A stretch of 64,000 bases of DNA from a virus (IMGVR_UViG_3300006737_000029:8126-72125), one strand, 5' to 3'; numbered from the stretch's first letter, positions 1 through 64,000 are shown. Notes: a model not told the origin generated them from the sequence alone. Program-made: numbers and translations.

Positions 1-703
1 ACTCATGAAACTTAGATTGCTTTTTCATCCAGTCTCTTGGGTGAGTTGACTTGAAAGCTTGTGTAACATGGTTGTAAAACATCCACGCTGTGTCAGGATC
101 AACACCATAAGCAAATGATGGTTTTTCCATCTCATTTTTAATAACAGACATTTGTTGACTATCTACAAGTTTTTCTTGCATATATAAACGTCCTGCTAAT
201 TCTGCTTGTTCTTTAAGTGATAAAGTTATACCCTGAAAAGCATTCTTATCAGTAATAAGCTGATTAAAGTTTTGCTTTGCCACACTTATTTGACCTGCAA
301 TTGATAATGCAATATCTGCATTAGCAGTTCCAGTATGCTTTCTACCAAACGTAGCTATATCTCCATGAACCATTCCATTATTACATACAAATACATAAGC
401 TCCTATGCCGCATTGGAATCTAGTACTCTTATCATATGAATTGGTCCAAGCAAACATCATTCCCATATCAGCATCCTGAGTCATCCCAGGACTACTAATA
501 TGATAAATACCTTGTGCTACATTAGCATTATGACTTGCTCTAAAGGTTTGATTATCAACCGTTAAACCATTGACTTTCAATAGTTTCTGTGTGTGATCCA
601 TCACTTCTTTATGTGATACCACTGTATACGTCTTACCATGTTGTGGTAAGGATGCATTCTCAAGGAATGCTTTTGTTGTTGTTATTGCTTTTTTATGTCC
701 CAT
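1..703 (-). CDS. DUF932/DUF945-like phage protein (runs off the window edge; absent from ORF track)
   Basis: ATG at 703 translates MGHKKAITTTKAFLENASLPQHGKTYTVVSH...FAWTNSYDKSTRFQCGIGAYVFVCNNGMVHG; the N-S-x-D...VC-x-NG pattern is typical of DUF932; TAAATTTG promoter element at 711-718. Confidence 0.65.
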   Translation of the reverse strand, partial: MGHKKAITTTKAFLENASLPQHGKTYTVVSHKEVMDHTQKLLKVNGLTVDNQTFRASHNANVAQGIYHISSPGMTQDADMGMMFAWTNSYDKSTRFQCGIGAYVFVCNNGMVHGDIATFGRKHTGTANADIALSIAGQISVAKQNFNQLITDKNAFQGITLSLKEQAELAGRLYMQEKLVDSQQMSVIKNEMEKPSFAYGVDPDTAWMFYNHVTQAFKSTHPRDWMKKQSKFHE

Positions 704-710
704 ATTGTTA

Positions 711-718
711 CAAATTTA
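711..718 (-). promoter_or_regulatory. Bacteroidota sigma70 -7 element (TAAATTTG)
   Basis: Matches TAnnTTTG, 7 nt upstream of the ATG at 703. Confidence 0.5.
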
Positions 719-2713
719 TTAAAATAAGTTTAATTGATTACTACTAAATCCTAGAATATTATTGATCTCTTTCTCTATAGCTTGCTGATAATATTTATAG
801 TTAATATCATACTCAGAGAACTTCCCTTTTAGTTCCATATTATTAAACACGGTACTCATCCAGGGGCCTGCTTCTAACTGTATTATACGCCCATCATTCT
901 TGTTAACTTTAATTAACTTGGATCCTGATTTAGTAATATAATATCTGTTAATTTTTTGCAGGTTATCTGACTTAGCTTCACCTTCTTTTACATACTCCGC
1001 TTTTACTTGCCAACCATTGTTAGTTTTAGAACCAATACAATAGTCTAGAATATTTGTGTTTTCTTTAAGATACTCTTCAGGTAACTTATTGTTTACAAAA
1101 TATTCATATATACCTTTTGGTATTACAAGCTTGGATTTGTTTTTATGAAGTGCTAATCCTGTGAATTCAAAACGACCCTTACATTTAACAGGTGAATAAT
1201 AGAATTTATCCTTCTCTACTTTAAATAAATAGTGAGAATTTTTTCTTTTTATTTCTCTCCATGTAGTTAGGTCTGTCTCAACAGGTTTAAAAATACCAAT
1301 ATAATTATTGACATCTCCAAAGATAAGTCTTTGATATTCATCATGTTCTAAATTTAGTTCAGTTGCCTCTTCCCATTGCTTACATACTTTATAATACTCT
1401 TCCTTTGCTGACTCAGGAATAATAGTCTCAATACCGTCAGTGTTTTGCATAATTGCACGTGCTTCTGGTATTGCTTCCATAATCATTTCATAAAGCATCA
1501 TGAGCGTCAATTGCCCATTGATTGTAATCCGCATTGTGAACTCCGGATCATACAGAAAAGAATTCTTATCATTAGATAAACCATATGTACTATTAAGTAT
1601 AATTTTATATACATAATTCATAGGATTACTCTTAGGAATCTTTTTTCTTTCTGTAAAGAACCACTCATATAGTTCACAAAACTGTGACTTAGGTAAGTGT
1701 GCTGGAGACCAACCATTCTTAATTGCTAGATTAGGATAGAAAGATGTAACATCTGATGACATTATTATCTCTCCTTCTTGAGGCTCATATACACCGGGGC
1801 TTGCTGCACCGTGTACTCCTCCTAAACCAAAATCTGTTTTCACTCCCTTATATTTAACACTATACTTAAAGGCCCCTTTTATATTAAGAGGGTCTAATTC
1901 TACAGTTTTAAATCTTTCAAGAAGTTTTTGAAACTCTGGTGTTTTAAATGATACATAAGGTAATATAATATCTTGTAACTTAATTACTTTTCTAAACGTT
2001 CTCATCTTCTTAAGTTCCCATTTGGGTATGTCTAACTCTTTGCTGAGGTAGTAACCAAACAGTTCCTTGCTGATCCTAGGTTCAGATGCATTAAATAAAT
2101 TAATATTATATTGTTGTGATAAATCTTTTCTTAATCCTATTAGCGCTTTGGATCTATTATATATTTCTTGAGTTGCTCTTACATCATTGATACAATAATC
2201 AATAACCATATCAACTTCTTGTTGAGTAGTTATTTCTGTGTCATGAGCAATAGGCATATCAAGAATATTATTCCAATCCATTGTATACTCTATCCATTTT
2301 AGGCTAGATAGTTTTGCCATATTATCCCAATGATTTAACTTGAATACATCTATTTGAGGAATGACCATCTTCCATTCAGGATACTTAGAGAACTCTCTGT
2401 TGTTAGATCTTTGAATAGTAGCTTGTGCTTCCTCATATATATGATGAACTAAGTCTTCAGTTGATGCTGCTAGCACAGCCTTCTTCTTATCAAGAAACCA
2501 GTGTGTTATCTGTGCATCAAATCCTAAACCATTAAATGATATATGATACTCTTTATTATTTTTATTTTGTTCAAGAAATTCTATAAAAGCTTTTCTATCA
2601 TCTCTGAATTTATGAATAACAAATGTTTTAGTCTCTTCTGTTTTGTAATGTTTAAATACTCCACAAAAGAAATTACACAATGTTTCATAATCCATTACCC
2701 AATGGTTCTTCAT
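719..2713 (-). CDS. polB: Family B DNA polymerase with 3'-5' exonuclease domain
   Basis: ExoI DYET, ExoII FNGLGFD, ExoIII YCIND; motif A SSDVTSFYPN, motif B YKIILNSTYG, motif C NTDG; C-terminal QLNLF. Confidence 0.93.
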   Translation of the reverse strand: MKNHWVMDYETLCNFFCGVFKHYKTEETKTFVIHKFRDDRKAFIEFLEQNKNNKEYHISFNGLGFDAQITHWFLDKKKAVLAASTEDLVHHIYEEAQATIQRSNNREFSKYPEWKMVIPQIDVFKLNHWDNMAKLSSLKWIEYTMDWNNILDMPIAHDTEITTQQEVDMVIDYCINDVRATQEIYNRSKALIGLRKDLSQQYNINLFNASEPRISKELFGYYLSKELDIPKWELKKMRTFRKVIKLQDIILPYVSFKTPEFQKLLERFKTVELDPLNIKGAFKYSVKYKGVKTDFGLGGVHGAASPGVYEPQEGEIIMSSDVTSFYPNLAIKNGWSPAHLPKSQFCELYEWFFTERKKIPKSNPMNYVYKIILNSTYGLSNDKNSFLYDPEFTMRITINGQLTLMMLYEMIMEAIPEARAIMQNTDGIETIIPESAKEEYYKVCKQWEEATELNLEHDEYQRLIFGDVNNYIGIFKPVETDLTTWREIKRKNSHYLFKVEKDKFYYSPVKCKGRFEFTGLALHKNKSKLVIPKGIYEYFVNNKLPEEYLKENTNILDYCIGSKTNNGWQVKAEYVKEGEAKSDNLQKINRYYITKSGSKLIKVNKNDGRIIQLEAGPWMSTVFNNMELKGKFSEYDINYKYYQQAIEKEINNILGFSSNQLNLF

Positions 2714-2946
2714 ATTTTAAATCTTCCCCATTTAGGATCTTGAGCATCCATATCTGCATCAAAATTTGCTCTATCAGCAGCTTTATTATGATGAGCATTG
2801 AATAATTTTAAATTTTCATTCTCTTCTTCAATTTCACCACTATATTTCCACAACTGATCTGCAGTCATTTCTATTGGACCGTTATCTTTTTTGTCCTGTT
2901 TTGCTTTTATTATCCCTTCTATAAACTTTTTTATATTTTCTTTCAT
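2710..2946 (-). CDS. hypothetical protein
   Basis: 78-aa ORF with 4-nt overlap to the polB start. Confidence 0.6.
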   Translation of the reverse strand: MKENIKKFIEGIIKAKQDKKDNGPIEMTADQLWKYSGEIEEENENLKLFNAHHNKAADRANFDADMDAQDPKWGRFKI

Positions 2947-3064
2947 AAGCTTCCATGTTTTTCATTAATTGATTTTGTTGTTCTATTCTACGACCTTCTT
3001 CTAGTGCATATCTCCCTAGAAAAAAGGTACCTGCAAGTACTGCTAATAATATTATTGTTGACAT
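2882..3064 (-). CDS. small membrane-anchored hypothetical protein
   Basis: N-terminal hydrophobic helix MSTIILLAVLAGTFFLG, basic tail, AAACCA-ATG start context. Confidence 0.55.
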   Translation of the reverse strand: MSTIILLAVLAGTFFLGRYALEEGRRIEQQNQLMKNMEAYERKYKKVYRRDNKSKTGQKR

Positions 3065-3082
3065 TGGTTTAAATTTGAGACC

Positions 3083-3106
3083 AAAAAAAGGGACCGAAGT
3101 CCCTTT
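3083..3106 (-). terminator. intrinsic terminator with C(UUCG)G tetraloop
   Basis: Minus strand reads AAAGGGAC-TTCG-GTCCCTTTTTTT, downstream of ORF 3133-3585. Confidence 0.85.
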
Positions 3107-3132
3107 CCCTGGATTGGTTAATAAAGAAAACC

Positions 3133-3585
3133 CTAAACTAAGTTCAGGTTAGTTGCTTTCTCGGAAGAAAGTGCTCTTTTCATTTCCTCCACATCATTCT
3201 CAATGATAGGAGCATATTCATATGAATCAGCATTTATTGCAAATCTCTCAATGAAATCCTTGATTTCAGTTTCTTCTACAATATAATACTCAGCATGTGT
3301 TTGCATCATAACTCTTTGTTCTTTGGTGTCTTTACCATTTGGTCTTTTACCAATTTTCATTTTGACTTCATCTCCATTGTCATCAATCTTTGGAACAAAG
3401 TGATAAGAATTTTTATTAATTCTTGAAATAACAGCAAGTATTTTACTACTTGGGTCAAAAATAACCTCTACATATGGACAATCCACAGTAACAGGTGTTA
3501 ACTTGAATGTTTTGTATGGTCCCCAGTTTGATGTTGTTAGCAACATATTCTGTCCATACATTGGTTTTGTGTTTCCTTTACTCAT
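3133..3585 (-). CDS. hypothetical protein
   Basis: 150-aa ORF in the operon; TATCTTTG element upstream at 3612-3619. Confidence 0.7.
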   Translation of the reverse strand: MSKGNTKPMYGQNMLLTTSNWGPYKTFKLTPVTVDCPYVEVIFDPSSKILAVISRINKNSYHFVPKIDDNGDEVKMKIGKRPNGKDTKEQRVMMQTHAEYYIVEETEIKDFIERFAINADSYEYAPIIENDVEEMKRALSSEKATNLNLV

Positions 3586-4172
3586 TTTAAAATATATTTT
3601 GAATTAGAATACAAAGATAACATTTTATTCTTAAAAATAATAGCTTTGTCAGGTTTTTTATATATAAGGTGTTCTTTATCCATATCCGGTTTACTACATA
3701 GTTCTCCTACCTCTTGCAGCTGTGATACATCAACATTAAGTTCTTCTGCATATTGATCCATATAGTACTTAGGATATAAAAATTCTTCAACATATCTTGC
3801 TATTGCACCTTTCTCACCAAAGAAATTCATAACAGTATCTTTTGTTGACTCAGTGAAATTAGAGTATTTTCCTCTGACCAGGCTTACATAGTCAGAAGCA
3901 AAATCACTCATATCAAACACATATAGGTGAACATTCTTATCAAGAGAGACATAATCAAAAAATAATATATTAGAAAACAAAAAGTCATTTTCAAATCTTG
4001 ACCACTCTTCACTCTTTTTTTGTTCATATAGACAAATAAATTTCTTATCCTTTACGGTGAAATTATCCGCCCAACTTAAAAACGTTTCTACTGGAACAAA
4101 ATCCACCCCTTTCTTTATACCTAATAAAGGATAGAGGAAGACTTTGCTTTTTTGGAAGTATTCTGTATACAT
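3582..4172 (-). CDS. hypothetical protein
   Basis: 196-aa ORF abutting both neighbours. Confidence 0.7.
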   Translation of the reverse strand: MYTEYFQKSKVFLYPLLGIKKGVDFVPVETFLSWADNFTVKDKKFICLYEQKKSEEWSRFENDFLFSNILFFDYVSLDKNVHLYVFDMSDFASDYVSLVRGKYSNFTESTKDTVMNFFGEKGAIARYVEEFLYPKYYMDQYAEELNVDVSQLQEVGELCSKPDMDKEHLIYKKPDKAIIFKNKMLSLYSNSKYILK

Positions 4173-5180
4173 TTATAACACAACTTTATTATTAATAAAC
4201 TCATACGGTAAATCAAAGTTCATTTCTTCTAAGTGAAACTTACACGCCTTTAATACTTCCATGAGTTGCTTACCCCATGATTGCATTGTAGCTTCACTTA
4301 CTTCAAAATTATACACTTGATTATACGTATCTACTACTATAAAGTTAAAGTTTATTTTGTAACCTTGTATACCATCTGGTATATTTTTTAATACCAACAT
4401 TGTATAAACAGCAGCCTGCATCCAATAATTATAATAATCTACAGTGTCAACAAAACTGACGATAGACTTACCTGACGTTTTTATGTCTATGATAGTGATT
4501 GCTCTTTTCTTATGGTCTATAATGTATTTATCTACATAACCCTTAAGACCAAACTTAATATCCCTTAGATCACATTCTAGGTATGATTCTGCAAATGATT
4601 CAGTTTCATCTAACTCAAAGTCTGTTATAACTGGATCAAGTAAATCCATTATATCTTTCTTTGACTTAACAATCTCTACACGTTCTAATGTTCTGTCATA
4701 CATATCCTGATCAATGATGTCTTTACCCTCTGATACAAGTAGAAATTTAAAATACTCCTTGTTATCATCCGTGAGTACCTTAGATAATCTCTTTGAGTCA
4801 TCTTTGATAGACTGATATAAATTCTGATGTTTCAATGCACTAATGATCTCAGGTTCTAAATCTTCTAAGTCCCCAACAGCATTTCCTTTAACTTCATTAA
4901 GGACTCTACGCACAGCATCTGATGGTATCTTACCCGGTAGTAATGCAAAATCATTCTTAAAATTATCTGGTTGCAATAATAATAGATGTAACAACCTGCC
5001 CTCTATTAGATGCTTTTCTGTTCTTACTTCTCTATCTTTAAGGACATAGTCCTTGTAGAAAAGCTTAGGGGAGAACCTAAGTCTATTCATACTTGAATAT
5101 GAAAACTTAAATTCTCCTCTGTCATACTTATCTTTAAATATTTGCTCTTTGTCTGTCATATTAAAATGGTAATCCGTCAT
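4173..5180 (-). CDS. PD-(D/E)XK exonuclease (RecE/ExoVIII/Cas4-like)
   Basis: FSYSSM N-terminal motif; LKGYVDKY...IIDIKTS catalytic motif; YWMQAAVY motif. Confidence 0.8.
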   Translation of the reverse strand: MTDYHFNMTDKEQIFKDKYDRGEFKFSYSSMNRLRFSPKLFYKDYVLKDREVRTEKHLIEGRLLHLLLLQPDNFKNDFALLPGKIPSDAVRRVLNEVKGNAVGDLEDLEPEIISALKHQNLYQSIKDDSKRLSKVLTDDNKEYFKFLLVSEGKDIIDQDMYDRTLERVEIVKSKKDIMDLLDPVITDFELDETESFAESYLECDLRDIKFGLKGYVDKYIIDHKKRAITIIDIKTSGKSIVSFVDTVDYYNYWMQAAVYTMLVLKNIPDGIQGYKINFNFIVVDTYNQVYNFEVSEATMQSWGKQLMEVLKACKFHLEEMNFDLPYEFINNKVVL

Positions 5181-6408
5181 TTAATTCTAGGGTGCTGGCC
5201 TCTTTGACCGCTTGATTAAACCCTACACTCTTTACTTTACTCTTCATATCAGGAGTTAAACTTATAGAACTTCTTTCTATTTTGAATACTTCCTTTGAAT
5301 TTGCTAGACCTGTAGCATTAAGAACTACTTCTTCAAATACTAAATCTAATACATGCTCCATTGCATTCTTAGTTAAAGCATCATCTTCAACAAGAAGCCT
5401 TATAAGATTCTCATACCTAACTGCATTCCCATAGTTATAACTTGTATTGTCATAATATTTCTGAAAAGCTTTTCTTAAACTCTTAAAGTTAACCGTGTTA
5501 TAAGTTTTGGTATTCTTAAAAGTTTCAAAGTAATGAAAGAATAATATTGCTATATAAGTCTTAGATGTTTCAATGTTACAGTTTGCCAACGTTGTCATTG
5601 CTACTGTAATATCTTCTTTGTTACCAGACTTAATCATATCCTTTAACTGAAGATACATTTCATCATCTAATGTAACTGAGTCAGAAGACATTAATTTATT
5701 AGCGTCTTCATCTAAGATCCATTTAAAGTTTCCACTAACTATATCTTTAAAGGTTTCAGCATTCTTACTTTCTATAAAAGCTCTACAATCAATTGCGTTG
5801 CTATTCTGATTAAAAGAAGTCATCACCGGCTTGAAATATTTTTCAATACAATCAGGATGATAATAATAGTTACCATTTCTAGTATTAATTAAACAGTCAT
5901 CTTCTAATCCATCAATTACTTTAATTATCTCTAACCAATTGTCAAAAGACGCAGTATTATTCTGAACAACTTCCTTAAACATATCAACAGTTACGTACTC
6001 AGAATACCATGTCTCTTTGATTATGTTAGTTAATAAACCATAAGATAATATTCTAACATCAGCTTTGCTAGCATCTCTAATAACTTTTATGTCATTATCA
6101 GTACAAAATAAAGATACCTTATCTCTAGATAAATTTAATTTTGGATACCTGTACATAGTTTTAATACCACTAAAGTCATGGACTTGTTGTGATTTTAATT
6201 CATCTATCATACTTCTAACATACTTATCCATTCTGTCATAACCACCACCACGGTTACGTTCTGCATCTTTAGCAGTTAAGAATACATCAGGTATGTAATG
6301 ACCCGGATCTTTTAAGATTATATTTTCTTTTTTTATTTTAGCATGAGCAATTCCTTCATCATCAGAAGGCATTTGCCAGTTTAAATCATAAATTTTTATC
6401 AATTTCAT
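5161..6408 (-). CDS. MoxR-locus accessory protein A (BRCT-like domain plus shared helical motif)
   Basis: MYRYPKLNLSRDKV...IKVIRDASKADVRILSY resembles BRCT; LDDEMYLQLKDMIKSGNKED motif; C-terminal DGLPF. Confidence 0.55.
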   Translation of the reverse strand: MKLIKIYDLNWQMPSDDEGIAHAKIKKENIILKDPGHYIPDVFLTAKDAERNRGGGYDRMDKYVRSMIDELKSQQVHDFSGIKTMYRYPKLNLSRDKVSLFCTDNDIKVIRDASKADVRILSYGLLTNIIKETWYSEYVTVDMFKEVVQNNTASFDNWLEIIKVIDGLEDDCLINTRNGNYYYHPDCIEKYFKPVMTSFNQNSNAIDCRAFIESKNAETFKDIVSGNFKWILDEDANKLMSSDSVTLDDEMYLQLKDMIKSGNKEDITVAMTTLANCNIETSKTYIAILFFHYFETFKNTKTYNTVNFKSLRKAFQKYYDNTSYNYGNAVRYENLIRLLVEDDALTKNAMEHVLDLVFEEVVLNATGLANSKEVFKIERSSISLTPDMKSKVKSVGFNQAVKEASTLELNDGLPF

Positions 6409-6412
6409 TTTA

Positions 6413-7480
6413 TTAATTTTTAATTTTTAAATACTTTTCTCTATACTCTGGTTTAATCTCTACTTTAAATACATACAAATCTCTATTAGATATATAAATA
6501 TCTGATCTACATTTAGGCTCCATGTATTTAAATCCTACAGGAGTTAATACTCCTAATTCATCATGCTCTTTTATAAAATCTTCAGCACTTAGTCTTTGAT
6601 ACCAGTCAAATCTAATATCATCAACCCAATGACTAAAGTCTTTATTACGTGATGAAATTCTGTAATGACTAATTTCTTGACACATCTTCCAGATCAAATG
6701 GTGGTTAATATCAGACTGAATAGTAGGAAGAATCTTAACTAACATCTCTTTGTCATCATCACCGCTATTATACATAGCCACAATAGTTTCTAACAATTCA
6801 TCTGTTAAAGGTTGCATGTTAGGAGATTCACGTAAGACTCTGTCTTCATCTACTGTCTCAGCACCATTTCTAATCTTCTCTAATATTTCTAATCCCATTC
6901 CTGTATATACATAACAATCATATGGAAGAGAATCATATTCAGCATAAGACAAACTACTGTTTAGTTTTTCCCACATACCAGGATCATTTATCACATGCCC
7001 CACTTGCTCTTGTTCCATCCAATCATTCATTGCATCACACAGAGGTTCATGAGTTTCAAATTCAGTTATACTATAACCGTTATTTACTTTAAACATGATC
7101 TTACGCATTGGAAGATTTTCTGAATGATTAAGATCTTCATATACATTATAGTTAGTAATAAATATATCTGCGTCAGAAACTTTATTAGTTATCTTTATGC
7201 TATGTTCACTAAGTTCCTGCTTCATTCTATCTGCAGATATACTTGACCCTGGTAAGATAAATGCTTTCTTACCATTCATATTTCTTAAGGGAGTTTCTTT
7301 ATCCCCGGTAACCCAATCTTTATGTTTTTCCCATGCGTCTCCACAATCACTTACAATTACTGTAGTACGTTTAGAGCTATCTCTAGAACAGATCATACCA
7401 TTGATGTCTGTACTAGAGAGCCCTAAATTAGTAACTGTTTGTGTCATAGAACGCACATCTTTGTGCAATTCTTTACTCAT
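6413..7480 (-). CDS. MoxR-locus accessory protein B (BRCT-like, distant paralog of A)
   Basis: GKKAFILPGSSISADRMKQELSEHSIKITNKVSDADIFITNY; LTDELLETIVAMYNSGDDD motif. Confidence 0.55.
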   Translation of the reverse strand: MSKELHKDVRSMTQTVTNLGLSSTDINGMICSRDSSKRTTVIVSDCGDAWEKHKDWVTGDKETPLRNMNGKKAFILPGSSISADRMKQELSEHSIKITNKVSDADIFITNYNVYEDLNHSENLPMRKIMFKVNNGYSITEFETHEPLCDAMNDWMEQEQVGHVINDPGMWEKLNSSLSYAEYDSLPYDCYVYTGMGLEILEKIRNGAETVDEDRVLRESPNMQPLTDELLETIVAMYNSGDDDKEMLVKILPTIQSDINHHLIWKMCQEISHYRISSRNKDFSHWVDDIRFDWYQRLSAEDFIKEHDELGVLTPVGFKYMEPKCRSDIYISNRDLYVFKVEIKPEYREKYLKIKN

Positions 7481-7481
7481 A

Positions 7482-8747
7482 TTACTTAAGTGTCATTTTA
7501 ATAATTTCCGGATTCATCATAAACTTATTAAACTTCTGCTTGTTACCATTAAAGATAGTTCTAACAACTAAATACTTAAGATCATTAGAAAAGTAATCTT
7601 TAGTACACAATTTTAATAGTCTATCAGTAATCTTCTGATTAACTGTATTCTCCTTAGAGTATACAACAGCATAGTTAGCAAGTCTTGTTGCTAATGTTGA
7701 AGCAATGTCTGCACGGTAAGTATCTTCTTTACCAACACAACTGCTCAACTCTCCTACTATGTATGCCTCATTCTCATGAGTTAACAAGTCTTTTGGTGTA
7801 ACTAACTTGTCTAACTTATTGTTAATGAATATTGTAAACATAGAAGCAAACTCCTCACCTACACTACCTTCACCAATCATTTGGATTAATGGTAGGTTTT
7901 CATCAAAGTTATCAAAGCTAGATATAGCATTAAAGAATGTTGATATAGATCTAGCATTAGTCTCTTGAGTTACTAACTCAGGATGCATTAATAAGAAGTT
8001 AATACATCTAGTGTCTATACCTTCTTCTTCTGCCCAACGAGCCCATACATCTACATCAAACTTTAGATTAGCTGTAATGTATCTTGTCTTCTGTGCTGAG
8101 TCAATACTATTAACCATGTAATCACCGTTATCAGGATTAGCTGTCAAGATGATGTGCCAATCTTCTGGTAAAGTCCATGAGATGTAAGTCTGACGGTCTA
8201 CTAACTCCATAACTGCTTGGATGAATCTTGTATCTGCACGATTCCAGTCATCAAGTAAAAGGATACCACCTTTCTTTCTTCCTGCTATCCATTCAGGTGC
8301 ACAGTAAGACATACGGTTTGCACCGGTCATCTTCCATCCACTCTTAAGATATTCAGATACAGCTAACTCATCAACCCACTGACCAACTTTCTTAGTAGTA
8401 GTTTTATTTGCTAGCTTAAGTAGATCATCAGTTGCAGCGCCAGTTCTACCATAGTTTACATCATCACCCTTAACAGGTACTTGCTTCTCTTTATACATTT
8501 GGAATTGTCTAGTAGGAAAACCTACAAGGTCACCCAACTCTTCTATCTGTGCTAAGTTTAACTTAACAAAATCTAGATCATGTTCCTTAGCCATATCCAT
8601 GATAGATGTTGTCTTACCAATACCGGACTCACCAACAACTTCAATTGCTACTGGTTTCTTTCCTTGCTTCTGTAAGAATCTGTTATTATCTACTACGTGA
8701 TTTACAAATCCTTTTAGTTCATCAATGTTTAAATTTACTTGTGCCAT
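7482..8747 (-). CDS. MoxR-like AAA+ ATPase
   Basis: Walker A GESGIGKT, Walker B LLLDDWNRA, sensor ILTANP, SIDSAQKTR arginine-finger region; adjacent to a vWA gene. Confidence 0.88.
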   Translation of the reverse strand: MAQVNLNIDELKGFVNHVVDNNRFLQKQGKKPVAIEVVGESGIGKTTSIMDMAKEHDLDFVKLNLAQIEELGDLVGFPTRQFQMYKEKQVPVKGDDVNYGRTGAATDDLLKLANKTTTKKVGQWVDELAVSEYLKSGWKMTGANRMSYCAPEWIAGRKKGGILLLDDWNRADTRFIQAVMELVDRQTYISWTLPEDWHIILTANPDNGDYMVNSIDSAQKTRYITANLKFDVDVWARWAEEEGIDTRCINFLLMHPELVTQETNARSISTFFNAISSFDNFDENLPLIQMIGEGSVGEEFASMFTIFINNKLDKLVTPKDLLTHENEAYIVGELSSCVGKEDTYRADIASTLATRLANYAVVYSKENTVNQKITDRLLKLCTKDYFSNDLKYLVVRTIFNGNKQKFNKFMMNPEIIKMTLK

Positions 8748-8755
8748 AATTTCTT

Positions 8756-9937
8756 TTATTTATTAATTTGAATTTTGAGTCCTGGTAAGTCTTCATTTAT
8801 ACTACAACGAGAACTGTGTACCCAAAGAGCATTCTTTGGACAGTCTTCTGGAGTATATGCTTCACCATCTGTTAAATATATTAGAGCAGTGTAATGCCCC
8901 TTTTCATTGTAATGATCTATTACAGGTTGGAAGCTTGTGCCTCCTCTACCTTTGATCTCCCAATCCTTTCTTGGATTGAATTCCTCTACGGAATTTATAC
9001 TTGTGTCACACTGTACTACTGTAATTTTGTGACCCGTTTTATGCATGTGTGTAAGCTCATTCATGAACTCTTTAAGTTCATCATTAGATACAGATCCGCT
9101 TGTGTCAACACCAACACAGATATGATTCTTGTATTTAATCTTAAGCCCTGGACTACCAGTATACCTTTTATTATATTTACGCCTAAGTTTCTTAGTGTAT
9201 ATAATACTAGAATTACCAACAAATCTTCTTAAGTATTGCTTCCACGGAAATGCTGGTTGTTCTATTTCATTTAACTTCCTTATTATCTCTGCTAATTCAC
9301 CAGGTATTGAACCACATCTTTTTTCAGTAGCTTCAGCAGTTTCTTTTAACTGATGTTCAATTTGTTTTTGAACTAACTTCTTATCAGCTTCAGATAATTC
9401 TTCAAACTCATCCCATGTAGGATGACAATAAGGACTAGCCCCATCCATATTACCTAATATGTTATCTAGTGTAGGAGACGTACCATCTTGTTGTGCTCCC
9501 TTTAGAAGATCATAATACACCTTAGTACCTGCTCTTGTTGGAAGATTTAATTCAGAAAATGTTTCTAATGTTAGACCACCTTCTGGAAGATAATCATGAT
9601 CAATATACTGATTGATCTCTATGTCTGCGGCTACATTAAACAATCTCATATCATCAAACTTATCTCTTATTAACAAATGCCCAAAAGACACATGTAATAT
9701 CTCATGCTTTAATAAACCAATCTGTTGTTTTTCATTTAGTCCATCAAAGAATTCTGGATTAATTGCTAGCTGCACACCCATTCCATTCTTGCTCACACCT
9801 GCAGTGGGCAAATCATTTCTATATTTCTTGTTCATTCCAACGAGAAACAAACCATAGAATGGTTCCTTAAACATCAGTGACTTACAAGCTTTAGATACTT
9901 TATCTACTATTTTTTGTATGTTAATAGTTGTATTCAT
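8756..9937 (-). CDS. DUF2201-type metallopeptidase-vWA protein (MoxR partner)
   Basis: HEILH zincin motif; vWA MIDAS DTSGS, GRGGTSFQPV, YLTDG. Confidence 0.88.
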   Translation of the reverse strand: MNTTINIQKIVDKVSKACKSLMFKEPFYGLFLVGMNKKYRNDLPTAGVSKNGMGVQLAINPEFFDGLNEKQQIGLLKHEILHVSFGHLLIRDKFDDMRLFNVAADIEINQYIDHDYLPEGGLTLETFSELNLPTRAGTKVYYDLLKGAQQDGTSPTLDNILGNMDGASPYCHPTWDEFEELSEADKKLVQKQIEHQLKETAEATEKRCGSIPGELAEIIRKLNEIEQPAFPWKQYLRRFVGNSSIIYTKKLRRKYNKRYTGSPGLKIKYKNHICVGVDTSGSVSNDELKEFMNELTHMHKTGHKITVVQCDTSINSVEEFNPRKDWEIKGRGGTSFQPVIDHYNEKGHYTALIYLTDGEAYTPEDCPKNALWVHSSRCSINEDLPGLKIQINK

Positions 9938-10217
9938 CTTTTAGTCTTTCAAATATTAAACGTTCATTATTATTATTTACTAATTTTTCAAAGTGATTTA
10001 ACCTAAATCTCCAGTTGTACTTGATCTCATCAAATCCAATACCCTTCATAAAGTCTATTCTCTTGGTTCCACCAAAAGATTTAATCATTAGTAAATCCAG
10101 GACATGTGTCCTATTGTGATTTTTATATAATTCTAAACCCATAAAAAAATCCTCCGGGTTGGAGGATCTCATCATTTCTATAAGCTTATCATATACTTCT
10201 ACATTTAGCTCGGCCAT
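9921..10217 (-). CDS. MoxR-locus accessory protein C (stand-alone shared helical motif)
   Basis: N-terminal LNVEVYDKLIEMMRSSNPED aligns with the motif in ORFs 5161-6408 and 6413-7480. Confidence 0.6.
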   Translation of the reverse strand: MAELNVEVYDKLIEMMRSSNPEDFFMGLELYKNHNRTHVLDLLMIKSFGGTKRIDFMKGIGFDEIKYNWRFRLNHFEKLVNNNNERLIFERLKDEYNY

Positions 10218-10232
10218 ATTACTATTATATTA

Positions 10233-10622
10233 TCATTCATCTTTTAATTTATTTAACTGTTCTTCAATTTCAATCCAGACCCCTGGATTTTCTTTATCAT
10301 ATTCATATGTTTCAAACTTTGGTATTATAAATTCACAGTTATCATCTTCAATCCAATCATGTTTAACCATATCATCTTGTACAGTTTGACATGGATTAAT
10401 GTAATCAAACTTATGGCGGCTACCCCTAACAAACTTAAAGGTTATAGTAAGAGGGAATTCATACTTAGCAATCTCATATTTAAACTGAGGTGCTATTCTT
10501 ATATAATCTCCTTTAGTGTCTGTTCTATACTTCATAACAGTTTTACTTGCTATAAAGTATTTTCCTGTCCACCTTCTACTATTCTTTGAGCTTGGTACAT
10601 TACCCGGTATCCACCATTTCAT
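10233..10622 (-). CDS. RusA-like Holliday junction resolvase
   Basis: IPGNVPSSKNS N-terminus; FDYIN...VQDDM...WIEDDN acidic catalytic pattern; ENPGVWIEI C-terminal strand. Confidence 0.7.
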   Translation of the reverse strand: MKWWIPGNVPSSKNSRRWTGKYFIASKTVMKYRTDTKGDYIRIAPQFKYEIAKYEFPLTITFKFVRGSRHKFDYINPCQTVQDDMVKHDWIEDDNCEFIIPKFETYEYDKENPGVWIEIEEQLNKLKDE

Positions 10623-11593
10623 ATGCTTGATTTTATTAAGTTAAACAACTTAGGCTTAACTGCTTCGGCCCCATACTTTTTAACTGCATCTGATATATCT
10701 TTTTCAGATTTAATATATATACCATCTATATTATATACACGTTTGTATGTCTCCATTGCAGTGTGACCTGCTTCATCATTATCAAACAAAGATAATACTT
10801 TTTTATAATTCTGCTTAAGATTATGAATGATATGTGGCTTGATGATAGTGTTCTCACTATGTGGAGCTATAAACTCTAGATTAAAACCAAAAGAACTAAG
10901 ACACATTCCATCCTTAAGAGATGACACTATGACTAAGTAATCTTTCTTATAAGTTAATTGGTCAAGTCCTTGAAGATGTTCTAACACTTTGGTAAATTTA
11001 TTTTTCTTGCTATGAGGTTGATATATCTTATAGCATTTACTTGACGTGTCAAAGTATCCATAGATCCCTTGCTTTTGTATCTTGATTTTTTCAATACCTG
11101 ATTCAGAATCTTTTACCATAGTAAAATAATCTAATGGTAGTACTAAATGTTTAGCTAACATTGATGCACCTATATTAAACTGTAACCAAAACTCTGCGTC
11201 TTGATCATTCCAGTCTCTTGTTATTGTAGCATCTAATTTAAATTTTGGAGCAGGTACAAATTCTTCTGAATCAAATATACCACCATCCATTACCCATTTA
11301 TTATAGTCTTCAACTATTCTAAACAAAGCCTTGGAATAATTCAGGTCAAATAATTCTTGTACTAGATCAACTTTACTTCCTTGTTTACCTGTAGAAAAAT
11401 CTTTAAACTTATATTCATTCTTATATGGACATAAATAGATACACATACTTGGAGTACGTTCATTAGGATTAAACACAGACTTAATCTTTAAATCCTGACC
11501 GGCTAACCTTTCAGGTAAAGTTAAGTAGTATTCAAATACCCATGCACTATTCACATCATTTTTATTATCAGCAAATCCTTTTGTAGTAAACAT
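10619..11593 (-). CDS. DNA primase (DnaG-type TOPRIM)
   Basis: ERTPSM...FKDFSTGKQG degenerate zinc-finger region; SSLKD and LFDNDEAG TOPRIM motifs; KDISD. Confidence 0.8.
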   Translation of the reverse strand: MFTTKGFADNKNDVNSAWVFEYYLTLPERLAGQDLKIKSVFNPNERTPSMCIYLCPYKNEYKFKDFSTGKQGSKVDLVQELFDLNYSKALFRIVEDYNKWVMDGGIFDSEEFVPAPKFKLDATITRDWNDQDAEFWLQFNIGASMLAKHLVLPLDYFTMVKDSESGIEKIKIQKQGIYGYFDTSSKCYKIYQPHSKKNKFTKVLEHLQGLDQLTYKKDYLVIVSSLKDGMCLSSFGFNLEFIAPHSENTIIKPHIIHNLKQNYKKVLSLFDNDEAGHTAMETYKRVYNIDGIYIKSEKDISDAVKKYGAEAVKPKLFNLIKSSI

Positions 11594-11605
11594 AGTATTA
11601 ATATT

Positions 11606-11678
11606 AAAAAGTTAGGGGGCTGTGATCACAAATAGATCCCCATTTAATTTTCCTCTGATGGAAAAACCCCTTACTTTT
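11606..11678 (-). terminator. terminator-like stem with a large structured loop
   Basis: AAAAGTTAGGGG...CCCCTTACTTTT outer stem (one mismatch) enclosing the TGTGATCACA palindrome and a TTTTCC/GGAAAA hairpin. Confidence 0.45.
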
Positions 11679-11686
11679 ATTGTTTA

Positions 11687-12376
11687 TTAAAGATCAAAGT
11701 CAGATCCTGCAGAACCATTCATAGCTGGTTCAAAGTTACTATTAGATGATGGAGCAGATCCTCCGTCTTTCTTAACTAACTTACGTACATGAACTTTCTC
11801 ATCAAAAGAAATTAATCTACTGTTGTTAATCTCAACATCAGTTGACTCAGCAGGGATACCATCCTTTGATAACTTAGGTAAATATAAATCATTGTTTATA
11901 TAACCTTCTTTGTTCTCCCATTCTCTTGATCCTAAGCATACATTAAAGAATGTACCTGAGAATAATTTGCTTGCTGCAGATACAAAGTCCTCAATTGTTT
12001 GAGCTTCTACTGCATCTAGTTCACTTCTCTTGTTCATTACTTCACTTAAGAAAATCATAGACTTAAGAACTTCTTGATCTCTATCAATCTCTCTACCACT
12101 TGGTAAAGTTGTAGACTTATATGGATAAGGAGTCATTCTAACTCTACCAATTTGTCCTTCATATCTACCTGCAGACTCATTATCTTTATCTCTAAAGAAT
12201 CCTTCAAAGTCTCCACTAACTGGTTCAGTTTCTACATGTAGCATTACATTGTATGCTTCAGAGTCATAAGGAGTTTGCTCAAATGTTATTGAGTTTATTC
12301 TTACTACGTTATTTCCTGGTCCCATTAAAGGTCTTACTTTACCGGCACCTACTTGCATGTCTTTTGTATTTAACAT
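11687..12376 (-). CDS. putative single-stranded DNA-binding protein
   Basis: Lies between the AAA_24 ATPase and primase; beta-rich core, flexible G/S tail ending in acidic-aromatic SDFDL. Confidence 0.45.
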   Translation of the reverse strand: MLNTKDMQVGAGKVRPLMGPGNNVVRINSITFEQTPYDSEAYNVMLHVETEPVSGDFEGFFRDKDNESAGRYEGQIGRVRMTPYPYKSTTLPSGREIDRDQEVLKSMIFLSEVMNKRSELDAVEAQTIEDFVSAASKLFSGTFFNVCLGSREWENKEGYINNDLYLPKLSKDGIPAESTDVEINNSRLISFDEKVHVRKLVKKDGGSAPSSNSNFEPAMNGSAGSDFDL

Positions 12377-12400
12377 CTTTTCTTTTTTTAAAATTAATAA

Positions 12401-13081
12401 TTATTTTTCATACTCTGCTATACAGTCTTTAACTAACTGTAGATCATTTTCTATAAAGGAATCTTTAAACATTCCCATTGGAGATTTACATGTGTTCTCT
12501 CCATTATTTACGGTATCAAATCCATACTCTAAACCATCTTCATCTTTCTTAACACGGCCAAATAGAACTATAGAAAATAAACCTTCTAACGTTAAGGTGT
12601 TGTCAATCATCTTACCAATTGTTTTAGCCTTAACTTTTCTGTGTCCATTAACATCTGTTGAATCCTCTGAGTGAGTTAAGAAAAAGATAGTTAAGTCATC
12701 TCTCATATCTTTAGGCATCTTAGCAACCTGTGCTAAGTTAGCTGCAATCTGAGTAAACTTATCATAACCTTTCTCATTGGCTCTGTCAAAGTATTCAAAG
12801 CTGGACATATACTGCCAGTCATCAACAACTAATGTCTTGATGTTAGGCATTTTATCATTAACATGATTCATTGCTTTAATAATACCAGCCGCTGAAGATG
12901 CTGAAGTCATATTACCTTTTGGATTATCTTTAGAAATGTTTTTGTAATTTCCTTTCCAACCTTTAAACGGTAGTGGTTTATTAGCAATGTTAATAATGAA
13001 AGTCTCTTTTGGATCTAATTTTCTGATTGAGGTAGACTTTCCTGTACCTGAATCTGCAATAACTAATACGCTTTGTGCCAT
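12401..13081 (-). CDS. AAA_24 / Sak4-like P-loop ATPase (recombination/annealing)
   Basis: Walker A ADSGTGKSTS, Walker B LVVDDWQY, FLTH, KTIGKMID, CKSPMGMF. Confidence 0.8.
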   Translation of the reverse strand: MAQSVLVIADSGTGKSTSIRKLDPKETFIINIANKPLPFKGWKGNYKNISKDNPKGNMTSASSAAGIIKAMNHVNDKMPNIKTLVVDDWQYMSSFEYFDRANEKGYDKFTQIAANLAQVAKMPKDMRDDLTIFFLTHSEDSTDVNGHRKVKAKTIGKMIDNTLTLEGLFSIVLFGRVKKDEDGLEYGFDTVNNGENTCKSPMGMFKDSFIENDLQLVKDCIAEYEK

Positions 13082-13591
13082 TTATTTACTTAATTTTTGG
13101 TTAATACTTAATAGTGCTTTTTCTATTCCTTTTAATACATCTACAATGTCTCTCTCTGACTCAGGATTTTTTATATTAATATCCCGTGTTGTTAAGTTAG
13201 TCACTGCTTCTTCTAATGTTTCTTCCTTATTAGATCTAGAATTTATATCATTGATTACTTTTAATTCACCAATAGGAATGATATGTCTTTCATGTCCTGA
13301 CTTTGATGTAACTAATTCATACTCTTCAGCCCAATGAGGATTGTGTTTTAATAAATACAATGTTCTCTTTAGATCTTCAGACTCATAAGCAATGCTTACA
13401 AATTCAGTATATATATCTTCCCCCTTTTGTAATTCACTAGGGAAAAATGATACATGCTTTTCATCCTTACCAGGTGGCCTGTATGCCATCTTAGGAATAT
13501 ATAATGGATGTTGTAACTTCTTACCTTCAAAATAAGGCTTATGTTCTTCATACAACTCCAATACTTTTTTCTTTCTTTCAGCTGGTGTCAT
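13082..13591 (-). CDS. hypothetical protein
   Basis: 169-aa ORF in the replication operon. Confidence 0.7.
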   Translation of the reverse strand: MTPAERKKKVLELYEEHKPYFEGKKLQHPLYIPKMAYRPPGKDEKHVSFFPSELQKGEDIYTEFVSIAYESEDLKRTLYLLKHNPHWAEEYELVTSKSGHERHIIPIGELKVINDINSRSNKEETLEEAVTNLTTRDINIKNPESERDIVDVLKGIEKALLSINQKLSK

Positions 13592-13606
13592 TTAATTAAT
13601 TTTTAT

Positions 13607-14566
13607 TTATACTTGTCTACGTGGAGCTTGAGCTGGTGTGTCCATCTCTAAGATTTCCATTCTTTCAAATGCTGCTTTGAAGAATGACATACGTGCATCA
13701 CCATTCCTTGCCTTAAGGAAATGTAATACTAAAGTTTTGTCATCATCAATAACATATCTATCTGGTCCATAATATTTAATCTTCTGCTTAGCTGGCCGGT
13801 TAATACCTATTAAAGTATCAGCATGCTGTAGCATTGCATCAGATCCAAATATGTCTGACTCAAGAATATAGTTACCATACTTACCATCAACGGCCCTATC
13901 TGGGTTATCAATGTTTCTATTAAGCTGAGACAGTGCTATAAATAAACACGGATATTCACGCTTAACTTGTGTAAAGAATTCACCTAATTCAAATAACATA
14001 TCTAATCTATTGTTCTGATAAGGTGCTCTCTTAACTAGTATAGTATGGTCCAAAGTTATTATAGTCTTCTGTCCTTTATGTTCATTCATATACATGTCAA
14101 CCTGCTCACGCATTTGATTAACAGTCATAGGTACTGATACTATATCTACAGGAAACTTAACTCTATCCTTAGCATATAGATGACATCTATTAAATGTTTC
14201 AGAATCTAATGTACTACCTGCACTACACAATTGTTTATATGTTTGACCAGTAAGTGATGAGAACTCTCTAATTGCTGAGGTTCTACCTACCATTTCAAAC
14301 TGAAACTCTAATACTCTGAACTCATCCTCTGGATTAAGTATAAATGATTCTCTAATGATCTGATCTTTTATTAATGTCTTACCTGAACCAGGTCTTCCAC
14401 CAATAACAGTGAGTGTATTCCACTCTAATCCATCTGTTACAGCATCATTGAACTTAGGCCACGGTGTATATATGGATTTCTCCTTGCCTGATTGTCTATC
14501 AAGCATATATCTAAGTGCTTCTTGGAAGGCGGTATGTTGGCCATTCCACATTGGTTTATTACTCAT
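13607..14566 (-). CDS. dnaB: DnaB-like replicative helicase (C-terminal ATPase domain only)
   Basis: GGRPGSGKT, FEM, ITLDH, ALSQLNRNI, GSDAMLQHAD, KARNG motifs. Confidence 0.88.
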   Translation of the reverse strand: MSNKPMWNGQHTAFQEALRYMLDRQSGKEKSIYTPWPKFNDAVTDGLEWNTLTVIGGRPGSGKTLIKDQIIRESFILNPEDEFRVLEFQFEMVGRTSAIREFSSLTGQTYKQLCSAGSTLDSETFNRCHLYAKDRVKFPVDIVSVPMTVNQMREQVDMYMNEHKGQKTIITLDHTILVKRAPYQNNRLDMLFELGEFFTQVKREYPCLFIALSQLNRNIDNPDRAVDGKYGNYILESDIFGSDAMLQHADTLIGINRPAKQKIKYYGPDRYVIDDDKTLVLHFLKARNGDARMSFFKAAFERMEILEMDTPAQAPRRQV

Positions 14567-15162
14567 ACAACGTTTTCACTAAAATGATTATTATCTTCTT
14601 CCTCTACTCCATCTCTGATCATATCACAATAGTCTGCAAGTTGTGATTGTTTAACCTTACTTTGATCTGCTTTGGATATAAAGTATTGACTAGTCTGCAT
14701 ATAAAGATAATCTTTCTGTGCATACTCATTAACATATCTTCTTGTAGCATCAATAACTTCGTCCCATGTGTAGTCATAGTTCTCAAAGAACCATCTAAAA
14801 TTATTTATTAATGTCTTCACATTAACTCTGGCCGGTTTACCATGTGGTAATTTACCTGCAGGAAATAGTTCTCTATACTCCTCAACCTTTTCTGTATACT
14901 CTTTACCCATTAGATGGATATTAGTTTTCTTTTTAGCTTTAGTAAAGTAAGCATCATATTTTACTATGATGTCTCTACCTTTCTTAGTAATGTCAACAGA
15001 TTTACCTTGTTCATAATTAACAAACTTCTGTTCAACTAACCCTCTTATTTCTAGATGAGGGTTAATTGTTTCAATACTAGTACCATTATCAACTGCATAA
15101 AGAAGCAACAGCTGATTTGGTGTTAGCTTGTCTATTAACATTTCCTGTAGTAGTTCCCACAT
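14563..15162 (-). CDS. hypothetical protein, possible replication initiator/helicase loader
   Basis: N-terminal winged-helix-like segment (LVEQKFV...ITKKG); overlaps the dnaB start. Confidence 0.45.
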   Translation of the reverse strand: MWELLQEMLIDKLTPNQLLLLYAVDNGTSIETINPHLEIRGLVEQKFVNYEQGKSVDITKKGRDIIVKYDAYFTKAKKKTNIHLMGKEYTEKVEEYRELFPAGKLPHGKPARVNVKTLINNFRWFFENYDYTWDEVIDATRRYVNEYAQKDYLYMQTSQYFISKADQSKVKQSQLADYCDMIRDGVEEEDNNHFSENVV

Positions 15163-15607
15163 ATTCTTTTATATATTTTTTAAAGTGATTAAACATTGAG
15201 TTGAATTGTGAATCATTAATTTCTATGTAGTTTTCTATAGTTTTTATACTATGAATAACTGTAGCATGATTCTGTATTAAGAACCTACCTATACCTATCT
15301 TACTGTATCCATACTTGTAAGCAACATAAGAGAATAACTGTTTCCAAGCTACTATTTCTTTTGTCTTTCTTTTAACTCCTTGTAATGTTTTAAATTGTAT
15401 TAATTCATCACAGTGAGTATGCATTGCAGGAATAAATAATAGTTCAATGTCTTTAAGAGTAAGTCTCTCAGTATCATTTACATAAGATATTGTACTTTTA
15501 ATTCCTCCAACTTGAATGTTGACAGGGTACTGATGTTTAGATTCAAATGTTTCTATAAAGTTGGCTACATCTTTAGCCATCTCTGGTGTCAAAATACTAT
15601 TGTCCAT
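15089..15607 (-). CDS. DnaA domain IV-like (Bac_DnaA_C) HTH DNA-binding protein
   Basis: EIVAWKQLFSYVAYKYGYSKIGIGRFLIQNHATVIHSIKTIE resembles DnaA RQIAMYL...IG..F.RDHTTVLHA..KIE. Confidence 0.7.
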   Translation of the reverse strand: MDNSILTPEMAKDVANFIETFESKHQYPVNIQVGGIKSTISYVNDTERLTLKDIELLFIPAMHTHCDELIQFKTLQGVKRKTKEIVAWKQLFSYVAYKYGYSKIGIGRFLIQNHATVIHSIKTIENYIEINDSQFNSMFNHFKKYIKEYVGTTTGNVNRQANTKSAVASLCS

Positions 15608-15626
15608 ATTGGTTTTTTTGGGTTAG

Positions 15627-15676
15627 CAAATATACAAAATTAATTGTATTTTATTTAGATTTTTTTCCTATATTTG
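15627..15676. promoter_or_regulatory. divergent pair of Bacteroidota -7 elements
   Basis: TATATTTG on minus (15627-15634) before ORF 15607 and on plus (15669-15676) before ORF 15696. Confidence 0.65.
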
Positions 15677-15695
15677 TACCATAAAATAATATATT

Positions 15696-16214
15696 ATGAG
15701 TGACGAACAAGAATTAAAATCCTTTAAAAATAAGGTAAAAGAGATGATTGAACTTAGTGAACAATTACCTCAAGATGTTTTCTCAGCAGTACCTGATGAA
15801 GACACTGTTGATATTAAAATTTCAGGTGCATTTAGTAGAGCAGTTGGTAAAGCGTTAGAGTATATACTAACTTCAATTGATCCACTAGAAGCAACAAGAG
15901 CATTAGAATTTATCAAGGCAGACTACAAAGATGTAGATACTACTCTTGTAAAAGACTATGATGTTGCTATTTGGGTTCTATTGAATATCCAAAATGAATT
16001 TAATGCACAAGCGGGCCTTCAAAAGAAGACTAGAATATATGACAGAGAAGCCTTTATGGGTGCTTTAATGTCTAAAGATCCAGATCAAATCAATCCATTA
16101 ACGGATGATGAGATAGCTGAGCGTGTTATAGCAAATCAAAAAGAGATTGATGATAAGCTAAAAGCAGAAAAGAAGAAGAAGAAAAAAACCACTAAGAAAA
16201 AGAAGAAAGACTAA
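15696..16214 (+). CDS. hypothetical protein with poly-lysine tail (lone inverted gene in the left arm)
   Basis: 172 aa, own promoter, no overlap with a long opposite-strand ORF, ends KKKKKKTTKKKKKD. Confidence 0.75.
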   Translation: MSDEQELKSFKNKVKEMIELSEQLPQDVFSAVPDEDTVDIKISGAFSRAVGKALEYILTSIDPLEATRALEFIKADYKDVDTTLVKDYDVAIWVLLNIQNEFNAQAGLQKKTRIYDREAFMGALMSKDPDQINPLTDDEIAERVIANQKEIDDKLKAEKKKKKKTTKKKKKD

Positions 16215-16582
16215 CGTAAGTTAGATCCACAAAAATCTCCTAGTGCAATTGCTGCTTGTATGGCAGCATTCAGTTCATCTGTATCACAATCTGCAAAAGA
16301 CTTACATACTTCCCCTATACATAGGCCGGCTTTGTCCTTTATTTCTTCTTTTAAAGGTTCAAAGTCCATGCCTGTGTCATTAGCTAATTGTCTAATCATT
16401 GCATGAATTCTTTTCATTTGTGCATATGTTGCATCCTTACCTTGTACTTCAAGTGTTATGTTAATCTTGGTGCCATCAGGTAAAGAATCTAACATTTCAT
16501 TATACTCCGTTTCTTTTATAGATAGGGAATGTTTCCACTCCCCATCTGTTTTTATTAGTATACTATTAAATAATCCTTTCAT
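16211..16582 (-). CDS. hypothetical protein, weak NinB/YbcN-like resemblance
   Basis: ATYAQMKRIHAMIRQLANDTG resembles the NinB Q-x-x-x-x-HAM helix. Confidence 0.45.
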   Translation of the reverse strand: MKGLFNSILIKTDGEWKHSLSIKETEYNEMLDSLPDGTKINITLEVQGKDATYAQMKRIHAMIRQLANDTGMDFEPLKEEIKDKAGLCIGEVCKSFADCDTDELNAAIQAAIALGDFCGSNLR

Positions 16583-16639
16583 ATTGTTTTTATTATATGA
16601 GTTCCAGGTTGTTCATCACCTGGATCACTCATTATTATT

Positions 16640-16930
16640 TTAATAATCATCTCTGTACATGTCAGGATCTGGTTCATCATTTTCTATTTCTTCTTTGATA
16701 GTTTCTAAAACTTCTTCAAAGTCTATGTCAAAATCTAAGATGCCTAATACATCAACGTTAACCATATTATTATTCTTGTCAGGTAAAGTCATTAATACCT
16801 TTTCTATATTTATAGATAAGTCTGACCCAGGATGATCACGTGTTTCTCTTTCACCTGGTTCATATGTACAATGGAATTCTAAATCAGATCCATCCCAGTC
16901 TATGTTTGTAATCCAATTATAACTAGGCAT
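16640..16930 (-). CDS. acidic hypothetical protein
   Basis: 96-aa ORF overlapping its upstream neighbour. Confidence 0.65.
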   Translation of the reverse strand: MPSYNWITNIDWDGSDLEFHCTYEPGERETRDHPGSDLSINIEKVLMTLPDKNNNMVNVDVLGILDFDIDFEEVLETIKEEIENDEPDPDMYRDDY

Positions 16931-17159
16931 ATCTTAATGTGTTTACATCTACTAATACAAATTTTTGTCCACAATCTTGACAATCTACATCATTAGGAGA
17001 GTTATATAATAGTTTTGATTTATTACAATTAGGACACGGTACTTGTATGTACGTATCTTTATTTTGTATTGATGCCGCATAAGCTTGTACATATGCTCTT
17101 GGACACCCATCATATTGTTCTTCTTGCATTTGCATGAAGATTTCTTTCATTCTACCCAT
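16923..17159 (-). CDS. zinc-ribbon protein
   Basis: CPNC...CQDC pair. Confidence 0.65.
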   Translation of the reverse strand: MGRMKEIFMQMQEEQYDGCPRAYVQAYAASIQNKDTYIQVPCPNCNKSKLLYNSPNDVDCQDCGQKFVLVDVNTLRYA

Positions 17160-18258
17160 AATTTAATTGTTTGTTAGTTGGTTCAAAATATTTAATTTTA
17201 TCATCTGAGAATTCAGCTAATGCTTTCTTAACCCATTGTTCATCAACGGTATTCTTATAACATAATATATGACACATTGCTGTCTCATCAGGATTAAGTC
17301 TTAGTAATCTACCTATTCTTTGTGCTGATTTCCTTTCATTACCATATGCATGCATAATAACACCGCTACGTAGGCCAGGAATAGAAACCCCTTCACTAAG
17401 CTGAAGGACACATGAAAGTTTATCAATTGTTCCATTACTAAATAGTTCTAAATTCTCATTGCTATTCTTATTCTTTGAATGATAGCTGTAATCACAGATT
17501 CTATCCGCTTGTTTTTGAGTATTTGCAAAGATAATACATTTGTCCTTAATTATCTTAAGTAATTGTTTTGTATAATTCTCTTTGGTTGGATACTCCATCA
17601 TTGCTTTCATTCTCATTATGGCAGCTAATTGCTTTTGCTTACCAAATGGAGACTCTTCAATTCTACCTGAAGTGTACTCATAGTCTTTTACTTCAGATGT
17701 ATACCAGGTACCACCATCCTTTCTTTTCTTAGGAAGGTTATTATAGTTAGAGAGAGGTAACATATGTACAATGATCCTATAATCATTAAGAATGTTACTA
17801 TCTGCTGCCTGATCTACATCAAAGTTATATACTATTGGGCAGTATCTATTTACCATTTCTTCTTTTTCCCCACTCACTGGTGGTGTACCGGTTAAACCAA
17901 GGATTTTACCTGTGTATGCATCAAGAAAATCTCTATGCCCGGTAAGAAGACTATGACACTCATCTAAGTATACTATATCATACTCTGTAGGCTTATGCTT
18001 ATTAAGAGAAAGATAGGTAGTAAACTTAATATGGTCAAGTAAGTGAGTGCAGTTAAGTTCAGCACACTCAGTACGCCATGACTCAAATATACTTTTTTTA
18101 GGTGCAACCACAAGGAATGAAGAGAAGGCATGATAGTGATTCATCATATGTTGCAATGCAATCCTTGTCTTACCAACCCCCATAGATATACCCAGACCAC
18201 ATCTACTATGTTGAGATATAATCTCTAATGCTTTGTCTTGTACTTGGTCTCTACTCAT
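17152..18258 (-). CDS. superfamily 2 DExH helicase
   Basis: SMGVGKT, DECH, LGLTGT, LSEGVSIP, QRIGRLLR motifs. Confidence 0.88.
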   Translation of the reverse strand: MSRDQVQDKALEIISQHSRCGLGISMGVGKTRIALQHMMNHYHAFSSFLVVAPKKSIFESWRTECAELNCTHLLDHIKFTTYLSLNKHKPTEYDIVYLDECHSLLTGHRDFLDAYTGKILGLTGTPPVSGEKEEMVNRYCPIVYNFDVDQAADSNILNDYRIIVHMLPLSNYNNLPKKRKDGGTWYTSEVKDYEYTSGRIEESPFGKQKQLAAIMRMKAMMEYPTKENYTKQLLKIIKDKCIIFANTQKQADRICDYSYHSKNKNSNENLELFSNGTIDKLSCVLQLSEGVSIPGLRSGVIMHAYGNERKSAQRIGRLLRLNPDETAMCHILCYKNTVDEQWVKKALAEFSDDKIKYFEPTNKQLNYG

Positions 18259-18500
18259 AACTCATACTTATAATTAACTTTACCATAATCTGCAGATTTT
18301 AAATATCTTATAGTTCCCATGGCATGTACTAATACTTCAATGATATGTTGCTTATCCATCTTCATTAGTTGATGCGCATCTACACCAGTATACTTATCTA
18401 CATTATTATAGTCTCTAGCTTGAGCTATCTCTTTATTCAATACCTCTTTGTATTCTATTTGATTTACAAAGGCCTGTGCTGCATTATCTAATTTGCTCAT
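18255..18500 (-). CDS. hypothetical protein
   Basis: 81-aa ORF with coupled start/stop. Confidence 0.6.
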   Translation of the reverse strand: MSKLDNAAQAFVNQIEYKEVLNKEIAQARDYNNVDKYTGVDAHQLMKMDKQHIIEVLVHAMGTIRYLKSADYGKVNYKYEL

Positions 18501-18726
18501 ATGTTATATTATTTTTTTTCATTATATATTCTAGTTTCTTTCTTAGTGCACTCTTTGATGCTCTTGTTGATGCCCACGGAGAGTTACCTTTAAGTATACT
18601 GTCTCCTGTAGTACTATTCCCTTCTATTTTATTAATAGTTGTCATTAGGTTTTTACAAACCTCAATTGTCTTGTCAGTCATAATATGTTTTTTATTTGTC
18701 AGTAAATCCCATCTCTGTTGATTCAA
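18484..18726 (-). CDS. hypothetical protein
   Basis: 80-aa ORF; start may be the downstream Met (MTDK). Confidence 0.55.
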   Translation of the reverse strand: MNQQRWDLLTNKKHIMTDKTIEVCKNLMTTINKIEGNSTTGDSILKGNSPWASTRASKSALRKKLEYIMKKNNITYEQIR

Positions 18727-19108
18727 CAGGATGCTCCTCTATCCACATGTGACAGCTCCTACACACTGATAACCAAGTAGTTGGGTCATTTAAATATTTC
18801 CCTCTACCTTTCTTATGATGTACATCAGTAGATTGTAGGTTACAGTTGTGTAGTGATGCTTGACACAATGGATTCTTCTCTAAGAATACTCTTCTTAGTT
18901 TGGTGTAAATAGTAAGTTGAACAGACATCTTAGAAGAAACTTTCTTTATTGGTTTTGTATTCTTTTTCAACACCGGTTTAGTTTTGATAGAGTTTACTTT
19001 ATCCTTTATTCTATGCCAACATGGCTTACAATAACGGTTACCAGAATGATTCTTCCAGATGTACTGTTCAGACTTACAGCCTACACACAATTTCTTTTTT
19101 GCCTTCAT
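18692..19108 (-). CDS. HNH-family endonuclease with N-terminal Zn finger
   Basis: CVGC...CKPC; CQ...C...STDVHHKKGRG...WLSVCRSCHMWIE. Confidence 0.75.
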   Translation of the reverse strand: MKAKKKLCVGCKSEQYIWKNHSGNRYCKPCWHRIKDKVNSIKTKPVLKKNTKPIKKVSSKMSVQLTIYTKLRRVFLEKNPLCQASLHNCNLQSTDVHHKKGRGKYLNDPTTWLSVCRSCHMWIEEHPVESTEMGFTDK

Positions 19109-19599
19109 CTAACTGCTAGATAATTTTGTGGCAAAAGTCCTTCAGATATAAACTTGATGATTAAATCCTCATATGTTATATCTAATTGTTTCAATGACAT
19201 TTTGTTAATGAACTTGTCATCAGTATTATTAACATCTTCATTAAGGAAGTGTTTAGCTAAAGGACTATGGTCAAATATTTTAAATATTTCATTGGCTCTC
19301 TTGTTACATATAACTTGTTTCCAAGAATTTATAACTTGTTGTGAGCGTCTCCATACTCTCTTTATCCTTCTCTTTTTATCCCAGTGCATTTTTTCTAATT
19401 CATCTGCTGTGTAGACATTTAAACCGTGTAGCACTCTTTTAAAAAGGAAGTGTTGTCTTTGTGACAACTGGCTGTATACTATTTGTTGTGTAAGATCTTT
19501 TGTTAATGTTTGATATTCACTCAGTATACCTAGGTAACTTAATTTATTTACTAATCTCTGTTGGTTCAGCGTAGCTAGCTGATCTTTGGTTAATTGCAT
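19105..19599 (-). CDS. hypothetical protein
   Basis: 164-aa basic ORF. Confidence 0.7.
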   Translation of the reverse strand: MQLTKDQLATLNQQRLVNKLSYLGILSEYQTLTKDLTQQIVYSQLSQRQHFLFKRVLHGLNVYTADELEKMHWDKKRRIKRVWRRSQQVINSWKQVICNKRANEIFKIFDHSPLAKHFLNEDVNNTDDKFINKMSLKQLDITYEDLIIKFISEGLLPQNYLAVR

Positions 19600-19636
19600 T
19601 TTATTATTTTATTTAAATTATTACTATACTAGATAT

Positions 19637-19680
19637 AAAAAAGAAAGAGAGTAACCAGGTTATGACAACTGATTACTCTC
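19637..19680 (-). terminator. intrinsic terminator
   Basis: GAGAGTAA...TTACTCTC stem followed on the minus strand by a T-rich tract. Confidence 0.6.
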
Positions 19681-19722
19681 AATCTATAGTAGCTATGTTA
19701 TAGGTTAGCTAAGCCTTAGTTC

Positions 19723-20430
19723 TCAAAGTGTGAAAACATTTGGATCATCTTCTGATGTTAATACGATCTCTTCTTGTTCAGATACCATATCATCTATGAT
19801 GTCTTCTTTAAAAGTATCATTAGCAATTTCAGTAGCTACATCTTCTACTGTCTTCTCATCAGTCTCATCCTCATCTGGATCAGCTGGTGTATTTAATACT
19901 TCAGCTTCAACTTCAGCAATGGCATCCTCTAAATCAATTTGATTCTCATCTACCTCATCTTCAGTTTCTTCTGAGTCAGTAACTTTAACATTTTGTAAAT
20001 CTTCTAATGTTGATGCATTAGCTGCGTTAGCTTCTCTAATTGCTTGACCGTTGTTATGTGCAATTAAAGTATCTTCTAACATTCCTGTTGCATCATACTT
20101 AGTAACCCTGTATATTGGCTGTCCATCAAGACAACATACTATATCAGTCTTACCTGCCATCTTAAGGTTTCTTTCTTCACCATCAAATGACTCTTGTACA
20201 ACTATGTTACCTGGTAACTTCTTGTACTTCTTTATACCTGAAGCAATTAACTCTTCAGTCTTACCGTGGATTAATGTTGAAATTGTTTTTACGTTGATCC
20301 AACCATTACTAATCATGGTCTTCTCTTGTGTTAATCTAACGTGAGCATATTCTGCATTTCTTTTAGATACTCTGATTGTGTTACCCATGTCATCTTTGAC
20401 AATAGTAACTGGTTTGTTTTTAAAATTCAT
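19723..20430 (-). CDS. hypothetical protein with long acidic C-terminal tail
   Basis: Basic beta-rich N-domain; about 90-aa D/E-rich tail. Confidence 0.7.
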   Translation of the reverse strand: MNFKNKPVTIVKDDMGNTIRVSKRNAEYAHVRLTQEKTMISNGWINVKTISTLIHGKTEELIASGIKKYKKLPGNIVVQESFDGEERNLKMAGKTDIVCCLDGQPIYRVTKYDATGMLEDTLIAHNNGQAIREANAANASTLEDLQNVKVTDSEETEDEVDENQIDLEDAIAEVEAEVLNTPADPDEDETDEKTVEDVATEIANDTFKEDIIDDMVSEQEEIVLTSEDDPNVFTL

Positions 20431-20463
20431 TGGTTTTAATTTATTTAAACACTCTGTTAATTA

Positions 20464-20718
20464 TTATATGTCTTCTTTGCTTTGGTCATAATGTTCCCGT
20501 AACTTTTCTTCATCAGTAACATTGTGTAATGCATAAGGATCTTTTACCTTTGCTTGCTTTTTTGTTTTACTGGAGAATGGTTTGTACCATGGATTATTAA
20601 TTTCCATTAATTGTGAAGGACTAAGACACTCAAGGTCCCTCAACTCCTCATCAGTCATATCTAAATATGCTTCTGTGGATATTTCTATTGTGTGGCCGTT
20701 GGCTAGTTGGTATAACAT
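20464..20718 (-). CDS. hypothetical protein
   Basis: 84-aa ORF; TATTTTTG element at 20740-20747 upstream. Confidence 0.65.
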   Translation of the reverse strand: MLYQLANGHTIEISTEAYLDMTDEELRDLECLSPSQLMEINNPWYKPFSSKTKKQAKVKDPYALHNVTDEEKLREHYDQSKEDI

Positions 20719-20813
20719 TTTATTTTTATTTTTTATTCACAAAAATAATAATACTATGTCACGTAGTAACTAACCTTGACTCACAATTTTTAAAATTTAT
20801 AGTAGTATTATAG

Positions 20814-21305
20814 CTATCTCTCTTCCAGCTTCTGCATATTGCTGTATAATAAGCTTGATATAATACTATTTACAGGTAAAATATCTATATAATCTACTTG
20901 ATTATCACGTATTTTTAATTTTAAATCATCAGTAACACCGTATGATTCAACATTAAAGGTAGTATCATAGGAACAAAATGCTCCATATCCACTACTATCT
21001 TTTATTTTACCTAAGAATAATGTTTCATTATTAAGTTTAAATGCATAACCTTTATCAAGTAGTACATCTAACTCACCTAAATCTTTAATCTTCCAATCCT
21101 TTTTAATCTTATACAAGATAAAGTCTTGCTCATTAAGTATAAGAGGTTGAGGTTGATTAATAACTAAATGTAATATTAAGTTTATATATGACTCACCACT
21201 TTTTAACATTAAATTAGAAACATAGTCTTTAATGTGATCAGGTACGTTATTGTTTAATACCTGATCACATATTAGTTTCTTAATTACATCTTCATGAACT
21301 TCCAT
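20814..21305 (-). CDS. hypothetical protein
   Basis: 163-aa ORF coupled to the upstream gene. Confidence 0.65.
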   Translation of the reverse strand: MEVHEDVIKKLICDQVLNNNVPDHIKDYVSNLMLKSGESYINLILHLVINQPQPLILNEQDFILYKIKKDWKIKDLGELDVLLDKGYAFKLNNETLFLGKIKDSSGYGAFCSYDTTFNVESYGVTDDLKLKIRDNQVDYIDILPVNSIISSLLYSNMQKLEER

Positions 21306-21616
21306 TATACTGCTACCTCCTGTAATCTATCAACAATCATCTCTTTTGTTTCATCAGATGTATGATCAGCATTCATTATCTCACGAAATACTGCCAAGAC
21401 TGCTGCTAGTTTACCATTACTGGTTTGTATCATGTTCTCTAAAGATACTAATTCTTCTACTTGTCTAGATAATCTGTTCTCCATAGACTGTATAAGCTTT
21501 GGTAACTTAAGTTCTTTGTCTTCATTATATCCTTTGACTAATTTATCATGTAATTCAGTCATAGGTTTTATAGCTGGTGGCACTTGTGGCCCGTCTATAA
21601 GTTGGAATTCTTTCAT
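21305..21616 (-). CDS. hypothetical coiled-coil protein
   Basis: 103-aa heptad-rich ORF. Confidence 0.65.
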   Translation of the reverse strand: MKEFQLIDGPQVPPAIKPMTELHDKLVKGYNEDKELKLPKLIQSMENRLSRQVEELVSLENMIQTSNGKLAAVLAVFREIMNADHTSDETKEMIVDRLQEVAV

Positions 21617-22335
21617 AAATTTAAATCTTTTAGTGTTAAGTTAATTACATATGCATGTCTATCATAACATACATTCTCTGATTTTCCTGCTTTGTCTAAG
21701 ATTATACTTTGGTTTTCCTTCAAATGATTCAATATAAAAGAGGTAATCTTTGACATTCTTTTGACATCATCAATGTTATCCCAGTTATTCTTAAAATTTA
21801 TACCTGGCTTATTATACTTTATATCAATAGTAGTAGTAACATCACCCCATTCTTGTATTCTCATCTGAACATCAACAATATCAACATCCTTATGGTTGTA
21901 TTCATTGAACAATTTATATGGTAAGTTTAAAACTAAACCATTGCCAGTTACTACAATACTTGGAGTATTACCATACTTAGCATCAAACATAAGGATAAGA
22001 TCTTTTACCCACTTACCTCTTTTAGAATGGATGAAGTAACTTATATCAGTTATGTCTGTAACTTTGTTGTATCTCTGTACAACACTGTTCATATAATAAC
22101 TGTTTGCTACTGTAATATCATTAGTGTTTGACCATATATTTAATGTATTACCTTTAAATATATTTCTACCTCTAACAATGTTAGTTGGTTTCTTCATCCC
22201 ATGTTCCATGCTTGGGTTTACGTCTGTAGTCTTTGTTAGACTTGTGAGCTTTTGTTTTATACGGTTCATAACCGAGTTCAAGGTCCACTTTCCGTTTAAT
22301 ACTTCTCTTCTGTTGCTTAGATAATTTTCTTCCAT
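21613..22335 (-). CDS. hypothetical protein
   Basis: 240-aa ORF. Confidence 0.65.
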   Translation of the reverse strand: MEENYLSNRREVLNGKWTLNSVMNRIKQKLTSLTKTTDVNPSMEHGMKKPTNIVRGRNIFKGNTLNIWSNTNDITVANSYYMNSVVQRYNKVTDITDISYFIHSKRGKWVKDLILMFDAKYGNTPSIVVTGNGLVLNLPYKLFNEYNHKDVDIVDVQMRIQEWGDVTTTIDIKYNKPGINFKNNWDNIDDVKRMSKITSFILNHLKENQSIILDKAGKSENVCYDRHAYVINLTLKDLNL

Positions 22336-22475
22336 TTTTTTTCATTTTATTAATTTGCTATTTGATTAAACAATTGCTATATATACTAAGATAATTACGA
22401 ATAATAAATATATCATTGGTATAAGCCAAGTTATATGTTTTTTATACTTGTGTACAAGGTGCATTAATCTTTCCA

Positions 22476-22751
22476 TCATCTTATAATTGTTGTATCCTGT
22501 GTCTCAGGATTAATTTGATATTCTATTTCTTGGTAGTAATACAAAGATACATTGAATCTATTTGGATCAGATGGATGATATAATGTATCCATATGCCATC
22601 CAGTTCTTGTATCATCTTCATGATTTATTGTATCACTGCTTACTACTATGTGTGTGCACATACTTATAGTAAATACTAAACATATAAGTATTGCCCATGA
22701 TTTTGTTGATCTTGGTTTCATCTTATTTAATTTTTTAAAGGTGACTAACAT
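22476..22751 (-). CDS. putative membrane-anchored/exported small protein
   Basis: Basic N-terminus then hydrophobic WAILICLVFTISMCTHIVV; start probably at the second Met (22720). Confidence 0.55.
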   Translation of the reverse strand: MLVTFKKLNKMKPRSTKSWAILICLVFTISMCTHIVVSSDTINHEDDTRTGWHMDTLYHPSDPNRFNVSLYYYQEIEYQINPETQDTTIIR

Positions 22752-23220
22752 TATTCTTTTATGGGCACACGAACTCAGAACCTATTTACCCATTACGGTG
22801 GAGATTTAATTTTACCTGAGTTATTGTGTGTTATTCCCACCCTAGCCTAGACTAGGATTGACCTTAATATTTTTAATATTGCGGTTATGTATATGCTCAT
22901 CCTATAGAGAGAGAAGAGACTATATATGTTATTGTAGTACTATAGTGTAGTACTAGATAGTTTGTACCACTAATAACAGTCATGATAGCTATATTATTAA
23001 TATGTACTATGTAAACAGTCATGTGGTAAAAAGTGGAGAATAATGGTAAATGAGACCACATCCTCACACTTTTACACACATAAAATGTTTTTTTCCTAAC
23101 TTTTTCTTAGGTTTTCTTGGAATTGCAGGACAAATGACACAAATATCACAAGTAAGTATGCATGATAGTGATTTATCCTAGAAGAAACACCAACTCAAGT
23201 CAGTGTTTTCTCTCTGGAAC

Positions 23221-23628
23221 CTACGCAGTAGGTAGTCCAGCCCAGTAACAGTTAGTAACAGGCTTGGCTGTTTTACGGTTGATTACTGGTTTAGCTGGCG
23301 TTAAAGACCCATCTTCTTGTTCTTCAACAAGTACGTCTAGTGTGAAGGTGTCACCAACTTTAGGCAAGTCTTTAGGCTTGGCCTTTGTAACATCCATTGG
23401 TACAAAGTAGTTGTGACCGAAGTTTGGTAGAAGTGAGAAGCCTCTGGCTTTTATCTTCCCAAACTGCATTACAGTGTCACCGGTATTACTACCACGGTTG
23501 TCACGTAACTTAGTAACTCTTTCCACGTCAGCTGCTGTGCAATGATTTTCACAGAAGATGACTGCTTTCTTTGATTTAGCTACTGATTTGAAGTGTAGCT
23601 CTTTCTGAACTTTGATTAGATTTCCCAT
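23221..23628 (-). CDS. hypothetical protein (first gene of the leftward arm)
   Basis: 135-aa ORF, visibly higher GC than its neighbours, A-rich leader. Confidence 0.7.
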   Translation of the reverse strand: MGNLIKVQKELHFKSVAKSKKAVIFCENHCTAADVERVTKLRDNRGSNTGDTVMQFGKIKARGFSLLPNFGHNYFVPMDVTKAKPKDLPKVGDTFTLDVLVEEQEDGSLTPAKPVINRKTAKPVTNCYWAGLPTA

Positions 23629-23816
23629 TTTTGTTTAATTTTTAAGGGTTAATTACTCCCTGTCTCCACAGTATTCTTTACCGGGGTACAACAGGTTCAG
23701 AACAAAGTTGGGGAGCCGCAGTGTAGGACCCAACTAAATTGCCATGCACACAATTTTTATAATTACTGGATATGTGTTAAAGTGTAGGGGGGTTTGCTAG
23801 GAATATTTTTATTATT

Positions 23817-23828
23817 TTTGTATATTAT
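23817..23828 (+). promoter_or_regulatory. putative phage late-promoter motif TTTGTATATTAT
   Basis: The same 12-mer recurs upstream of several structural genes (40331, 46705, 52941; variant at 56018). Confidence 0.55.
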
Positions 23829-23845
23829 AGTATAGCATTTTTAAT

Positions 23846-26800
23846 ATGTCAAGAAAATTAAAAAATAAGAGTAAGAAAATATTACCAAAGGCTCAGTCAG
23901 GAAGATTTTTAATTGGGTCAAATTCTCCTAGGTTTGTGCCTCCTAAAATAAGACCTAATTTTGTTCGGTCACTTAGGAATTATTATCCTAACCTTGACAT
24001 TAGGGGAATAGGTACTCAACCTAATTTGTTTAGTGGAATTAATGAGTTAGGTATGCCTACAAGTAATTTTGCTAATCTTACAGATTATGAGAAAACAGCA
24101 TTAGGAAGATTCAACATAGGAGAATATCAACCAGTTGATTCTAGGTTTAATAATCTTGTACAAAACTACCAGCATCTTAATACTGATAAGAATCTAGCTA
24201 TAGACATGGCAAACATGGCGGTGGATTTTAGTCAAACTAGTCCTGGATCGTATTTTGAAGTATTAACAAAAGGAGAGCCGTCTTCTTTTATGTCTGAAAT
24301 ATTTAGAGATCCTAATATTAATGTTTTTAACGCAAGGAATCCAATAGTTAATGATGGAACGTATGATTATAATAATCCATATGCTGGAAATTTTAGAGAT
24401 AATTTTACAGGTGAATTTGAAAAGAATTTAAGGTCATATGGTAAGCATGGTTTTTATGCTAATCAGGTTCCATTATCAGGAGCAACTGAGATAGCTAATA
24501 GGTTTATGCCTGCAAATATGCAACTTAGACCCATTACAAGTTATGGTAAGGGTGATAATTATTTTGCAAACCAAATGAGTTTAGCACCTAAAGGAACATA
24601 TCCCTATAATATAACAACAAGACCAGGATATGACTACTTACAAGTAGGTAGTCCTGTAGCTGATTACATGGTAACTGGTTCAACAATGTATAACGTTGAC
24701 CCAATTAGTAACTTAGGTAAGTATAGAGGAAGAGGTGAAATGGATAATCAGCATAATTTCTTATTAGGTCGTACTAATAGTCCATCAATAATTTTATCAG
24801 GGGATCAAGGATTTGCAGGTATGCAGGGGGGAAATGATAAAAGAAGGTTGTGGAGTGGGATAGAAACGCCAGGGCGTGGAAAAAACGTACCAAACTTAAA
24901 TACAAACCTATCTCCTCTTTTAAGAGAGACATTTAATCTTAATACTCCGTTTCAAGGAACGTTTATGAAGTTTCCTTATATGAATACGTATGAAAGAACA
25001 ATAGACGGTAACATACCACGGACAGAAAGAATTGGGGCAGATGGAAAAGTAGAAGAAATATCCAGCTGGAACATTGATGATAGACATAAATCTTTTAATG
25101 ATTTAACATCTGATAATCGTATAGCATATAGAAAGAATTTTGATTGGCTAAGACCAATGAGTAGAGAAAATCATTTTTATCCTGGTACTTTTCTTAAACA
25201 AGACGGATCTCCGTTTAACGTAGACTTTGACTATACAAGAGGTGTACCAGCGAACCCAAAATTAGGACAAATAGATCAGTATATCCCAAGCTATTTTTTA
25301 GGATTTGATTGGGGTATGAAACCGAACTATGGTCTTCCTAATAAGTATAAGTATCTTGATGATTTTGATATTAAAAGTCTACCTAACTTAAGAGATAAAA
25401 AAGAAAAAGGCGGAGAGCTTCCAAAGGCGCAATTTGGTAAAGGTTTGTTTGGAAATTTATTTAAAAAACCAAATATAGGATTAAAAGGGGGTAAACAATA
25501 TGATTACGCTAATAAGAGATTTGTACAACCAAAAGCACTTGAAAATACAAATATATATAGAAAAACTGCTTCAGAAAGAACACATCCAGTTATTGGTGAT
25601 TATTCTTTTAGCAGTATGCAAGGTGAATATGATTGGTTACAAAATGCTAATCAAATGTCAGACAAGTTTGTTATAGCCAAGAATCCTATATATAATAATG
25701 ATGGACAGTTGATTTCTTATGATATGCCTAATTTAACTAATGATGGCTATCTGACATTAAATGATTTTTTTGATAGATCAGGTGATGAAAATTTTAAAAG
25801 CCTTTTTAAAACAGAAAAATCTATAGATGGTCTTTTACAAGACATAAATAAACAAGGATTATTTCATTTAGATATGCATTCTAATAATATTATGGTAAAA
25901 CCAGGTTTTGGTGGTAGTATATTAGATTATAAAATAATTGATCCTGTTGGGTTACCTCAAATAACCCGTGACATGGACTTCTCAACTTTTGCACCACTAG
26001 AATTTAATCAATTAAAATTAAATTTACATCCTACGTTTTATCCAGAAACAACACAATCTACAAGGTTTAATAATGTAATGGATTTCTATGGTGGTATAGA
26101 AAAAGACAGATACGGAACTATACTTCTTCCTAATGAAGCAAAATTTAATTCTAAAGGAGAGTGGAAAAAAGAAGGTGGACAATTACCAAAAGCTCAGATG
26201 GGTAGATTTAAATTTTCTCCTAAAGTTAGAAATAAAATGACTACGGATGGTAATCTGTTACCTGTTAAAAAGTTTGATAAACTAATAGCTAGAAATTTTA
26301 CAACTGGTGAACAACAGTATTTACAAAACCTTCTTTTATCTAATCCTAGTTTAGTACAAAATGGAAACATAAATCTTAATAATCTTGAACTAGCTGCAGA
26401 TAAAAGTGCAATGAGTTTTAAATTTCAAGATATAAATGATTTTGATACACGTATGGTTAATGGTGTTGAAGGTGTAAGATCTAGATGGACTGATGTAGGT
26501 TCTGTAGATCCAACATTCACTTATTTAACTGGTGATACACCTGATTTTGGACTTTACAGGTATCCAGAAATACTACCATCACAGTTTAGCTACTTAAATC
26601 AAAGTAATGTGCGTAGTCCTTACATGCAATTTAAAGGTGATCAAATTACTCCAACAAATTTCTCTATAGGAATGACTGGATTAAATAAACCATACTTAGA
26701 TAATCATCATGATGGGCTGCATATACTTGATCCAGGAGCTCATGGATGGATGAGGGGTTTTGTGGATAAAAGATTTCCTAACAGATATAATCTAAAAGAA

Positions 26801-29800
26801 CTTCAGACTGATATTAATAAAGATCCTATGTTTGATCTTTTAAAGTCTAAAAATATTTCTCAATTATCTGAACAAGTAGATAAATCAAAATTTAGAATAG
26901 GTAAAAATGAAAAGGAAATAGCAAGAACACAGAATGAATTACAACTTATTCAACAAAGAAAAAATGAAATATATGGGCGTGATGAATATACTGATGAACT
27001 TGCAGAATTAGAACGTTTAGAAGAAGGTTTAACTCAGTCGTTGGAACATCATATGAAGAATTATCCACTTGCTAAAAGAATCATGGCTAATAGTGATGGT
27101 GATATGAGTAATTTAATTCAACTATCAAGAATAGGATTTGATCCTTATGCTAGACTAAATAATGAAGCGTTTGCTTTCTTGCAGGATAAAGGTTTTAATG
27201 AAATTGTAATACCAAATGCTAAAACAATAGCTCAAATACAAGGATGGGATCCAGACTTACCTAATAGTTATAAAGGTACTTTAAATTATTATAATACATT
27301 ACAAAACAATTCTCAATTAACAAATACTGGTAATACTTTTGACTTAGATAACTATAGTGGTAATATATTTAATTTACAACGTACACAAAAACCGTTTGAA
27401 TTATTTAAAAAATATGGTGGTCAAACTTCAACATATTCTTTAGATACAAAACATAAAAATTATAAAAAAGGCGCAGAAATATATAAATATGGTGGTCAAA
27501 CTTATAGTATGGAAAAAGCACAAAATGGAAAAGAAACTAATACATATGATCAAGAATATGGTATGTTTGAAAATTGGCTTCAAGAGCAAGAAGCTAGTTG
27601 GGATTATATAAAAAATACTCCTTCTTCTGTATTAAAACCTGATGGTAAAACATATTATATGATGTATGAAGATAACAAATTCTACCCATATTATTTTAAA
27701 AACTCTGATGGTACAGTAGAAACTGAAGCTACAGTTGGTTTTGGAATGAAAGGTGCAGATGTGTATGAAACATATAAAGACGGAATGTCCCTAGAAGAGG
27801 CAGAAACAGGTAGAAAAAAAGATATTGACAATGCTTTAAGAAAAACTAAAATATTTATTGATGCTAACTACGGAGAAGGAGAATATGATAAATTAGATGC
27901 TAGAGAAAAGTTTATGCTAGCTGATTTTACTTATAATCTTGGAAAATTAAGTAAATATCCAAACTTTGCTGATGCAATAATGACTAATAATTTTGATAAA
28001 GCATTAGCAGAATATATCAGGAAAGATCAAGAAGGTGGAACAGAATTAGGTAGAAATGATGCTTATTTAAATACTTATTTACAACCTTGGATAAACAGTG
28101 AACAAGAAAAAATAGCAGAGGAAGCAGCTAATTTAGAAAGAATGAATAATTTAATGCAAGAACAACTTGTAATTCCAGCAGATAATACAATGGTAGGTCA
28201 AAACTCATTTGGTGGATGGAAAGCAGGGGGTGAAACAATTAAAAATAAAAAAATGAAAACAAAAGACTTAGATTATTTTAAAAATGGCGGTAGTTTAAAA
28301 AAAGCACAGAATGGATTTTCTGGTGCATCACTTCTTTCTAACCCAAATAATCAGCAAAGCTCTTTAATGAATAAAATGCAAAATATACTATATCAAAATC
28401 AAGTTGATCAGTATTATGAGCCATATGGAGGAAAAGAGGAGTATGAGAAAATGAGAAGATGGGCACAATATCAAGACGCATTAGCTAGTGGTAATGAATC
28501 AGTAATAAATGCATACAAATCATTATATCCTGAGTTTGAAAATATGTCATATGGTGATGCCTTTGCGTTATCTAGACAATCACAAGAATTTGCAAGTCCA
28601 GGAGCGTTTGGTTTAGAAGGTGAAACTAACACAATGTTTAAAATGCCTTACGGTGATGATGGAATGCCTAATTTTAGATGGAATAATCAAGTATATGGTG
28701 TTGAAGAGGGTGATGATAATATTTTTGATTGGAGAACTGGAGACCAAATTGATAATATGTTTGGTGATATAGATCAACAAATGAATATGGACTTTCTTAT
28801 AGCTAATCCTGATTTGACTAATGCAAACCCTGAAGATTATTATAACTATATGGTAGAATACTATAAGGATGATAAAGATAAGTCAAGGCTATTAAGAGAC
28901 ATAAAGAAAAATAATCCAAAAAATTATTTAAATATGTTATCTCCTTCTATGAATTCTGGATTATATAATGCATTACGTACTCAACAAGGACTAGATGCTA
29001 GTTTAGATCCATCTGGTTGGAATGATCCTGACGGTGACGAGATTGTTGAAGACTCTGATATTAAGAGTTTATATAATCCTGAGATTAATTATGTAGATAA
29101 TATAGGCGGAGGTGCTGGTTATACAAGCATGAGTGGTGACCATGGTTATGCTGCTTGGCAAAATGTTCCTTTATCTAACGTAGCTGGAGATTATCAGGAT
29201 ATGGGTACAAATCAACATGCTGTTGATTCATATTTAGCTTCTGATCAATTTAACTTAGGATCAGAGGCTGCAAAAAAATGGTTAGCTAATTATAATAAAG
29301 AAAATTTAGCAACCTTTAAAGAAGACTTTGGTAAAGCATGGTTTACTAATTCTGATCCAAACTCTGCATATCCAAGTCAAACTTTAAATAAAGAACAATA
29401 TAATAAGTTTTTAGAATATACACCTGGTCAAGAAGGTGAAGGCCGTAATGATCTTTTTGAAAATATATATAACGCAATGAATCACCAAATTGCTACAAAT
29501 AATATTGGTAATAACACACTTACTTTTAATAACCCAAATAATAATGAGGAAGATTTGTTAGACTTTGCTAATGGAGACATGTATGAATATCTTAAAGATA
29601 GAAGAATGGGATTGCTTAATGCTAAAGGAGATAGATTTAATGCAGGAAAAGCAAATTTGTGGGGACAAACAGTTCCTGTAACAAATGAAAGATCAAATCA
29701 ACCAACAAGTTTTTATGAAGCAAATGTAAGTAAACCGTGGAATAATGTTCTTAACTGGGCTAATGCTCCAACGGGTGCTCCACCATTATCAGGTTTAATA

Positions 29801-30481
29801 TTCAACACACTTGATTGGGCTGGAGATATAGTAAGACCTGCCCTAGTTTCAGGGTTACCTGAAGATTGGAAACAAAATGCTTTTGGTGATGCTCAATATT
29901 ATGATGCTGGAAAAAGATTGATTGAAAGTCCAAGTTGGAAAAATCTTGGTACAGTTGGTTTAGATATAGCATCTGTTGTACCTGTTGGTAGAGGTGCAAG
30001 TATGATTTATAATGCTGGAAAACAAGGTTTAAGAAATACAAAATTTTTAACTTCAGGTTTAAATAGTAGTAAAAGTCTTAGAGGTAACTTTAATACATTA
30101 AAAGGTAACTATAGTGATTTTAGATATATGAACCCTAAATTAAAAAATATGTATAGCTTTGATAAACAAAATCCTGGAGCATTACGTACTCATTTAAATC
30201 AAAAAGGTCCTTTTACTGTTAATACTCCCGCTGGTCGTCAATATAACTTAACAGGAGATATGTTTAGTCCTAATCAAACACTTATTGGAAAAAACAATAT
30301 TAATTATGGTGCAGCGTTTGATAAGTACAAACATTATGGAATTGCACCTGGATATATTGCAAATAGTTTTATGGAACCTAATCAGAACATAACATTTGGT
30401 CAACCAAGTTTTTTGAATACACAGATACCTTCCAGTACATACAATCAAAAACTACCTTTGAATTATTTCAAAGCAAAATAA
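23846..30481 (+). CDS. 2211-aa polyvalent (probably virion-delivered) protein: unknown domain, kinase-like, polyvalent-protein domain, GH24-like lysozyme, unknown domain
   Basis: HLDMHSNNIMV...KIIDP kinase loops; HGWMR...KELQTD motif; TVGFG...ADFTYNLG...GRN lysozyme motifs; repeated KxGGxLPKAQxG linkers. Confidence 0.7.
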   Translation: MSRKLKNKSKKILPKAQSGRFLIGSNSPRFVPPKIRPNFVRSLRNYYPNLDIRGIGTQPNLFSGINELGMPTSNFANLTDYEKTALGRFNIGEYQPVDSRFNNLVQNYQHLNTDKNLAIDMANMAVDFSQTSPGSYFEVLTKGEPSSFMSEIFRDPNINVFNARNPIVNDGTYDYNNPYAGNFRDNFTGEFEKNLRSYGKHGFYANQVPLSGATEIANRFMPANMQLRPITSYGKGDNYFANQMSLAPKGTYPYNITTRPGYDYLQVGSPVADYMVTGSTMYNVDPISNLGKYRGRGEMDNQHNFLLGRTNSPSIILSGDQGFAGMQGGNDKRRLWSGIETPGRGKNVPNLNTNLSPLLRETFNLNTPFQGTFMKFPYMNTYERTIDGNIPRTERIGADGKVEEISSWNIDDRHKSFNDLTSDNRIAYRKNFDWLRPMSRENHFYPGTFLKQDGSPFNVDFDYTRGVPANPKLGQIDQYIPSYFLGFDWGMKPNYGLPNKYKYLDDFDIKSLPNLRDKKEKGGELPKAQFGKGLFGNLFKKPNIGLKGGKQYDYANKRFVQPKALENTNIYRKTASERTHPVIGDYSFSSMQGEYDWLQNANQMSDKFVIAKNPIYNNDGQLISYDMPNLTNDGYLTLNDFFDRSGDENFKSLFKTEKSIDGLLQDINKQGLFHLDMHSNNIMVKPGFGGSILDYKIIDPVGLPQITRDMDFSTFAPLEFNQLKLNLHPTFYPETTQSTRFNNVMDFYGGIEKDRYGTILLPNEAKFNSKGEWKKEGGQLPKAQMGRFKFSPKVRNKMTTDGNLLPVKKFDKLIARNFTTGEQQYLQNLLLSNPSLVQNGNINLNNLELAADKSAMSFKFQDINDFDTRMVNGVEGVRSRWTDVGSVDPTFTYLTGDTPDFGLYRYPEILPSQFSYLNQSNVRSPYMQFKGDQITPTNFSIGMTGLNKPYLDNHHDGLHILDPGAHGWMRGFVDKRFPNRYNLKELQTDINKDPMFDLLKSKNISQLSEQVDKSKFRIGKNEKEIARTQNELQLIQQRKNEIYGRDEYTDELAELERLEEGLTQSLEHHMKNYPLAKRIMANSDGDMSNLIQLSRIGFDPYARLNNEAFAFLQDKGFNEIVIPNAKTIAQIQGWDPDLPNSYKGTLNYYNTLQNNSQLTNTGNTFDLDNYSGNIFNLQRTQKPFELFKKYGGQTSTYSLDTKHKNYKKGAEIYKYGGQTYSMEKAQNGKETNTYDQEYGMFENWLQEQEASWDYIKNTPSSVLKPDGKTYYMMYEDNKFYPYYFKNSDGTVETEATVGFGMKGADVYETYKDGMSLEEAETGRKKDIDNALRKTKIFIDANYGEGEYDKLDAREKFMLADFTYNLGKLSKYPNFADAIMTNNFDKALAEYIRKDQEGGTELGRNDAYLNTYLQPWINSEQEKIAEEAANLERMNNLMQEQLVIPADNTMVGQNSFGGWKAGGETIKNKKMKTKDLDYFKNGGSLKKAQNGFSGASLLSNPNNQQSSLMNKMQNILYQNQVDQYYEPYGGKEEYEKMRRWAQYQDALASGNESVINAYKSLYPEFENMSYGDAFALSRQSQEFASPGAFGLEGETNTMFKMPYGDDGMPNFRWNNQVYGVEEGDDNIFDWRTGDQIDNMFGDIDQQMNMDFLIANPDLTNANPEDYYNYMVEYYKDDKDKSRLLRDIKKNNPKNYLNMLSPSMNSGLYNALRTQQGLDASLDPSGWNDPDGDEIVEDSDIKSLYNPEINYVDNIGGGAGYTSMSGDHGYAAWQNVPLSNVAGDYQDMGTNQHAVDSYLASDQFNLGSEAAKKWLANYNKENLATFKEDFGKAWFTNSDPNSAYPSQTLNKEQYNKFLEYTPGQEGEGRNDLFENIYNAMNHQIATNNIGNNTLTFNNPNNNEEDLLDFANGDMYEYLKDRRMGLLNAKGDRFNAGKANLWGQTVPVTNERSNQPTSFYEANVSKPWNNVLNWANAPTGAPPLSGLIFNTLDWAGDIVRPALVSGLPEDWKQNAFGDAQYYDAGKRLIESPSWKNLGTVGLDIASVVPVGRGASMIYNAGKQGLRNTKFLTSGLNSSKSLRGNFNTLKGNYSDFRYMNPKLKNMYSFDKQNPGALRTHLNQKGPFTVNTPAGRQYNLTGDMFSPNQTLIGKNNINYGAAFDKYKHYGIAPGYIANSFMEPNQNITFGQPSFLNTQIPSSTYNQKLPLNYFKAK

Positions 30482-30517
30482 ATTATTAATTACTTGCAAG
30501 TTTAATGTTTTTATTTA

Positions 30518-30525
30518 TAACTTTG
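30518..30525 (+). promoter_or_regulatory. Bacteroidota -7 element (TAACTTTG)
   Basis: TAnnTTTG 18 nt upstream of ATG 30544. Confidence 0.55.
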
Positions 30526-30543
30526 CAACCAAAAACATAACAT

Positions 30544-30849
30544 ATGAGTATAGAAGACTTAAACTGGGACGAATTTAATAATATGAGTGAAACAGAACAG
30601 ATAAAACATGAAGAAGCATTTATTCATCATGCGTTTCTAAATTCATACCGCCTTCTTGTAGGGAATGATACATATTTAAAATTCCTAGAAGAGGAGAAAC
30701 CTACCGTATCTCTTACATTTATGCATGACATCACATCATCTGACAATCCAGATGAGGAAGATGTTTTAAATTTAATTGATTACTTTGCAGAAAGAGATGA
30801 TTTTGATAAATGCATTGCACTCAGAGATAAATTTATAAAAAAAAAATAG
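30544..30849 (+). CDS. hypothetical protein with C-terminal UVR-like motif
   Basis: LIDYFAERDDFDKCIALRD resembles the UvrB/UvrC (E.YE.AA.LRD) motif. Confidence 0.6.
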   Translation: MSIEDLNWDEFNNMSETEQIKHEEAFIHHAFLNSYRLLVGNDTYLKFLEEEKPTVSLTFMHDITSSDNPDEEDVLNLIDYFAERDDFDKCIALRDKFIKKK

Positions 30850-30867
30850 TTAACTAAACCATTTGTT

Positions 30868-31533
30868 ATGCCAACTGCAAACAAAAGCAAGACTCCACCA
30901 CGTGGAGCAATAAGATTTTCAATAAGTCTTTCTGAAGAACAAAAAAAAGCCAAAACTGAAATATTAAAAAAACCTTATAACTTTATTGTAGGAAGAGCAG
31001 GTAGTGGAAAAACACTTCTTGCAGTTCAAATTGCTTTAGATCAGTTCTTTAAAAGACAATATAATAAAATTATAATTACAAGACCTACAGTATCAACAGA
31101 AGACAACGGTTTCTTACCCGGATCTGAACGTGAAAAAATGGAACCTTGGCTAGTACCTATTAGATCAAACATGCGTAAGGTATATAATAAACCTTTGATT
31201 CTTGAGAAGATGGAGAAAGAAGAAAAGATTGAATTGTGCTCTCTGGCTCATTTTAGAGGCCGTACATTTGATAACTCTATTGTAATAGTAGATGAGTTCC
31301 AGAATCTAACTAGAAGTCAATTAGCAATGGCAATTGGTAGATTAGGAAAAGATTCAAAAATAATCTTTTGTGGTGACTCATATCAGATTGATCTAAAAGA
31401 TAAAAACTATTCAGCTTATCATGACATGTCTAAACTGACTAATTCTAAATATGTATTTAAAACAGTATTAGAAGATTCACACAGACATGATGCAATTGAA
31501 GAGCTACTTGATCTATTAAACGGGTATCACTAG
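30868..31533 (+). CDS. phoH: PhoH-like ATPase
   Basis: GRAGSGKT, ITRP, GFLPG, RGRTF, DEFQN, GDSYQIDL, HRH motifs. Confidence 0.92.
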   Translation: MPTANKSKTPPRGAIRFSISLSEEQKKAKTEILKKPYNFIVGRAGSGKTLLAVQIALDQFFKRQYNKIIITRPTVSTEDNGFLPGSEREKMEPWLVPIRSNMRKVYNKPLILEKMEKEEKIELCSLAHFRGRTFDNSIVIVDEFQNLTRSQLAMAIGRLGKDSKIIFCGDSYQIDLKDKNYSAYHDMSKLTNSKYVFKTVLEDSHRHDAIEELLDLLNGYH

Positions 31534-31642
31534 ATAAGAATTAAACTTATTTTATTTAATTTTAAAAAAAATACAAGAAGATAAACCTTTTTTGTTTATT
31601 TTTTTGTATATTTGTAATATATTAATCATAAATCAATTTAAA

Positions 31643-31921
31643 ATGGCAGAAAAAATGCAACAAGAACTATCAGACGAAGAAATGGTAGCAAAACGTGAAG
31701 AAATTACAACGTTTTACAAAGAAAACATTGAACACTTAAAAGTTCAATTAGAGTATGAAGGTATGTTAAGAGATATTGAAAAGGCAAGAGCTGAAAGAGT
31801 TCAAGCTCAAATGTTCTTAGCACAAGCAGCTGCTCCACCTCCATCTACTGAAAATGGTAACCCAACTCCTGATGAAGTACCAGCAAAAAGGACTTTAAAA
31901 AGAGTACAAGATGAGGTATAG
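31643..31921 (+). CDS. hypothetical coiled-coil protein
   Basis: Likely start MAEKMQQ at 31643; TATATTTG at 31607-31614 lies inside the longer ORF-track call. Confidence 0.65.
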   Translation: MAEKMQQELSDEEMVAKREEITTFYKENIEHLKVQLEYEGMLRDIEKARAERVQAQMFLAQAAAPPPSTENGNPTPDEVPAKRTLKRVQDEV

Positions 31922-32534
31922 CAAAGAACAAATTAAAAGGACGCTAGAAACTAAAGGTCACAAGTGGTTTGAAAATGGAGACTACAATGTAAATATTGTA
32001 GGAGTAAGAAATTCTGAAACTGCAGGTAAAGTAACTAATAAGTTTGATGATACAATGACTGTGTCATATAAAGTTAATGGAGAATGGGTATATCATGAAT
32101 TTGATTGTACTACTGATCCTGGCTCACATTATATGGATGCACCAATTGTTAAATCAAAAGGTACTGCAGTATTAAAAGAAGGACAATATCCTAAATCACA
32201 TAAGATTAGAAAACATCAAGGTAGATATGAAGCATTAGGACAACAAAATCCTGTAACAGTTTATAGAGATAATAATAGAGATGACATCTATAACTTTAAC
32301 TCAGAAAATTTAGATACAGGATTATTTGGTATTAATATTCATAGAGCCACTAAATATGCTGGTAAAAAGTCAACACAAGTAGATAAATGGTCTGCAGGTT
32401 GTCAAGTAATTGCCTCTAATGATGATTGGACTAAGTTCATGAAGATTATGAGAAAGGCTAGAGATACCTGGAGTAATAATTTTACATATACTTTAGTTAA
32501 CAGCAATGATATTGTTAAGACATGGCTGTCGTAA
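31911..32534 (+). CDS. YkuD/L,D-transpeptidase-fold peptidoglycan enzyme, candidate endolysin
   Basis: TTDPG, GINIHRA...WSAGCQV giving the H-x(n)-S-x-G-C catalytic signature. Confidence 0.6.
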   Translation: MRYSKEQIKRTLETKGHKWFENGDYNVNIVGVRNSETAGKVTNKFDDTMTVSYKVNGEWVYHEFDCTTDPGSHYMDAPIVKSKGTAVLKEGQYPKSHKIRKHQGRYEALGQQNPVTVYRDNNRDDIYNFNSENLDTGLFGINIHRATKYAGKKSTQVDKWSAGCQVIASNDDWTKFMKIMRKARDTWSNNFTYTLVNSNDIVKTWLS

Positions 32535-32875
32535 ATAAAGTTGATAAAAGAGTTAAGGTAACTAAAGATGCTATAATAAAGTATCAAATAGTTACATATT
32601 GTTTTTTAAATGATATACAAATAAGTAAAGCTGATTTAGAATGTTTAAATGAATTAGCTAAACTCAAAGATGCTGAATTAAATAAATTCTGTAAAGTAAT
32701 ATCTGAAAAGCAAATCTTTAAAAGCCCTCAATCATGCAGAAATGCAATCCAAAAAGCAAAATCCAAAGGATTGATTGAGAAGGTTGATAAAAAAATTCTT
32801 TTATCATCTGATATACAACTGCAAGTAGATGGGAGTATTTTATTAGATTATAAAATTCTTAGTGTTGAAGAATAA
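32522..32875 (+). CDS. hypothetical, possible winged-helix DNA-binding protein
   Basis: SPQSCRNAIQKAKSKGLIEK helix-wing pattern. Confidence 0.5.
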   Translation: MAVVNKVDKRVKVTKDAIIKYQIVTYCFLNDIQISKADLECLNELAKLKDAELNKFCKVISEKQIFKSPQSCRNAIQKAKSKGLIEKVDKKILLSSDIQLQVDGSILLDYKILSVEE

Positions 32876-33236
32876 TATAAAACCAAAAACATATAAAATA
32901 TTCTATTCTGATATTGCAAAGGAATGTGAGGTACATGAGAATTTGGTAGAAGAGTTTGTAAGATTTTTCTATAGTGAGATAAGAAAGCATCTAGAAGAAC
33001 TAGATCACACAAGAATTCTTTTACCAAATCTCGGTACTTTCATTATAAGAAAAAATAGAATTGAGAGATCAATTAAAAGACATAAAGACATGTTGGGAAA
33101 CATGGAAAAAACAACGTACACAGGATATGGTAAACATTTACCTGTAAAAGAGAAGTTACTTAAAATGGAAAAAGCTCTTGTACGTATTGAAGAAGAGTTA
33201 GTAAATAAAAAAAATTGGAAAGATGAAAATAAATAA
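32862..33236 (+). CDS. HU/IHF-like DNA-binding protein
   Basis: IAKEC...LVEEFVRFF...ILLPNLGTFIIRK; such genes are typical near crAss-like terminase genes. Confidence 0.65.
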   Translation: MLKNNIKPKTYKIFYSDIAKECEVHENLVEEFVRFFYSEIRKHLEELDHTRILLPNLGTFIIRKNRIERSIKRHKDMLGNMEKTTYTGYGKHLPVKEKLLKMEKALVRIEEELVNKKNWKDENK

Positions 33237-33561
33237 ACTTTTAAATGCAGTAAAACATCTAGATAAAGTATATGAAGGTGTAAAAAATAGTATATGGAAA
33301 GATGAATTTGTTGAAGAAATTGCAAATGATAGATATAGTATATGCACTAAATGTGCAATGTTTGACTTAAAAGGACATCATTGTGCAATGCCTAAAACAC
33401 AACCTTGTTGTGCAAGTTGTGGTTGTAGTTTAGCATTTAAAGTAAGATCTTTATCAAGCGGCTGCCCTTTACATCATTGGGATGCAATTATGTCTGAAGC
33501 TGACGAAAACCAATTAACAGAAAATCAACGTAAAAATAAAAAAGATGCCGGTAATATTTAA
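33223..33561 (+). CDS. Cys-rich Zn-binding protein
   Basis: RYSICTKC...CASCGCSLAFKVRSLSSGCPLHHW. Confidence 0.65.
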   Translation: MKINKLLNAVKHLDKVYEGVKNSIWKDEFVEEIANDRYSICTKCAMFDLKGHHCAMPKTQPCCASCGCSLAFKVRSLSSGCPLHHWDAIMSEADENQLTENQRKNKKDAGNI

Positions 33562-34378
33562 AGAAGATGGACATGTGTATCAAAGTTTAGATGAAAACTT
33601 AGAAAAGGATAATATAAATTGGACAAGTGTTACATCTTTTATTGCAAAGTTTAAACCTAAGTTTGATAAAAAAGCTGTTGCAAAAAAATCTTGTAAAAAT
33701 AAACGTTCAAAATGGTTTGGACTTAAACCTAAAGAAGTTATTAAAATTTGGGAAAAAGAAACAGATAGAGCAATTAAGTTAGGTAATTGGTACCATAATC
33801 AGAGAGAGTCTGATATGCTTGATTTTAAAACAATAGAACGTGAAGGGGTAGAGATACCTATAATAAAACCTTTAGTTGATTCTACAGGTATTAAAATGGC
33901 TCCTGTGCAAAAGTTAGAGCCTGGTGTTTACCCAGAACACTTTGCATTCCTAAAATCAGCTTGCATCTGTGGACAAGCAGATCTTGTAGAAGTAGTTAAT
34001 GGAAAAGTAAACATTACTGATTATAAAACTAATAAAGAGATAAAAGAGAAAGGTTTTACAAACTGGGAAGGTATAACATCAAAAATGTTTAAACCTGTAA
34101 ATAACCTTGAGGATTGTAATTTAAATCATTATAATTTACAATTAAGTATTTATATGTACATTATACTTAAGCATAATCCAAAATTAAAAGCTGGTAAACT
34201 TACAATACAACATGTATCATTTGAAAAAGAAAAAGATGATGAATATGGATACCCAATTAACAAATATAATTCTGACGGAGATCCAATTATAAAAGAAATA
34301 AAAATGTATAACCTTCCATATCTTAAAGATGAAGTAAGAAGTTTAATAATGTGGATAAAAGATAATCCATTATGCTAG
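33545..34378 (+). CDS. PD-(D/E)XK (Cas4-like) nuclease
   Basis: SVTSFI, G-x-x-x-H, CGQADLV...ITDYKTN, YNLQLSIY. Confidence 0.8.
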   Translation: MPVIFKEDGHVYQSLDENLEKDNINWTSVTSFIAKFKPKFDKKAVAKKSCKNKRSKWFGLKPKEVIKIWEKETDRAIKLGNWYHNQRESDMLDFKTIEREGVEIPIIKPLVDSTGIKMAPVQKLEPGVYPEHFAFLKSACICGQADLVEVVNGKVNITDYKTNKEIKEKGFTNWEGITSKMFKPVNNLEDCNLNHYNLQLSIYMYIILKHNPKLKAGKLTIQHVSFEKEKDDEYGYPINKYNSDGDPIIKEIKMYNLPYLKDEVRSLIMWIKDNPLC

Positions 34379-34890
34379 TAAAATTATTTGACATACAAAA
34401 TGATAAAGTAATTCCATCAGAACACTGTTATACAATAAAAAGTTTAAAGAACATAATGGATAAATATCCTGACACACACATGAGTGTTTACCTTTATGTA
34501 TTCTATATGACATGTCCAGATCCAGATATGAATCCTTTCTTTAATATGCCTGAGCATGAAAAAGAAGAAATCATAATAGAGGAGATTGGATTAGAAGAAT
34601 CTCCAGAAGATGAAATAATAATAAATGCAATACGTAGATGTGAAGATTTATATCAAACTCCTACATTTAGAGCATACAAAGGAATTAAGTCTATGTTAGA
34701 TAGACTTGCAAGATATATGGAAACCACATCTATTGAACATGGTAGAGATGGTAATTTAACATCATTAGTAAATACTGCAGCTAAGTTTGATCAAATAAGA
34801 CAATCATTCAAGGGTGCGTATAATGATATGAAAGATGAACAAAAAAGCCAAGTACGTGGAGGACAAGGTTTGGCTTATGATCAAATGTAA
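34372..34890 (+). CDS. conserved hypothetical protein, possible terminase small subunit
   Basis: Helical 172-aa protein two genes upstream of terL, ending VRGG...; assignment by position only. Confidence 0.4.
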   Translation: MLVKLFDIQNDKVIPSEHCYTIKSLKNIMDKYPDTHMSVYLYVFYMTCPDPDMNPFFNMPEHEKEEIIIEEIGLEESPEDEIIINAIRRCEDLYQTPTFRAYKGIKSMLDRLARYMETTSIEHGRDGNLTSLVNTAAKFDQIRQSFKGAYNDMKDEQKSQVRGGQGLAYDQM

Positions 34891-34912
34891 TAACTTTAAA
34901 AACTAAAAAAAA

Positions 34913-35188
34913 ATGCAAAAAATTATCCCATTAGGTAACAAGGTGTTAGTCAAGTTACATGAAAAAAAAGAGACATACGGTAATTCTGGTATATTTATAC
35001 CTGACTCAGCACAAGAAGAACCTATGACAGCAACAATAATGTCAGTAGGTGAAGATGTAAAAACAATGAAAGAAGGAGACAATGTAAGATTAAGTGAGTT
35101 TGGTACTCCAATGTCAATTGAATCTGAAGGTGTTACCTGTTTATTATTTAATTCACAAGATATTGTTGCTAAAGTAATTGATGTATAA
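34913..35188 (+). CDS. groES: co-chaperonin GroES
   Basis: IIPLGNKVLVK, mobile loop SGIFIPDSAQE, VG...KEGDNV, DIVAKV. Confidence 0.88.
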   Translation: MQKIIPLGNKVLVKLHEKKETYGNSGIFIPDSAQEEPMTATIMSVGEDVKTMKEGDNVRLSEFGTPMSIESEGVTCLLFNSQDIVAKVIDV

Positions 35189-37370
35189 AATAGTTCCAAC
35201 ATATAAGGATGGTAAATGGTCAGAGACTGAATTTGAATCAATAGAGGATTTTAGATCTTTTATTGATTCAATATTTAAAGAGCCTGGTGAATATGGTTTT
35301 GATTCTACCGCCTTATTATTTAATGAACAAGCAGTTAAGTTTAATACTGATGGTGTCTATTGTGATAAACCCTTTAGATCAAAAGATTTTATAAAATACT
35401 GGAATGATCAAAAAAACAAATGTAGAGAAGGCGTAATATATCACAGTGATAATAAAAGCTGGTATATAACTAGAGATTATTATATGTGGTTAAATTTCTT
35501 ACCAATCTTTGATAAAGAAGAAAAGAAATACGGATTTGCAAAAATAAGAGATGCACAGTACCATATGGCTTTATATGAGCTAATGGCTGAGATAAACTAT
35601 AAACATGTAGCAATACTTAAAAAAAGACAGATTGCTTCTTCTTATTTCCATATGGCAAAGATTGTTAATCAATACTGGTTTGAGGAAGGATCAATATGTA
35701 AGATTGGAGCTTCACTAAAAGATTATATTAATGATAAGGGTTCATGGAAATTTTTAGATGAATATGCAACATTTCTTAATCAACATACAGCATGGTATAG
35801 ACCTAACAATCCAGATAAAGTTCTTCTTTGGGAACAAAAGATTGAAGTTAGAATTAACAACAGAAAAACTCAAAGAGGTTTAAGATCAAAAATACAAGGT
35901 GCATCATTTGAAAAGAATGCAACAACAGGTGTAGGTGGACCATGTACCTACTTCTTTCATGAAGAGGCGGGTATTGCTCCTAAGATGGATCAAACATATG
36001 AATATATTAGACCTGCAATGTCTTCTGGTATGATGACTACAGGTCAATTTATTGCAGCTGGATCTGTGGGTGATCTAGATCAGTGTGAACCATTAAAAAA
36101 GATGATACTAAATCCTGAAGCAAACGGTATACTTGGAATTGAAACAGATTTAATGGATGATAAAGGCACAATAGGAATTGCTGGATTATTTATTCCAGAA
36201 CAATGGTCTATGCCTCCTTATATAGATAATTACGGTAATTCAAAAATTGAAGAATCACTAGTTGCTATTGAGAAAGAAAGAAGTCAATGGAAAGATGAAT
36301 TAGATCCTGAACAGTTTCAATTACGTATATCTCAAAAACCAATCAATATAAATGAAGCATTTGCATACAGGAAAGCTTCAATATTCCCACAAAGTTTTCT
36401 AACTAAACAAATGAGAAGGATTGAACGTAAAGAATACTCATATGAATTTATTGAATTAGAAAGAACTGATAAGGGAATTAAAGCAAATAAATCTAATAGA
36501 ACACCTATAGATGAATTTCCAGTAAGAAAAAAGAGGGAAGATAAAGGGGGTGTACTACAAGTTTGGGAAAGACCAATTAAAGATCCTGGTTTTGGAACTT
36601 ACTATGCTTCTATTGACCCTGTGTCAGAAGGTAAAACAACAACATCAGATTCACTTTGTAGTATTATTGTATATAAAAATCCAATAGAAGTAACAAAAGA
36701 AACTCCTGAAGGTTTAGAAACATTTATTGAAGGGGATAAAATTGTTGCTACGTGGTGTGGAAGATATGATGACATTAACAAAACACATGAACAATTAGAA
36801 AAGATTATTGAATGGTATAATGCATGGACAATTGTTGAAAATAATATATCATTATTTATTCAATATATGATTGCTAAAAGAAAACAAAAATATTTAGTTC
36901 CAAGATCACAGATGGTCTTTCTAAAAGACCTTGGTTCAAATAATAATGTATTTCAAGAATATGGTTGGAAAAATACAGGAACATTATTTAAAAGTCATCT
37001 TATATCATATGCAATTGAATTCATTAGAGAATCAATTGATGAGCAATTGGATGATAATGGTGAAGTAACAAAAGTTACATTTGGTGTAGAAAGAATTCCT
37101 GATAAAATGCTTATAACAGAAATGCTTCAATATTATCCAGGTTTAAACGTGGATAGACTTGTGTCATTTGCTGCATTAGTGTCATTTGCTAAGATGCAAC
37201 AAGCAAATAGAGGGTATGTTAAACGAAAAGAGAAAGATAAGTCACTAGAATCTTTGGAAAATTCACAAAATTTGTATAAATTGAATATGAGACCTTTTAG
37301 TAATTTAGGTAGAGGAAAGATCAACTCTACTATGAAAAAAAGAAGAAGTCCATTTAAAAGATTAAAATAA
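35178..37370 (+). CDS. terL: terminase large subunit
   Basis: KKRQIASSY Walker A-like, FFHEEAG Walker B, ASIDPV nuclease Asp, IVENN, NVDRLVS; precedes portal. Confidence 0.88.
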   Translation: MMYKIVPTYKDGKWSETEFESIEDFRSFIDSIFKEPGEYGFDSTALLFNEQAVKFNTDGVYCDKPFRSKDFIKYWNDQKNKCREGVIYHSDNKSWYITRDYYMWLNFLPIFDKEEKKYGFAKIRDAQYHMALYELMAEINYKHVAILKKRQIASSYFHMAKIVNQYWFEEGSICKIGASLKDYINDKGSWKFLDEYATFLNQHTAWYRPNNPDKVLLWEQKIEVRINNRKTQRGLRSKIQGASFEKNATTGVGGPCTYFFHEEAGIAPKMDQTYEYIRPAMSSGMMTTGQFIAAGSVGDLDQCEPLKKMILNPEANGILGIETDLMDDKGTIGIAGLFIPEQWSMPPYIDNYGNSKIEESLVAIEKERSQWKDELDPEQFQLRISQKPININEAFAYRKASIFPQSFLTKQMRRIERKEYSYEFIELERTDKGIKANKSNRTPIDEFPVRKKREDKGGVLQVWERPIKDPGFGTYYASIDPVSEGKTTTSDSLCSIIVYKNPIEVTKETPEGLETFIEGDKIVATWCGRYDDINKTHEQLEKIIEWYNAWTIVENNISLFIQYMIAKRKQKYLVPRSQMVFLKDLGSNNNVFQEYGWKNTGTLFKSHLISYAIEFIRESIDEQLDDNGEVTKVTFGVERIPDKMLITEMLQYYPGLNVDRLVSFAALVSFAKMQQANRGYVKRKEKDKSLESLENSQNLYKLNMRPFSNLGRGKINSTMKKRRSPFKRLK

Positions 37371-37492
37371 TGTATGATTGGGTAACAACTACTACTATTG
37401 ATAATGATGGAATATACAATTCTATTCAGTACATTTATGTGTATAGTACATATACTCCTGAAGATGATATTATCTATAATGAAAATAATTAG
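37370..37492 (+). CDS. 40-aa hypothetical peptide (not in ORF track)
   Basis: ATG overlaps the terL stop (TAATG); MYDWVTTTTIDNDGIYNSIQYIYVYSTYTPEDDIIYNENN*; fills the terL-portal gap. Confidence 0.45.
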   Translation: MYDWVTTTTIDNDGIYNSIQYIYVYSTYTPEDDIIYNENN

Positions 37493-37495
37493 AAT

Positions 37496-40261
37496 ATGAA
37501 AGTATTAAGCGCAATGCAATTAAAGAATGGTGCTAAAGCAGAAGGGGCTCATGTTGCTGCATCATTAACTCAACCACTACAATTTTTACCTGCTAAAGAA
37601 AAGGATGATCAGTGGGCTGCGTGGAATCTTGATTGGTTAGAAAAAAGAGGTCTTGATTATCTTAGAGATAATGCAAGAAAAGTTTTAAAAAATTATAAGT
37701 TAGCAAAAGGTATAATTGATAAAACAGATTACATCATTGAAGAAGATAATGATTATACACAATTAATTGATATTCTAACTAAAGAAGATGAGACTGCATT
37801 AGAACTTAAATTTTATCCTATTATACCAAATGTAATAAATGTTTTAGTTGGGGAATTCTCTAAAAGATATTCTAAAGTACAATTTAGAGCTGTTGATGAT
37901 ACATCTTACAATGAGATGTTAGAGCAAAAAAGATTACAGATTGAAGAAACATTACTATCTGATGCAAAAAGTAAGTTAATGTTAAGCATGATAAAACAAG
38001 GTGCTGATCCACAATCAGAAGAATTCCAACAAGCTACTGCACCAGAAACATTAAAATCATTACCAGAAATACAAGACTTTTTCTCTAAAGACTATAGAAG
38101 TATGGTAGAAGAATGGGCACATCATCAGTTAAATGTTGATGAGGAAAGATTTAAAATGCAAGAACTTGAAGAAAGAGCATTTAGAGATATGCTTATTTGT
38201 GATAGAGAGTTTTGGCATTTTAAAATGATGGAAGATGATTATAGTGTTGAGTTATGGAACCCTGCTTTAACATTCTATCAAAAATCTCCTGACTCAAGAT
38301 ATATATCTGATTCTAACTTTGTTGGTAAATGTGATATGATGAGTGTTGCTGATGTTATAGACAACTTTGGATATTTAATGACTGCAGATCAACTTAAATC
38401 TTTAGAAAGATTATATCCTGCAGCAAATGCAATATATTTAGATAATGGACATCAAAATGATGGTTCATATTATGATGCTACAAGATCACATGAATGGAAT
38501 ACACAAAGACCTGGATTAGCTTATAGAAAACTTATGAGTAATCATGACTACAATGCTAGCTCATATGGTGGAGATATTGTTCAAGCTATTCTACAAGAAG
38601 GAGATGATATAGGAAAATGGGGTGATTATAATATGATGCGTGTTACAACATGTTATTGGAAAACACAGAGAAAAGTAGGACACCTTACTAGAATTACAGC
38701 AGACGGTGATCTATCACAAGAGATAATTGATGAAGGATATAAGATTACTGATAAACCTGTTTATAATACAAAACTATTTAAAGCTAAAACAAAAGAAAAT
38801 TTAATTCAAGGTGAACACGTTGATTATTTTTGGATTAATGAAGTTTGGGGTGGTATTAAAATTGGACCTAATGCTCCATCATCATGGAGAAGTGATACAA
38901 ATGAAGAATCTCCTATATATCTAGGTATAAATCAACAAAAGCCTGGTAGAATAGAATATCAGTTTAAAGGTGATGATTCATTATATGGATGTAAACTCCC
39001 AGTTGAAGGAAGAGTGTTCTCTGATAGAAACACAAGATCAACTTCTCTAGTAGACCTTATGAAACCATATCAAATTGGATACAATATGGTTAACAATCAA
39101 ATAGCAGACATACTAGTAGATGAATTAGGTACTGTAATTATGTTTGATCAAAATGCATTACCACGGCATTCAATGGGTGAAGATTGGGGTAAGAATAATT
39201 TAGCAAAAGCATATGTAGCAATGAAGGACTTTGGTATGATGCCGTTAGATACTTCTATTACTAATACAGAAAATGCTACTAACTTTAATCATTACCAAAC
39301 ATTAAACTTAGAACAAACAAATAGATTAATGTCAAGAATTCAATTAGCAAATCACTTTAAGACACAAGCTTTTGAATCAATTGGTATTAATCCACAACGT
39401 ATGGGTGGCGCAATTGCACAACAAACTGCAACAGGTGTAACACAAGCAATGAATCAGTCATATGCACAGACTGAGATGTATTTTACACAACACTCTGATC
39501 ACCTAATGCCACGTGTTCATCAGATGAGAACAGATTTATCACAATATTATCATAGTACAAACCCTTCAATTAGATTGAGTTATGTAACTACAGAGGCAGA
39601 AAAAGTTAATTTCCAGATAAATGGAACTAAGTTATTATTAAGAGATTTTAATGTATTCTGTACTACTAAGACTAATCATAGACAAATATTAGAACAGTTG
39701 AAACAAATGGCTCTTACTAATAATACAACAGGAGCTTCAATCTATGATCTTGGTAATGTTATTAAAGCAACAAGTATTGCTGAAGTTTCAGATGTACTTA
39801 AAGATGCTGAAGCTAAATCTCAACAACAACAGCAACAACAGCAGCAATCTCAACAGCAAATGGCTCAACAACAACAAGAAGCTGCTGCTAAAGAAGCTGA
39901 AGCTCAAAGACAATTTGAATCTCAAGAGAAGGAAAAAGAGAGACAGAAAGATATTACTGTTGCTGAAATTAGATCTGCAGGCTATGGAGCTATGCAAGAT
40001 ATTAATGAAAATAAACAAAGTGATTATATAGATGCGCTTGATGACATCCGTAAAAGAGATGAGTATAGAGAGCAAATGAATCTCAAAAGAGAACAAATAA
40101 CAGAAAAAAGATCATATGACAAAGATAAGTTAGCAATTGATAGAGAAAAATTAGCTACTCAAAGATCAATTGCTGATAAAAATCTTGCTATTGCAAGAGA
40201 AAATAAAAACAAATATGATGTTAAAACTGAGTCAAAATCTAATAAGAACAAGAAGAAATAA
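37496..40261 (+). CDS. portal protein
   Basis: 921 aa after terL; FYPIIPNVINVLVGE, SLVDLMKPYQIGYN, GINPQRMG, C-terminal coiled coil; crAss-like synteny. Confidence 0.85.
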   Translation: MKVLSAMQLKNGAKAEGAHVAASLTQPLQFLPAKEKDDQWAAWNLDWLEKRGLDYLRDNARKVLKNYKLAKGIIDKTDYIIEEDNDYTQLIDILTKEDETALELKFYPIIPNVINVLVGEFSKRYSKVQFRAVDDTSYNEMLEQKRLQIEETLLSDAKSKLMLSMIKQGADPQSEEFQQATAPETLKSLPEIQDFFSKDYRSMVEEWAHHQLNVDEERFKMQELEERAFRDMLICDREFWHFKMMEDDYSVELWNPALTFYQKSPDSRYISDSNFVGKCDMMSVADVIDNFGYLMTADQLKSLERLYPAANAIYLDNGHQNDGSYYDATRSHEWNTQRPGLAYRKLMSNHDYNASSYGGDIVQAILQEGDDIGKWGDYNMMRVTTCYWKTQRKVGHLTRITADGDLSQEIIDEGYKITDKPVYNTKLFKAKTKENLIQGEHVDYFWINEVWGGIKIGPNAPSSWRSDTNEESPIYLGINQQKPGRIEYQFKGDDSLYGCKLPVEGRVFSDRNTRSTSLVDLMKPYQIGYNMVNNQIADILVDELGTVIMFDQNALPRHSMGEDWGKNNLAKAYVAMKDFGMMPLDTSITNTENATNFNHYQTLNLEQTNRLMSRIQLANHFKTQAFESIGINPQRMGGAIAQQTATGVTQAMNQSYAQTEMYFTQHSDHLMPRVHQMRTDLSQYYHSTNPSIRLSYVTTEAEKVNFQINGTKLLLRDFNVFCTTKTNHRQILEQLKQMALTNNTTGASIYDLGNVIKATSIAEVSDVLKDAEAKSQQQQQQQQQSQQQMAQQQQEAAAKEAEAQRQFESQEKEKERQKDITVAEIRSAGYGAMQDINENKQSDYIDALDDIRKRDEYREQMNLKREQITEKRSYDKDKLAIDREKLATQRSIADKNLAIARENKNKYDVKTESKSNKNKKK
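39821..39877 (+). repeat. CAA/CAG poly-glutamine tract in the portal C-terminal coiled coil
   Basis: Encodes QQQQQQQQQSQQQMAQQQQ. Confidence 0.8.
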
Positions 40262-40330
40262 TATACTTAGCTATATACTACAAAAAACTTTACCTAAATT
40301 AAAAATTTTTAAGGTTTAATAATAAAAACT

Positions 40331-40342
40331 TTTGTATATTAT
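40331..40342 (+). promoter_or_regulatory. putative late-promoter motif TTTGTATATTAT
   Basis: Exact copy upstream of ORF 40383. Confidence 0.55.
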
Positions 40343-40382
40343 ATATGTAATAACCAAGAAGTTTAACTAAAACCAATATAAT

Positions 40383-41717
40383 ATGTCAGATAAAATGCAA
40401 CAAACAACGACAGTTCAAGAAGTAGATGTTAACCTAGATGAGATCTTTAATGGAGCTCCTGGGGCAGGATCTGTTGTTACTCCTGAAAAGGAAACTAAAA
40501 AACCAAATGTATTCTCAAAACCAGATAATGTAGATTTATCATTTTTAGATGATGGTAGCATTAACAACCCAACAGAAGAAGAGAGCAAACAAGATGGAGA
40601 AGAGGTTAATGCTTCTTCAACTGAAAATACTACAGCTGATTCACCAGAAGTTACAGAAACACCAAAAGCAGCTGAGGGAGGAGATACAGCTGGAACTGAA
40701 ACAGTTTCAAAAGATGAAGTAGATGAAATACTTAATGAAGGTTTAGATTTAGCTGAATCAGAAGATGAAAAATCTACTGCAAAAGGTAGAAAGAGAATTA
40801 ATGATATGGCTGATGTCTTCAAAAAAATGATTGAAAATGAAGAAATCATTCCGTTTGATGATGATAAAGACTTAGATGATTATTCTGCTAAAGACTGGAA
40901 AGAACTTATTCAAGCTAACATGAGTGAAAGAGCTAATAAAGTTAGAAGAGAAACTCCAAAGCAGTTCTTTAACAGTTTACCACAAGAATTACAAGTAGCT
41001 GCAAAATATGTAGCAGATGGTGGTACAGATTTAAAAGGTTTGTTTGGTGCACTAGCACAAACAGAAGAAGTAAGGTCACTTTCATTATCAGATGAAGATG
41101 GACAAGCTCACATTATAAGAGAATATTTAACTGCTACAGGATATGGTAGTCCAGAAGATATTCAAGAAGAAATAGAAATTTGGAAAGATTTAGGTAAACT
41201 TGAAAAGCAAGCATCTAAGTTTAAACCAAAATTAGATAAGATGCAAGAGCAAGTTGTTGCAAGAAAATTACAACAACAAGAACAAATGAAAGCTCAACAA
41301 CAAAAAGCATCAGAAAATTATATGGCTAATGTGTATCATACGCTAAAAGATGGTAAAGTAGGAGACATGAAGGTAAATAAGAAAACACAATCTCTATTAT
41401 ATAATGGACTTGTTAATCCTTCATACCCATCTATTAATGGTCAAAATACAAACTTATTAGGACACTTGTTAGAAAAGTATCAATTTGTTGAACCAAACTA
41501 TAACCTTGTTACTGAGGCACTATGGTTATTAGCTGATCCAAAAGGATACAAATCACAATTGATGACAAAAGGTACTAACAAAGCAGTTGAACAAACAGTT
41601 AGAAAATTAAAAACTGCACAGTCAACTAAAACTGCAAGTACAGGAGGAGTAGCTGAAACAAAAGCTTCAAGAAAAAGAACTCTACCAAGAAATCCTAATA
41701 TATTTAAAAGATTTTAA
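40383..41717 (+). CDS. acidic head assembly/scaffold-like protein
   Basis: Very acidic disordered N-half, helical C-half, located between portal and capsid genes. Confidence 0.55.
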   Translation: MSDKMQQTTTVQEVDVNLDEIFNGAPGAGSVVTPEKETKKPNVFSKPDNVDLSFLDDGSINNPTEEESKQDGEEVNASSTENTTADSPEVTETPKAAEGGDTAGTETVSKDEVDEILNEGLDLAESEDEKSTAKGRKRINDMADVFKKMIENEEIIPFDDDKDLDDYSAKDWKELIQANMSERANKVRRETPKQFFNSLPQELQVAAKYVADGGTDLKGLFGALAQTEEVRSLSLSDEDGQAHIIREYLTATGYGSPEDIQEEIEIWKDLGKLEKQASKFKPKLDKMQEQVVARKLQQQEQMKAQQQKASENYMANVYHTLKDGKVGDMKVNKKTQSLLYNGLVNPSYPSINGQNTNLLGHLLEKYQFVEPNYNLVTEALWLLADPKGYKSQLMTKGTNKAVEQTVRKLKTAQSTKTASTGGVAETKASRKRTLPRNPNIFKRF

Positions 41718-41762
41718 AAACTGAAACTATAACAATAATTATTAATTAAAAAAAGTGAAAAA

Positions 41763-43391
41763 ATGGCAACACCGGTTTTAAACAACGGTCTCTTTTTAAG
41801 AGACACCTCATACTCGGCTAGTTCACATATTGATTCATATCACTTAACACAAATGCTTGGTGACGCAGAGCCAATGGACATGGGTCCAGTGGAACTGTGG
41901 GCAATGACGCAAAAGGTAGAAATGCCTTTGTATCAGATGGCATCGTTTGGTGGTAAGAACACAATTATGGTTGACAATGCAAGAGGAGAGTACAAATGGC
42001 AGACTCCAATTTCAGAATCTTTACCAATGTCCCTAGGGAACTTGGCAGAGACTGCAAATGGAGCAGGTGCTGATGGTACACCTTTCAAGATCAGATTATC
42101 TAAAAGAGAATTTGGTCATGGAGACATCATTACCTATGACAAGTACAATGGTCTTGAATTCTACATTACTGCAGATGACATCGTTCCTGTAGGAGATGGA
42201 TGGGTTTATACTTGTACTTTAGTAAATAACGCTTCTGGCACAGGAATTGATGTTAAATATCTTGCTGCTGGAACTAAGTTCTTCAGAAAAGGTTCTGCAA
42301 GAGGTGAATATGGAGAAAGATTCTCTGATATTTCAACTGGAGCAGGGTTCAGAGAATTCTACAACTTTGTTGGAGGAGCTGAAGCACACGTACACTATTC
42401 AGTTTCATCACGTGCTGATCTTATGATCAAAGGTGGAATGAATGCTGATGGTACTGTACCTGTAACTGAGATTTGGAGAAACTTTGACAAGAACATTGAT
42501 CCTTCTTTAGATTCTATTGAGTCTATTGCTGGTGCAATGGGTAAAGACTATGTTAAAAAAGCATTTGATAATGGTTCTCTTTCTAGAACGTTCTTAACGT
42601 CTCTTGAAGCAGCACACCTTACTAAAATTGCTAATGACATTGAGTGTTACTTAATGTGGGGTCATGGTGGTAGAGTTAAGCAAGATGGACCGGATGATAT
42701 TAGATTATCAGTTGGTTTATGGAAGCAATTAGATAACTCTTTCAAACGTGTATACAACAAGTCAGCATTTAGCTTAGATATGTTCAAGAATGAACTTTAC
42801 AACTTCTACGCTGGAAAAGTTGAATTTGATGGTCCAGATCCAAAGAGACAATTAATTGTTCAAACTGGAATTGGAGGTATGCAGTTAGTAAATGCAGCTA
42901 TTAGCGCTGAAGTAAATGGCGTTTCTGGTAATAACGGAATGGTAACAAATCTTGATAACATTGGTGCAATCACTGGAAAGGGAATGGACTTAGGTTACGG
43001 ATTTGCTTACACAAGTTTTGTTATACCGTTCTTAGCAAACGTTAAGTTTGTATTGAACCCAGCATTTGATAACTTACATACTAATGACATTGAGAATCCA
43101 TTAGTAGATGGTCGTCCATTATCTTCTTACAGCTTCATCATCTTTGATGTAACTGATGAAGGAAATGACAACATTTACTTATTGAAACTTTCTTGGGATA
43201 ATGCTCTTAAGTGGTTCTACCAAAATGGTACTATGGACTACATGGGAAGATCACAAGGATTTGCTTCTTCAGGACACTTCAATGGTTATCGTGTAATGAT
43301 GACTCAAACCATGCCGGCTGTATGGGTTAAGGACCCAACTAAGGTACTTAAGATAGTTATGAGAAACCCAGTTACTGGAGGATCATTCTAA
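41763..43391 (+). CDS. major capsid protein
   Basis: 542 aa in the position expected after portal/scaffold; many C-ending codons suggesting high expression; strong terminator after it; ends VWVKDPTKVLKIVMRNP. Confidence 0.82.
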   Translation: MATPVLNNGLFLRDTSYSASSHIDSYHLTQMLGDAEPMDMGPVELWAMTQKVEMPLYQMASFGGKNTIMVDNARGEYKWQTPISESLPMSLGNLAETANGAGADGTPFKIRLSKREFGHGDIITYDKYNGLEFYITADDIVPVGDGWVYTCTLVNNASGTGIDVKYLAAGTKFFRKGSARGEYGERFSDISTGAGFREFYNFVGGAEAHVHYSVSSRADLMIKGGMNADGTVPVTEIWRNFDKNIDPSLDSIESIAGAMGKDYVKKAFDNGSLSRTFLTSLEAAHLTKIANDIECYLMWGHGGRVKQDGPDDIRLSVGLWKQLDNSFKRVYNKSAFSLDMFKNELYNFYAGKVEFDGPDPKRQLIVQTGIGGMQLVNAAISAEVNGVSGNNGMVTNLDNIGAITGKGMDLGYGFAYTSFVIPFLANVKFVLNPAFDNLHTNDIENPLVDGRPLSSYSFIIFDVTDEGNDNIYLLKLSWDNALKWFYQNGTMDYMGRSQGFASSGHFNGYRVMMTQTMPAVWVKDPTKVLKIVMRNPVTGGSF

Positions 43392-43407
43392 TCTTAATTA
43401 ACAATAT

Positions 43408-43447
43408 GAAAGAAGGGGGAGCCTAGTGCTCCTCCCACTTTCTTTTT
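43408..43447 (+). terminator. intrinsic terminator after the capsid gene
   Basis: GGGGGAGC-CTAGT-GCTCCTCCC stem followed by TTTCTTTTT. Confidence 0.75.
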
Positions 43448-43482
43448 AAACCAAAACTGTAATAACCAATAAAAATTTAAAA

Positions 43483-44496
43483 ATGGAAAACATAACAATT
43501 TTAGAAAAAACTGATGCTGTAAAAGATAGTGCAATTGCTATCCGTGCATATTTTAATCCTTCAAATGATAATATGGGATTAGAAAAATATAACATGTCAC
43601 TACATGAAGGAGCTTATCATAGTGAAAGTATTGCATGTTTAGAAAGAAATGGAATTAAAAGATATATAACAGGATTAAATGAGTTTGCTCCTGAAATAAA
43701 GTCATTACCTGCTGATCAAAAGAAAGCTAAGGTAAGACAAATTAGAGAAAACGTTATAGAACTTGAAAAAGAATTAGCATCTAATGTTATTGATATTGAT
43801 GATAAAGACTTTTGGAGTAAAGTTCAAGTAGTTAGACCTGATAATGATGCATTTTGGAATAAGATAGTTATAAAAGTAGGAAATGATCCTGTATATCTTG
43901 ACCCAAAAGTTGATGCATATGATAGAATTAAACTATTAGCTATTGAAGCTGGTGGTTTTTCTTTAGTTGCTGATAGTTTAGCTGCTGCTAAAACTACTGG
44001 TAAATATAAGTTTTACTTAGATAAAGTTATTGAAACTGCAGGTACAAGAACTAAAAATGCTAAAATTAGAAATAAAGCTCTTGGTATATTAAGTGATCTC
44101 TATGATGAAGATAAAACTAGACTTATGCATGTTGTTAAAATACTAACTTTTAATAGTGCACAGTATACTCATAGTACACCGCTTGATGTATTATATGAAG
44201 ATGCTGATGGTTATATAAATGGTGAGGGAAGAGAATCAGATGTATCAAAAGCTTCAAAGAATTTTATAGATGCTTCTAAACTTAGCTCTGAGGATTTACA
44301 TGTACACTCAATGATTAAAGATGCTTTAGCATTTAACATGCTAACAACTAAATCTGATGGATATATCTATGAGAAGAAGTCAAGTAGTAAAATTGCTACA
44401 ACAAGAGAAGGTGTTGCTGAGTATCTTAAGAATCCAGCAAATGATGAAATGTTAATGGGAATTAAAGCAGAAGTTGAATCAATGTTAAATAATTAA
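43483..44496 (+). CDS. conserved hypothetical protein downstream of the capsid gene
   Basis: 337-aa ORF in the structural operon. Confidence 0.65.
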   Translation: MENITILEKTDAVKDSAIAIRAYFNPSNDNMGLEKYNMSLHEGAYHSESIACLERNGIKRYITGLNEFAPEIKSLPADQKKAKVRQIRENVIELEKELASNVIDIDDKDFWSKVQVVRPDNDAFWNKIVIKVGNDPVYLDPKVDAYDRIKLLAIEAGGFSLVADSLAAAKTTGKYKFYLDKVIETAGTRTKNAKIRNKALGILSDLYDEDKTRLMHVVKILTFNSAQYTHSTPLDVLYEDADGYINGEGRESDVSKASKNFIDASKLSSEDLHVHSMIKDALAFNMLTTKSDGYIYEKKSSSKIATTREGVAEYLKNPANDEMLMGIKAEVESMLNN

Positions 44497-44498
44497 CA

Positions 44499-45203
44499 AT
44501 GAATAATACTACACTACAAATAAAATTTAGACAAAGACTAAACAAGCTTGCCAGCAATGACTATGATAACATAGAGTGTTGGCAAATTGTTGAATCTTTT
44601 AATAAAGCACAAATTGAGTGGTGTAGAAGACAACTTCATGGTTCTAATCCAACAAGAACGTCTGATGAACAAACTAAAAGACGTATTGATGACTTACAGA
44701 TATTATTAACAACACAACCAATTACAGGTTCAATGCAAAATGAGTATTTTTTGGGAACAAATTTTCCAAACAATTACATGGAGTATAAAAGGGTTGATAC
44801 AGATGCAACAACAGAATGTTGCAAAAAAGATCCTAGATCAATGACTGTCTACTTAGCTGAAGAAGCAAATGTAGATTTGATCATGAGAGATCCTTTAAAA
44901 AGACCTGATTTTGAATGGGGTGAAACTTTTTGTACGTTAGCAAATAATACAATAAGGATTTATAAAAGAGAATTTGATGTTGTTAATCCTAGAATTACCT
45001 TTTATAGAAAACCTAGAAATATTGAAATAGAAGGATGTTCTGACCCATATACTAATAATATTTCAGCAGCAGACATTGAATCTGAATTCAAAGATGATAT
45101 TGTTGAAGTAATAATAGATGAAGCTTGTGCAATTATAGCAGGAGATATAAATGATGCTAATAATTATATAAGAGGGCCACAACAAGCAGAGAAAAATAAT
45201 TAA
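44499..45203 (+). CDS. head-tail connector / tail ring protein
   Basis: N-terminal LNKLASN...FNKAQ helix and C-terminal FYRKP...EVIIDEAC pattern typical of crAss-like ring proteins. Confidence 0.55.
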   Translation: MNNTTLQIKFRQRLNKLASNDYDNIECWQIVESFNKAQIEWCRRQLHGSNPTRTSDEQTKRRIDDLQILLTTQPITGSMQNEYFLGTNFPNNYMEYKRVDTDATTECCKKDPRSMTVYLAEEANVDLIMRDPLKRPDFEWGETFCTLANNTIRIYKREFDVVNPRITFYRKPRNIEIEGCSDPYTNNISAADIESEFKDDIVEVIIDEACAIIAGDINDANNYIRGPQQAEKNN

Positions 45204-45223
45204 TAACTTAAAAATTAGAAACT

Positions 45224-45316
45224 ATGCCATACGGAAAAGGTACATACGGATCAAAGGTTGGAAGACCTCCTAAGAAGAAAAAAAAGAAAAAAACTACTAA
45301 AAAGAAAAAAAAGTAG
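45224..45316 (+). CDS. 30-aa lysine-rich peptide (not in ORF track)
   Basis: MPYGKGTYGSKVGRPPKKKKKKKTTKKKKK*; A-rich leader. Confidence 0.7.
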   Translation: MPYGKGTYGSKVGRPPKKKKKKKTTKKKKK

Positions 45317-45434
45317 TATATTAATATAGAAGGGATAAGAGTTCAGGTTTGGGTACTTTTATCTTGGATTTAACAAACCCATTCTTTTTGTAATTAAAAA
45401 AAGCCCTCTGAATACATAAGGAGGCACTATAAAA

Positions 45435-46628
45435 ATGGCGTATTTTAATCATGCTTATGTTAAGGCTGCTGTAATTAGCACCACAGAAGCAACAAAAGAT
45501 GTAGCTACCAAAGATTTAGCAAAAGGCGAGTTAGGTCTAGTAGATGCTGCAGATTATCAAACAGTAGTTTTTCCTACTGCAAATGATTCTCAAGTACCAT
45601 CTGAGTACCTATTAGTATTTGGTAACTACAATCAAACAGACACACTTGGTAATAACCCTGCAAGAGGAGGTTATGCTGAGTCAATTAAAACAAAAATGAT
45701 CAAACCAGCTTATGTTAACTCTCTTTGGAAACAAGATTGTGTAGTTGGTGCTGCTCAAACTATTGAAATTGTAATTCCTGATGGATGTTTCAAATGTGAT
45801 GGTTCTACAGTTGATCAAAATCAATTAAGAATTGATCTTAAAGGTGATGCGGTATTACGTTACTTAAACAGATTTTCTTATGTTACTTTAGACTACAGAG
45901 AGTGCTGTGCAAGTGGTACTGATGTTCCTGGAGCTGATGTTGTAGCTGCATGGGTAACTAGAATCAATGAAGATCCTTTATTAAATCCATTCATTACTGC
46001 AACTGCTGCAGCATCTGGTGGTACTAATAAAAAGTTAGTATTAACTGTTGATTATACTGCAACTTTCTTTGATAACTGTTCTTATGACACTAGAGACTGG
46101 TACGGAACTGCTCCGTTAAAAGTAATTGTTTCTCCAGTTGATGATGCTGGTGATCCTTGTACTAGTACATGTATGACTGCTACAGATGGAGGTGGTCAAG
46201 CTGTTACTGCTTTTGGTAAAAATGCTGCAATTGCAGTTACTACTAAATCTGAAACTACAGGTGAAACTGTTATTGAAGAAATCATTCTTGAAGGTAGATA
46301 CAGACAAGATGGTGGTTGGAATCAAGGTAATAAAGATTCTGCTAGAATGAGAGACATTCAGCATGGAGATGCATTACTTGGTTGTGGTACTGGTGCAGTA
46401 GATAGAACAGCATTCTATGCTTGTTATTACTTACAACACTCAGTTCCTAGATTTAACAATCCAACTGGAGTATTTGATAATGATCAATACATGTATAAGT
46501 TCTATGTACCTTGTACAACTACTAATGAAAAAGGTGAGGCTGTAACAAATCCTGAATTAGCAAAAATGGACTTCTTATGGAATTCATTAGCTAACAAGTC
46601 TGGATTAACTGTTACTGATTACGTATAG
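45435..46628 (+). CDS. virion structural protein (auxiliary capsid/decoration candidate)
   Basis: 397 aa, A/T/G/C-rich, strong terminator downstream. Confidence 0.55.
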   Translation: MAYFNHAYVKAAVISTTEATKDVATKDLAKGELGLVDAADYQTVVFPTANDSQVPSEYLLVFGNYNQTDTLGNNPARGGYAESIKTKMIKPAYVNSLWKQDCVVGAAQTIEIVIPDGCFKCDGSTVDQNQLRIDLKGDAVLRYLNRFSYVTLDYRECCASGTDVPGADVVAAWVTRINEDPLLNPFITATAAASGGTNKKLVLTVDYTATFFDNCSYDTRDWYGTAPLKVIVSPVDDAGDPCTSTCMTATDGGGQAVTAFGKNAAIAVTTKSETTGETVIEEIILEGRYRQDGGWNQGNKDSARMRDIQHGDALLGCGTGAVDRTAFYACYYLQHSVPRFNNPTGVFDNDQYMYKFYVPCTTTNEKGEAVTNPELAKMDFLWNSLANKSGLTVTDYV

Positions 46629-46653
46629 TAGTTAATTAGTTTATATACTAAAG

Positions 46654-46687
46654 AAAGAGTGAGGGTAAATTCTCACTCTTTTTTTTT
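46654..46687 (+). terminator. intrinsic terminator
   Basis: AAGAGTGAG-GGTAAATT-CTCACTCTT followed by a T-run. Confidence 0.85.
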
Positions 46688-46704
46688 CCTTTTTATTAAT
46701 ATAT

Positions 46705-46720
46705 TTTGTATATTATTAAT
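46705..46720 (+). promoter_or_regulatory. putative late-promoter motif TTTGTATATTATTAAT
   Basis: Immediately after a terminator, upstream of ORF 46756; 16-mer identical to 52941-52956. Confidence 0.6.
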
Positions 46721-46755
46721 AGATACTATATTATAATAAGGACTAAAATAATACT

Positions 46756-47301
46756 ATGGCTGCCAAACATATACTAAGCTTAGAAGTTTTACCTGTATCA
46801 AACACAGAAGTATTTAGTGTTAAAGATACAAGCACATATGCAAAAAATTTAAAAATAAGCTGCCCAGAATTGCTAATAACAGTTCCAGGATTTAATCAAC
46901 CAGCGTTAATTAAAGTTACTGAAAATTTTGATCTTACAATAAATGCTTGTGCATTAAATGTGCAAACAACAAATTGTAATAGCTCACGTGTTATGATTCC
47001 TGATGGTTTGTATATAATCAGGTATCAAGTTAGTCCTCATGATAAAGCCTATGTAGAATACAATCACTTAAGGGTTACCAATTTAATGAAGCAATATTAT
47101 GATAAATTATGCCAATTAGACCTTGCTCCATGCGTACCAACTTCAGAAAGAAAAAGATTATTAAGTGATCTTAATGACATTAGAATGTATATTGATGCAG
47201 CAGTAGCAAAAGTTGAATATGCAGCAAACCCAAATGCTGGATTAGAATTGTTTAACTTTGCTAAAAAATTATTAAGTAAAATTACTTGCCCTACATGTTA
47301 A
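46756..47301 (+). CDS. structural hypothetical protein
   Basis: IPDGLYIIRYQV Ig-like strand; Cys-rich C-terminus. Confidence 0.6.
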   Translation: MAAKHILSLEVLPVSNTEVFSVKDTSTYAKNLKISCPELLITVPGFNQPALIKVTENFDLTINACALNVQTTNCNSSRVMIPDGLYIIRYQVSPHDKAYVEYNHLRVTNLMKQYYDKLCQLDLAPCVPTSERKRLLSDLNDIRMYIDAAVAKVEYAANPNAGLELFNFAKKLLSKITCPTC

Positions 47302-47327
47302 ACCAATAACCAATAAACTATAAAATT

Positions 47328-47468
47328 ATGGCACAAACTTGTTCACATTGTAAAAGACAAATAGGATGCGGATGTCAACAAACAACCGCAAGTGATAAGA
47401 AAATTGTATGCAAAACGTGTAAATCAGCATATGAAGCTGCACTTGCTGCAGGATTAGTTAAAAAATAA
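47328..47468 (+). CDS. 46-aa Cys-rich peptide (not in ORF track)
   Basis: MAQTCSHCKRQIGCGCQQTTASDKKIVCKTCKSAYEAALAAGLVKK*; fills the gap and stops 2 nt before the next ATG. Confidence 0.7.
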   Translation: MAQTCSHCKRQIGCGCQQTTASDKKIVCKTCKSAYEAALAAGLVKK

Positions 47469-47470
47469 AG

Positions 47471-50400
47471 ATGGAACCTAAGAAAGACAACATTATACAA
47501 AAGATCACTACTGAACGAGGTTTTGCTGATGAGATATACAGAAAGTATAAGTATGACAGATACGGTATTGGTTCATGTTGTGGATCTAACCTTCCTTCAA
47601 GTATAAAGGATAAATATCTTTGTGATTACCAAGATAACAAAGTATCACAATATGATAACATAGAAATTGTAAAGACAACCTACACTCCACCAACAGGTGG
47701 TGCTCAAGACGATCCAAATAGACCATCTTGGGTTGATGAATATTGTGGAAATACACAGGGAGATGTAGATATATATTTTTATTATGATGCTACATCATTA
47801 GGGTTACCTGCAGTTCAAGCTGCATATGCCGCTGCATCAGAATGGGTAGAGATAGTTAGATCTGGTAATACTGATGCTGTTGAAGGTTCTTGTACAGGTG
47901 GAGAAGCAACTGGTATAAATGAATATCACACAACAGTATTTGGTGAGAGATGGCTTGATTGGGCTACTTCAGCAATGACTGGAGTTTTTCAAAATTCTGG
48001 TAGTTGTGGTGGTGCTGGTACAACAATGGCTAATGGAAGCGCATGCACAACTGGAACAGCTGTAGATGTAGATCCAAATCCAGCAAGAAATTTTGGATCA
48101 AATGCTTGTGGAAGTGCATCTGATTCAGCTTTTCCTGTAACTGTAAATGCTAATAATAAATTTTGGCAGATATTAACCTGGGCACAAGGAAATAATGTTG
48201 AGATGTACAACGGTGGTATTGCAGGAGCAACTGTAGCTAATAGTTCTACAACTAATAACTCAGGTGCAGCATTTTCTTCTACAGTTACAATAGGACCTCC
48301 ACCTCCTGCTACAAATAAAAATTTATTAGTTATATGCTTTGCTGATGAATCAACATCACAAGTGTTGCAACAACCATATCATGATAATGGTCCAGCTATT
48401 AATTGGAATACTGCAACAGACGGAACTGGAACAGTAACTCCATGTTGGGCAGCTGATCATACAGAATTTATTTCCCAAAGAAATACTTGGATGGCTGCAC
48501 AAACAGGAAGACAATCAGACTTTTTCTTATACCCTTCCAAGCCTATAGCAGGTAGTACTGATTCTGTACGACCTTTTGTACTTCACAGTTTAGGTGGAAT
48601 ATCTAGTGGTGATAAAACTCCACAAGATGGAACTTTTAATACAATACCTTATTGTTCTGTAGGATCACTGAGTCCTATTGGTACATCAAATCCTTACTTT
48701 GCTCAAGGTTATGGAGCTCTTGATCAACATGGTTGGGGAGTTGAGCCTGCTACAGAATATTTTACTGCTAGCACATTCCAACAAGACTTAGATGAATTTA
48801 CTGAGTTATCAACTTGTAATGATTCAGAATGTTTTTTATTTGTTATTAAAAATCAAAACGGTGATCCAGTAGAAAACCATCCAATAGTCATAAGGGGAGG
48901 TATAGTAGGTTATACAGATGAAAATGGATTGTTTAGATGGTGTGTAGAAAATGCATCAGATCCTGCAAATAGACATCATGTATTAGATTTGTGTACATGT
49001 CTTACAACAACTGGTGGATGTAGATCACAAAAAGTTTCAATGACAGTTACAGACAATTGTCTTACATCATGTCCTGCAACACCTTTTCAAGCTTGTGATC
49101 CTGAAAAAGAACCACAATCTTCTGGTAATGAAAAAGAAGGTTGTACAGATCCAGCTGCAGATAATTTTGATCCTGGTGCAAGTATAGATGATGGTACATG
49201 TACTTACTGTGCACAATTTAATATAACAGAGGTAAGTAGAACAAATGCAACAGACATTGGTGGCGTATGTCAAAATGATGGTGCTATTAATGTAACAGTT
49301 AATGGTGGTATTGCTCCTTATACTTATTCTTGGACAGGACCAAGTGGTTTTACAGCTAATACACAAAATATATCAAGCTTGTGTGGTGGGGTATATACTT
49401 TAATGGTATCTGACAGTTCTACAAATCCTTGTTTAGAAACTATGGTCTTTTATTTAGATCAAGATACTCAAATAATATTTGGTTGTACAGATGCCACGGC
49501 ATGCAACTATGATGCAGCTGCTAATACAGATGATGGAAGTTGTTTATATTCAGGATGTACAAGTGATTCAGCAGTAAATTATGATCCAACAGCTACTGCT
49601 GATTGTAATTGTGAACCACCAACTTCTGCAGCATACCAAAATGTTGTAGGTTGGGATAGTTGTTGTACAGCTTGTGTAGACGGATGTATGGATCCAAATG
49701 CTAATAATTATGATGCTGCTGCTACATGTGATGATGGCAGTTGTACATACAACTGGAGTTGTGTAGAAACAACTGTACCAGGAGGTGCTCAACAAGATAT
49801 AAACTGTCAAAACATGACTTATGTTGGAACGTTTAATAATACAGACTTTAACACATCACAATTAGACTTTTTAAATTATATTTCAGATCCAGCTAATAAT
49901 TTAGACACTATACCAATTATATCATTAAGATTTTCAACAACATATTTAGCACCTGTTTCTAATTCATGTTTTGATACTGTTGCAAATAATGGTGCTCCAT
50001 TAAATATTGTTTCAAGTATAAGAGTAGGTTGGGGTTGGAGTAATGCTGATACTGTACCACAAACAGAGTGTAACCCAAATGAATGTGGATGTATTTCACA
50101 GTCTCCACTATTACCAGATTGTTGGCCATCTTCATGGACACAGTTTTTACCTAATGGAAATTATGATTCACTTTATACTCATCAAGGATCATGGAGTAGT
50201 TTTACAGATTTATTAAATACAACAATAGCAGATGGTCAAACATGGATGGATCCAAGTGGAGCAACTATAACAACATTTACTGGATTGTTATATTCAGAAG
50301 TAATGGCAATATTTCAATATTCACAAGGAAGTTGTGCAAGTGAAAACGATGCTCCTGGAACTAATTTAATTTTCCCTCAGTGTTGTTGTATTTATGAGTG

Positions 50401-52912
50401 GACTCTTTATGGTTCTAGACCTGCATCATTATGTACATGTTCAGAAACTACAACTGTTGATTGTAATTGTACTGAGATGCTTGATGGAACAGGAATATAT
50501 CCAACTGAAAATGATTGTTTAAATGCTGCAGAAAGTTGTTGTAATGTAAATCAAAGCAATGGTAATTTTCTATGTGTACCAGGCATGCTTATTAATAATT
50601 GTAGCAACAAAGTAGAAGGTAATCCAGGAGCTACAATACCTTGGGGAACTGGTGTTAATGTTCTTATTGCAAATGAGTTTACACAAACTTATCCAACACT
50701 GACAGATCCGTCTCTGTTTTACTGGAATATTTTAAATGCTCCTGGAGCATGTATGGACCCAACTACAAATATAAATACATATGTATTAGATTCAGCTGCA
50801 TCTCCAGGTATTGTATTTATTAAAAATGGTGTAGTAGAATATGAATTACCAGGAACAACTAATGGTATGGCTAATAGTTGGAATACAATATTAGCTCATA
50901 TGAGCAACGATCATGGTTATGATGGTGTGACTTATCCATCACTTACAGGAATGAATTTCCAACAAGTATTAGTTCAACTTACTACATCACAACCAGGTGT
51001 ATGGTTATTAGACGCTAATATAAGAGCTTGTGGATGTATTCAGGATGGAACTTGTGATTGTATACAAGATAATAGTGGAACTTATATAGATTATCCTTCA
51101 TGTATTACTAGTTGTTGTCAACTTTTTTCAGCTGGTTGTACAGACCCTACAAGTTTTTCTTATAGTTCAACTGTAGCTATTGACGATGGTAGCTGTATGG
51201 ACTGCACTAATCCTATTTTAAGTCCAAACTTTTTTGCTGGAGATCCTATAAATCACACTATTACAACTACAAATCCTACATCAAGCGGTGCTGCAGATGG
51301 TACAATAACAGTTGATTTTGCTACTGGTTTTGGTTTTAACTGGTATATCAATCCTACCACTCAACAAGAAGGAGGAATCATGGTGCATGTTTATAATACT
51401 TTAACAGGCGCACTAGTAGGCTCTACACCTCAAATAGCTTCTCCAACTGCATCATACACATTTGATAATACAAATACAACAGGTATTCCAGATGGAGATT
51501 ATACAATAATAATAGAACAAGTTATTTTAGTAAATGGTATTTTATATGTACAATGTACAAATACTAGTTATCAAAATGTAGGACTAGGTTCAGGTTCACA
51601 ACTATGGGAATGTAATCCAGGAACCAGTTATGATGAATCATTAGTAACACCAGGTATAACATTAAATACTTACAATGCTAGTAATACAGCTACGTATTTT
51701 AATGTTGCAGGAATAAATGCTGGTAATACAAATGGGCAAGGATTTTATACAGGCTATGAGCTTGCACTAGATGATTATGTTACTTCTAGTTATAATATTA
51801 TTCCTCTTGGAGCAGAATGGCCTTGGTGGTATCAACAAACTTCTACAGCTGGAGCAGTAGCACCTGGTGTACAATGTCAAAATAGTGCAACAAACGCATA
51901 TAAAACATCTTTTACTAGAATTGATTTCCGTGATTTAAGAGATGGAGGATTTAATCTGTACAGTTATTATATCCTTCAAAATAACACATGGGCTGACATG
52001 GTTAGTTTTGTTAATGGAGCTATTAGTGCTTCTCATCCTGATAATGTAAGCTTTACTGTATTAAAAGCTGCTGTACAAGCATATAGTGCTAATTATGATT
52101 TAGTAGTTACTTTACAACCTGTTCTTTGTGAATCTACAGGATGTGGTTGTGTACAAAGTCCTACAGGTACACATGCAACTCAAGCAGCATGTGATACAAC
52201 TTGCTGTACAATAGGATGTACTGATCCTGCTGCTGATAACTATGAGCCTAATGCTGCTACTGATGATGGAAGTTGTATATACTGTAGTAATTTTATGGGT
52301 GTTGTTACATTATATCAACCAACTATACCAGCAGGATCAACAAACTGGAGTGGATCTAATATAAATGTAAACAATGGACAAATACTGGCAACAGGAATAG
52401 GAGGATCTGGTACTTATAATATGGACGTTTACTGGGCAGGATATAATGGTAATGTAGCAGTTAATCCAACTGCACTATGGCCTGGTTTTTATAAGATTGT
52501 AGTTACTGATTTACTTTATGGTTGTACACATACATCTTATCAACAACTAGATCCTTTATTAGCTAAATGTCATGATGAAGGTACTCCTATTTGGTTACCA
52601 ACTAGTCTGTCACAATTTGGAGATGTAACTGGTGTAAATAATTTCTTGAACATTAATACGTCAACTACAAGTTCAACTAATTATCAAATTTATGCAACTA
52701 GCTCAACATCATTTGAAGTTAGTAATCTTAACTTAAGTAATGCTTATACTATTACAATATTTGATAGTTCAGGAACACAATTGATAACTTGTACTAGTTG
52801 TGATACTCTAGCAGTACCAAACACAACAGCTGGAGAGTCATATTACATTCAGATAGAACAAGCAACTGATTGTGCACAGATAGGAGCAATTTTTGTAATG
52901 CCAACAATTTAA
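47471..52912 (+). CDS. 1813-aa Cys-rich adhesin/fibre-like virion protein with GCTD repeats and SprB-like repeats
   Basis: Six GC(T/M)D...DDGSC-type repeats; SprB-like DGAINVTVNGGIAPYTYSW...GVYTLMVSD; degenerate vWA-like N-domain. Confidence 0.7.
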   Translation: MEPKKDNIIQKITTERGFADEIYRKYKYDRYGIGSCCGSNLPSSIKDKYLCDYQDNKVSQYDNIEIVKTTYTPPTGGAQDDPNRPSWVDEYCGNTQGDVDIYFYYDATSLGLPAVQAAYAAASEWVEIVRSGNTDAVEGSCTGGEATGINEYHTTVFGERWLDWATSAMTGVFQNSGSCGGAGTTMANGSACTTGTAVDVDPNPARNFGSNACGSASDSAFPVTVNANNKFWQILTWAQGNNVEMYNGGIAGATVANSSTTNNSGAAFSSTVTIGPPPPATNKNLLVICFADESTSQVLQQPYHDNGPAINWNTATDGTGTVTPCWAADHTEFISQRNTWMAAQTGRQSDFFLYPSKPIAGSTDSVRPFVLHSLGGISSGDKTPQDGTFNTIPYCSVGSLSPIGTSNPYFAQGYGALDQHGWGVEPATEYFTASTFQQDLDEFTELSTCNDSECFLFVIKNQNGDPVENHPIVIRGGIVGYTDENGLFRWCVENASDPANRHHVLDLCTCLTTTGGCRSQKVSMTVTDNCLTSCPATPFQACDPEKEPQSSGNEKEGCTDPAADNFDPGASIDDGTCTYCAQFNITEVSRTNATDIGGVCQNDGAINVTVNGGIAPYTYSWTGPSGFTANTQNISSLCGGVYTLMVSDSSTNPCLETMVFYLDQDTQIIFGCTDATACNYDAAANTDDGSCLYSGCTSDSAVNYDPTATADCNCEPPTSAAYQNVVGWDSCCTACVDGCMDPNANNYDAAATCDDGSCTYNWSCVETTVPGGAQQDINCQNMTYVGTFNNTDFNTSQLDFLNYISDPANNLDTIPIISLRFSTTYLAPVSNSCFDTVANNGAPLNIVSSIRVGWGWSNADTVPQTECNPNECGCISQSPLLPDCWPSSWTQFLPNGNYDSLYTHQGSWSSFTDLLNTTIADGQTWMDPSGATITTFTGLLYSEVMAIFQYSQGSCASENDAPGTNLIFPQCCCIYEWTLYGSRPASLCTCSETTTVDCNCTEMLDGTGIYPTENDCLNAAESCCNVNQSNGNFLCVPGMLINNCSNKVEGNPGATIPWGTGVNVLIANEFTQTYPTLTDPSLFYWNILNAPGACMDPTTNINTYVLDSAASPGIVFIKNGVVEYELPGTTNGMANSWNTILAHMSNDHGYDGVTYPSLTGMNFQQVLVQLTTSQPGVWLLDANIRACGCIQDGTCDCIQDNSGTYIDYPSCITSCCQLFSAGCTDPTSFSYSSTVAIDDGSCMDCTNPILSPNFFAGDPINHTITTTNPTSSGAADGTITVDFATGFGFNWYINPTTQQEGGIMVHVYNTLTGALVGSTPQIASPTASYTFDNTNTTGIPDGDYTIIIEQVILVNGILYVQCTNTSYQNVGLGSGSQLWECNPGTSYDESLVTPGITLNTYNASNTATYFNVAGINAGNTNGQGFYTGYELALDDYVTSSYNIIPLGAEWPWWYQQTSTAGAVAPGVQCQNSATNAYKTSFTRIDFRDLRDGGFNLYSYYILQNNTWADMVSFVNGAISASHPDNVSFTVLKAAVQAYSANYDLVVTLQPVLCESTGCGCVQSPTGTHATQAACDTTCCTIGCTDPAADNYEPNAATDDGSCIYCSNFMGVVTLYQPTIPAGSTNWSGSNINVNNGQILATGIGGSGTYNMDVYWAGYNGNVAVNPTALWPGFYKIVVTDLLYGCTHTSYQQLDPLLAKCHDEGTPIWLPTSLSQFGDVTGVNNFLNINTSTTSSTNYQIYATSSTSFEVSNLNLSNAYTITIFDSSGTQLITCTSCDTLAVPNTTAGESYYIQIEQATDCAQIGAIFVMPTI

Positions 52913-52940
52913 GCAAATTGATTGTTAAAATGATAAATAA

Positions 52941-52956
52941 TTTGTATATTATTAAT
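52941..52956 (+). promoter_or_regulatory. putative late-promoter motif TTTGTATATTATTAAT
   Basis: 13 nt upstream of ATG 52970. Confidence 0.6.
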
Positions 52957-52969
52957 GTAGAATAAAGAT

Positions 52970-54112
52970 ATGATACCAACTAATTCAAATAATCCGCAGA
53001 ACTGTGATCCTATTTCATCTAATTGTGTAATTTGGCAAGGTCCAGATTTAGACTGTGTAAACGTATGTCAAGGTGATACAATAAGTGATGTTGTAGCTGC
53101 ATTATGTACACAACTTTCTCTTTTAGAAACATTAATTGGATCAGGAAATACTGAGTTTAATATTGCTAATATTAATCAGTCAGAATTAACAGGAAATACA
53201 GCAACTACTCTAGAAGAGTTAATTCAGTTAATGATTGATAATATAGTTATTAATCAAGGAGGACAAGGTACAGGTACAGGAACAGGTGACCACGGAAAAC
53301 ATATGGATTGTGCTGATGTAATGGCTTGTGCTGTTACAGGAATGCCTGCTTGTTTTGAAGAACATACTGGATTTAATAATGGACAATCTTTACAAAGATG
53401 GTTATCTGAAGTTGCACAAGAACTTTGTGATTTACAAACTTCTGGTTCAACAACACAAGCAATAACTACTACATTATCAGCTAAAGTAGCAAATTTAGAA
53501 ACACAGCCAACTGGAGAAATGAATCCAATGATATACTCTAGTGGTGTTGTACCAAAAGGACAACTTACTCCTATTGCAACTGTTGTACAAGCATTAGATT
53601 CACAATTTGTAACTTTAAGAAACACAACAGGTACTCCAGCTAATTTAACAGTTGGTGTAAATAATCAGCCAGCAGATTTAGGACAACCTGTAAGCACAGC
53701 TGGTTTTTCATCACCTTTAAAAACATCTCCTGTTACAGCTGGGGATGCTTTATATAACATGTGGTTAGCTGTAGAAGATTTAAGGGCGGCAACAAAAGAC
53801 ATTCAAGATAACTGTTGTTCAACTGTACAAATGCAAAGAATGGGTGGCATTAGATCATTTTATGCAAACGGAGATAGTTGTACAACAGCATTAGCTGCAG
53901 CAGCAACATCAAGTAATTGTACAGATATTTGGAATACTACAGGTGTACAGTTTGATACAACTGTTAGAGCATATACTGATGCATATACTGCAACAAGTAA
54001 TACAGAATTACTAAATAATAGATATTATGCATTATGTCCTGGTGGACCAATAGCAAGATACCAAAGAACTACACCTTATTGGACTGATGTAAAAAGCAGT
54101 TGTTCTGAATAA
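52970..54112 (+). CDS. Cys-rich structural/fibre protein
   Basis: N-terminal CDPISSNCVIWQGPDLDCVNVCQGD motif, coiled segments. Confidence 0.6.
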   Translation: MIPTNSNNPQNCDPISSNCVIWQGPDLDCVNVCQGDTISDVVAALCTQLSLLETLIGSGNTEFNIANINQSELTGNTATTLEELIQLMIDNIVINQGGQGTGTGTGDHGKHMDCADVMACAVTGMPACFEEHTGFNNGQSLQRWLSEVAQELCDLQTSGSTTQAITTTLSAKVANLETQPTGEMNPMIYSSGVVPKGQLTPIATVVQALDSQFVTLRNTTGTPANLTVGVNNQPADLGQPVSTAGFSSPLKTSPVTAGDALYNMWLAVEDLRAATKDIQDNCCSTVQMQRMGGIRSFYANGDSCTTALAAAATSSNCTDIWNTTGVQFDTTVRAYTDAYTATSNTELLNNRYYALCPGGPIARYQRTTPYWTDVKSSCSE

Positions 54113-54128
54113 ATAAAAAAATAAAAAA

Positions 54129-54671
54129 ATGGCTTGTAATAATTGTAATAATAATACTCAAACAGAATGTAACAATCTAGCATGCGGATGTGCTGATACG
54201 TCACAAACTATGCCATGTGTATATAATGATTGTAGAGAAAAAGGTGCTGAACAATGTGAAGAAATAATGTGTGCTGCATGTGTTTCTTATTGTGCAGATA
54301 CTTTTGAAGCTTCATTAGGTAATACAATATTACAGGTAGCTAATGGAGAAAGATTAGATAGAATTTTACAAAGAATGGTTTTATTTATGACTAATGCTCC
54401 TTGTGTAGATTCTGCACCACAATTAGTATCATTAGGAACAATTACAGCTACTACAATAATTGTTGAGTGGTCAGGAGTTCCTGCTAATGCAACGGTAGAT
54501 GTTGAATATAAACTTCCACAATCTGGAGGTTGGACAACAGCTGCAAGTAATTTAAATACATCAACTACATCTCATGAAGTAACAGGATTAGTTGCAAATA
54601 CAATATATCAATTCAGAGTTATCAATGGTAGTTGTTCATCAGTAATAGTTACTGGAAGCACTGTGATATAA
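54129..54671 (+). CDS. Cys-rich protein with C-terminal fibronectin type III domain
   Basis: ITATTIIVEWS...VEYK...W...VTGLVANTIYQFRV is the FN3 signature; N-terminal CVSYC...GERLD motif related to the preceding gene. Confidence 0.75.
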   Translation: MACNNCNNNTQTECNNLACGCADTSQTMPCVYNDCREKGAEQCEEIMCAACVSYCADTFEASLGNTILQVANGERLDRILQRMVLFMTNAPCVDSAPQLVSLGTITATTIIVEWSGVPANATVDVEYKLPQSGGWTTAASNLNTSTTSHEVTGLVANTIYQFRVINGSCSSVIVTGSTVI

Positions 54672-54727
54672 ATAAAAAAAACAAGAAAGTGAGGGTTTTA
54701 TATTGGTTTTCCTAAACTTAATTGTCT

Positions 54728-54760
54728 GAGGCCTGGCGTTAACACCGGGCCTCTTTTTTT
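54728..54760 (+). terminator. intrinsic terminator
   Basis: GAGGCCTGG-CGTTAACA-CCGGGCCTC followed by T7. Confidence 0.85.
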
Positions 54761-54782
54761 ATATCTGTTAATATTTTTTTTA

Positions 54783-54790
54783 TATATTTG
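54783..54790 (+). promoter_or_regulatory. Bacteroidota -7 element (TATATTTG)
   Basis: After a terminator, 25 nt upstream of ATG 54816. Confidence 0.6.
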
Positions 54791-54815
54791 CAACAGTTTA
54801 ACTAAAAAAATTTAT

Positions 54816-55997
54816 ATGGACTCACTATTAGAAAAAATTAAAGCATCATTTAAGTGGAAAAAAACCTCTGATTATTGTGCAGAGAAATTAAACATCACAA
54901 TAGATGACTATGATAAATTGAAAGATTACGTCAAGTCTAAAGAATTATTAGAGAACTCATCAACCTCATATGAGTATAATCTAGAAAAAGGTGAAGCAAA
55001 AATGGAAACTATAAGTTCTTCTGAACCTAAATCACCTGAAGAAATAATTGATATATTAAATATTGACACAACTCAGTGGAAACTTTCAAGTTATTGGAAT
55101 AAACAAATGGGAGATCATTGGAGGGTATCTGCAATGGTTACAAGACTAAAAGATAATGAAGTAGATAATGTTGCTGAATTATTAAAAGGGTTTAAGCCAA
55201 AAAAATATAAAGAAGTAAAAAGAATTAAAACTCCAGGTAAAACAAAAACAGCTGGAGTTTTGTCATTACAAGACATACATTTTGGTAAAGAAGGAAATGA
55301 AACTATTGATAAATGTTTTGAAGAAACAATTATTGATTTAGTTGAAAGAGCCACAAGTGCTCATCATTTAGAAAAAATATTCTATGTAGTAGGGGGAGAT
55401 CTAATCAACATGGACACATGGAATGGGACCACTACTAGTGGAACACCATTAGATAACTGTAAGACTGCTACAGAGGCTTATATGCAGGCATTTAATGCTA
55501 TACAATGGAGTATTAACTATATCAAACAGTTTTGTGATGAATTACAAGTAGTTTATATCCCTGGTAATCATGATAGACTATCTTCATTTCATTTAGCTCA
55601 TGCACTATCTAAATGTTTTGATAACCCAACTATACATTGGGATGTTGTATATCTTGAGAGAAAAGTTTATGTATATGAAGATAACTTCTTTGCTTTTGAA
55701 CATGGTGATGTTAATACTAAAAATTCTTTATTATTATATTCTATGGAATATCCTAGAGAATGGGGTAAGACATTATATAGAACATTATATACAGGACATT
55801 ATCACCATAAGAAGAAGATTGAGTATATAACTGAACATGAAAATACTGGATTTATGTTAAAGATATTACCTAGTTTATCCCGTACAGATTACTACCATTA
55901 TCATAATAAATTTGTTGGATCTAGAAGATCTGGTGTGTTATCTATTCATAGTCCAACAAAAGGAGAAATATGTGAATTAACATATTCTCCTGAATAA
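54816..55997 (+). CDS. calcineurin-like metallophosphoesterase
   Basis: All five motifs present: DIHFG, GGDLIN, PGNHD, FEHGD, TGHYHH. Confidence 0.85.
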   Translation: MDSLLEKIKASFKWKKTSDYCAEKLNITIDDYDKLKDYVKSKELLENSSTSYEYNLEKGEAKMETISSSEPKSPEEIIDILNIDTTQWKLSSYWNKQMGDHWRVSAMVTRLKDNEVDNVAELLKGFKPKKYKEVKRIKTPGKTKTAGVLSLQDIHFGKEGNETIDKCFEETIIDLVERATSAHHLEKIFYVVGGDLINMDTWNGTTTSGTPLDNCKTATEAYMQAFNAIQWSINYIKQFCDELQVVYIPGNHDRLSSFHLAHALSKCFDNPTIHWDVVYLERKVYVYEDNFFAFEHGDVNTKNSLLLYSMEYPREWGKTLYRTLYTGHYHHKKKIEYITEHENTGFMLKILPSLSRTDYYHYHNKFVGSRRSGVLSIHSPTKGEICELTYSPE

Positions 55998-56041
55998 CTT
56001 TTATTTATCCCTATTTTTTTGTAAATTATATAGTAAGAGAT

Positions 56042-56563
56042 ATGATTAGTAATTTTAAGAAACCGGATTTAAATAAACCTAGATATAGGGAGAAGGTTTT
56101 AAGTTTATTAAATGTAGATACATTAGAAAAGTTCAAAGAAAAATATCCAATGTATTCTTCAGTAAGTAATGATAAATTAAAAAAAGTTATAAAATCATTC
56201 AACGGTAAAGTTTGGGAAGGTGTGATTGATAATAGAAACGGTATAGAATTACCAGAGTCATTAGGCTATCTATTTATTGGATCATGTCCTCCCAGCAAAA
56301 AAGTAAATATGAATTATGCATTATCAAAGCAATACGGTAAGGTAATACAGAATAAAAATTGGGACACAGATGGCTACATTGGAAAAATATTTTATACTAA
56401 CTACTCTCCTAGATATAAGTTCAAAACAAGAGAGTTATGGCAATTTAATGCCATACGTCAGTTTAAAAGATCTGTAGCATCTGTATATCCAACAAAATGG
56501 AGAACGTATATTTCTGTACCTAATAAATTTAGAGTTGCTGATATGTATAAAAAAGATAAGTAA
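56042..56563 (+). CDS. HU/IHF-like protein of the crAss-type tail module
   Basis: KVIKSFN...GIELPESLGYLFI pattern; located before the ring/tail genes. Confidence 0.5.
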   Translation: MISNFKKPDLNKPRYREKVLSLLNVDTLEKFKEKYPMYSSVSNDKLKKVIKSFNGKVWEGVIDNRNGIELPESLGYLFIGSCPPSKKVNMNYALSKQYGKVIQNKNWDTDGYIGKIFYTNYSPRYKFKTRELWQFNAIRQFKRSVASVYPTKWRTYISVPNKFRVADMYKKDK

Positions 56564-56565
56564 TT

Positions 56566-57237
56566 ATGACAACAATAGGTGAAGCAATATCTAGAATACG
56601 TGGTCAAATAAAAGCAAAATCTGAAGATGCTTTCATGACAGACAGATATATTTATAGTTTGATTAAAAAATATGCTCAGTTGTTTATGCGTAGACAAGAT
56701 AATGCTAACAAACTAATGAAGTTTAATAGCGTTTGGCAAGAACTGAAGTATGTTGAGTTAATTGAAGTAGATAGAGTTGAGGCAAGTTGTGTAGGTTTAT
56801 CAAGTGGATGTATAATCAAAAGAAGTAAACATAGATTACCAACATTCATGCAAGGTTATTGGGGACCTCTAATTAGAACAGTTAGTTCTATAGACGGAGG
56901 TATAGAAGTACAACCAACACAACCTGGAACTTATACATCTATGTCAAAGACAACAACATTTAAATATAATAATACAAAATACTACTGGTTCTTAGACGGC
57001 TACATCTATCTTCCAAATGTTAAATGGGATGCAGTTAAATTAGAAGGTGTATTTGAAGAAGACATTTCAAAATGGACATGTGATACAGATGATGATTGCG
57101 TACCTAGATACTTACAAAACTTGTATATACCTGAATTTTTATTTTCAGAAATAGAAGGTCAGATATTTAATACAGCAATTAACACTATTAAAATTCCAAC
57201 GGAGGATGGAGATAACAAATTAAATGCAAATAGATAA
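56566..57237 (+). CDS. tail ring/tubular protein
   Basis: MTTIGEAISRIR...DRYIYSLI N-helix, YYWFLDGYIYLPN, LEGVFEE; synteny. Confidence 0.6.
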   Translation: MTTIGEAISRIRGQIKAKSEDAFMTDRYIYSLIKKYAQLFMRRQDNANKLMKFNSVWQELKYVELIEVDRVEASCVGLSSGCIIKRSKHRLPTFMQGYWGPLIRTVSSIDGGIEVQPTQPGTYTSMSKTTTFKYNNTKYYWFLDGYIYLPNVKWDAVKLEGVFEEDISKWTCDTDDDCVPRYLQNLYIPEFLFSEIEGQIFNTAINTIKIPTEDGDNKLNANR

Positions 57238-58139
57238 TGAGCGTATCACATAAATATAGAACATTTGATGAACTTTTAGAATCAGTTAGAGTTGACTTTT
57301 CAACTTATGATCTTGAAGGTATGATTGAACCTCAACAATTAATTAAAGTAGCAATTAGAGTTAATTATGATTTAGGTTTAAAAATTAATAGAACAAATAG
57401 TGCAATAATAGATATTGAAAACAGCAAAGGTCAATTACCATCAGATTTTAAAACATTAAATTTTGCTGCAATATGTGGTAAGTATAGAGTAAATACAACC
57501 ATGCCTTCAGGAACTACTACAGAAACACAAGATCTTACTTGGACACCTGAACCTGGATATACTGCTCCTTGTACAGATGGGAAAACATGTAAAGATGTAT
57601 GTATTGTACAACCTTGCCCAGAAGATAAATCAAAAGATTATATGATAGTTCAAAGAGTTGGGCCATCTACATATAGAGAATTTAGCACATTTATACCATT
57701 AAGAATTACAAGTTTATCATCTGCATATTGTACTACAGAGTGTCCTAACTTAGGAGTAACTGCAGTTGATTACGCAGAACTTAAAGACGGTTTTATTTTA
57801 ACAAATTTTAAATCAGGAAAAATATTCTTAAACTATCAAGCAACATTAGAAGATGAAGGAGGAAATCTTTTAACTCTAGATCATCCTTATTGTAATGAAT
57901 ATTATGAGTATGCATTAAAATCTAGAATATTAGAAAATATGATTTTTGCAGGTGAGAATGTTTCTAATCAATCATCAATGATTGAACAAAGATTAAGAGC
58001 TGCTAGAAATAATGCTTTAAGTTTTGTTAATACACCGGATTTTGAAGAGTATAGAAAAATATGGGAAGTTAATAGAAAAGCACAGTACAATAAGTATTAT
58101 GATATGTTTTCAAGTTTTGCTACAAATAGAAGAAGTTAA
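57237..58139 (+). CDS. tail tubular protein (P22 gp4-like ring protein)
   Basis: IENSKGQLPSDF, FILTNFKSGKIFLNY, YYEYALK; directly precedes the muzzle gene. Confidence 0.6.
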   Translation: MSVSHKYRTFDELLESVRVDFSTYDLEGMIEPQQLIKVAIRVNYDLGLKINRTNSAIIDIENSKGQLPSDFKTLNFAAICGKYRVNTTMPSGTTTETQDLTWTPEPGYTAPCTDGKTCKDVCIVQPCPEDKSKDYMIVQRVGPSTYREFSTFIPLRITSLSSAYCTTECPNLGVTAVDYAELKDGFILTNFKSGKIFLNYQATLEDEGGNLLTLDHPYCNEYYEYALKSRILENMIFAGENVSNQSSMIEQRLRAARNNALSFVNTPDFEEYRKIWEVNRKAQYNKYYDMFSSFATNRRS

Positions 58140-58141
58140 AA

Positions 58142-61100
58142 ATGGCCAAGAAGCAACAAAAAGGTAAACAGCAACCGAAATCCAATGATCTAATAAATAC
58201 TAATGTATTTGTTAAAGGGATGGTTAAAGATACTGACTCATCTTATTTTGATAAGCAGAGTTGGTATCATGCTAGAAATCTTATAAATAATTCTGTAGAC
58301 GGTGATCTTGGTGTAGTGGGTAATGAACCTGCTAATTTAAGATGTGCTGAAATTCCATATACAATTATTGGAGGAATTCATTTATATGGTGATACCTGGG
58401 TTATATATTCTACAAATGATACGCTTAGTGAAATAGGATTATTTGATGACAGCAAATGTGAATATACAACATTAGTCAATGATCAATGCCTTAACTTTAA
58501 TCAAGACAATCTTATTATAGGAGCAGCAAAAGAAAATTTTGATTGTACATGGCAAGTATATTGGGATGATGGTTTAAATCCTTCACGTACATTAAATATA
58601 GATAATATTCCTTATGAAAAGATTATTGATCCTAATACTCCAGCAGGTTCAACTTGTATAGAATATATAAACGCTACACCGTTAAGACTAGATTGTGAAC
58701 AAATTAGATTAGCTCCACTAGTAGATAATCCTTGTATAGTATTAGAAAAAGCTGATCAAGGTGGTTTCCTTGAAAATGGAAGTTATCAAGTTTATGTTGC
58801 ATATGTAATACATGATAAACCGGTAACAGATTATATAGGTATATCAAATATACAATCAATATGGTCTCATGAAGATACGCAAGGTTCACTATTAATTAAA
58901 CTTTCTAATCTAGATAAAGACTTTGAGTTTATTAGTGTTGTGATACGTTCAAGAGTAAAAGGACAACCAGTAAACACAGAGCTTGGAATTTATAGTACCC
59001 AAACAGAAACTATAAATGTAGATTCAATAAATGCTGAATTACCAAAAATATTATCAAGCGTACTACAAAGAAGAAACCCAGCATATGAAAAGTCTGACGG
59101 TATGTATGTTGTTAATGATTATTTAATAAGAGCACAACCTACAGAACAATTTGATTTTAATTATCAACCGTTAGCAAATCAAATAAGTACATATTGGACC
59201 TCTACTCAATACCCATCTAATTACTATAAGAATGGTGGTAACAAGCCTACATTACTTAGAGATGAACAATATGCCTTCTTTATAAGATTTATTTATAATA
59301 CTGGAGAAAGATCTAAGTCATACCATATACCAGGAAGAGCTCCTCAACCAGGTGAAACAGCTCTTATAGGTGGAAATAATTCTATTGACCCTAATGATAC
59401 AGTATTTAAAGGAAGTAACACAGCTTCTTCAACACCAGGTGATCCTTTTATTAACCCTATGCTTGGAACAAATTCTGATGATGGTGGTGTTATTATTGAT
59501 GGTGGACCAATGGGTTATTGGGAATCTACAGAGGTGTACAATCCTACAGATTCAGTAAGATGGGCAAACTTATGTGGTCTTCCAATTAGACATCATAAAA
59601 TTCCTGATGAAACAGTAGGAGGATTGGGAACACCTGTATCAACTAACTTAGGTAACTTTATTAATGTAATAGGAGTTGCATTTGATAATATTGCTGCTCC
59701 TGTATATAATGATGGTACGGTTATACCTAACATAGTAGGTTATGAAATATTAGTAGGAAGTAGAGCAGGAAACAGATCTATTCTAGCTAAAGGTATTATG
59801 AAAAATATGTTTAGGTTTCAAAGAAATCAAAATGATACAGCTGCTGGTACAGGTCTTTTACCAAATTATCCTTTTAATGATTTAAGAGGTGATCCTTATT
59901 TAATAAACAGAGATACAGGAAGTAATGAACTACCATGGTATGCACAAATAAATGGTGCATTTAATGGTGCACAAATTGAAAGTAACTGGCATAGAGGTAA
60001 TAGAAGTCAGGCAGATGGAAGCGGTTTTCAACCAACTCAAGTAGATCTTAGAACATATACTTTTCATTCTCCAGAGTTAAATTTTTCTAAATTATATCTT
60101 AATCCTAGTGAAATAAGAGCTTATAAAACACTACAGGCAGAGGTAAATGGTAGATTTAAAAAGTCAGAAGATCATCCACAACATAAACTATTAAAGAATA
60201 GATCAGCAACAGTTGCAGCATTAATTGGTGTAGGTTATGCTTTAGCAGAAATGCGTGGTAAAAGAGATTATAAGATAGATACAATGCAGTCTCATTCTAT
60301 TGGTGAATTTGGAGCATATGGTCTAGGTTCTGGTACACACATGTCACCAATGGCTGGTGTTGGTACAGGACTTGCTGCTGCAAATGCAGGTGCAGGATCT
60401 GGAAGTATCTGGGGGGGTGTAGCTGCAGACTTAGCATTTAACACAGCTGTGGATTTAGCAGCAGTCTTTGGTGGTGGTAAAATAGTAAGACAAGTTGGTA
60501 CTCCAATTTATCAACAAGCTGAAACAGTTGGTGCTATGTTAGCAGCTGGACACATTGGTCCAAAAAGATCTATTCAATATAATGGAACAGATTTTACTTC
60601 TGTACCTTCATTAATGTCAGTTGCAATTGGTCTTGTTTCTTTCTTAAACTACGTTGCTGTTGGTGGTGATAAAATAATTGACTTAATATTAAATCTTATA
60701 GGTTTTCAAGATTATGCAGTTAAGTATATATCACATGGTTATTATAATCAAGAAAATCAATTTGGAGGCCCACAATGGAGAATTGGAGTAGATAAAGCAA
60801 GATATATTAAAAGTGCTTTACAATCATTTGATGGTGTTGATCAAGTACAAAATAACTTAAGACCATCCACAGTAGTTGTTAGAACAACACAAAGTTGGAT
60901 GACCTCTTGGCCAATTAACAATGGGATGACAGATAATACAAAATTTACCATTGGGGCTGGACCATGTGCTGGTGATGGTGGTCATAGTATGAACTGGTAT
61001 GATCCAGGTGAAGAAGTTAGATCTACAGCGTTTGCAAATTATGTTGCATTAAAAACACCTATGGATAATCAATACGGACAATTAGAAGGTATTATCCAGC

Positions 61101-64000
61101 TCAATACTCAAGGATGTTATAATTTTAAAGATCAACAAGATGTAGATGAACTTGGTAACTTAATACCTATTACTCCAGCTTTAAGATTCTCAACAGATAC
61201 TGTATATGCAGGTGACTGTTATATTGGCAGATATACTGAAAAAACAATTATGCCATTCTTTTATACATTCTTAAAAGCAGGTAAAGATGGTATTGCGTTT
61301 GACTATTCAAAGTATGCAAATGTACCATTTCCAAGATTTTGGATGAATACTGAAAAGTATAGGATGGATGAGTTTGTAAGACCTATTACTTCTTTAAGCT
61401 TTGACTGGAGCACTGGTGAAGCCCTTCCTTCTGGATATTATAATCTAGATGCTCCTGAAAATGGAGGATATTGTGGAGGTGTAAGTGAAGGAGCCGTCTT
61501 TGGTGAAGGTGGTTTAGCAGGTACTACAAATCAAGCTGGAGAAACGACTGGTAGTGGTTCAGGTACTACATCAGCCACCGCAGGTGCTTCATCAAGTTTT
61601 GGAGGTGCTCTATGGACAGATTTAAGTGCTGACTGGAATGTTGCTAATAATGATGCAGCATTTAACAATAGATTCCAAGTAATACAAATTGGTTATTCTG
61701 GTTGGGCCACACCTAATCTTGGAGGAGGAGATGATATTCCTTATACAGTTAAAATGAATAGTGGTAGTCCAGCATGGGAAATTATAGGCGCTGGTCAAAA
61801 TGAAATAACAATTACTCCAGCTGCAGGTCTTCTTAATCCAACTGGAGGAGGACCTGCTTTAGTAGAAGCTATTCAAACTACTCCTAATTTTAATATAAAG
61901 TTAGATGATCACGGTTGGGATACTCCACTAGCGTCACCAGGAGGAAATAGACCACCTATTAATCCTTATTTTAGTTGTAACGCAGCGTTATACCGTGAGT
62001 TTAGAGATTTTGTAAGAGAAGATAGAGATGATGATATACCTATACCACCAATATTTAACAGTATAGGAGATTTAAGATGTAGAGTTATATTTGATTGGTC
62101 TACAGGAACTATGGTAGGTTTGACAAATCTTTCAGTAGGGTACTATGCTTCTGATAGTACTCAAATAACTACTAACGGTACTGGTGAGGTAAGTGATCTT
62201 ATATTAAACGCAGGTAGTTTCTTTTTTGGAAATGATTCAGTAACAGTTAGTATTGCAAATAGTGGATGGCCTACTGCAGGTTGTATTCAGCAAGGAACTT
62301 TGAATGGTAATCAATTTCAAGCAAATGGAGGTAATATAACATCACAATTAAAAAGTGCAGTTTTTGCAGGTGGTCCTGGAGATGTAGACGCTATTATTGA
62401 AGACTTAGAGTCATCTGCAGACGCTTCAATGTTTGTAAATGGAAATACTGGTGTAAATGGAGGACAGGCAACAGGTGGTTTATTTGTTGTTAAAACTGGA
62501 TACATGTATACACATAATTGTGGTATAAATGATTTCTATGTTGAATCATCAATAAACCTTGCTTATAGAGATTGGGAAGAGGTTGACCGTAAAAGACATT
62601 ATGATCATGATGAATATACTGACTTAGTTGAATTATTTCATGCAAAAATAATAAACTTTGATAACTATTATTTTGCTGATAGATCAACTGCGGTAGATAA
62701 ATTCTGGGGATCAAGTTGGGGACAAATACAAGAAAGATGGTATGATCCTTATGTTTCAGAAACATGTTTTATAAAATATCCTAAAAGATTATTATATTCT
62801 GCACCAGCAACTGGGTGGATTGATAAAGCATCTATGGGAAATAAAAATGATGCAAAACAAGATTTTTGGAGAGTTTATTTATCAGAGAACTTTAGAGATT
62901 TTAAAGATAAAGTAACTACAATAAAACCTGTAAATCAAACAGGTGCTTTAATAATGTTTCCTACATTATCACCTAAATTATTTCAAGGTCAAGATAGATT
63001 AAAATTAAGTAACACAAAAATAACAATTGGTGATGGAGGATTATTTAGCCAAGCTTTTCAAAATATTACAAACTCTGATTTATCACATGAGTATGGATCT
63101 TGTGAAAGTGCAAGAAGTGTATTAAATACTCCATCTGGCATATACTTTGTATCACAGGCTCAAGGAAAAATATTTCAGTATGCTCCAGGATCAGCATTAA
63201 CAGCAATTTCTGATCAAGGAATGAAATGGTGGTTTAATAAATTCTTACCATCTAAGCTTTTGGAATTCTTCCCACTTATAGAAGATTGTCCTCAAGCTGT
63301 TGATAACCCTGTTAATGGAGCAGGAGTACAAACTGTATATGATCCAAATAATGATATAATTTATTTCTGTAAGAAAGATTATTTACCTATTGATCAAAAT
63401 ACAGATTTAAAAGAAATGTGTATAGAATACATACCTTGTGAAGGTTTTGTATACAATGCAACAATATGTGAAGGATTAGAACCAACTCCTATATGTCCAG
63501 ATGGTTTTACATATAACGCAGTTACACAGATGTGTGAACAAACAGTTATTCAACCTGCTCTAGAAACAAGTGAAGAAGGGGGTGAAGTTGACATTGTTAT
63601 TGCAGTTGACTCATCTAATTCTGTTAATGGTAACTCTAACGTTGCAAATATGCAAAACTTCATAGATGATTTTGTAAGTGGATTGTCTGCACAATTAGCT
63701 ACAGGCCAAGTGCGTATTGGACTGGTTCATTTTGGAGGTGGTAGAGATACAGCAGGAGCTTTAGCTTTAGGGGGTAACCCTGCAGGCGCTGATACAATGT
63801 TTGAACCTGGTCAACAGGTTATGTTAACATCAGATTCTGCTATATTAAATAATTGGGTAAGTACCACATATAATACAGCATGTCTTAATGTAGACGTACC
63901 TGCAGGAACATCAATTATAGGGGGTATATGGTGTGGTTTAAATTTACTATATGGAACAAATTCAAGAAATGTACCTAAGAAATTAATAACAATATTAGAC
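58142..64000 (+). CDS. tail stabilisation/muzzle protein (P22 gp10-like), >1950 aa, truncated by the window end; not in ORF track
   Basis: ATG 58142; FVKGMVKD...WYHARN...GDLGVVGNEPAN N-terminus; LRDEQYAFFI, PIRHHKIPD, TFHSPEL, AGDCYIGRY motifs; in-frame vWA near the end. Confidence 0.78.
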   Translation, partial: MAKKQQKGKQQPKSNDLINTNVFVKGMVKDTDSSYFDKQSWYHARNLINNSVDGDLGVVGNEPANLRCAEIPYTIIGGIHLYGDTWVIYSTNDTLSEIGLFDDSKCEYTTLVNDQCLNFNQDNLIIGAAKENFDCTWQVYWDDGLNPSRTLNIDNIPYEKIIDPNTPAGSTCIEYINATPLRLDCEQIRLAPLVDNPCIVLEKADQGGFLENGSYQVYVAYVIHDKPVTDYIGISNIQSIWSHEDTQGSLLIKLSNLDKDFEFISVVIRSRVKGQPVNTELGIYSTQTETINVDSINAELPKILSSVLQRRNPAYEKSDGMYVVNDYLIRAQPTEQFDFNYQPLANQISTYWTSTQYPSNYYKNGGNKPTLLRDEQYAFFIRFIYNTGERSKSYHIPGRAPQPGETALIGGNNSIDPNDTVFKGSNTASSTPGDPFINPMLGTNSDDGGVIIDGGPMGYWESTEVYNPTDSVRWANLCGLPIRHHKIPDETVGGLGTPVSTNLGNFINVIGVAFDNIAAPVYNDGTVIPNIVGYEILVGSRAGNRSILAKGIMKNMFRFQRNQNDTAAGTGLLPNYPFNDLRGDPYLINRDTGSNELPWYAQINGAFNGAQIESNWHRGNRSQADGSGFQPTQVDLRTYTFHSPELNFSKLYLNPSEIRAYKTLQAEVNGRFKKSEDHPQHKLLKNRSATVAALIGVGYALAEMRGKRDYKIDTMQSHSIGEFGAYGLGSGTHMSPMAGVGTGLAAANAGAGSGSIWGGVAADLAFNTAVDLAAVFGGGKIVRQVGTPIYQQAETVGAMLAAGHIGPKRSIQYNGTDFTSVPSLMSVAIGLVSFLNYVAVGGDKIIDLILNLIGFQDYAVKYISHGYYNQENQFGGPQWRIGVDKARYIKSALQSFDGVDQVQNNLRPSTVVVRTTQSWMTSWPINNGMTDNTKFTIGAGPCAGDGGHSMNWYDPGEEVRSTAFANYVALKTPMDNQYGQLEGIIQLNTQGCYNFKDQQDVDELGNLIPITPALRFSTDTVYAGDCYIGRYTEKTIMPFFYTFLKAGKDGIAFDYSKYANVPFPRFWMNTEKYRMDEFVRPITSLSFDWSTGEALPSGYYNLDAPENGGYCGGVSEGAVFGEGGLAGTTNQAGETTGSGSGTTSATAGASSSFGGALWTDLSADWNVANNDAAFNNRFQVIQIGYSGWATPNLGGGDDIPYTVKMNSGSPAWEIIGAGQNEITITPAAGLLNPTGGGPALVEAIQTTPNFNIKLDDHGWDTPLASPGGNRPPINPYFSCNAALYREFRDFVREDRDDDIPIPPIFNSIGDLRCRVIFDWSTGTMVGLTNLSVGYYASDSTQITTNGTGEVSDLILNAGSFFFGNDSVTVSIANSGWPTAGCIQQGTLNGNQFQANGGNITSQLKSAVFAGGPGDVDAIIEDLESSADASMFVNGNTGVNGGQATGGLFVVKTGYMYTHNCGINDFYVESSINLAYRDWEEVDRKRHYDHDEYTDLVELFHAKIINFDNYYFADRSTAVDKFWGSSWGQIQERWYDPYVSETCFIKYPKRLLYSAPATGWIDKASMGNKNDAKQDFWRVYLSENFRDFKDKVTTIKPVNQTGALIMFPTLSPKLFQGQDRLKLSNTKITIGDGGLFSQAFQNITNSDLSHEYGSCESARSVLNTPSGIYFVSQAQGKIFQYAPGSALTAISDQGMKWWFNKFLPSKLLEFFPLIEDCPQAVDNPVNGAGVQTVYDPNNDIIYFCKKDYLPIDQNTDLKEMCIEYIPCEGFVYNATICEGLEPTPICPDGFTYNAVTQMCEQTVIQPALETSEEGGEVDIVIAVDSSNSVNGNSNVANMQNFIDDFVSGLSAQLATGQVRIGLVHFGGGRDTAGALALGGNPAGADTMFEPGQQVMLTSDSAILNNWVSTTYNTACLNVDVPAGTSIIGGIWCGLNLLYGTNSRNVPKKLITILD

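Follow-up and report, generated by a model that had tools for sequence, protein, structure and literature searches.

A conserved junction peptide marks points of module exchange in a giant protein of a crAss-like phage

A giant, cysteine-free protein of an uncultured crAss-like phage is built from five mutually unrelated modules (M1 to M5), and each joint between them carries a copy of a single peptide, the tag, with the bipartite consensus [aromatic]-[K/Q/R]-x-G-G-x-L-P-K-A-Q-x-G. Within the family, and between otherwise unrelated tagged proteins, the tags mark where entire modules are gained, lost or swapped and, to judge from codon use, it is the peptide rather than a DNA site that is conserved.

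The giant gene and its tag

In the window, that is, the whole stretch of 64,000 nucleotides analysed, the giant gene occupies positions 23846-30481 on the plus strand and codes for 2,211 residues; the ORF and its tags lie where the original prediction placed them. The protein starts with a basic leader, MSRKLKNKS, followed by a half tag that lacks the GG (KKILPKAQSG, residues 10-19, 23873-23902). That the N-terminus begins with the LPKAQ half had been noted, and this arrangement is retained in all eight full-length relatives (P0002-P0005 and P0007-P0010), whichever of three different modules (M1, M2 or D) comes next. The junction tags, also on the plus strand, are KEKGGELPKAQFG (tag 1, residues 519-531, 25400-25438), KKEGGQLPKAQMG (tag 2, residues 774-786, 26165-26203), which all 10 family members carry unchanged, and two double tags, KKYGGQ...YKYGGQTYSMEKAQNG (tag 3, residues 1188-1228, 27407-27529) and KAGGET...FKNGGSLKKAQNG (tag 4, residues 1459-1490, 28220-28315). 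The M4 homologues in L044, L071 and P0020 likewise have a double tag upstream. Tag 4 is reduced to KAGGELPKAQNG in P0003, P0004 and P0007, and to KAGGELLKAQNG in P0006. With the N-terminal copy lacking GG and copies 4 and 5 lacking LP, only K-A-Q-x-G is common to all five copies; it is found five times in the giant ORF and nowhere else in the window (six frames, 64 kb; pattern [KE]AQ.G). Back-translated GGxLPKAQxG, allowing at most two mismatches, gave three matches versus 0.00 expected (100 shuffles). In a 10-member alignment with a mean column identity of 45%, the tag positions show no variation, G777, G778, L780, K782, A783, Q784 and G786 among them.

The giant protein has no cysteine in its 2,211 residues, versus 301 in 16,649 (1.8%) for the 47 other ORFs of the window, and cysteine makes up 0.15% of 86 non-redundant tagged ORFs. 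Cysteine suppression is a published mark of ejected proteins (PMC11445570). The cargo proteins of crAss001, found by proteomics, are also poor in this residue (gp45, 2/842; gp46, 0/534; gp47, 1/2341; gp49, 1/1349; gp50, 3/2412).

GGxLPKAQxG is found in frame in 116 ORFs (median length 985 residues), from 114 of 119 IMG/VR stretches. The 118 distinct contexts have unrelated flanks, with enrichment of an aromatic residue at -3 and of K, Q or R at -2. A control scan of 596 Gb of bacterial sequence returned 120 stretches and 92 in-frame rows, only about five of them low-GC long ORFs with the usual context; an aromatic residue stood at -3 in 7/83 bacterial cases versus 64/141 viral ones, and we regard most of the bacterial occurrences as chance. 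A muzzle gene is present in 43 of 50 tagged records and in 15 of the 16 near-complete ones; the tag is specific to viral contigs, mostly crAss-like. With at most one mismatch allowed, neither crAss001 nor any of seven other named phages contains the full LPKAQxG tag, and no description of the peptide was found in the literature searched. A tblastn search of 50,697 phage records with P0001 gave no match, and hence no cultured phage with a homologue.

Tags mark the points of module exchange

The motif had been proposed to sit at each module boundary, and both the positions of the copies and the breakpoints in relatives bear this out. Module content varies among the ten relatives, the linker is conserved, and five of the six large differences in architecture have both ends at tags: module X is inserted in P0002, M1 is absent from P0007, D is added and M2 is absent in P0008-P0010, and F is added in P0008. 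In tag 4, the two GGs flank a 24-residue indel. The remaining large difference, M5 versus the alternative C-terminal module E, begins about 90 residues past a tag, which counts against the explanation that we favour below. Moreover, M1, M2, M4 and D recur next to tags in eight otherwise different tagged ORFs, at 30-60% identity. Some junctions have decayed with the protein retained (junction 1 of P0005; GAELPKAQ and LPKAETG in P0002; LPTFAPGG in P0009).

Coincidence of module gain and loss with the repeats could also reflect a feature of the DNA itself, a recombination hotspot or repeat-mediated shuffling, with conservation of the peptide as a by-product. The two perfect copies in the window, however, differ at 10 of 29 bases, mostly at third-codon positions, and the 123 distinct DNA versions of the tag show several synonyms at every four-fold codon and free synonymous choice (for example, GGT 60, GGA 54, CCT 66, CCA 51). 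The motif is, in addition, strand- and frame-specific, in frame at 114 of 119 loci. Since the copies differ at synonymous sites, what is conserved is the peptide rather than a site for DNA crossover, and a DNA-level origin is close to refuted. The original suggestion that the linker is a recombination joint holds to the extent that junctions are tolerated at the tag, and fails for a crossover site in the DNA.

Modules, gene neighbourhood and comparable systems

The five segments are as unlike one another as had been claimed (best pairwise BLASTP E 0.67), and neither the whole protein nor any of its five parts matches a Pfam family. M1 (residues 20-513, 23903-25384, plus strand, as are all modules) gave no match in Pfam or PHROG searches; two unrelated tagged ORFs, L030 and L063, have tag-bounded copies of it that are 37-39% identical. 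M2 (residues 532-768, 25439-26149) is a short kinase-like domain with an HxDxHxxN loop and IIDP downstream. The kinase-like label of the original prediction is upheld by a PHROG kinase match (E 0.0028) and by a profile search of the PDB that led to protein kinases (E 6e-4); the window copy has no Pfam match at E ≤ 1, and among five aligned homologues four match Pfam APH (best E 8.2e-5) and two match Pkinase. H143, D145, N150 and D168 are invariant across these five and are, we assume, the kinase catalytic loop HxDxxxxN and the downstream metal-binding Asp. Loop and Asp together support assignment of M2 as a probable member of the kinase-like/APH superfamily.

M3 (residues 787-1185, 26204-27400) is present in all family members, with the conserved string HHDG...GWxRGFVD...LKELQTD, and has only nine matches among 1.84 billion representatives. 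It had been labelled a polyvalent-protein domain; no tool supports this, and Pfam, PHROG and the Atlas assign no family. M4 (residues 1229-1455, 27530-28210) is predicted to be a phage lysozyme of the T4 type (GH24-like), in agreement with its earlier label. It has no direct Pfam match at E ≤ 10; P0024, a stand-alone relative with 44% identity, has a precomputed PF00959, the top 14 Foldseek matches are T4 lysozyme (E 5e-3, probability 1.0, TM to target about 0.5, from a model of mean pLDDT 45), and the Atlas links M4 to lysozyme and pesticin clusters (0.78-0.82). The C-terminal M5 (residues 1491-2211, 28316-30478) ends in Lys and shares its first ~90 residues, the YEPYGG region, with module E of P0008-P0010. 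A Gly-rich, weakly hydrophobic stretch lies around residues 2034-2054.

The assignment of the phage as crAss-like is drawn from gene content: tail ring protein 1 (57237-58139; PF24228, E 1.3e-7), a crassvirus muzzle protein whose ORF runs off the end of the window (58142-64000; PF25731, E 9.2e-25) and, by PHROG, large terminase (35178-37370), portal (37496-40261) and major head protein (41763-43391), all on the plus strand. The giant gene lies about 27.7 kb upstream of the muzzle gene, and its placement is unusual: it is the first gene of the structural operon and does not come after the muzzle gene. A position directly downstream of the muzzle gene was considered and rejected, the giant gene ending at 30481 and the muzzle gene starting at 58142. 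The same synteny is maintained in L123 and L125/G001; the post-muzzle ORFs of G001 are devoid of KAQxG, and in G003, G004 and G005 the tags are situated after the muzzle gene. On the minus strand, 8756-9937 codes for a candidate zincin-like metallopeptidase (HEILH) fused to a VWA-like domain (PF13203, PF09967), adjoined by a gene for a MoxR-like ATPase (7482-8747).

Several known systems resemble parts of this arrangement. MARTX toxins, which are bacterial, release effector modules by means of their own internal cysteine protease domain, at cut sites that have no long conserved motif; they share with the giant protein interchangeable effector cassettes on one delivered chain and recombinational swapping between strains. 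The internal proteins of phage T4 carry an N-terminal capsid-targeting sequence that is removed by the prohead protease, and inner-body proteins of phiKZ-like phages are cut multiple times; the cut sites are three-residue motifs ending in Glu, and the protease is known. The likeness lies in a short peptide that both addresses the protein and marks the cut, a layout which the N-terminal half tag repeats, whereas the tag is 10-13 residues long, internal and repeated. Polyvalent proteins, too, string numerous unrelated effector-type domains on one giant polypeptide, believed to accompany the DNA, and they vary in an equally cassette-like manner (Iyer et al., 2017; PMC5512222). The giant protein likewise combines at least two unrelated effector-type domains in one phage polypeptide; from their repertoire of lysozyme, zincin peptidases and a short kinase typical of Bacteroidetes and Verrucomicrobia (pro)phages (PMC5512222), it carries a putative lysozyme and a kinase-like domain (~240 residues), and its relatives alone carry HExxH (zincin) modules (module F of P0008; P0015). 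In contrast, M1, M3 and M5 match, by the searches used here, none of the domains named in that paper, in which the word 'linker' does not occur and no junction motif was noticed (PMC5512222), whereas in the giant protein one conserved 10-13-residue peptide stands at every joint and does so across unrelated proteins.

The ring and muzzle families place the phage in the same virus order as crAss001, whose cargo consists of large proteins that reside in the capsid and tail and are believed to leave them partly unfolded (PMC10172136). The crAss001 cargo proteins are, like the giant protein, large and cysteine-poor, and [FY]GGxL junctions adjoin the resolved segments of gp45; unlike them, the giant protein has no sequence similarity to gp45. 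Homology to the C1/C2 cargo proteins (gp45/gp46 of crAss001) finds no support in a direct BLASTP comparison with gp45 (best E 0.82) or in Pfam searches of the whole protein and its parts (no family). The ejection proteins of N4-like phages (Schitoviridae), the giant virion RNA polymerase included, are similarly giant, multi-domain, cysteine-suppressed and expelled through the tail, but belong to an unrelated lineage, have other domains and, in the text accessible to us, are reported with no repeated junction tag (PMC11445570).

Possible roles of the tag

Our preferred reading, held tentatively and with a little less than even confidence, is that the giant protein works as an intact chain in which tags are hinge or docking points, the modules stay separate, and threading through the tail runs from N to C terminus. 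Five unrelated folded modules would be joined like beads on a string, and the tags, probably read as a peptide by some phage component, would hold the chain in the cargo space of the particle. The protein would presumably be ejected ahead of or with the DNA, partly unfolded, with the cell wall as substrate of the lysozyme module and host targets for the kinase-like one. A tag-flanked cassette would stay compatible with the loading or threading machinery, and we propose that cassettes can swap freely for this reason. Cysteine depletion agrees with cargo, as do the identifiable modules of 29 tagged ORFs, which are mainly wall-directed (LysM 7, SLT 6, YkuD 3); the lack of homology to gp45, the position of the gene outside the usual post-muzzle site and the failure to find a reader of the tag count against the preferred reading. 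That the chain stays intact is suggested by conservation that continues for eight residues beyond the GG, by P0020, which terminates right after M4 with no GG tail, and by gp45 of crAss001, in which [FY]GGxL occurs at residues 209, 332, 427 and 562, flanking two resolved segments modelled by the authors as one bridged chain (PMC10172136). Structure prediction had been suggested as a check on the location of the tag; two AlphaFold jobs gave models too poor to place it (mean pLDDT 45.4 and 29.4), so that low confidence at the tags says little.

Some of the same observations sit more easily with cutting. The tag could be a proteolytic site at which a polyprotein is divided into its modules, either within the virion or inside the host, after GG or after Gln (KAQ/xG), a reading that we consider doubtful although a serious contender. 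Virion polyproteins of adenovirus, African swine fever virus and poxviruses are cut at Gly-Gly/X and Ala-Gly/X. With KAQ/xG cutting, MSRKLKNKSKKILPKAQ at the N-terminus would be a removable targeting leader, as in the T4 internal proteins. KAQxG is the one part present in all five window copies, the N-terminal one included, and a leader-like first tag, at most 82 residues from the start, occurs in 9 of 46 complete tagged ORFs of other phages; leaders of this sort are compatible with either cutting or docking. A wall enzyme and a kinase-like module on one chain are easier to explain if the chain is cut, and zincin peptidases, which some relatives carry as modules, have been proposed to process polyvalent proteins (Iyer et al., 2017; PMC5512222). 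Of 12 near-complete tagged records, 9 have the zincin/VWA gene of the window, and none of eight named untagged crAss-like phages does; the remaining three tagged records, however, lack it, and no protease tracks the tag. Injection of an effector chain, as originally envisaged, gains from the cysteine suppression seen in ejected proteins, but its GG-cleavage element does not: Pfam finds no GG-specific or cysteine-protease family among 45 window proteins of a record that is 62% complete, and the ORF between the portal and head genes bears no protease signature. Moreover, 10-13 conserved residues would make an unusually long protease site, double tags would release ~25-residue peptides of no use, P0020 lacks the expected GG tail, and 'cleav' and 'proteoly' occur nowhere in the main text of the crAss001 structure paper (PMC10172136). 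It seems distinctly unlikely that the tag serves as a passive, flexible linker that nothing reads, spread with copied cassettes and persisting by descent. Gly-Gly and Pro would suit a flexible, structure-breaking joint, the tags fall in low-confidence coil of the one partly usable model, and the decayed junctions did not cost the protein; such linkers drift fast, however, whereas here ten positions are fixed over 118 contexts with unalignable flanks and shuffled synonymous codons, the tag is invariant in a family of otherwise modest identity, and a half tag persists at the far N-terminal end, where there is nothing to link.

Addressing and cutting might also be combined. In environmental crassviruses the junction peptide may be the address label of a plug-and-play cargo system, in which one phage component recognises modules flanked by ...[FY]KxGG and LPKAQxG, loads them and then releases them as separate effectors through cleavage at the tag, within either the virion or the host; we think this unlikely as it stands. 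If it is true, these phages would trade effectors as cassettes, and the giant gene would represent a second locus for cargo, separate from the classical post-muzzle block.

The junction peptide and its spread

The giant gene (23846–30481, + strand) is a single ORF encoding 2,211 residues (P0001), in which K-A-Q-x-G occurs five times, at residues 15, 527, 782, 1224 and 1486; a six-frame search of the 64-kb window revealed no further copy outside this ORF. The positions agree exactly with those of the original prediction, which had placed a repeated linker at each apparent domain boundary. Moreover, GGxLPKAQxG, back-translated and allowing up to two mismatches, has three matches in the window against none expected (100 shuffles). 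Among the copies of this junction peptide, or tag ([aromatic]-[K/Q/R]-x-G-G-x-L-P-K-A-Q-x-G), KEKGGELPKAQFG and KKEGGQLPKAQMG have the canonical form, another two are double, with an extra aromatic-K-x-GG half upstream and with LP replaced, and the N-terminal copy is a half tag, KKILPKAQSG, lying behind MSRKLKNKS and lacking GG. Since the N-terminal copy is without GG and the double copies are without LP, K-A-Q-x-G is all that the five copies have in common. The segments set apart by the tags (five modules, M1 to M5, in order) are mutually unrelated (best pairwise BLASTP E 0.67), as had been claimed.

We mapped the architectures of ten family members against reference modules. P0001, P0003 and P0004 read tag-M1-tag-M2-tag-M3-tag-M4-tag-M5, an architecture shared by P0005 with a decayed M1–M2 junction; in P0002 an additional tag-flanked module of 116 residues, X, separates M2 from M3, and P0007 begins with MAKKLKIPKAQFG, followed directly by M2. 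P0008 is organized as tag-D-tag-M1-tag-M3-tag-M4-tag-F-tag-E, with a HELGH zincin motif in F, and P0009 and P0010 have the same architecture without F. Both ends lie at tags in five of the six large architectural differences among the ten members, while the sixth, M5 versus E, starts about 90 residues past a tag; in tag 4, a 24-residue indel falls exactly between the two GGs. The N-terminal half tag is kept in all eight full-length relatives, irrespective of the first module, and M1, M2, M4 and D recur at 30–60% identity, always beside tags, in eight tagged IMG/VR ORFs that differ in other respects. In the comparison that the original prediction had called for, module content and breakpoints, in the relatives and in other tagged ORFs, thus favour the view that the modules are interchangeable cassettes. 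By eye, the end of module X of P0002 (residues 800–915; ...KVSLSYNF, right before the tag) resembles the C-terminal beta-signal of outer-membrane barrels.

Scanning IMG/VR with the back-translated strict motif gave at least 119 stretches. Among the matches listed, GGxLPKAQxG is in frame in 114 of 119 (116 ORFs, median 985 aa), with Phe replacing Leu in the other five, and the 118 distinct tag contexts have unalignable flanks in which an aromatic residue at −3 and K/Q/R at −2 are common. The muzzle protein is encoded in 43 of 50 tagged IMG/VR records, and in 15 of the 16 that are near-complete. As a control, 596 Gb of bacterial and archaeal genome sequence, scanned in the same way, gave at least 120 stretches; those listed are mainly chance matches, high in GC and in short frames, apart from about five long ORFs of low GC in which the tag has its usual context. 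The convincing matches (L174, on a 120-kb single contig of a "Rickettsiales" MAG, L178, L199, L229 and L238) probably represent crAss-like phage DNA binned into bacterial genomes. Bacterial proteins, judged by the matches listed, are all but free of the tag, which makes it unlikely that the tag is read by a host component with targets among host proteins as well. Nor does the tag occur, at up to one mismatch, in eight named crAss-like or related phages (Lbo-JY46, phi17:2_18, csAssE-Sib, crAss001, FpV4, ProJPt-Bp1, DAC15 and cr108_1), among which the only near-tag, with two mismatches, is RGSLAKAQSG of Azobacteroides phage ProJPt-Bp1 (AP017903.1, 68175–68203).

The identifiable domains of 29 non-redundant tagged ORFs are chiefly wall-directed (LysM in 7, SLT in 6, YkuD in 3, amidase in 1, lysozyme in 1), the others being SET (2) and Peptidase_M91 (2). 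Several C-terminal motifs recur in tagged ORFs of other phages (...LIAAGADIEIL, ...PNYIMTNxI..., ...ALDIMNLMNSGTNN and ...GGFTYGDITYPFIM), in the groups L026, L033, L037, L083, L119, L115, L070 and L108; L004, L014, L030, L049, L063 and L074; L041, L057, L088 and L091; and L008, L015 and L097; these sequences suggest that the C-terminal ends of tagged ORFs fall into a few conserved types. Some tagged proteins, L077 and L102 (156 aa) and L087, L110 and L118 (252–279 aa), are small, with the tag 23–27 residues from the start (e.g., M...KPYMMKGGTLPKAQTG) and thus with what looks like a short leader ending in GG; the latter three begin with the CxxC-like MKTKCMSCGG. Likenesses of the tag to a sortase LPXTG-like signal, a double-glycine bacteriocin leader, an AT-hook-like DNA tether and a transglutaminase K/Q pair were set aside.

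Phage context and the cargo question

By its gene content, the window is phage DNA. It encodes a large terminase, a portal and a major head protein (PHROGs), together with crassvirus tail ring protein 1 (PF24228) and a muzzle protein (PF25731), and a replication block on the opposite strand comprises a DnaB-like helicase, a primase, nucleases and a family-B polymerase, the last matched below the cut-off (E 8e-4; 18.7 bits where 23 are required). The source record is a virus contig of 72,125 bases, estimated to be 62% complete. Among portals of cultured phages, the one from Leptolyngbya phage Lbo-JY46 is nearest (31.6% identity), followed by those of Cellulophaga, Flavobacterium and Bacteroides crAss-like phages. 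The giant gene heads the + strand block and precedes genes for PhoH, a 207-aa peptidase-like protein, terminase and portal, an order kept in two relatives (L123 and L125). Against 50,697 phage records, P0001 had no match by DNA search or tblastn. For cultured phages, the ring protein likewise had none by tblastn, and the tagged ORFs L057 and L030 gave domain-level tblastn matches at most, or none; these searches found no homologue in a cultured phage with published proteomics.

Pfam and PHROG assign the whole of P0001 to no family, and its five parts, searched separately, gave nothing beyond a weak kinase PHROG match (E 0.0028) in M2; the alignment of ten family members, run as a profile against PDB, had no hits at E ≤ 1. 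The kinase-like nature predicted for M2 (residues 532–768) is further supported by an HxDxHxxN loop and a downstream Asp, invariant in an alignment with four homologues, by Pfam APH, which matches four of the five aligned members (the window's own copy not among them), and by PDB profile matches, among which protein kinases rank best (E 6e-4). M2 is short, in keeping with the truncated kinase reported by Iyer et al. (PMC5512222) from the polyvalent proteins that Bacteroidetes (pro)phages encode. Likewise, M4 (residues 1229–1455) is best read as the lysozyme that had been proposed, of T4 type: it has no direct Pfam match itself, a stand-alone relative of 44% identity carries PF00959, and its best Foldseek matches are T4 lysozyme (E 5e-3, on a low-confidence model); an Atlas search gave lysozyme/pesticin leads, all below 0.9. 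The structure predicted for residues 762–1500 (mean pLDDT 45.4) served just as a cautious lysozyme lead, and that for residues 1–800 (29.4) was unusable. The assignment of M3 to a polyvalent-protein domain was not borne out by Pfam, PHROG or Atlas, none of which matched it to a family; a search of 1.84 billion representative proteins brought up just nine relatives of M3, each a large phage protein. M1 and M5 have no Pfam or PHROG family. The M5-type C-termini of P0001–P0007 (30467–30478 in the window) all end in lysine (FKAK, PIKK, PRIK, KLRK); as pure speculation, this lysine and the YkuD modules of 3 of the 29 tagged ORFs might recall the way in which Braun's lipoprotein is attached to the wall through a lysine.

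One independent signature, cysteine depletion, supports the view that the giant protein may be ejected cargo. P0001 has no Cys in 2,211 residues, against 301 in 16,649 (1.8%) for 47 other ORFs of the window (binomial P ~3e-18); its homologues have 0–2, and 86 non-redundant tagged ORFs have 0.15%. The proteomically detected cargo proteins of crAss001 are similarly composed (2/842, 0/534, 1/2341, 1/1349 and 3/2412), unlike the muzzle and fibre-like proteins, which are not Cys-poor. In N4-like phages, cysteine suppression is described as a conserved mark of ejected proteins and attributed to passage through the periplasm (PMC11445570). P0001 shows no similarity to gp45 (cargo protein C1) of crAss001. 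In three other tagged genomes (G003, G004 and G005) the tags lie just past the muzzle gene, in the classical cargo block; in the window's clade the tagged gene lies far upstream of the muzzle gene, and the post-muzzle ORFs of G001, a 99%-complete relative, contain no KAQxG. Past its muzzle block, G001 (L131–L136) has a 5,150-aa ORF with one cysteine (90320–105769, + strand), presumably an unusually large virion RNA polymerase. The composition of three ORFs of the window is opposite to that of the Cys-free giant protein: a 1,813-aa ORF (47471–52912, + strand) in which 86 residues (4.7%) are cysteine and which carries an SprB repeat (PF13573) and, downstream, two further Cys-rich ORFs (3.95% and 7.2%; 52970–54671, + strand), all probably exposed fibre or adhesin proteins.

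Docking or cutting

That the tag is a processing site is somewhat less probable than that it stays uncut. In favour of cutting, the half tag at the N-terminus has the look of a leader that could be removed, the more so if cleavage were to follow Gln, because KAQxG is the universal core; tags lie near the N-terminus in other phages too, a kinase and a wall enzyme share one chain, and some relatives carry zincin modules. Moreover, the window has a pair of neighbouring genes at 7482–9937 (− strand), within the replication block: one, at 8756–9937, encodes a candidate protein in which a zincin-like metallopeptidase (HEILH) is joined to a VWA-like domain (DUF2201_N + DUF2201), and the other, at 7482–8747, a MoxR-like AAA ATPase. 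The DUF2201_N peptidase family is found in 21 of 42 tagged IMG/VR records and, in a small sample, in 9 of 12 near-complete tagged records against none of the 8 named untagged crAss-like phages; the gene is, however, missing from the remaining 3 of the 12, and a Pfam scan of 45 window proteins revealed no cysteine protease. The motif is also long for a protease site and is best conserved downstream of GG, double tags would release useless small peptides, and P0020, a further relative, stops after M4 with no GG tail. Finally, gp45 of crAss001 (L260, 11988–14516) has short [A/S/K][F/Y]GGxL-type junctions, perhaps degenerate versions of the tag, at residues 209, 332, 427 and 562; they adjoin two segments resolved in the virion (214–245 on the tail rings and 425–552 on the portal), and the authors of the structure modelled the gp45 segments as one bridged chain (PMC10172136).

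Because of these points against cutting we lean, tentatively, towards an uncut hinge or docking tag over a processing site and over a passive linker, the last of which appears improbable. A DNA-level recombination signal is nearly excluded: among the matches listed, the tag has 123 distinct DNA versions with free synonymous codon variation, and selection is therefore on the peptide. A complex prediction for ring protein 1, a 223-aa neighbour and residues 505–560 of P0001 scored 0.00 and gives no verdict either way.

A handle on candidate crassvirus cargo

Modular injected "polyvalent" or cargo proteins are already known, as are giant multi-domain injected phage proteins; the tag offers a way to ask how swapped modules stay compatible with packing and ejection. 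The searchable text of the literature on LPKAQ, crAss-like cargo or linkers, Crassvirales polyvalent proteins and crAss proteolytic processing holds no description of the junction peptide, and the word "linker" is absent from the available part of the polyvalent-protein paper (PMC5512222). Over 100 proteins from uncultured crAss-like phages, unrelated in other respects, have this peptide of 10–13 residues at their joints, and its practical uses can be put to the test: with its help domain boundaries can be predicted in "dark matter" proteins, and it marks candidate ejected effectors, also outside the usual gene block. By mutation, as bait or in metaproteome searches, the tag can be used to ask whether crassviruses cut their cargo and, if it is indeed a loading or release signal, it could serve to load foreign proteins into phage particles.
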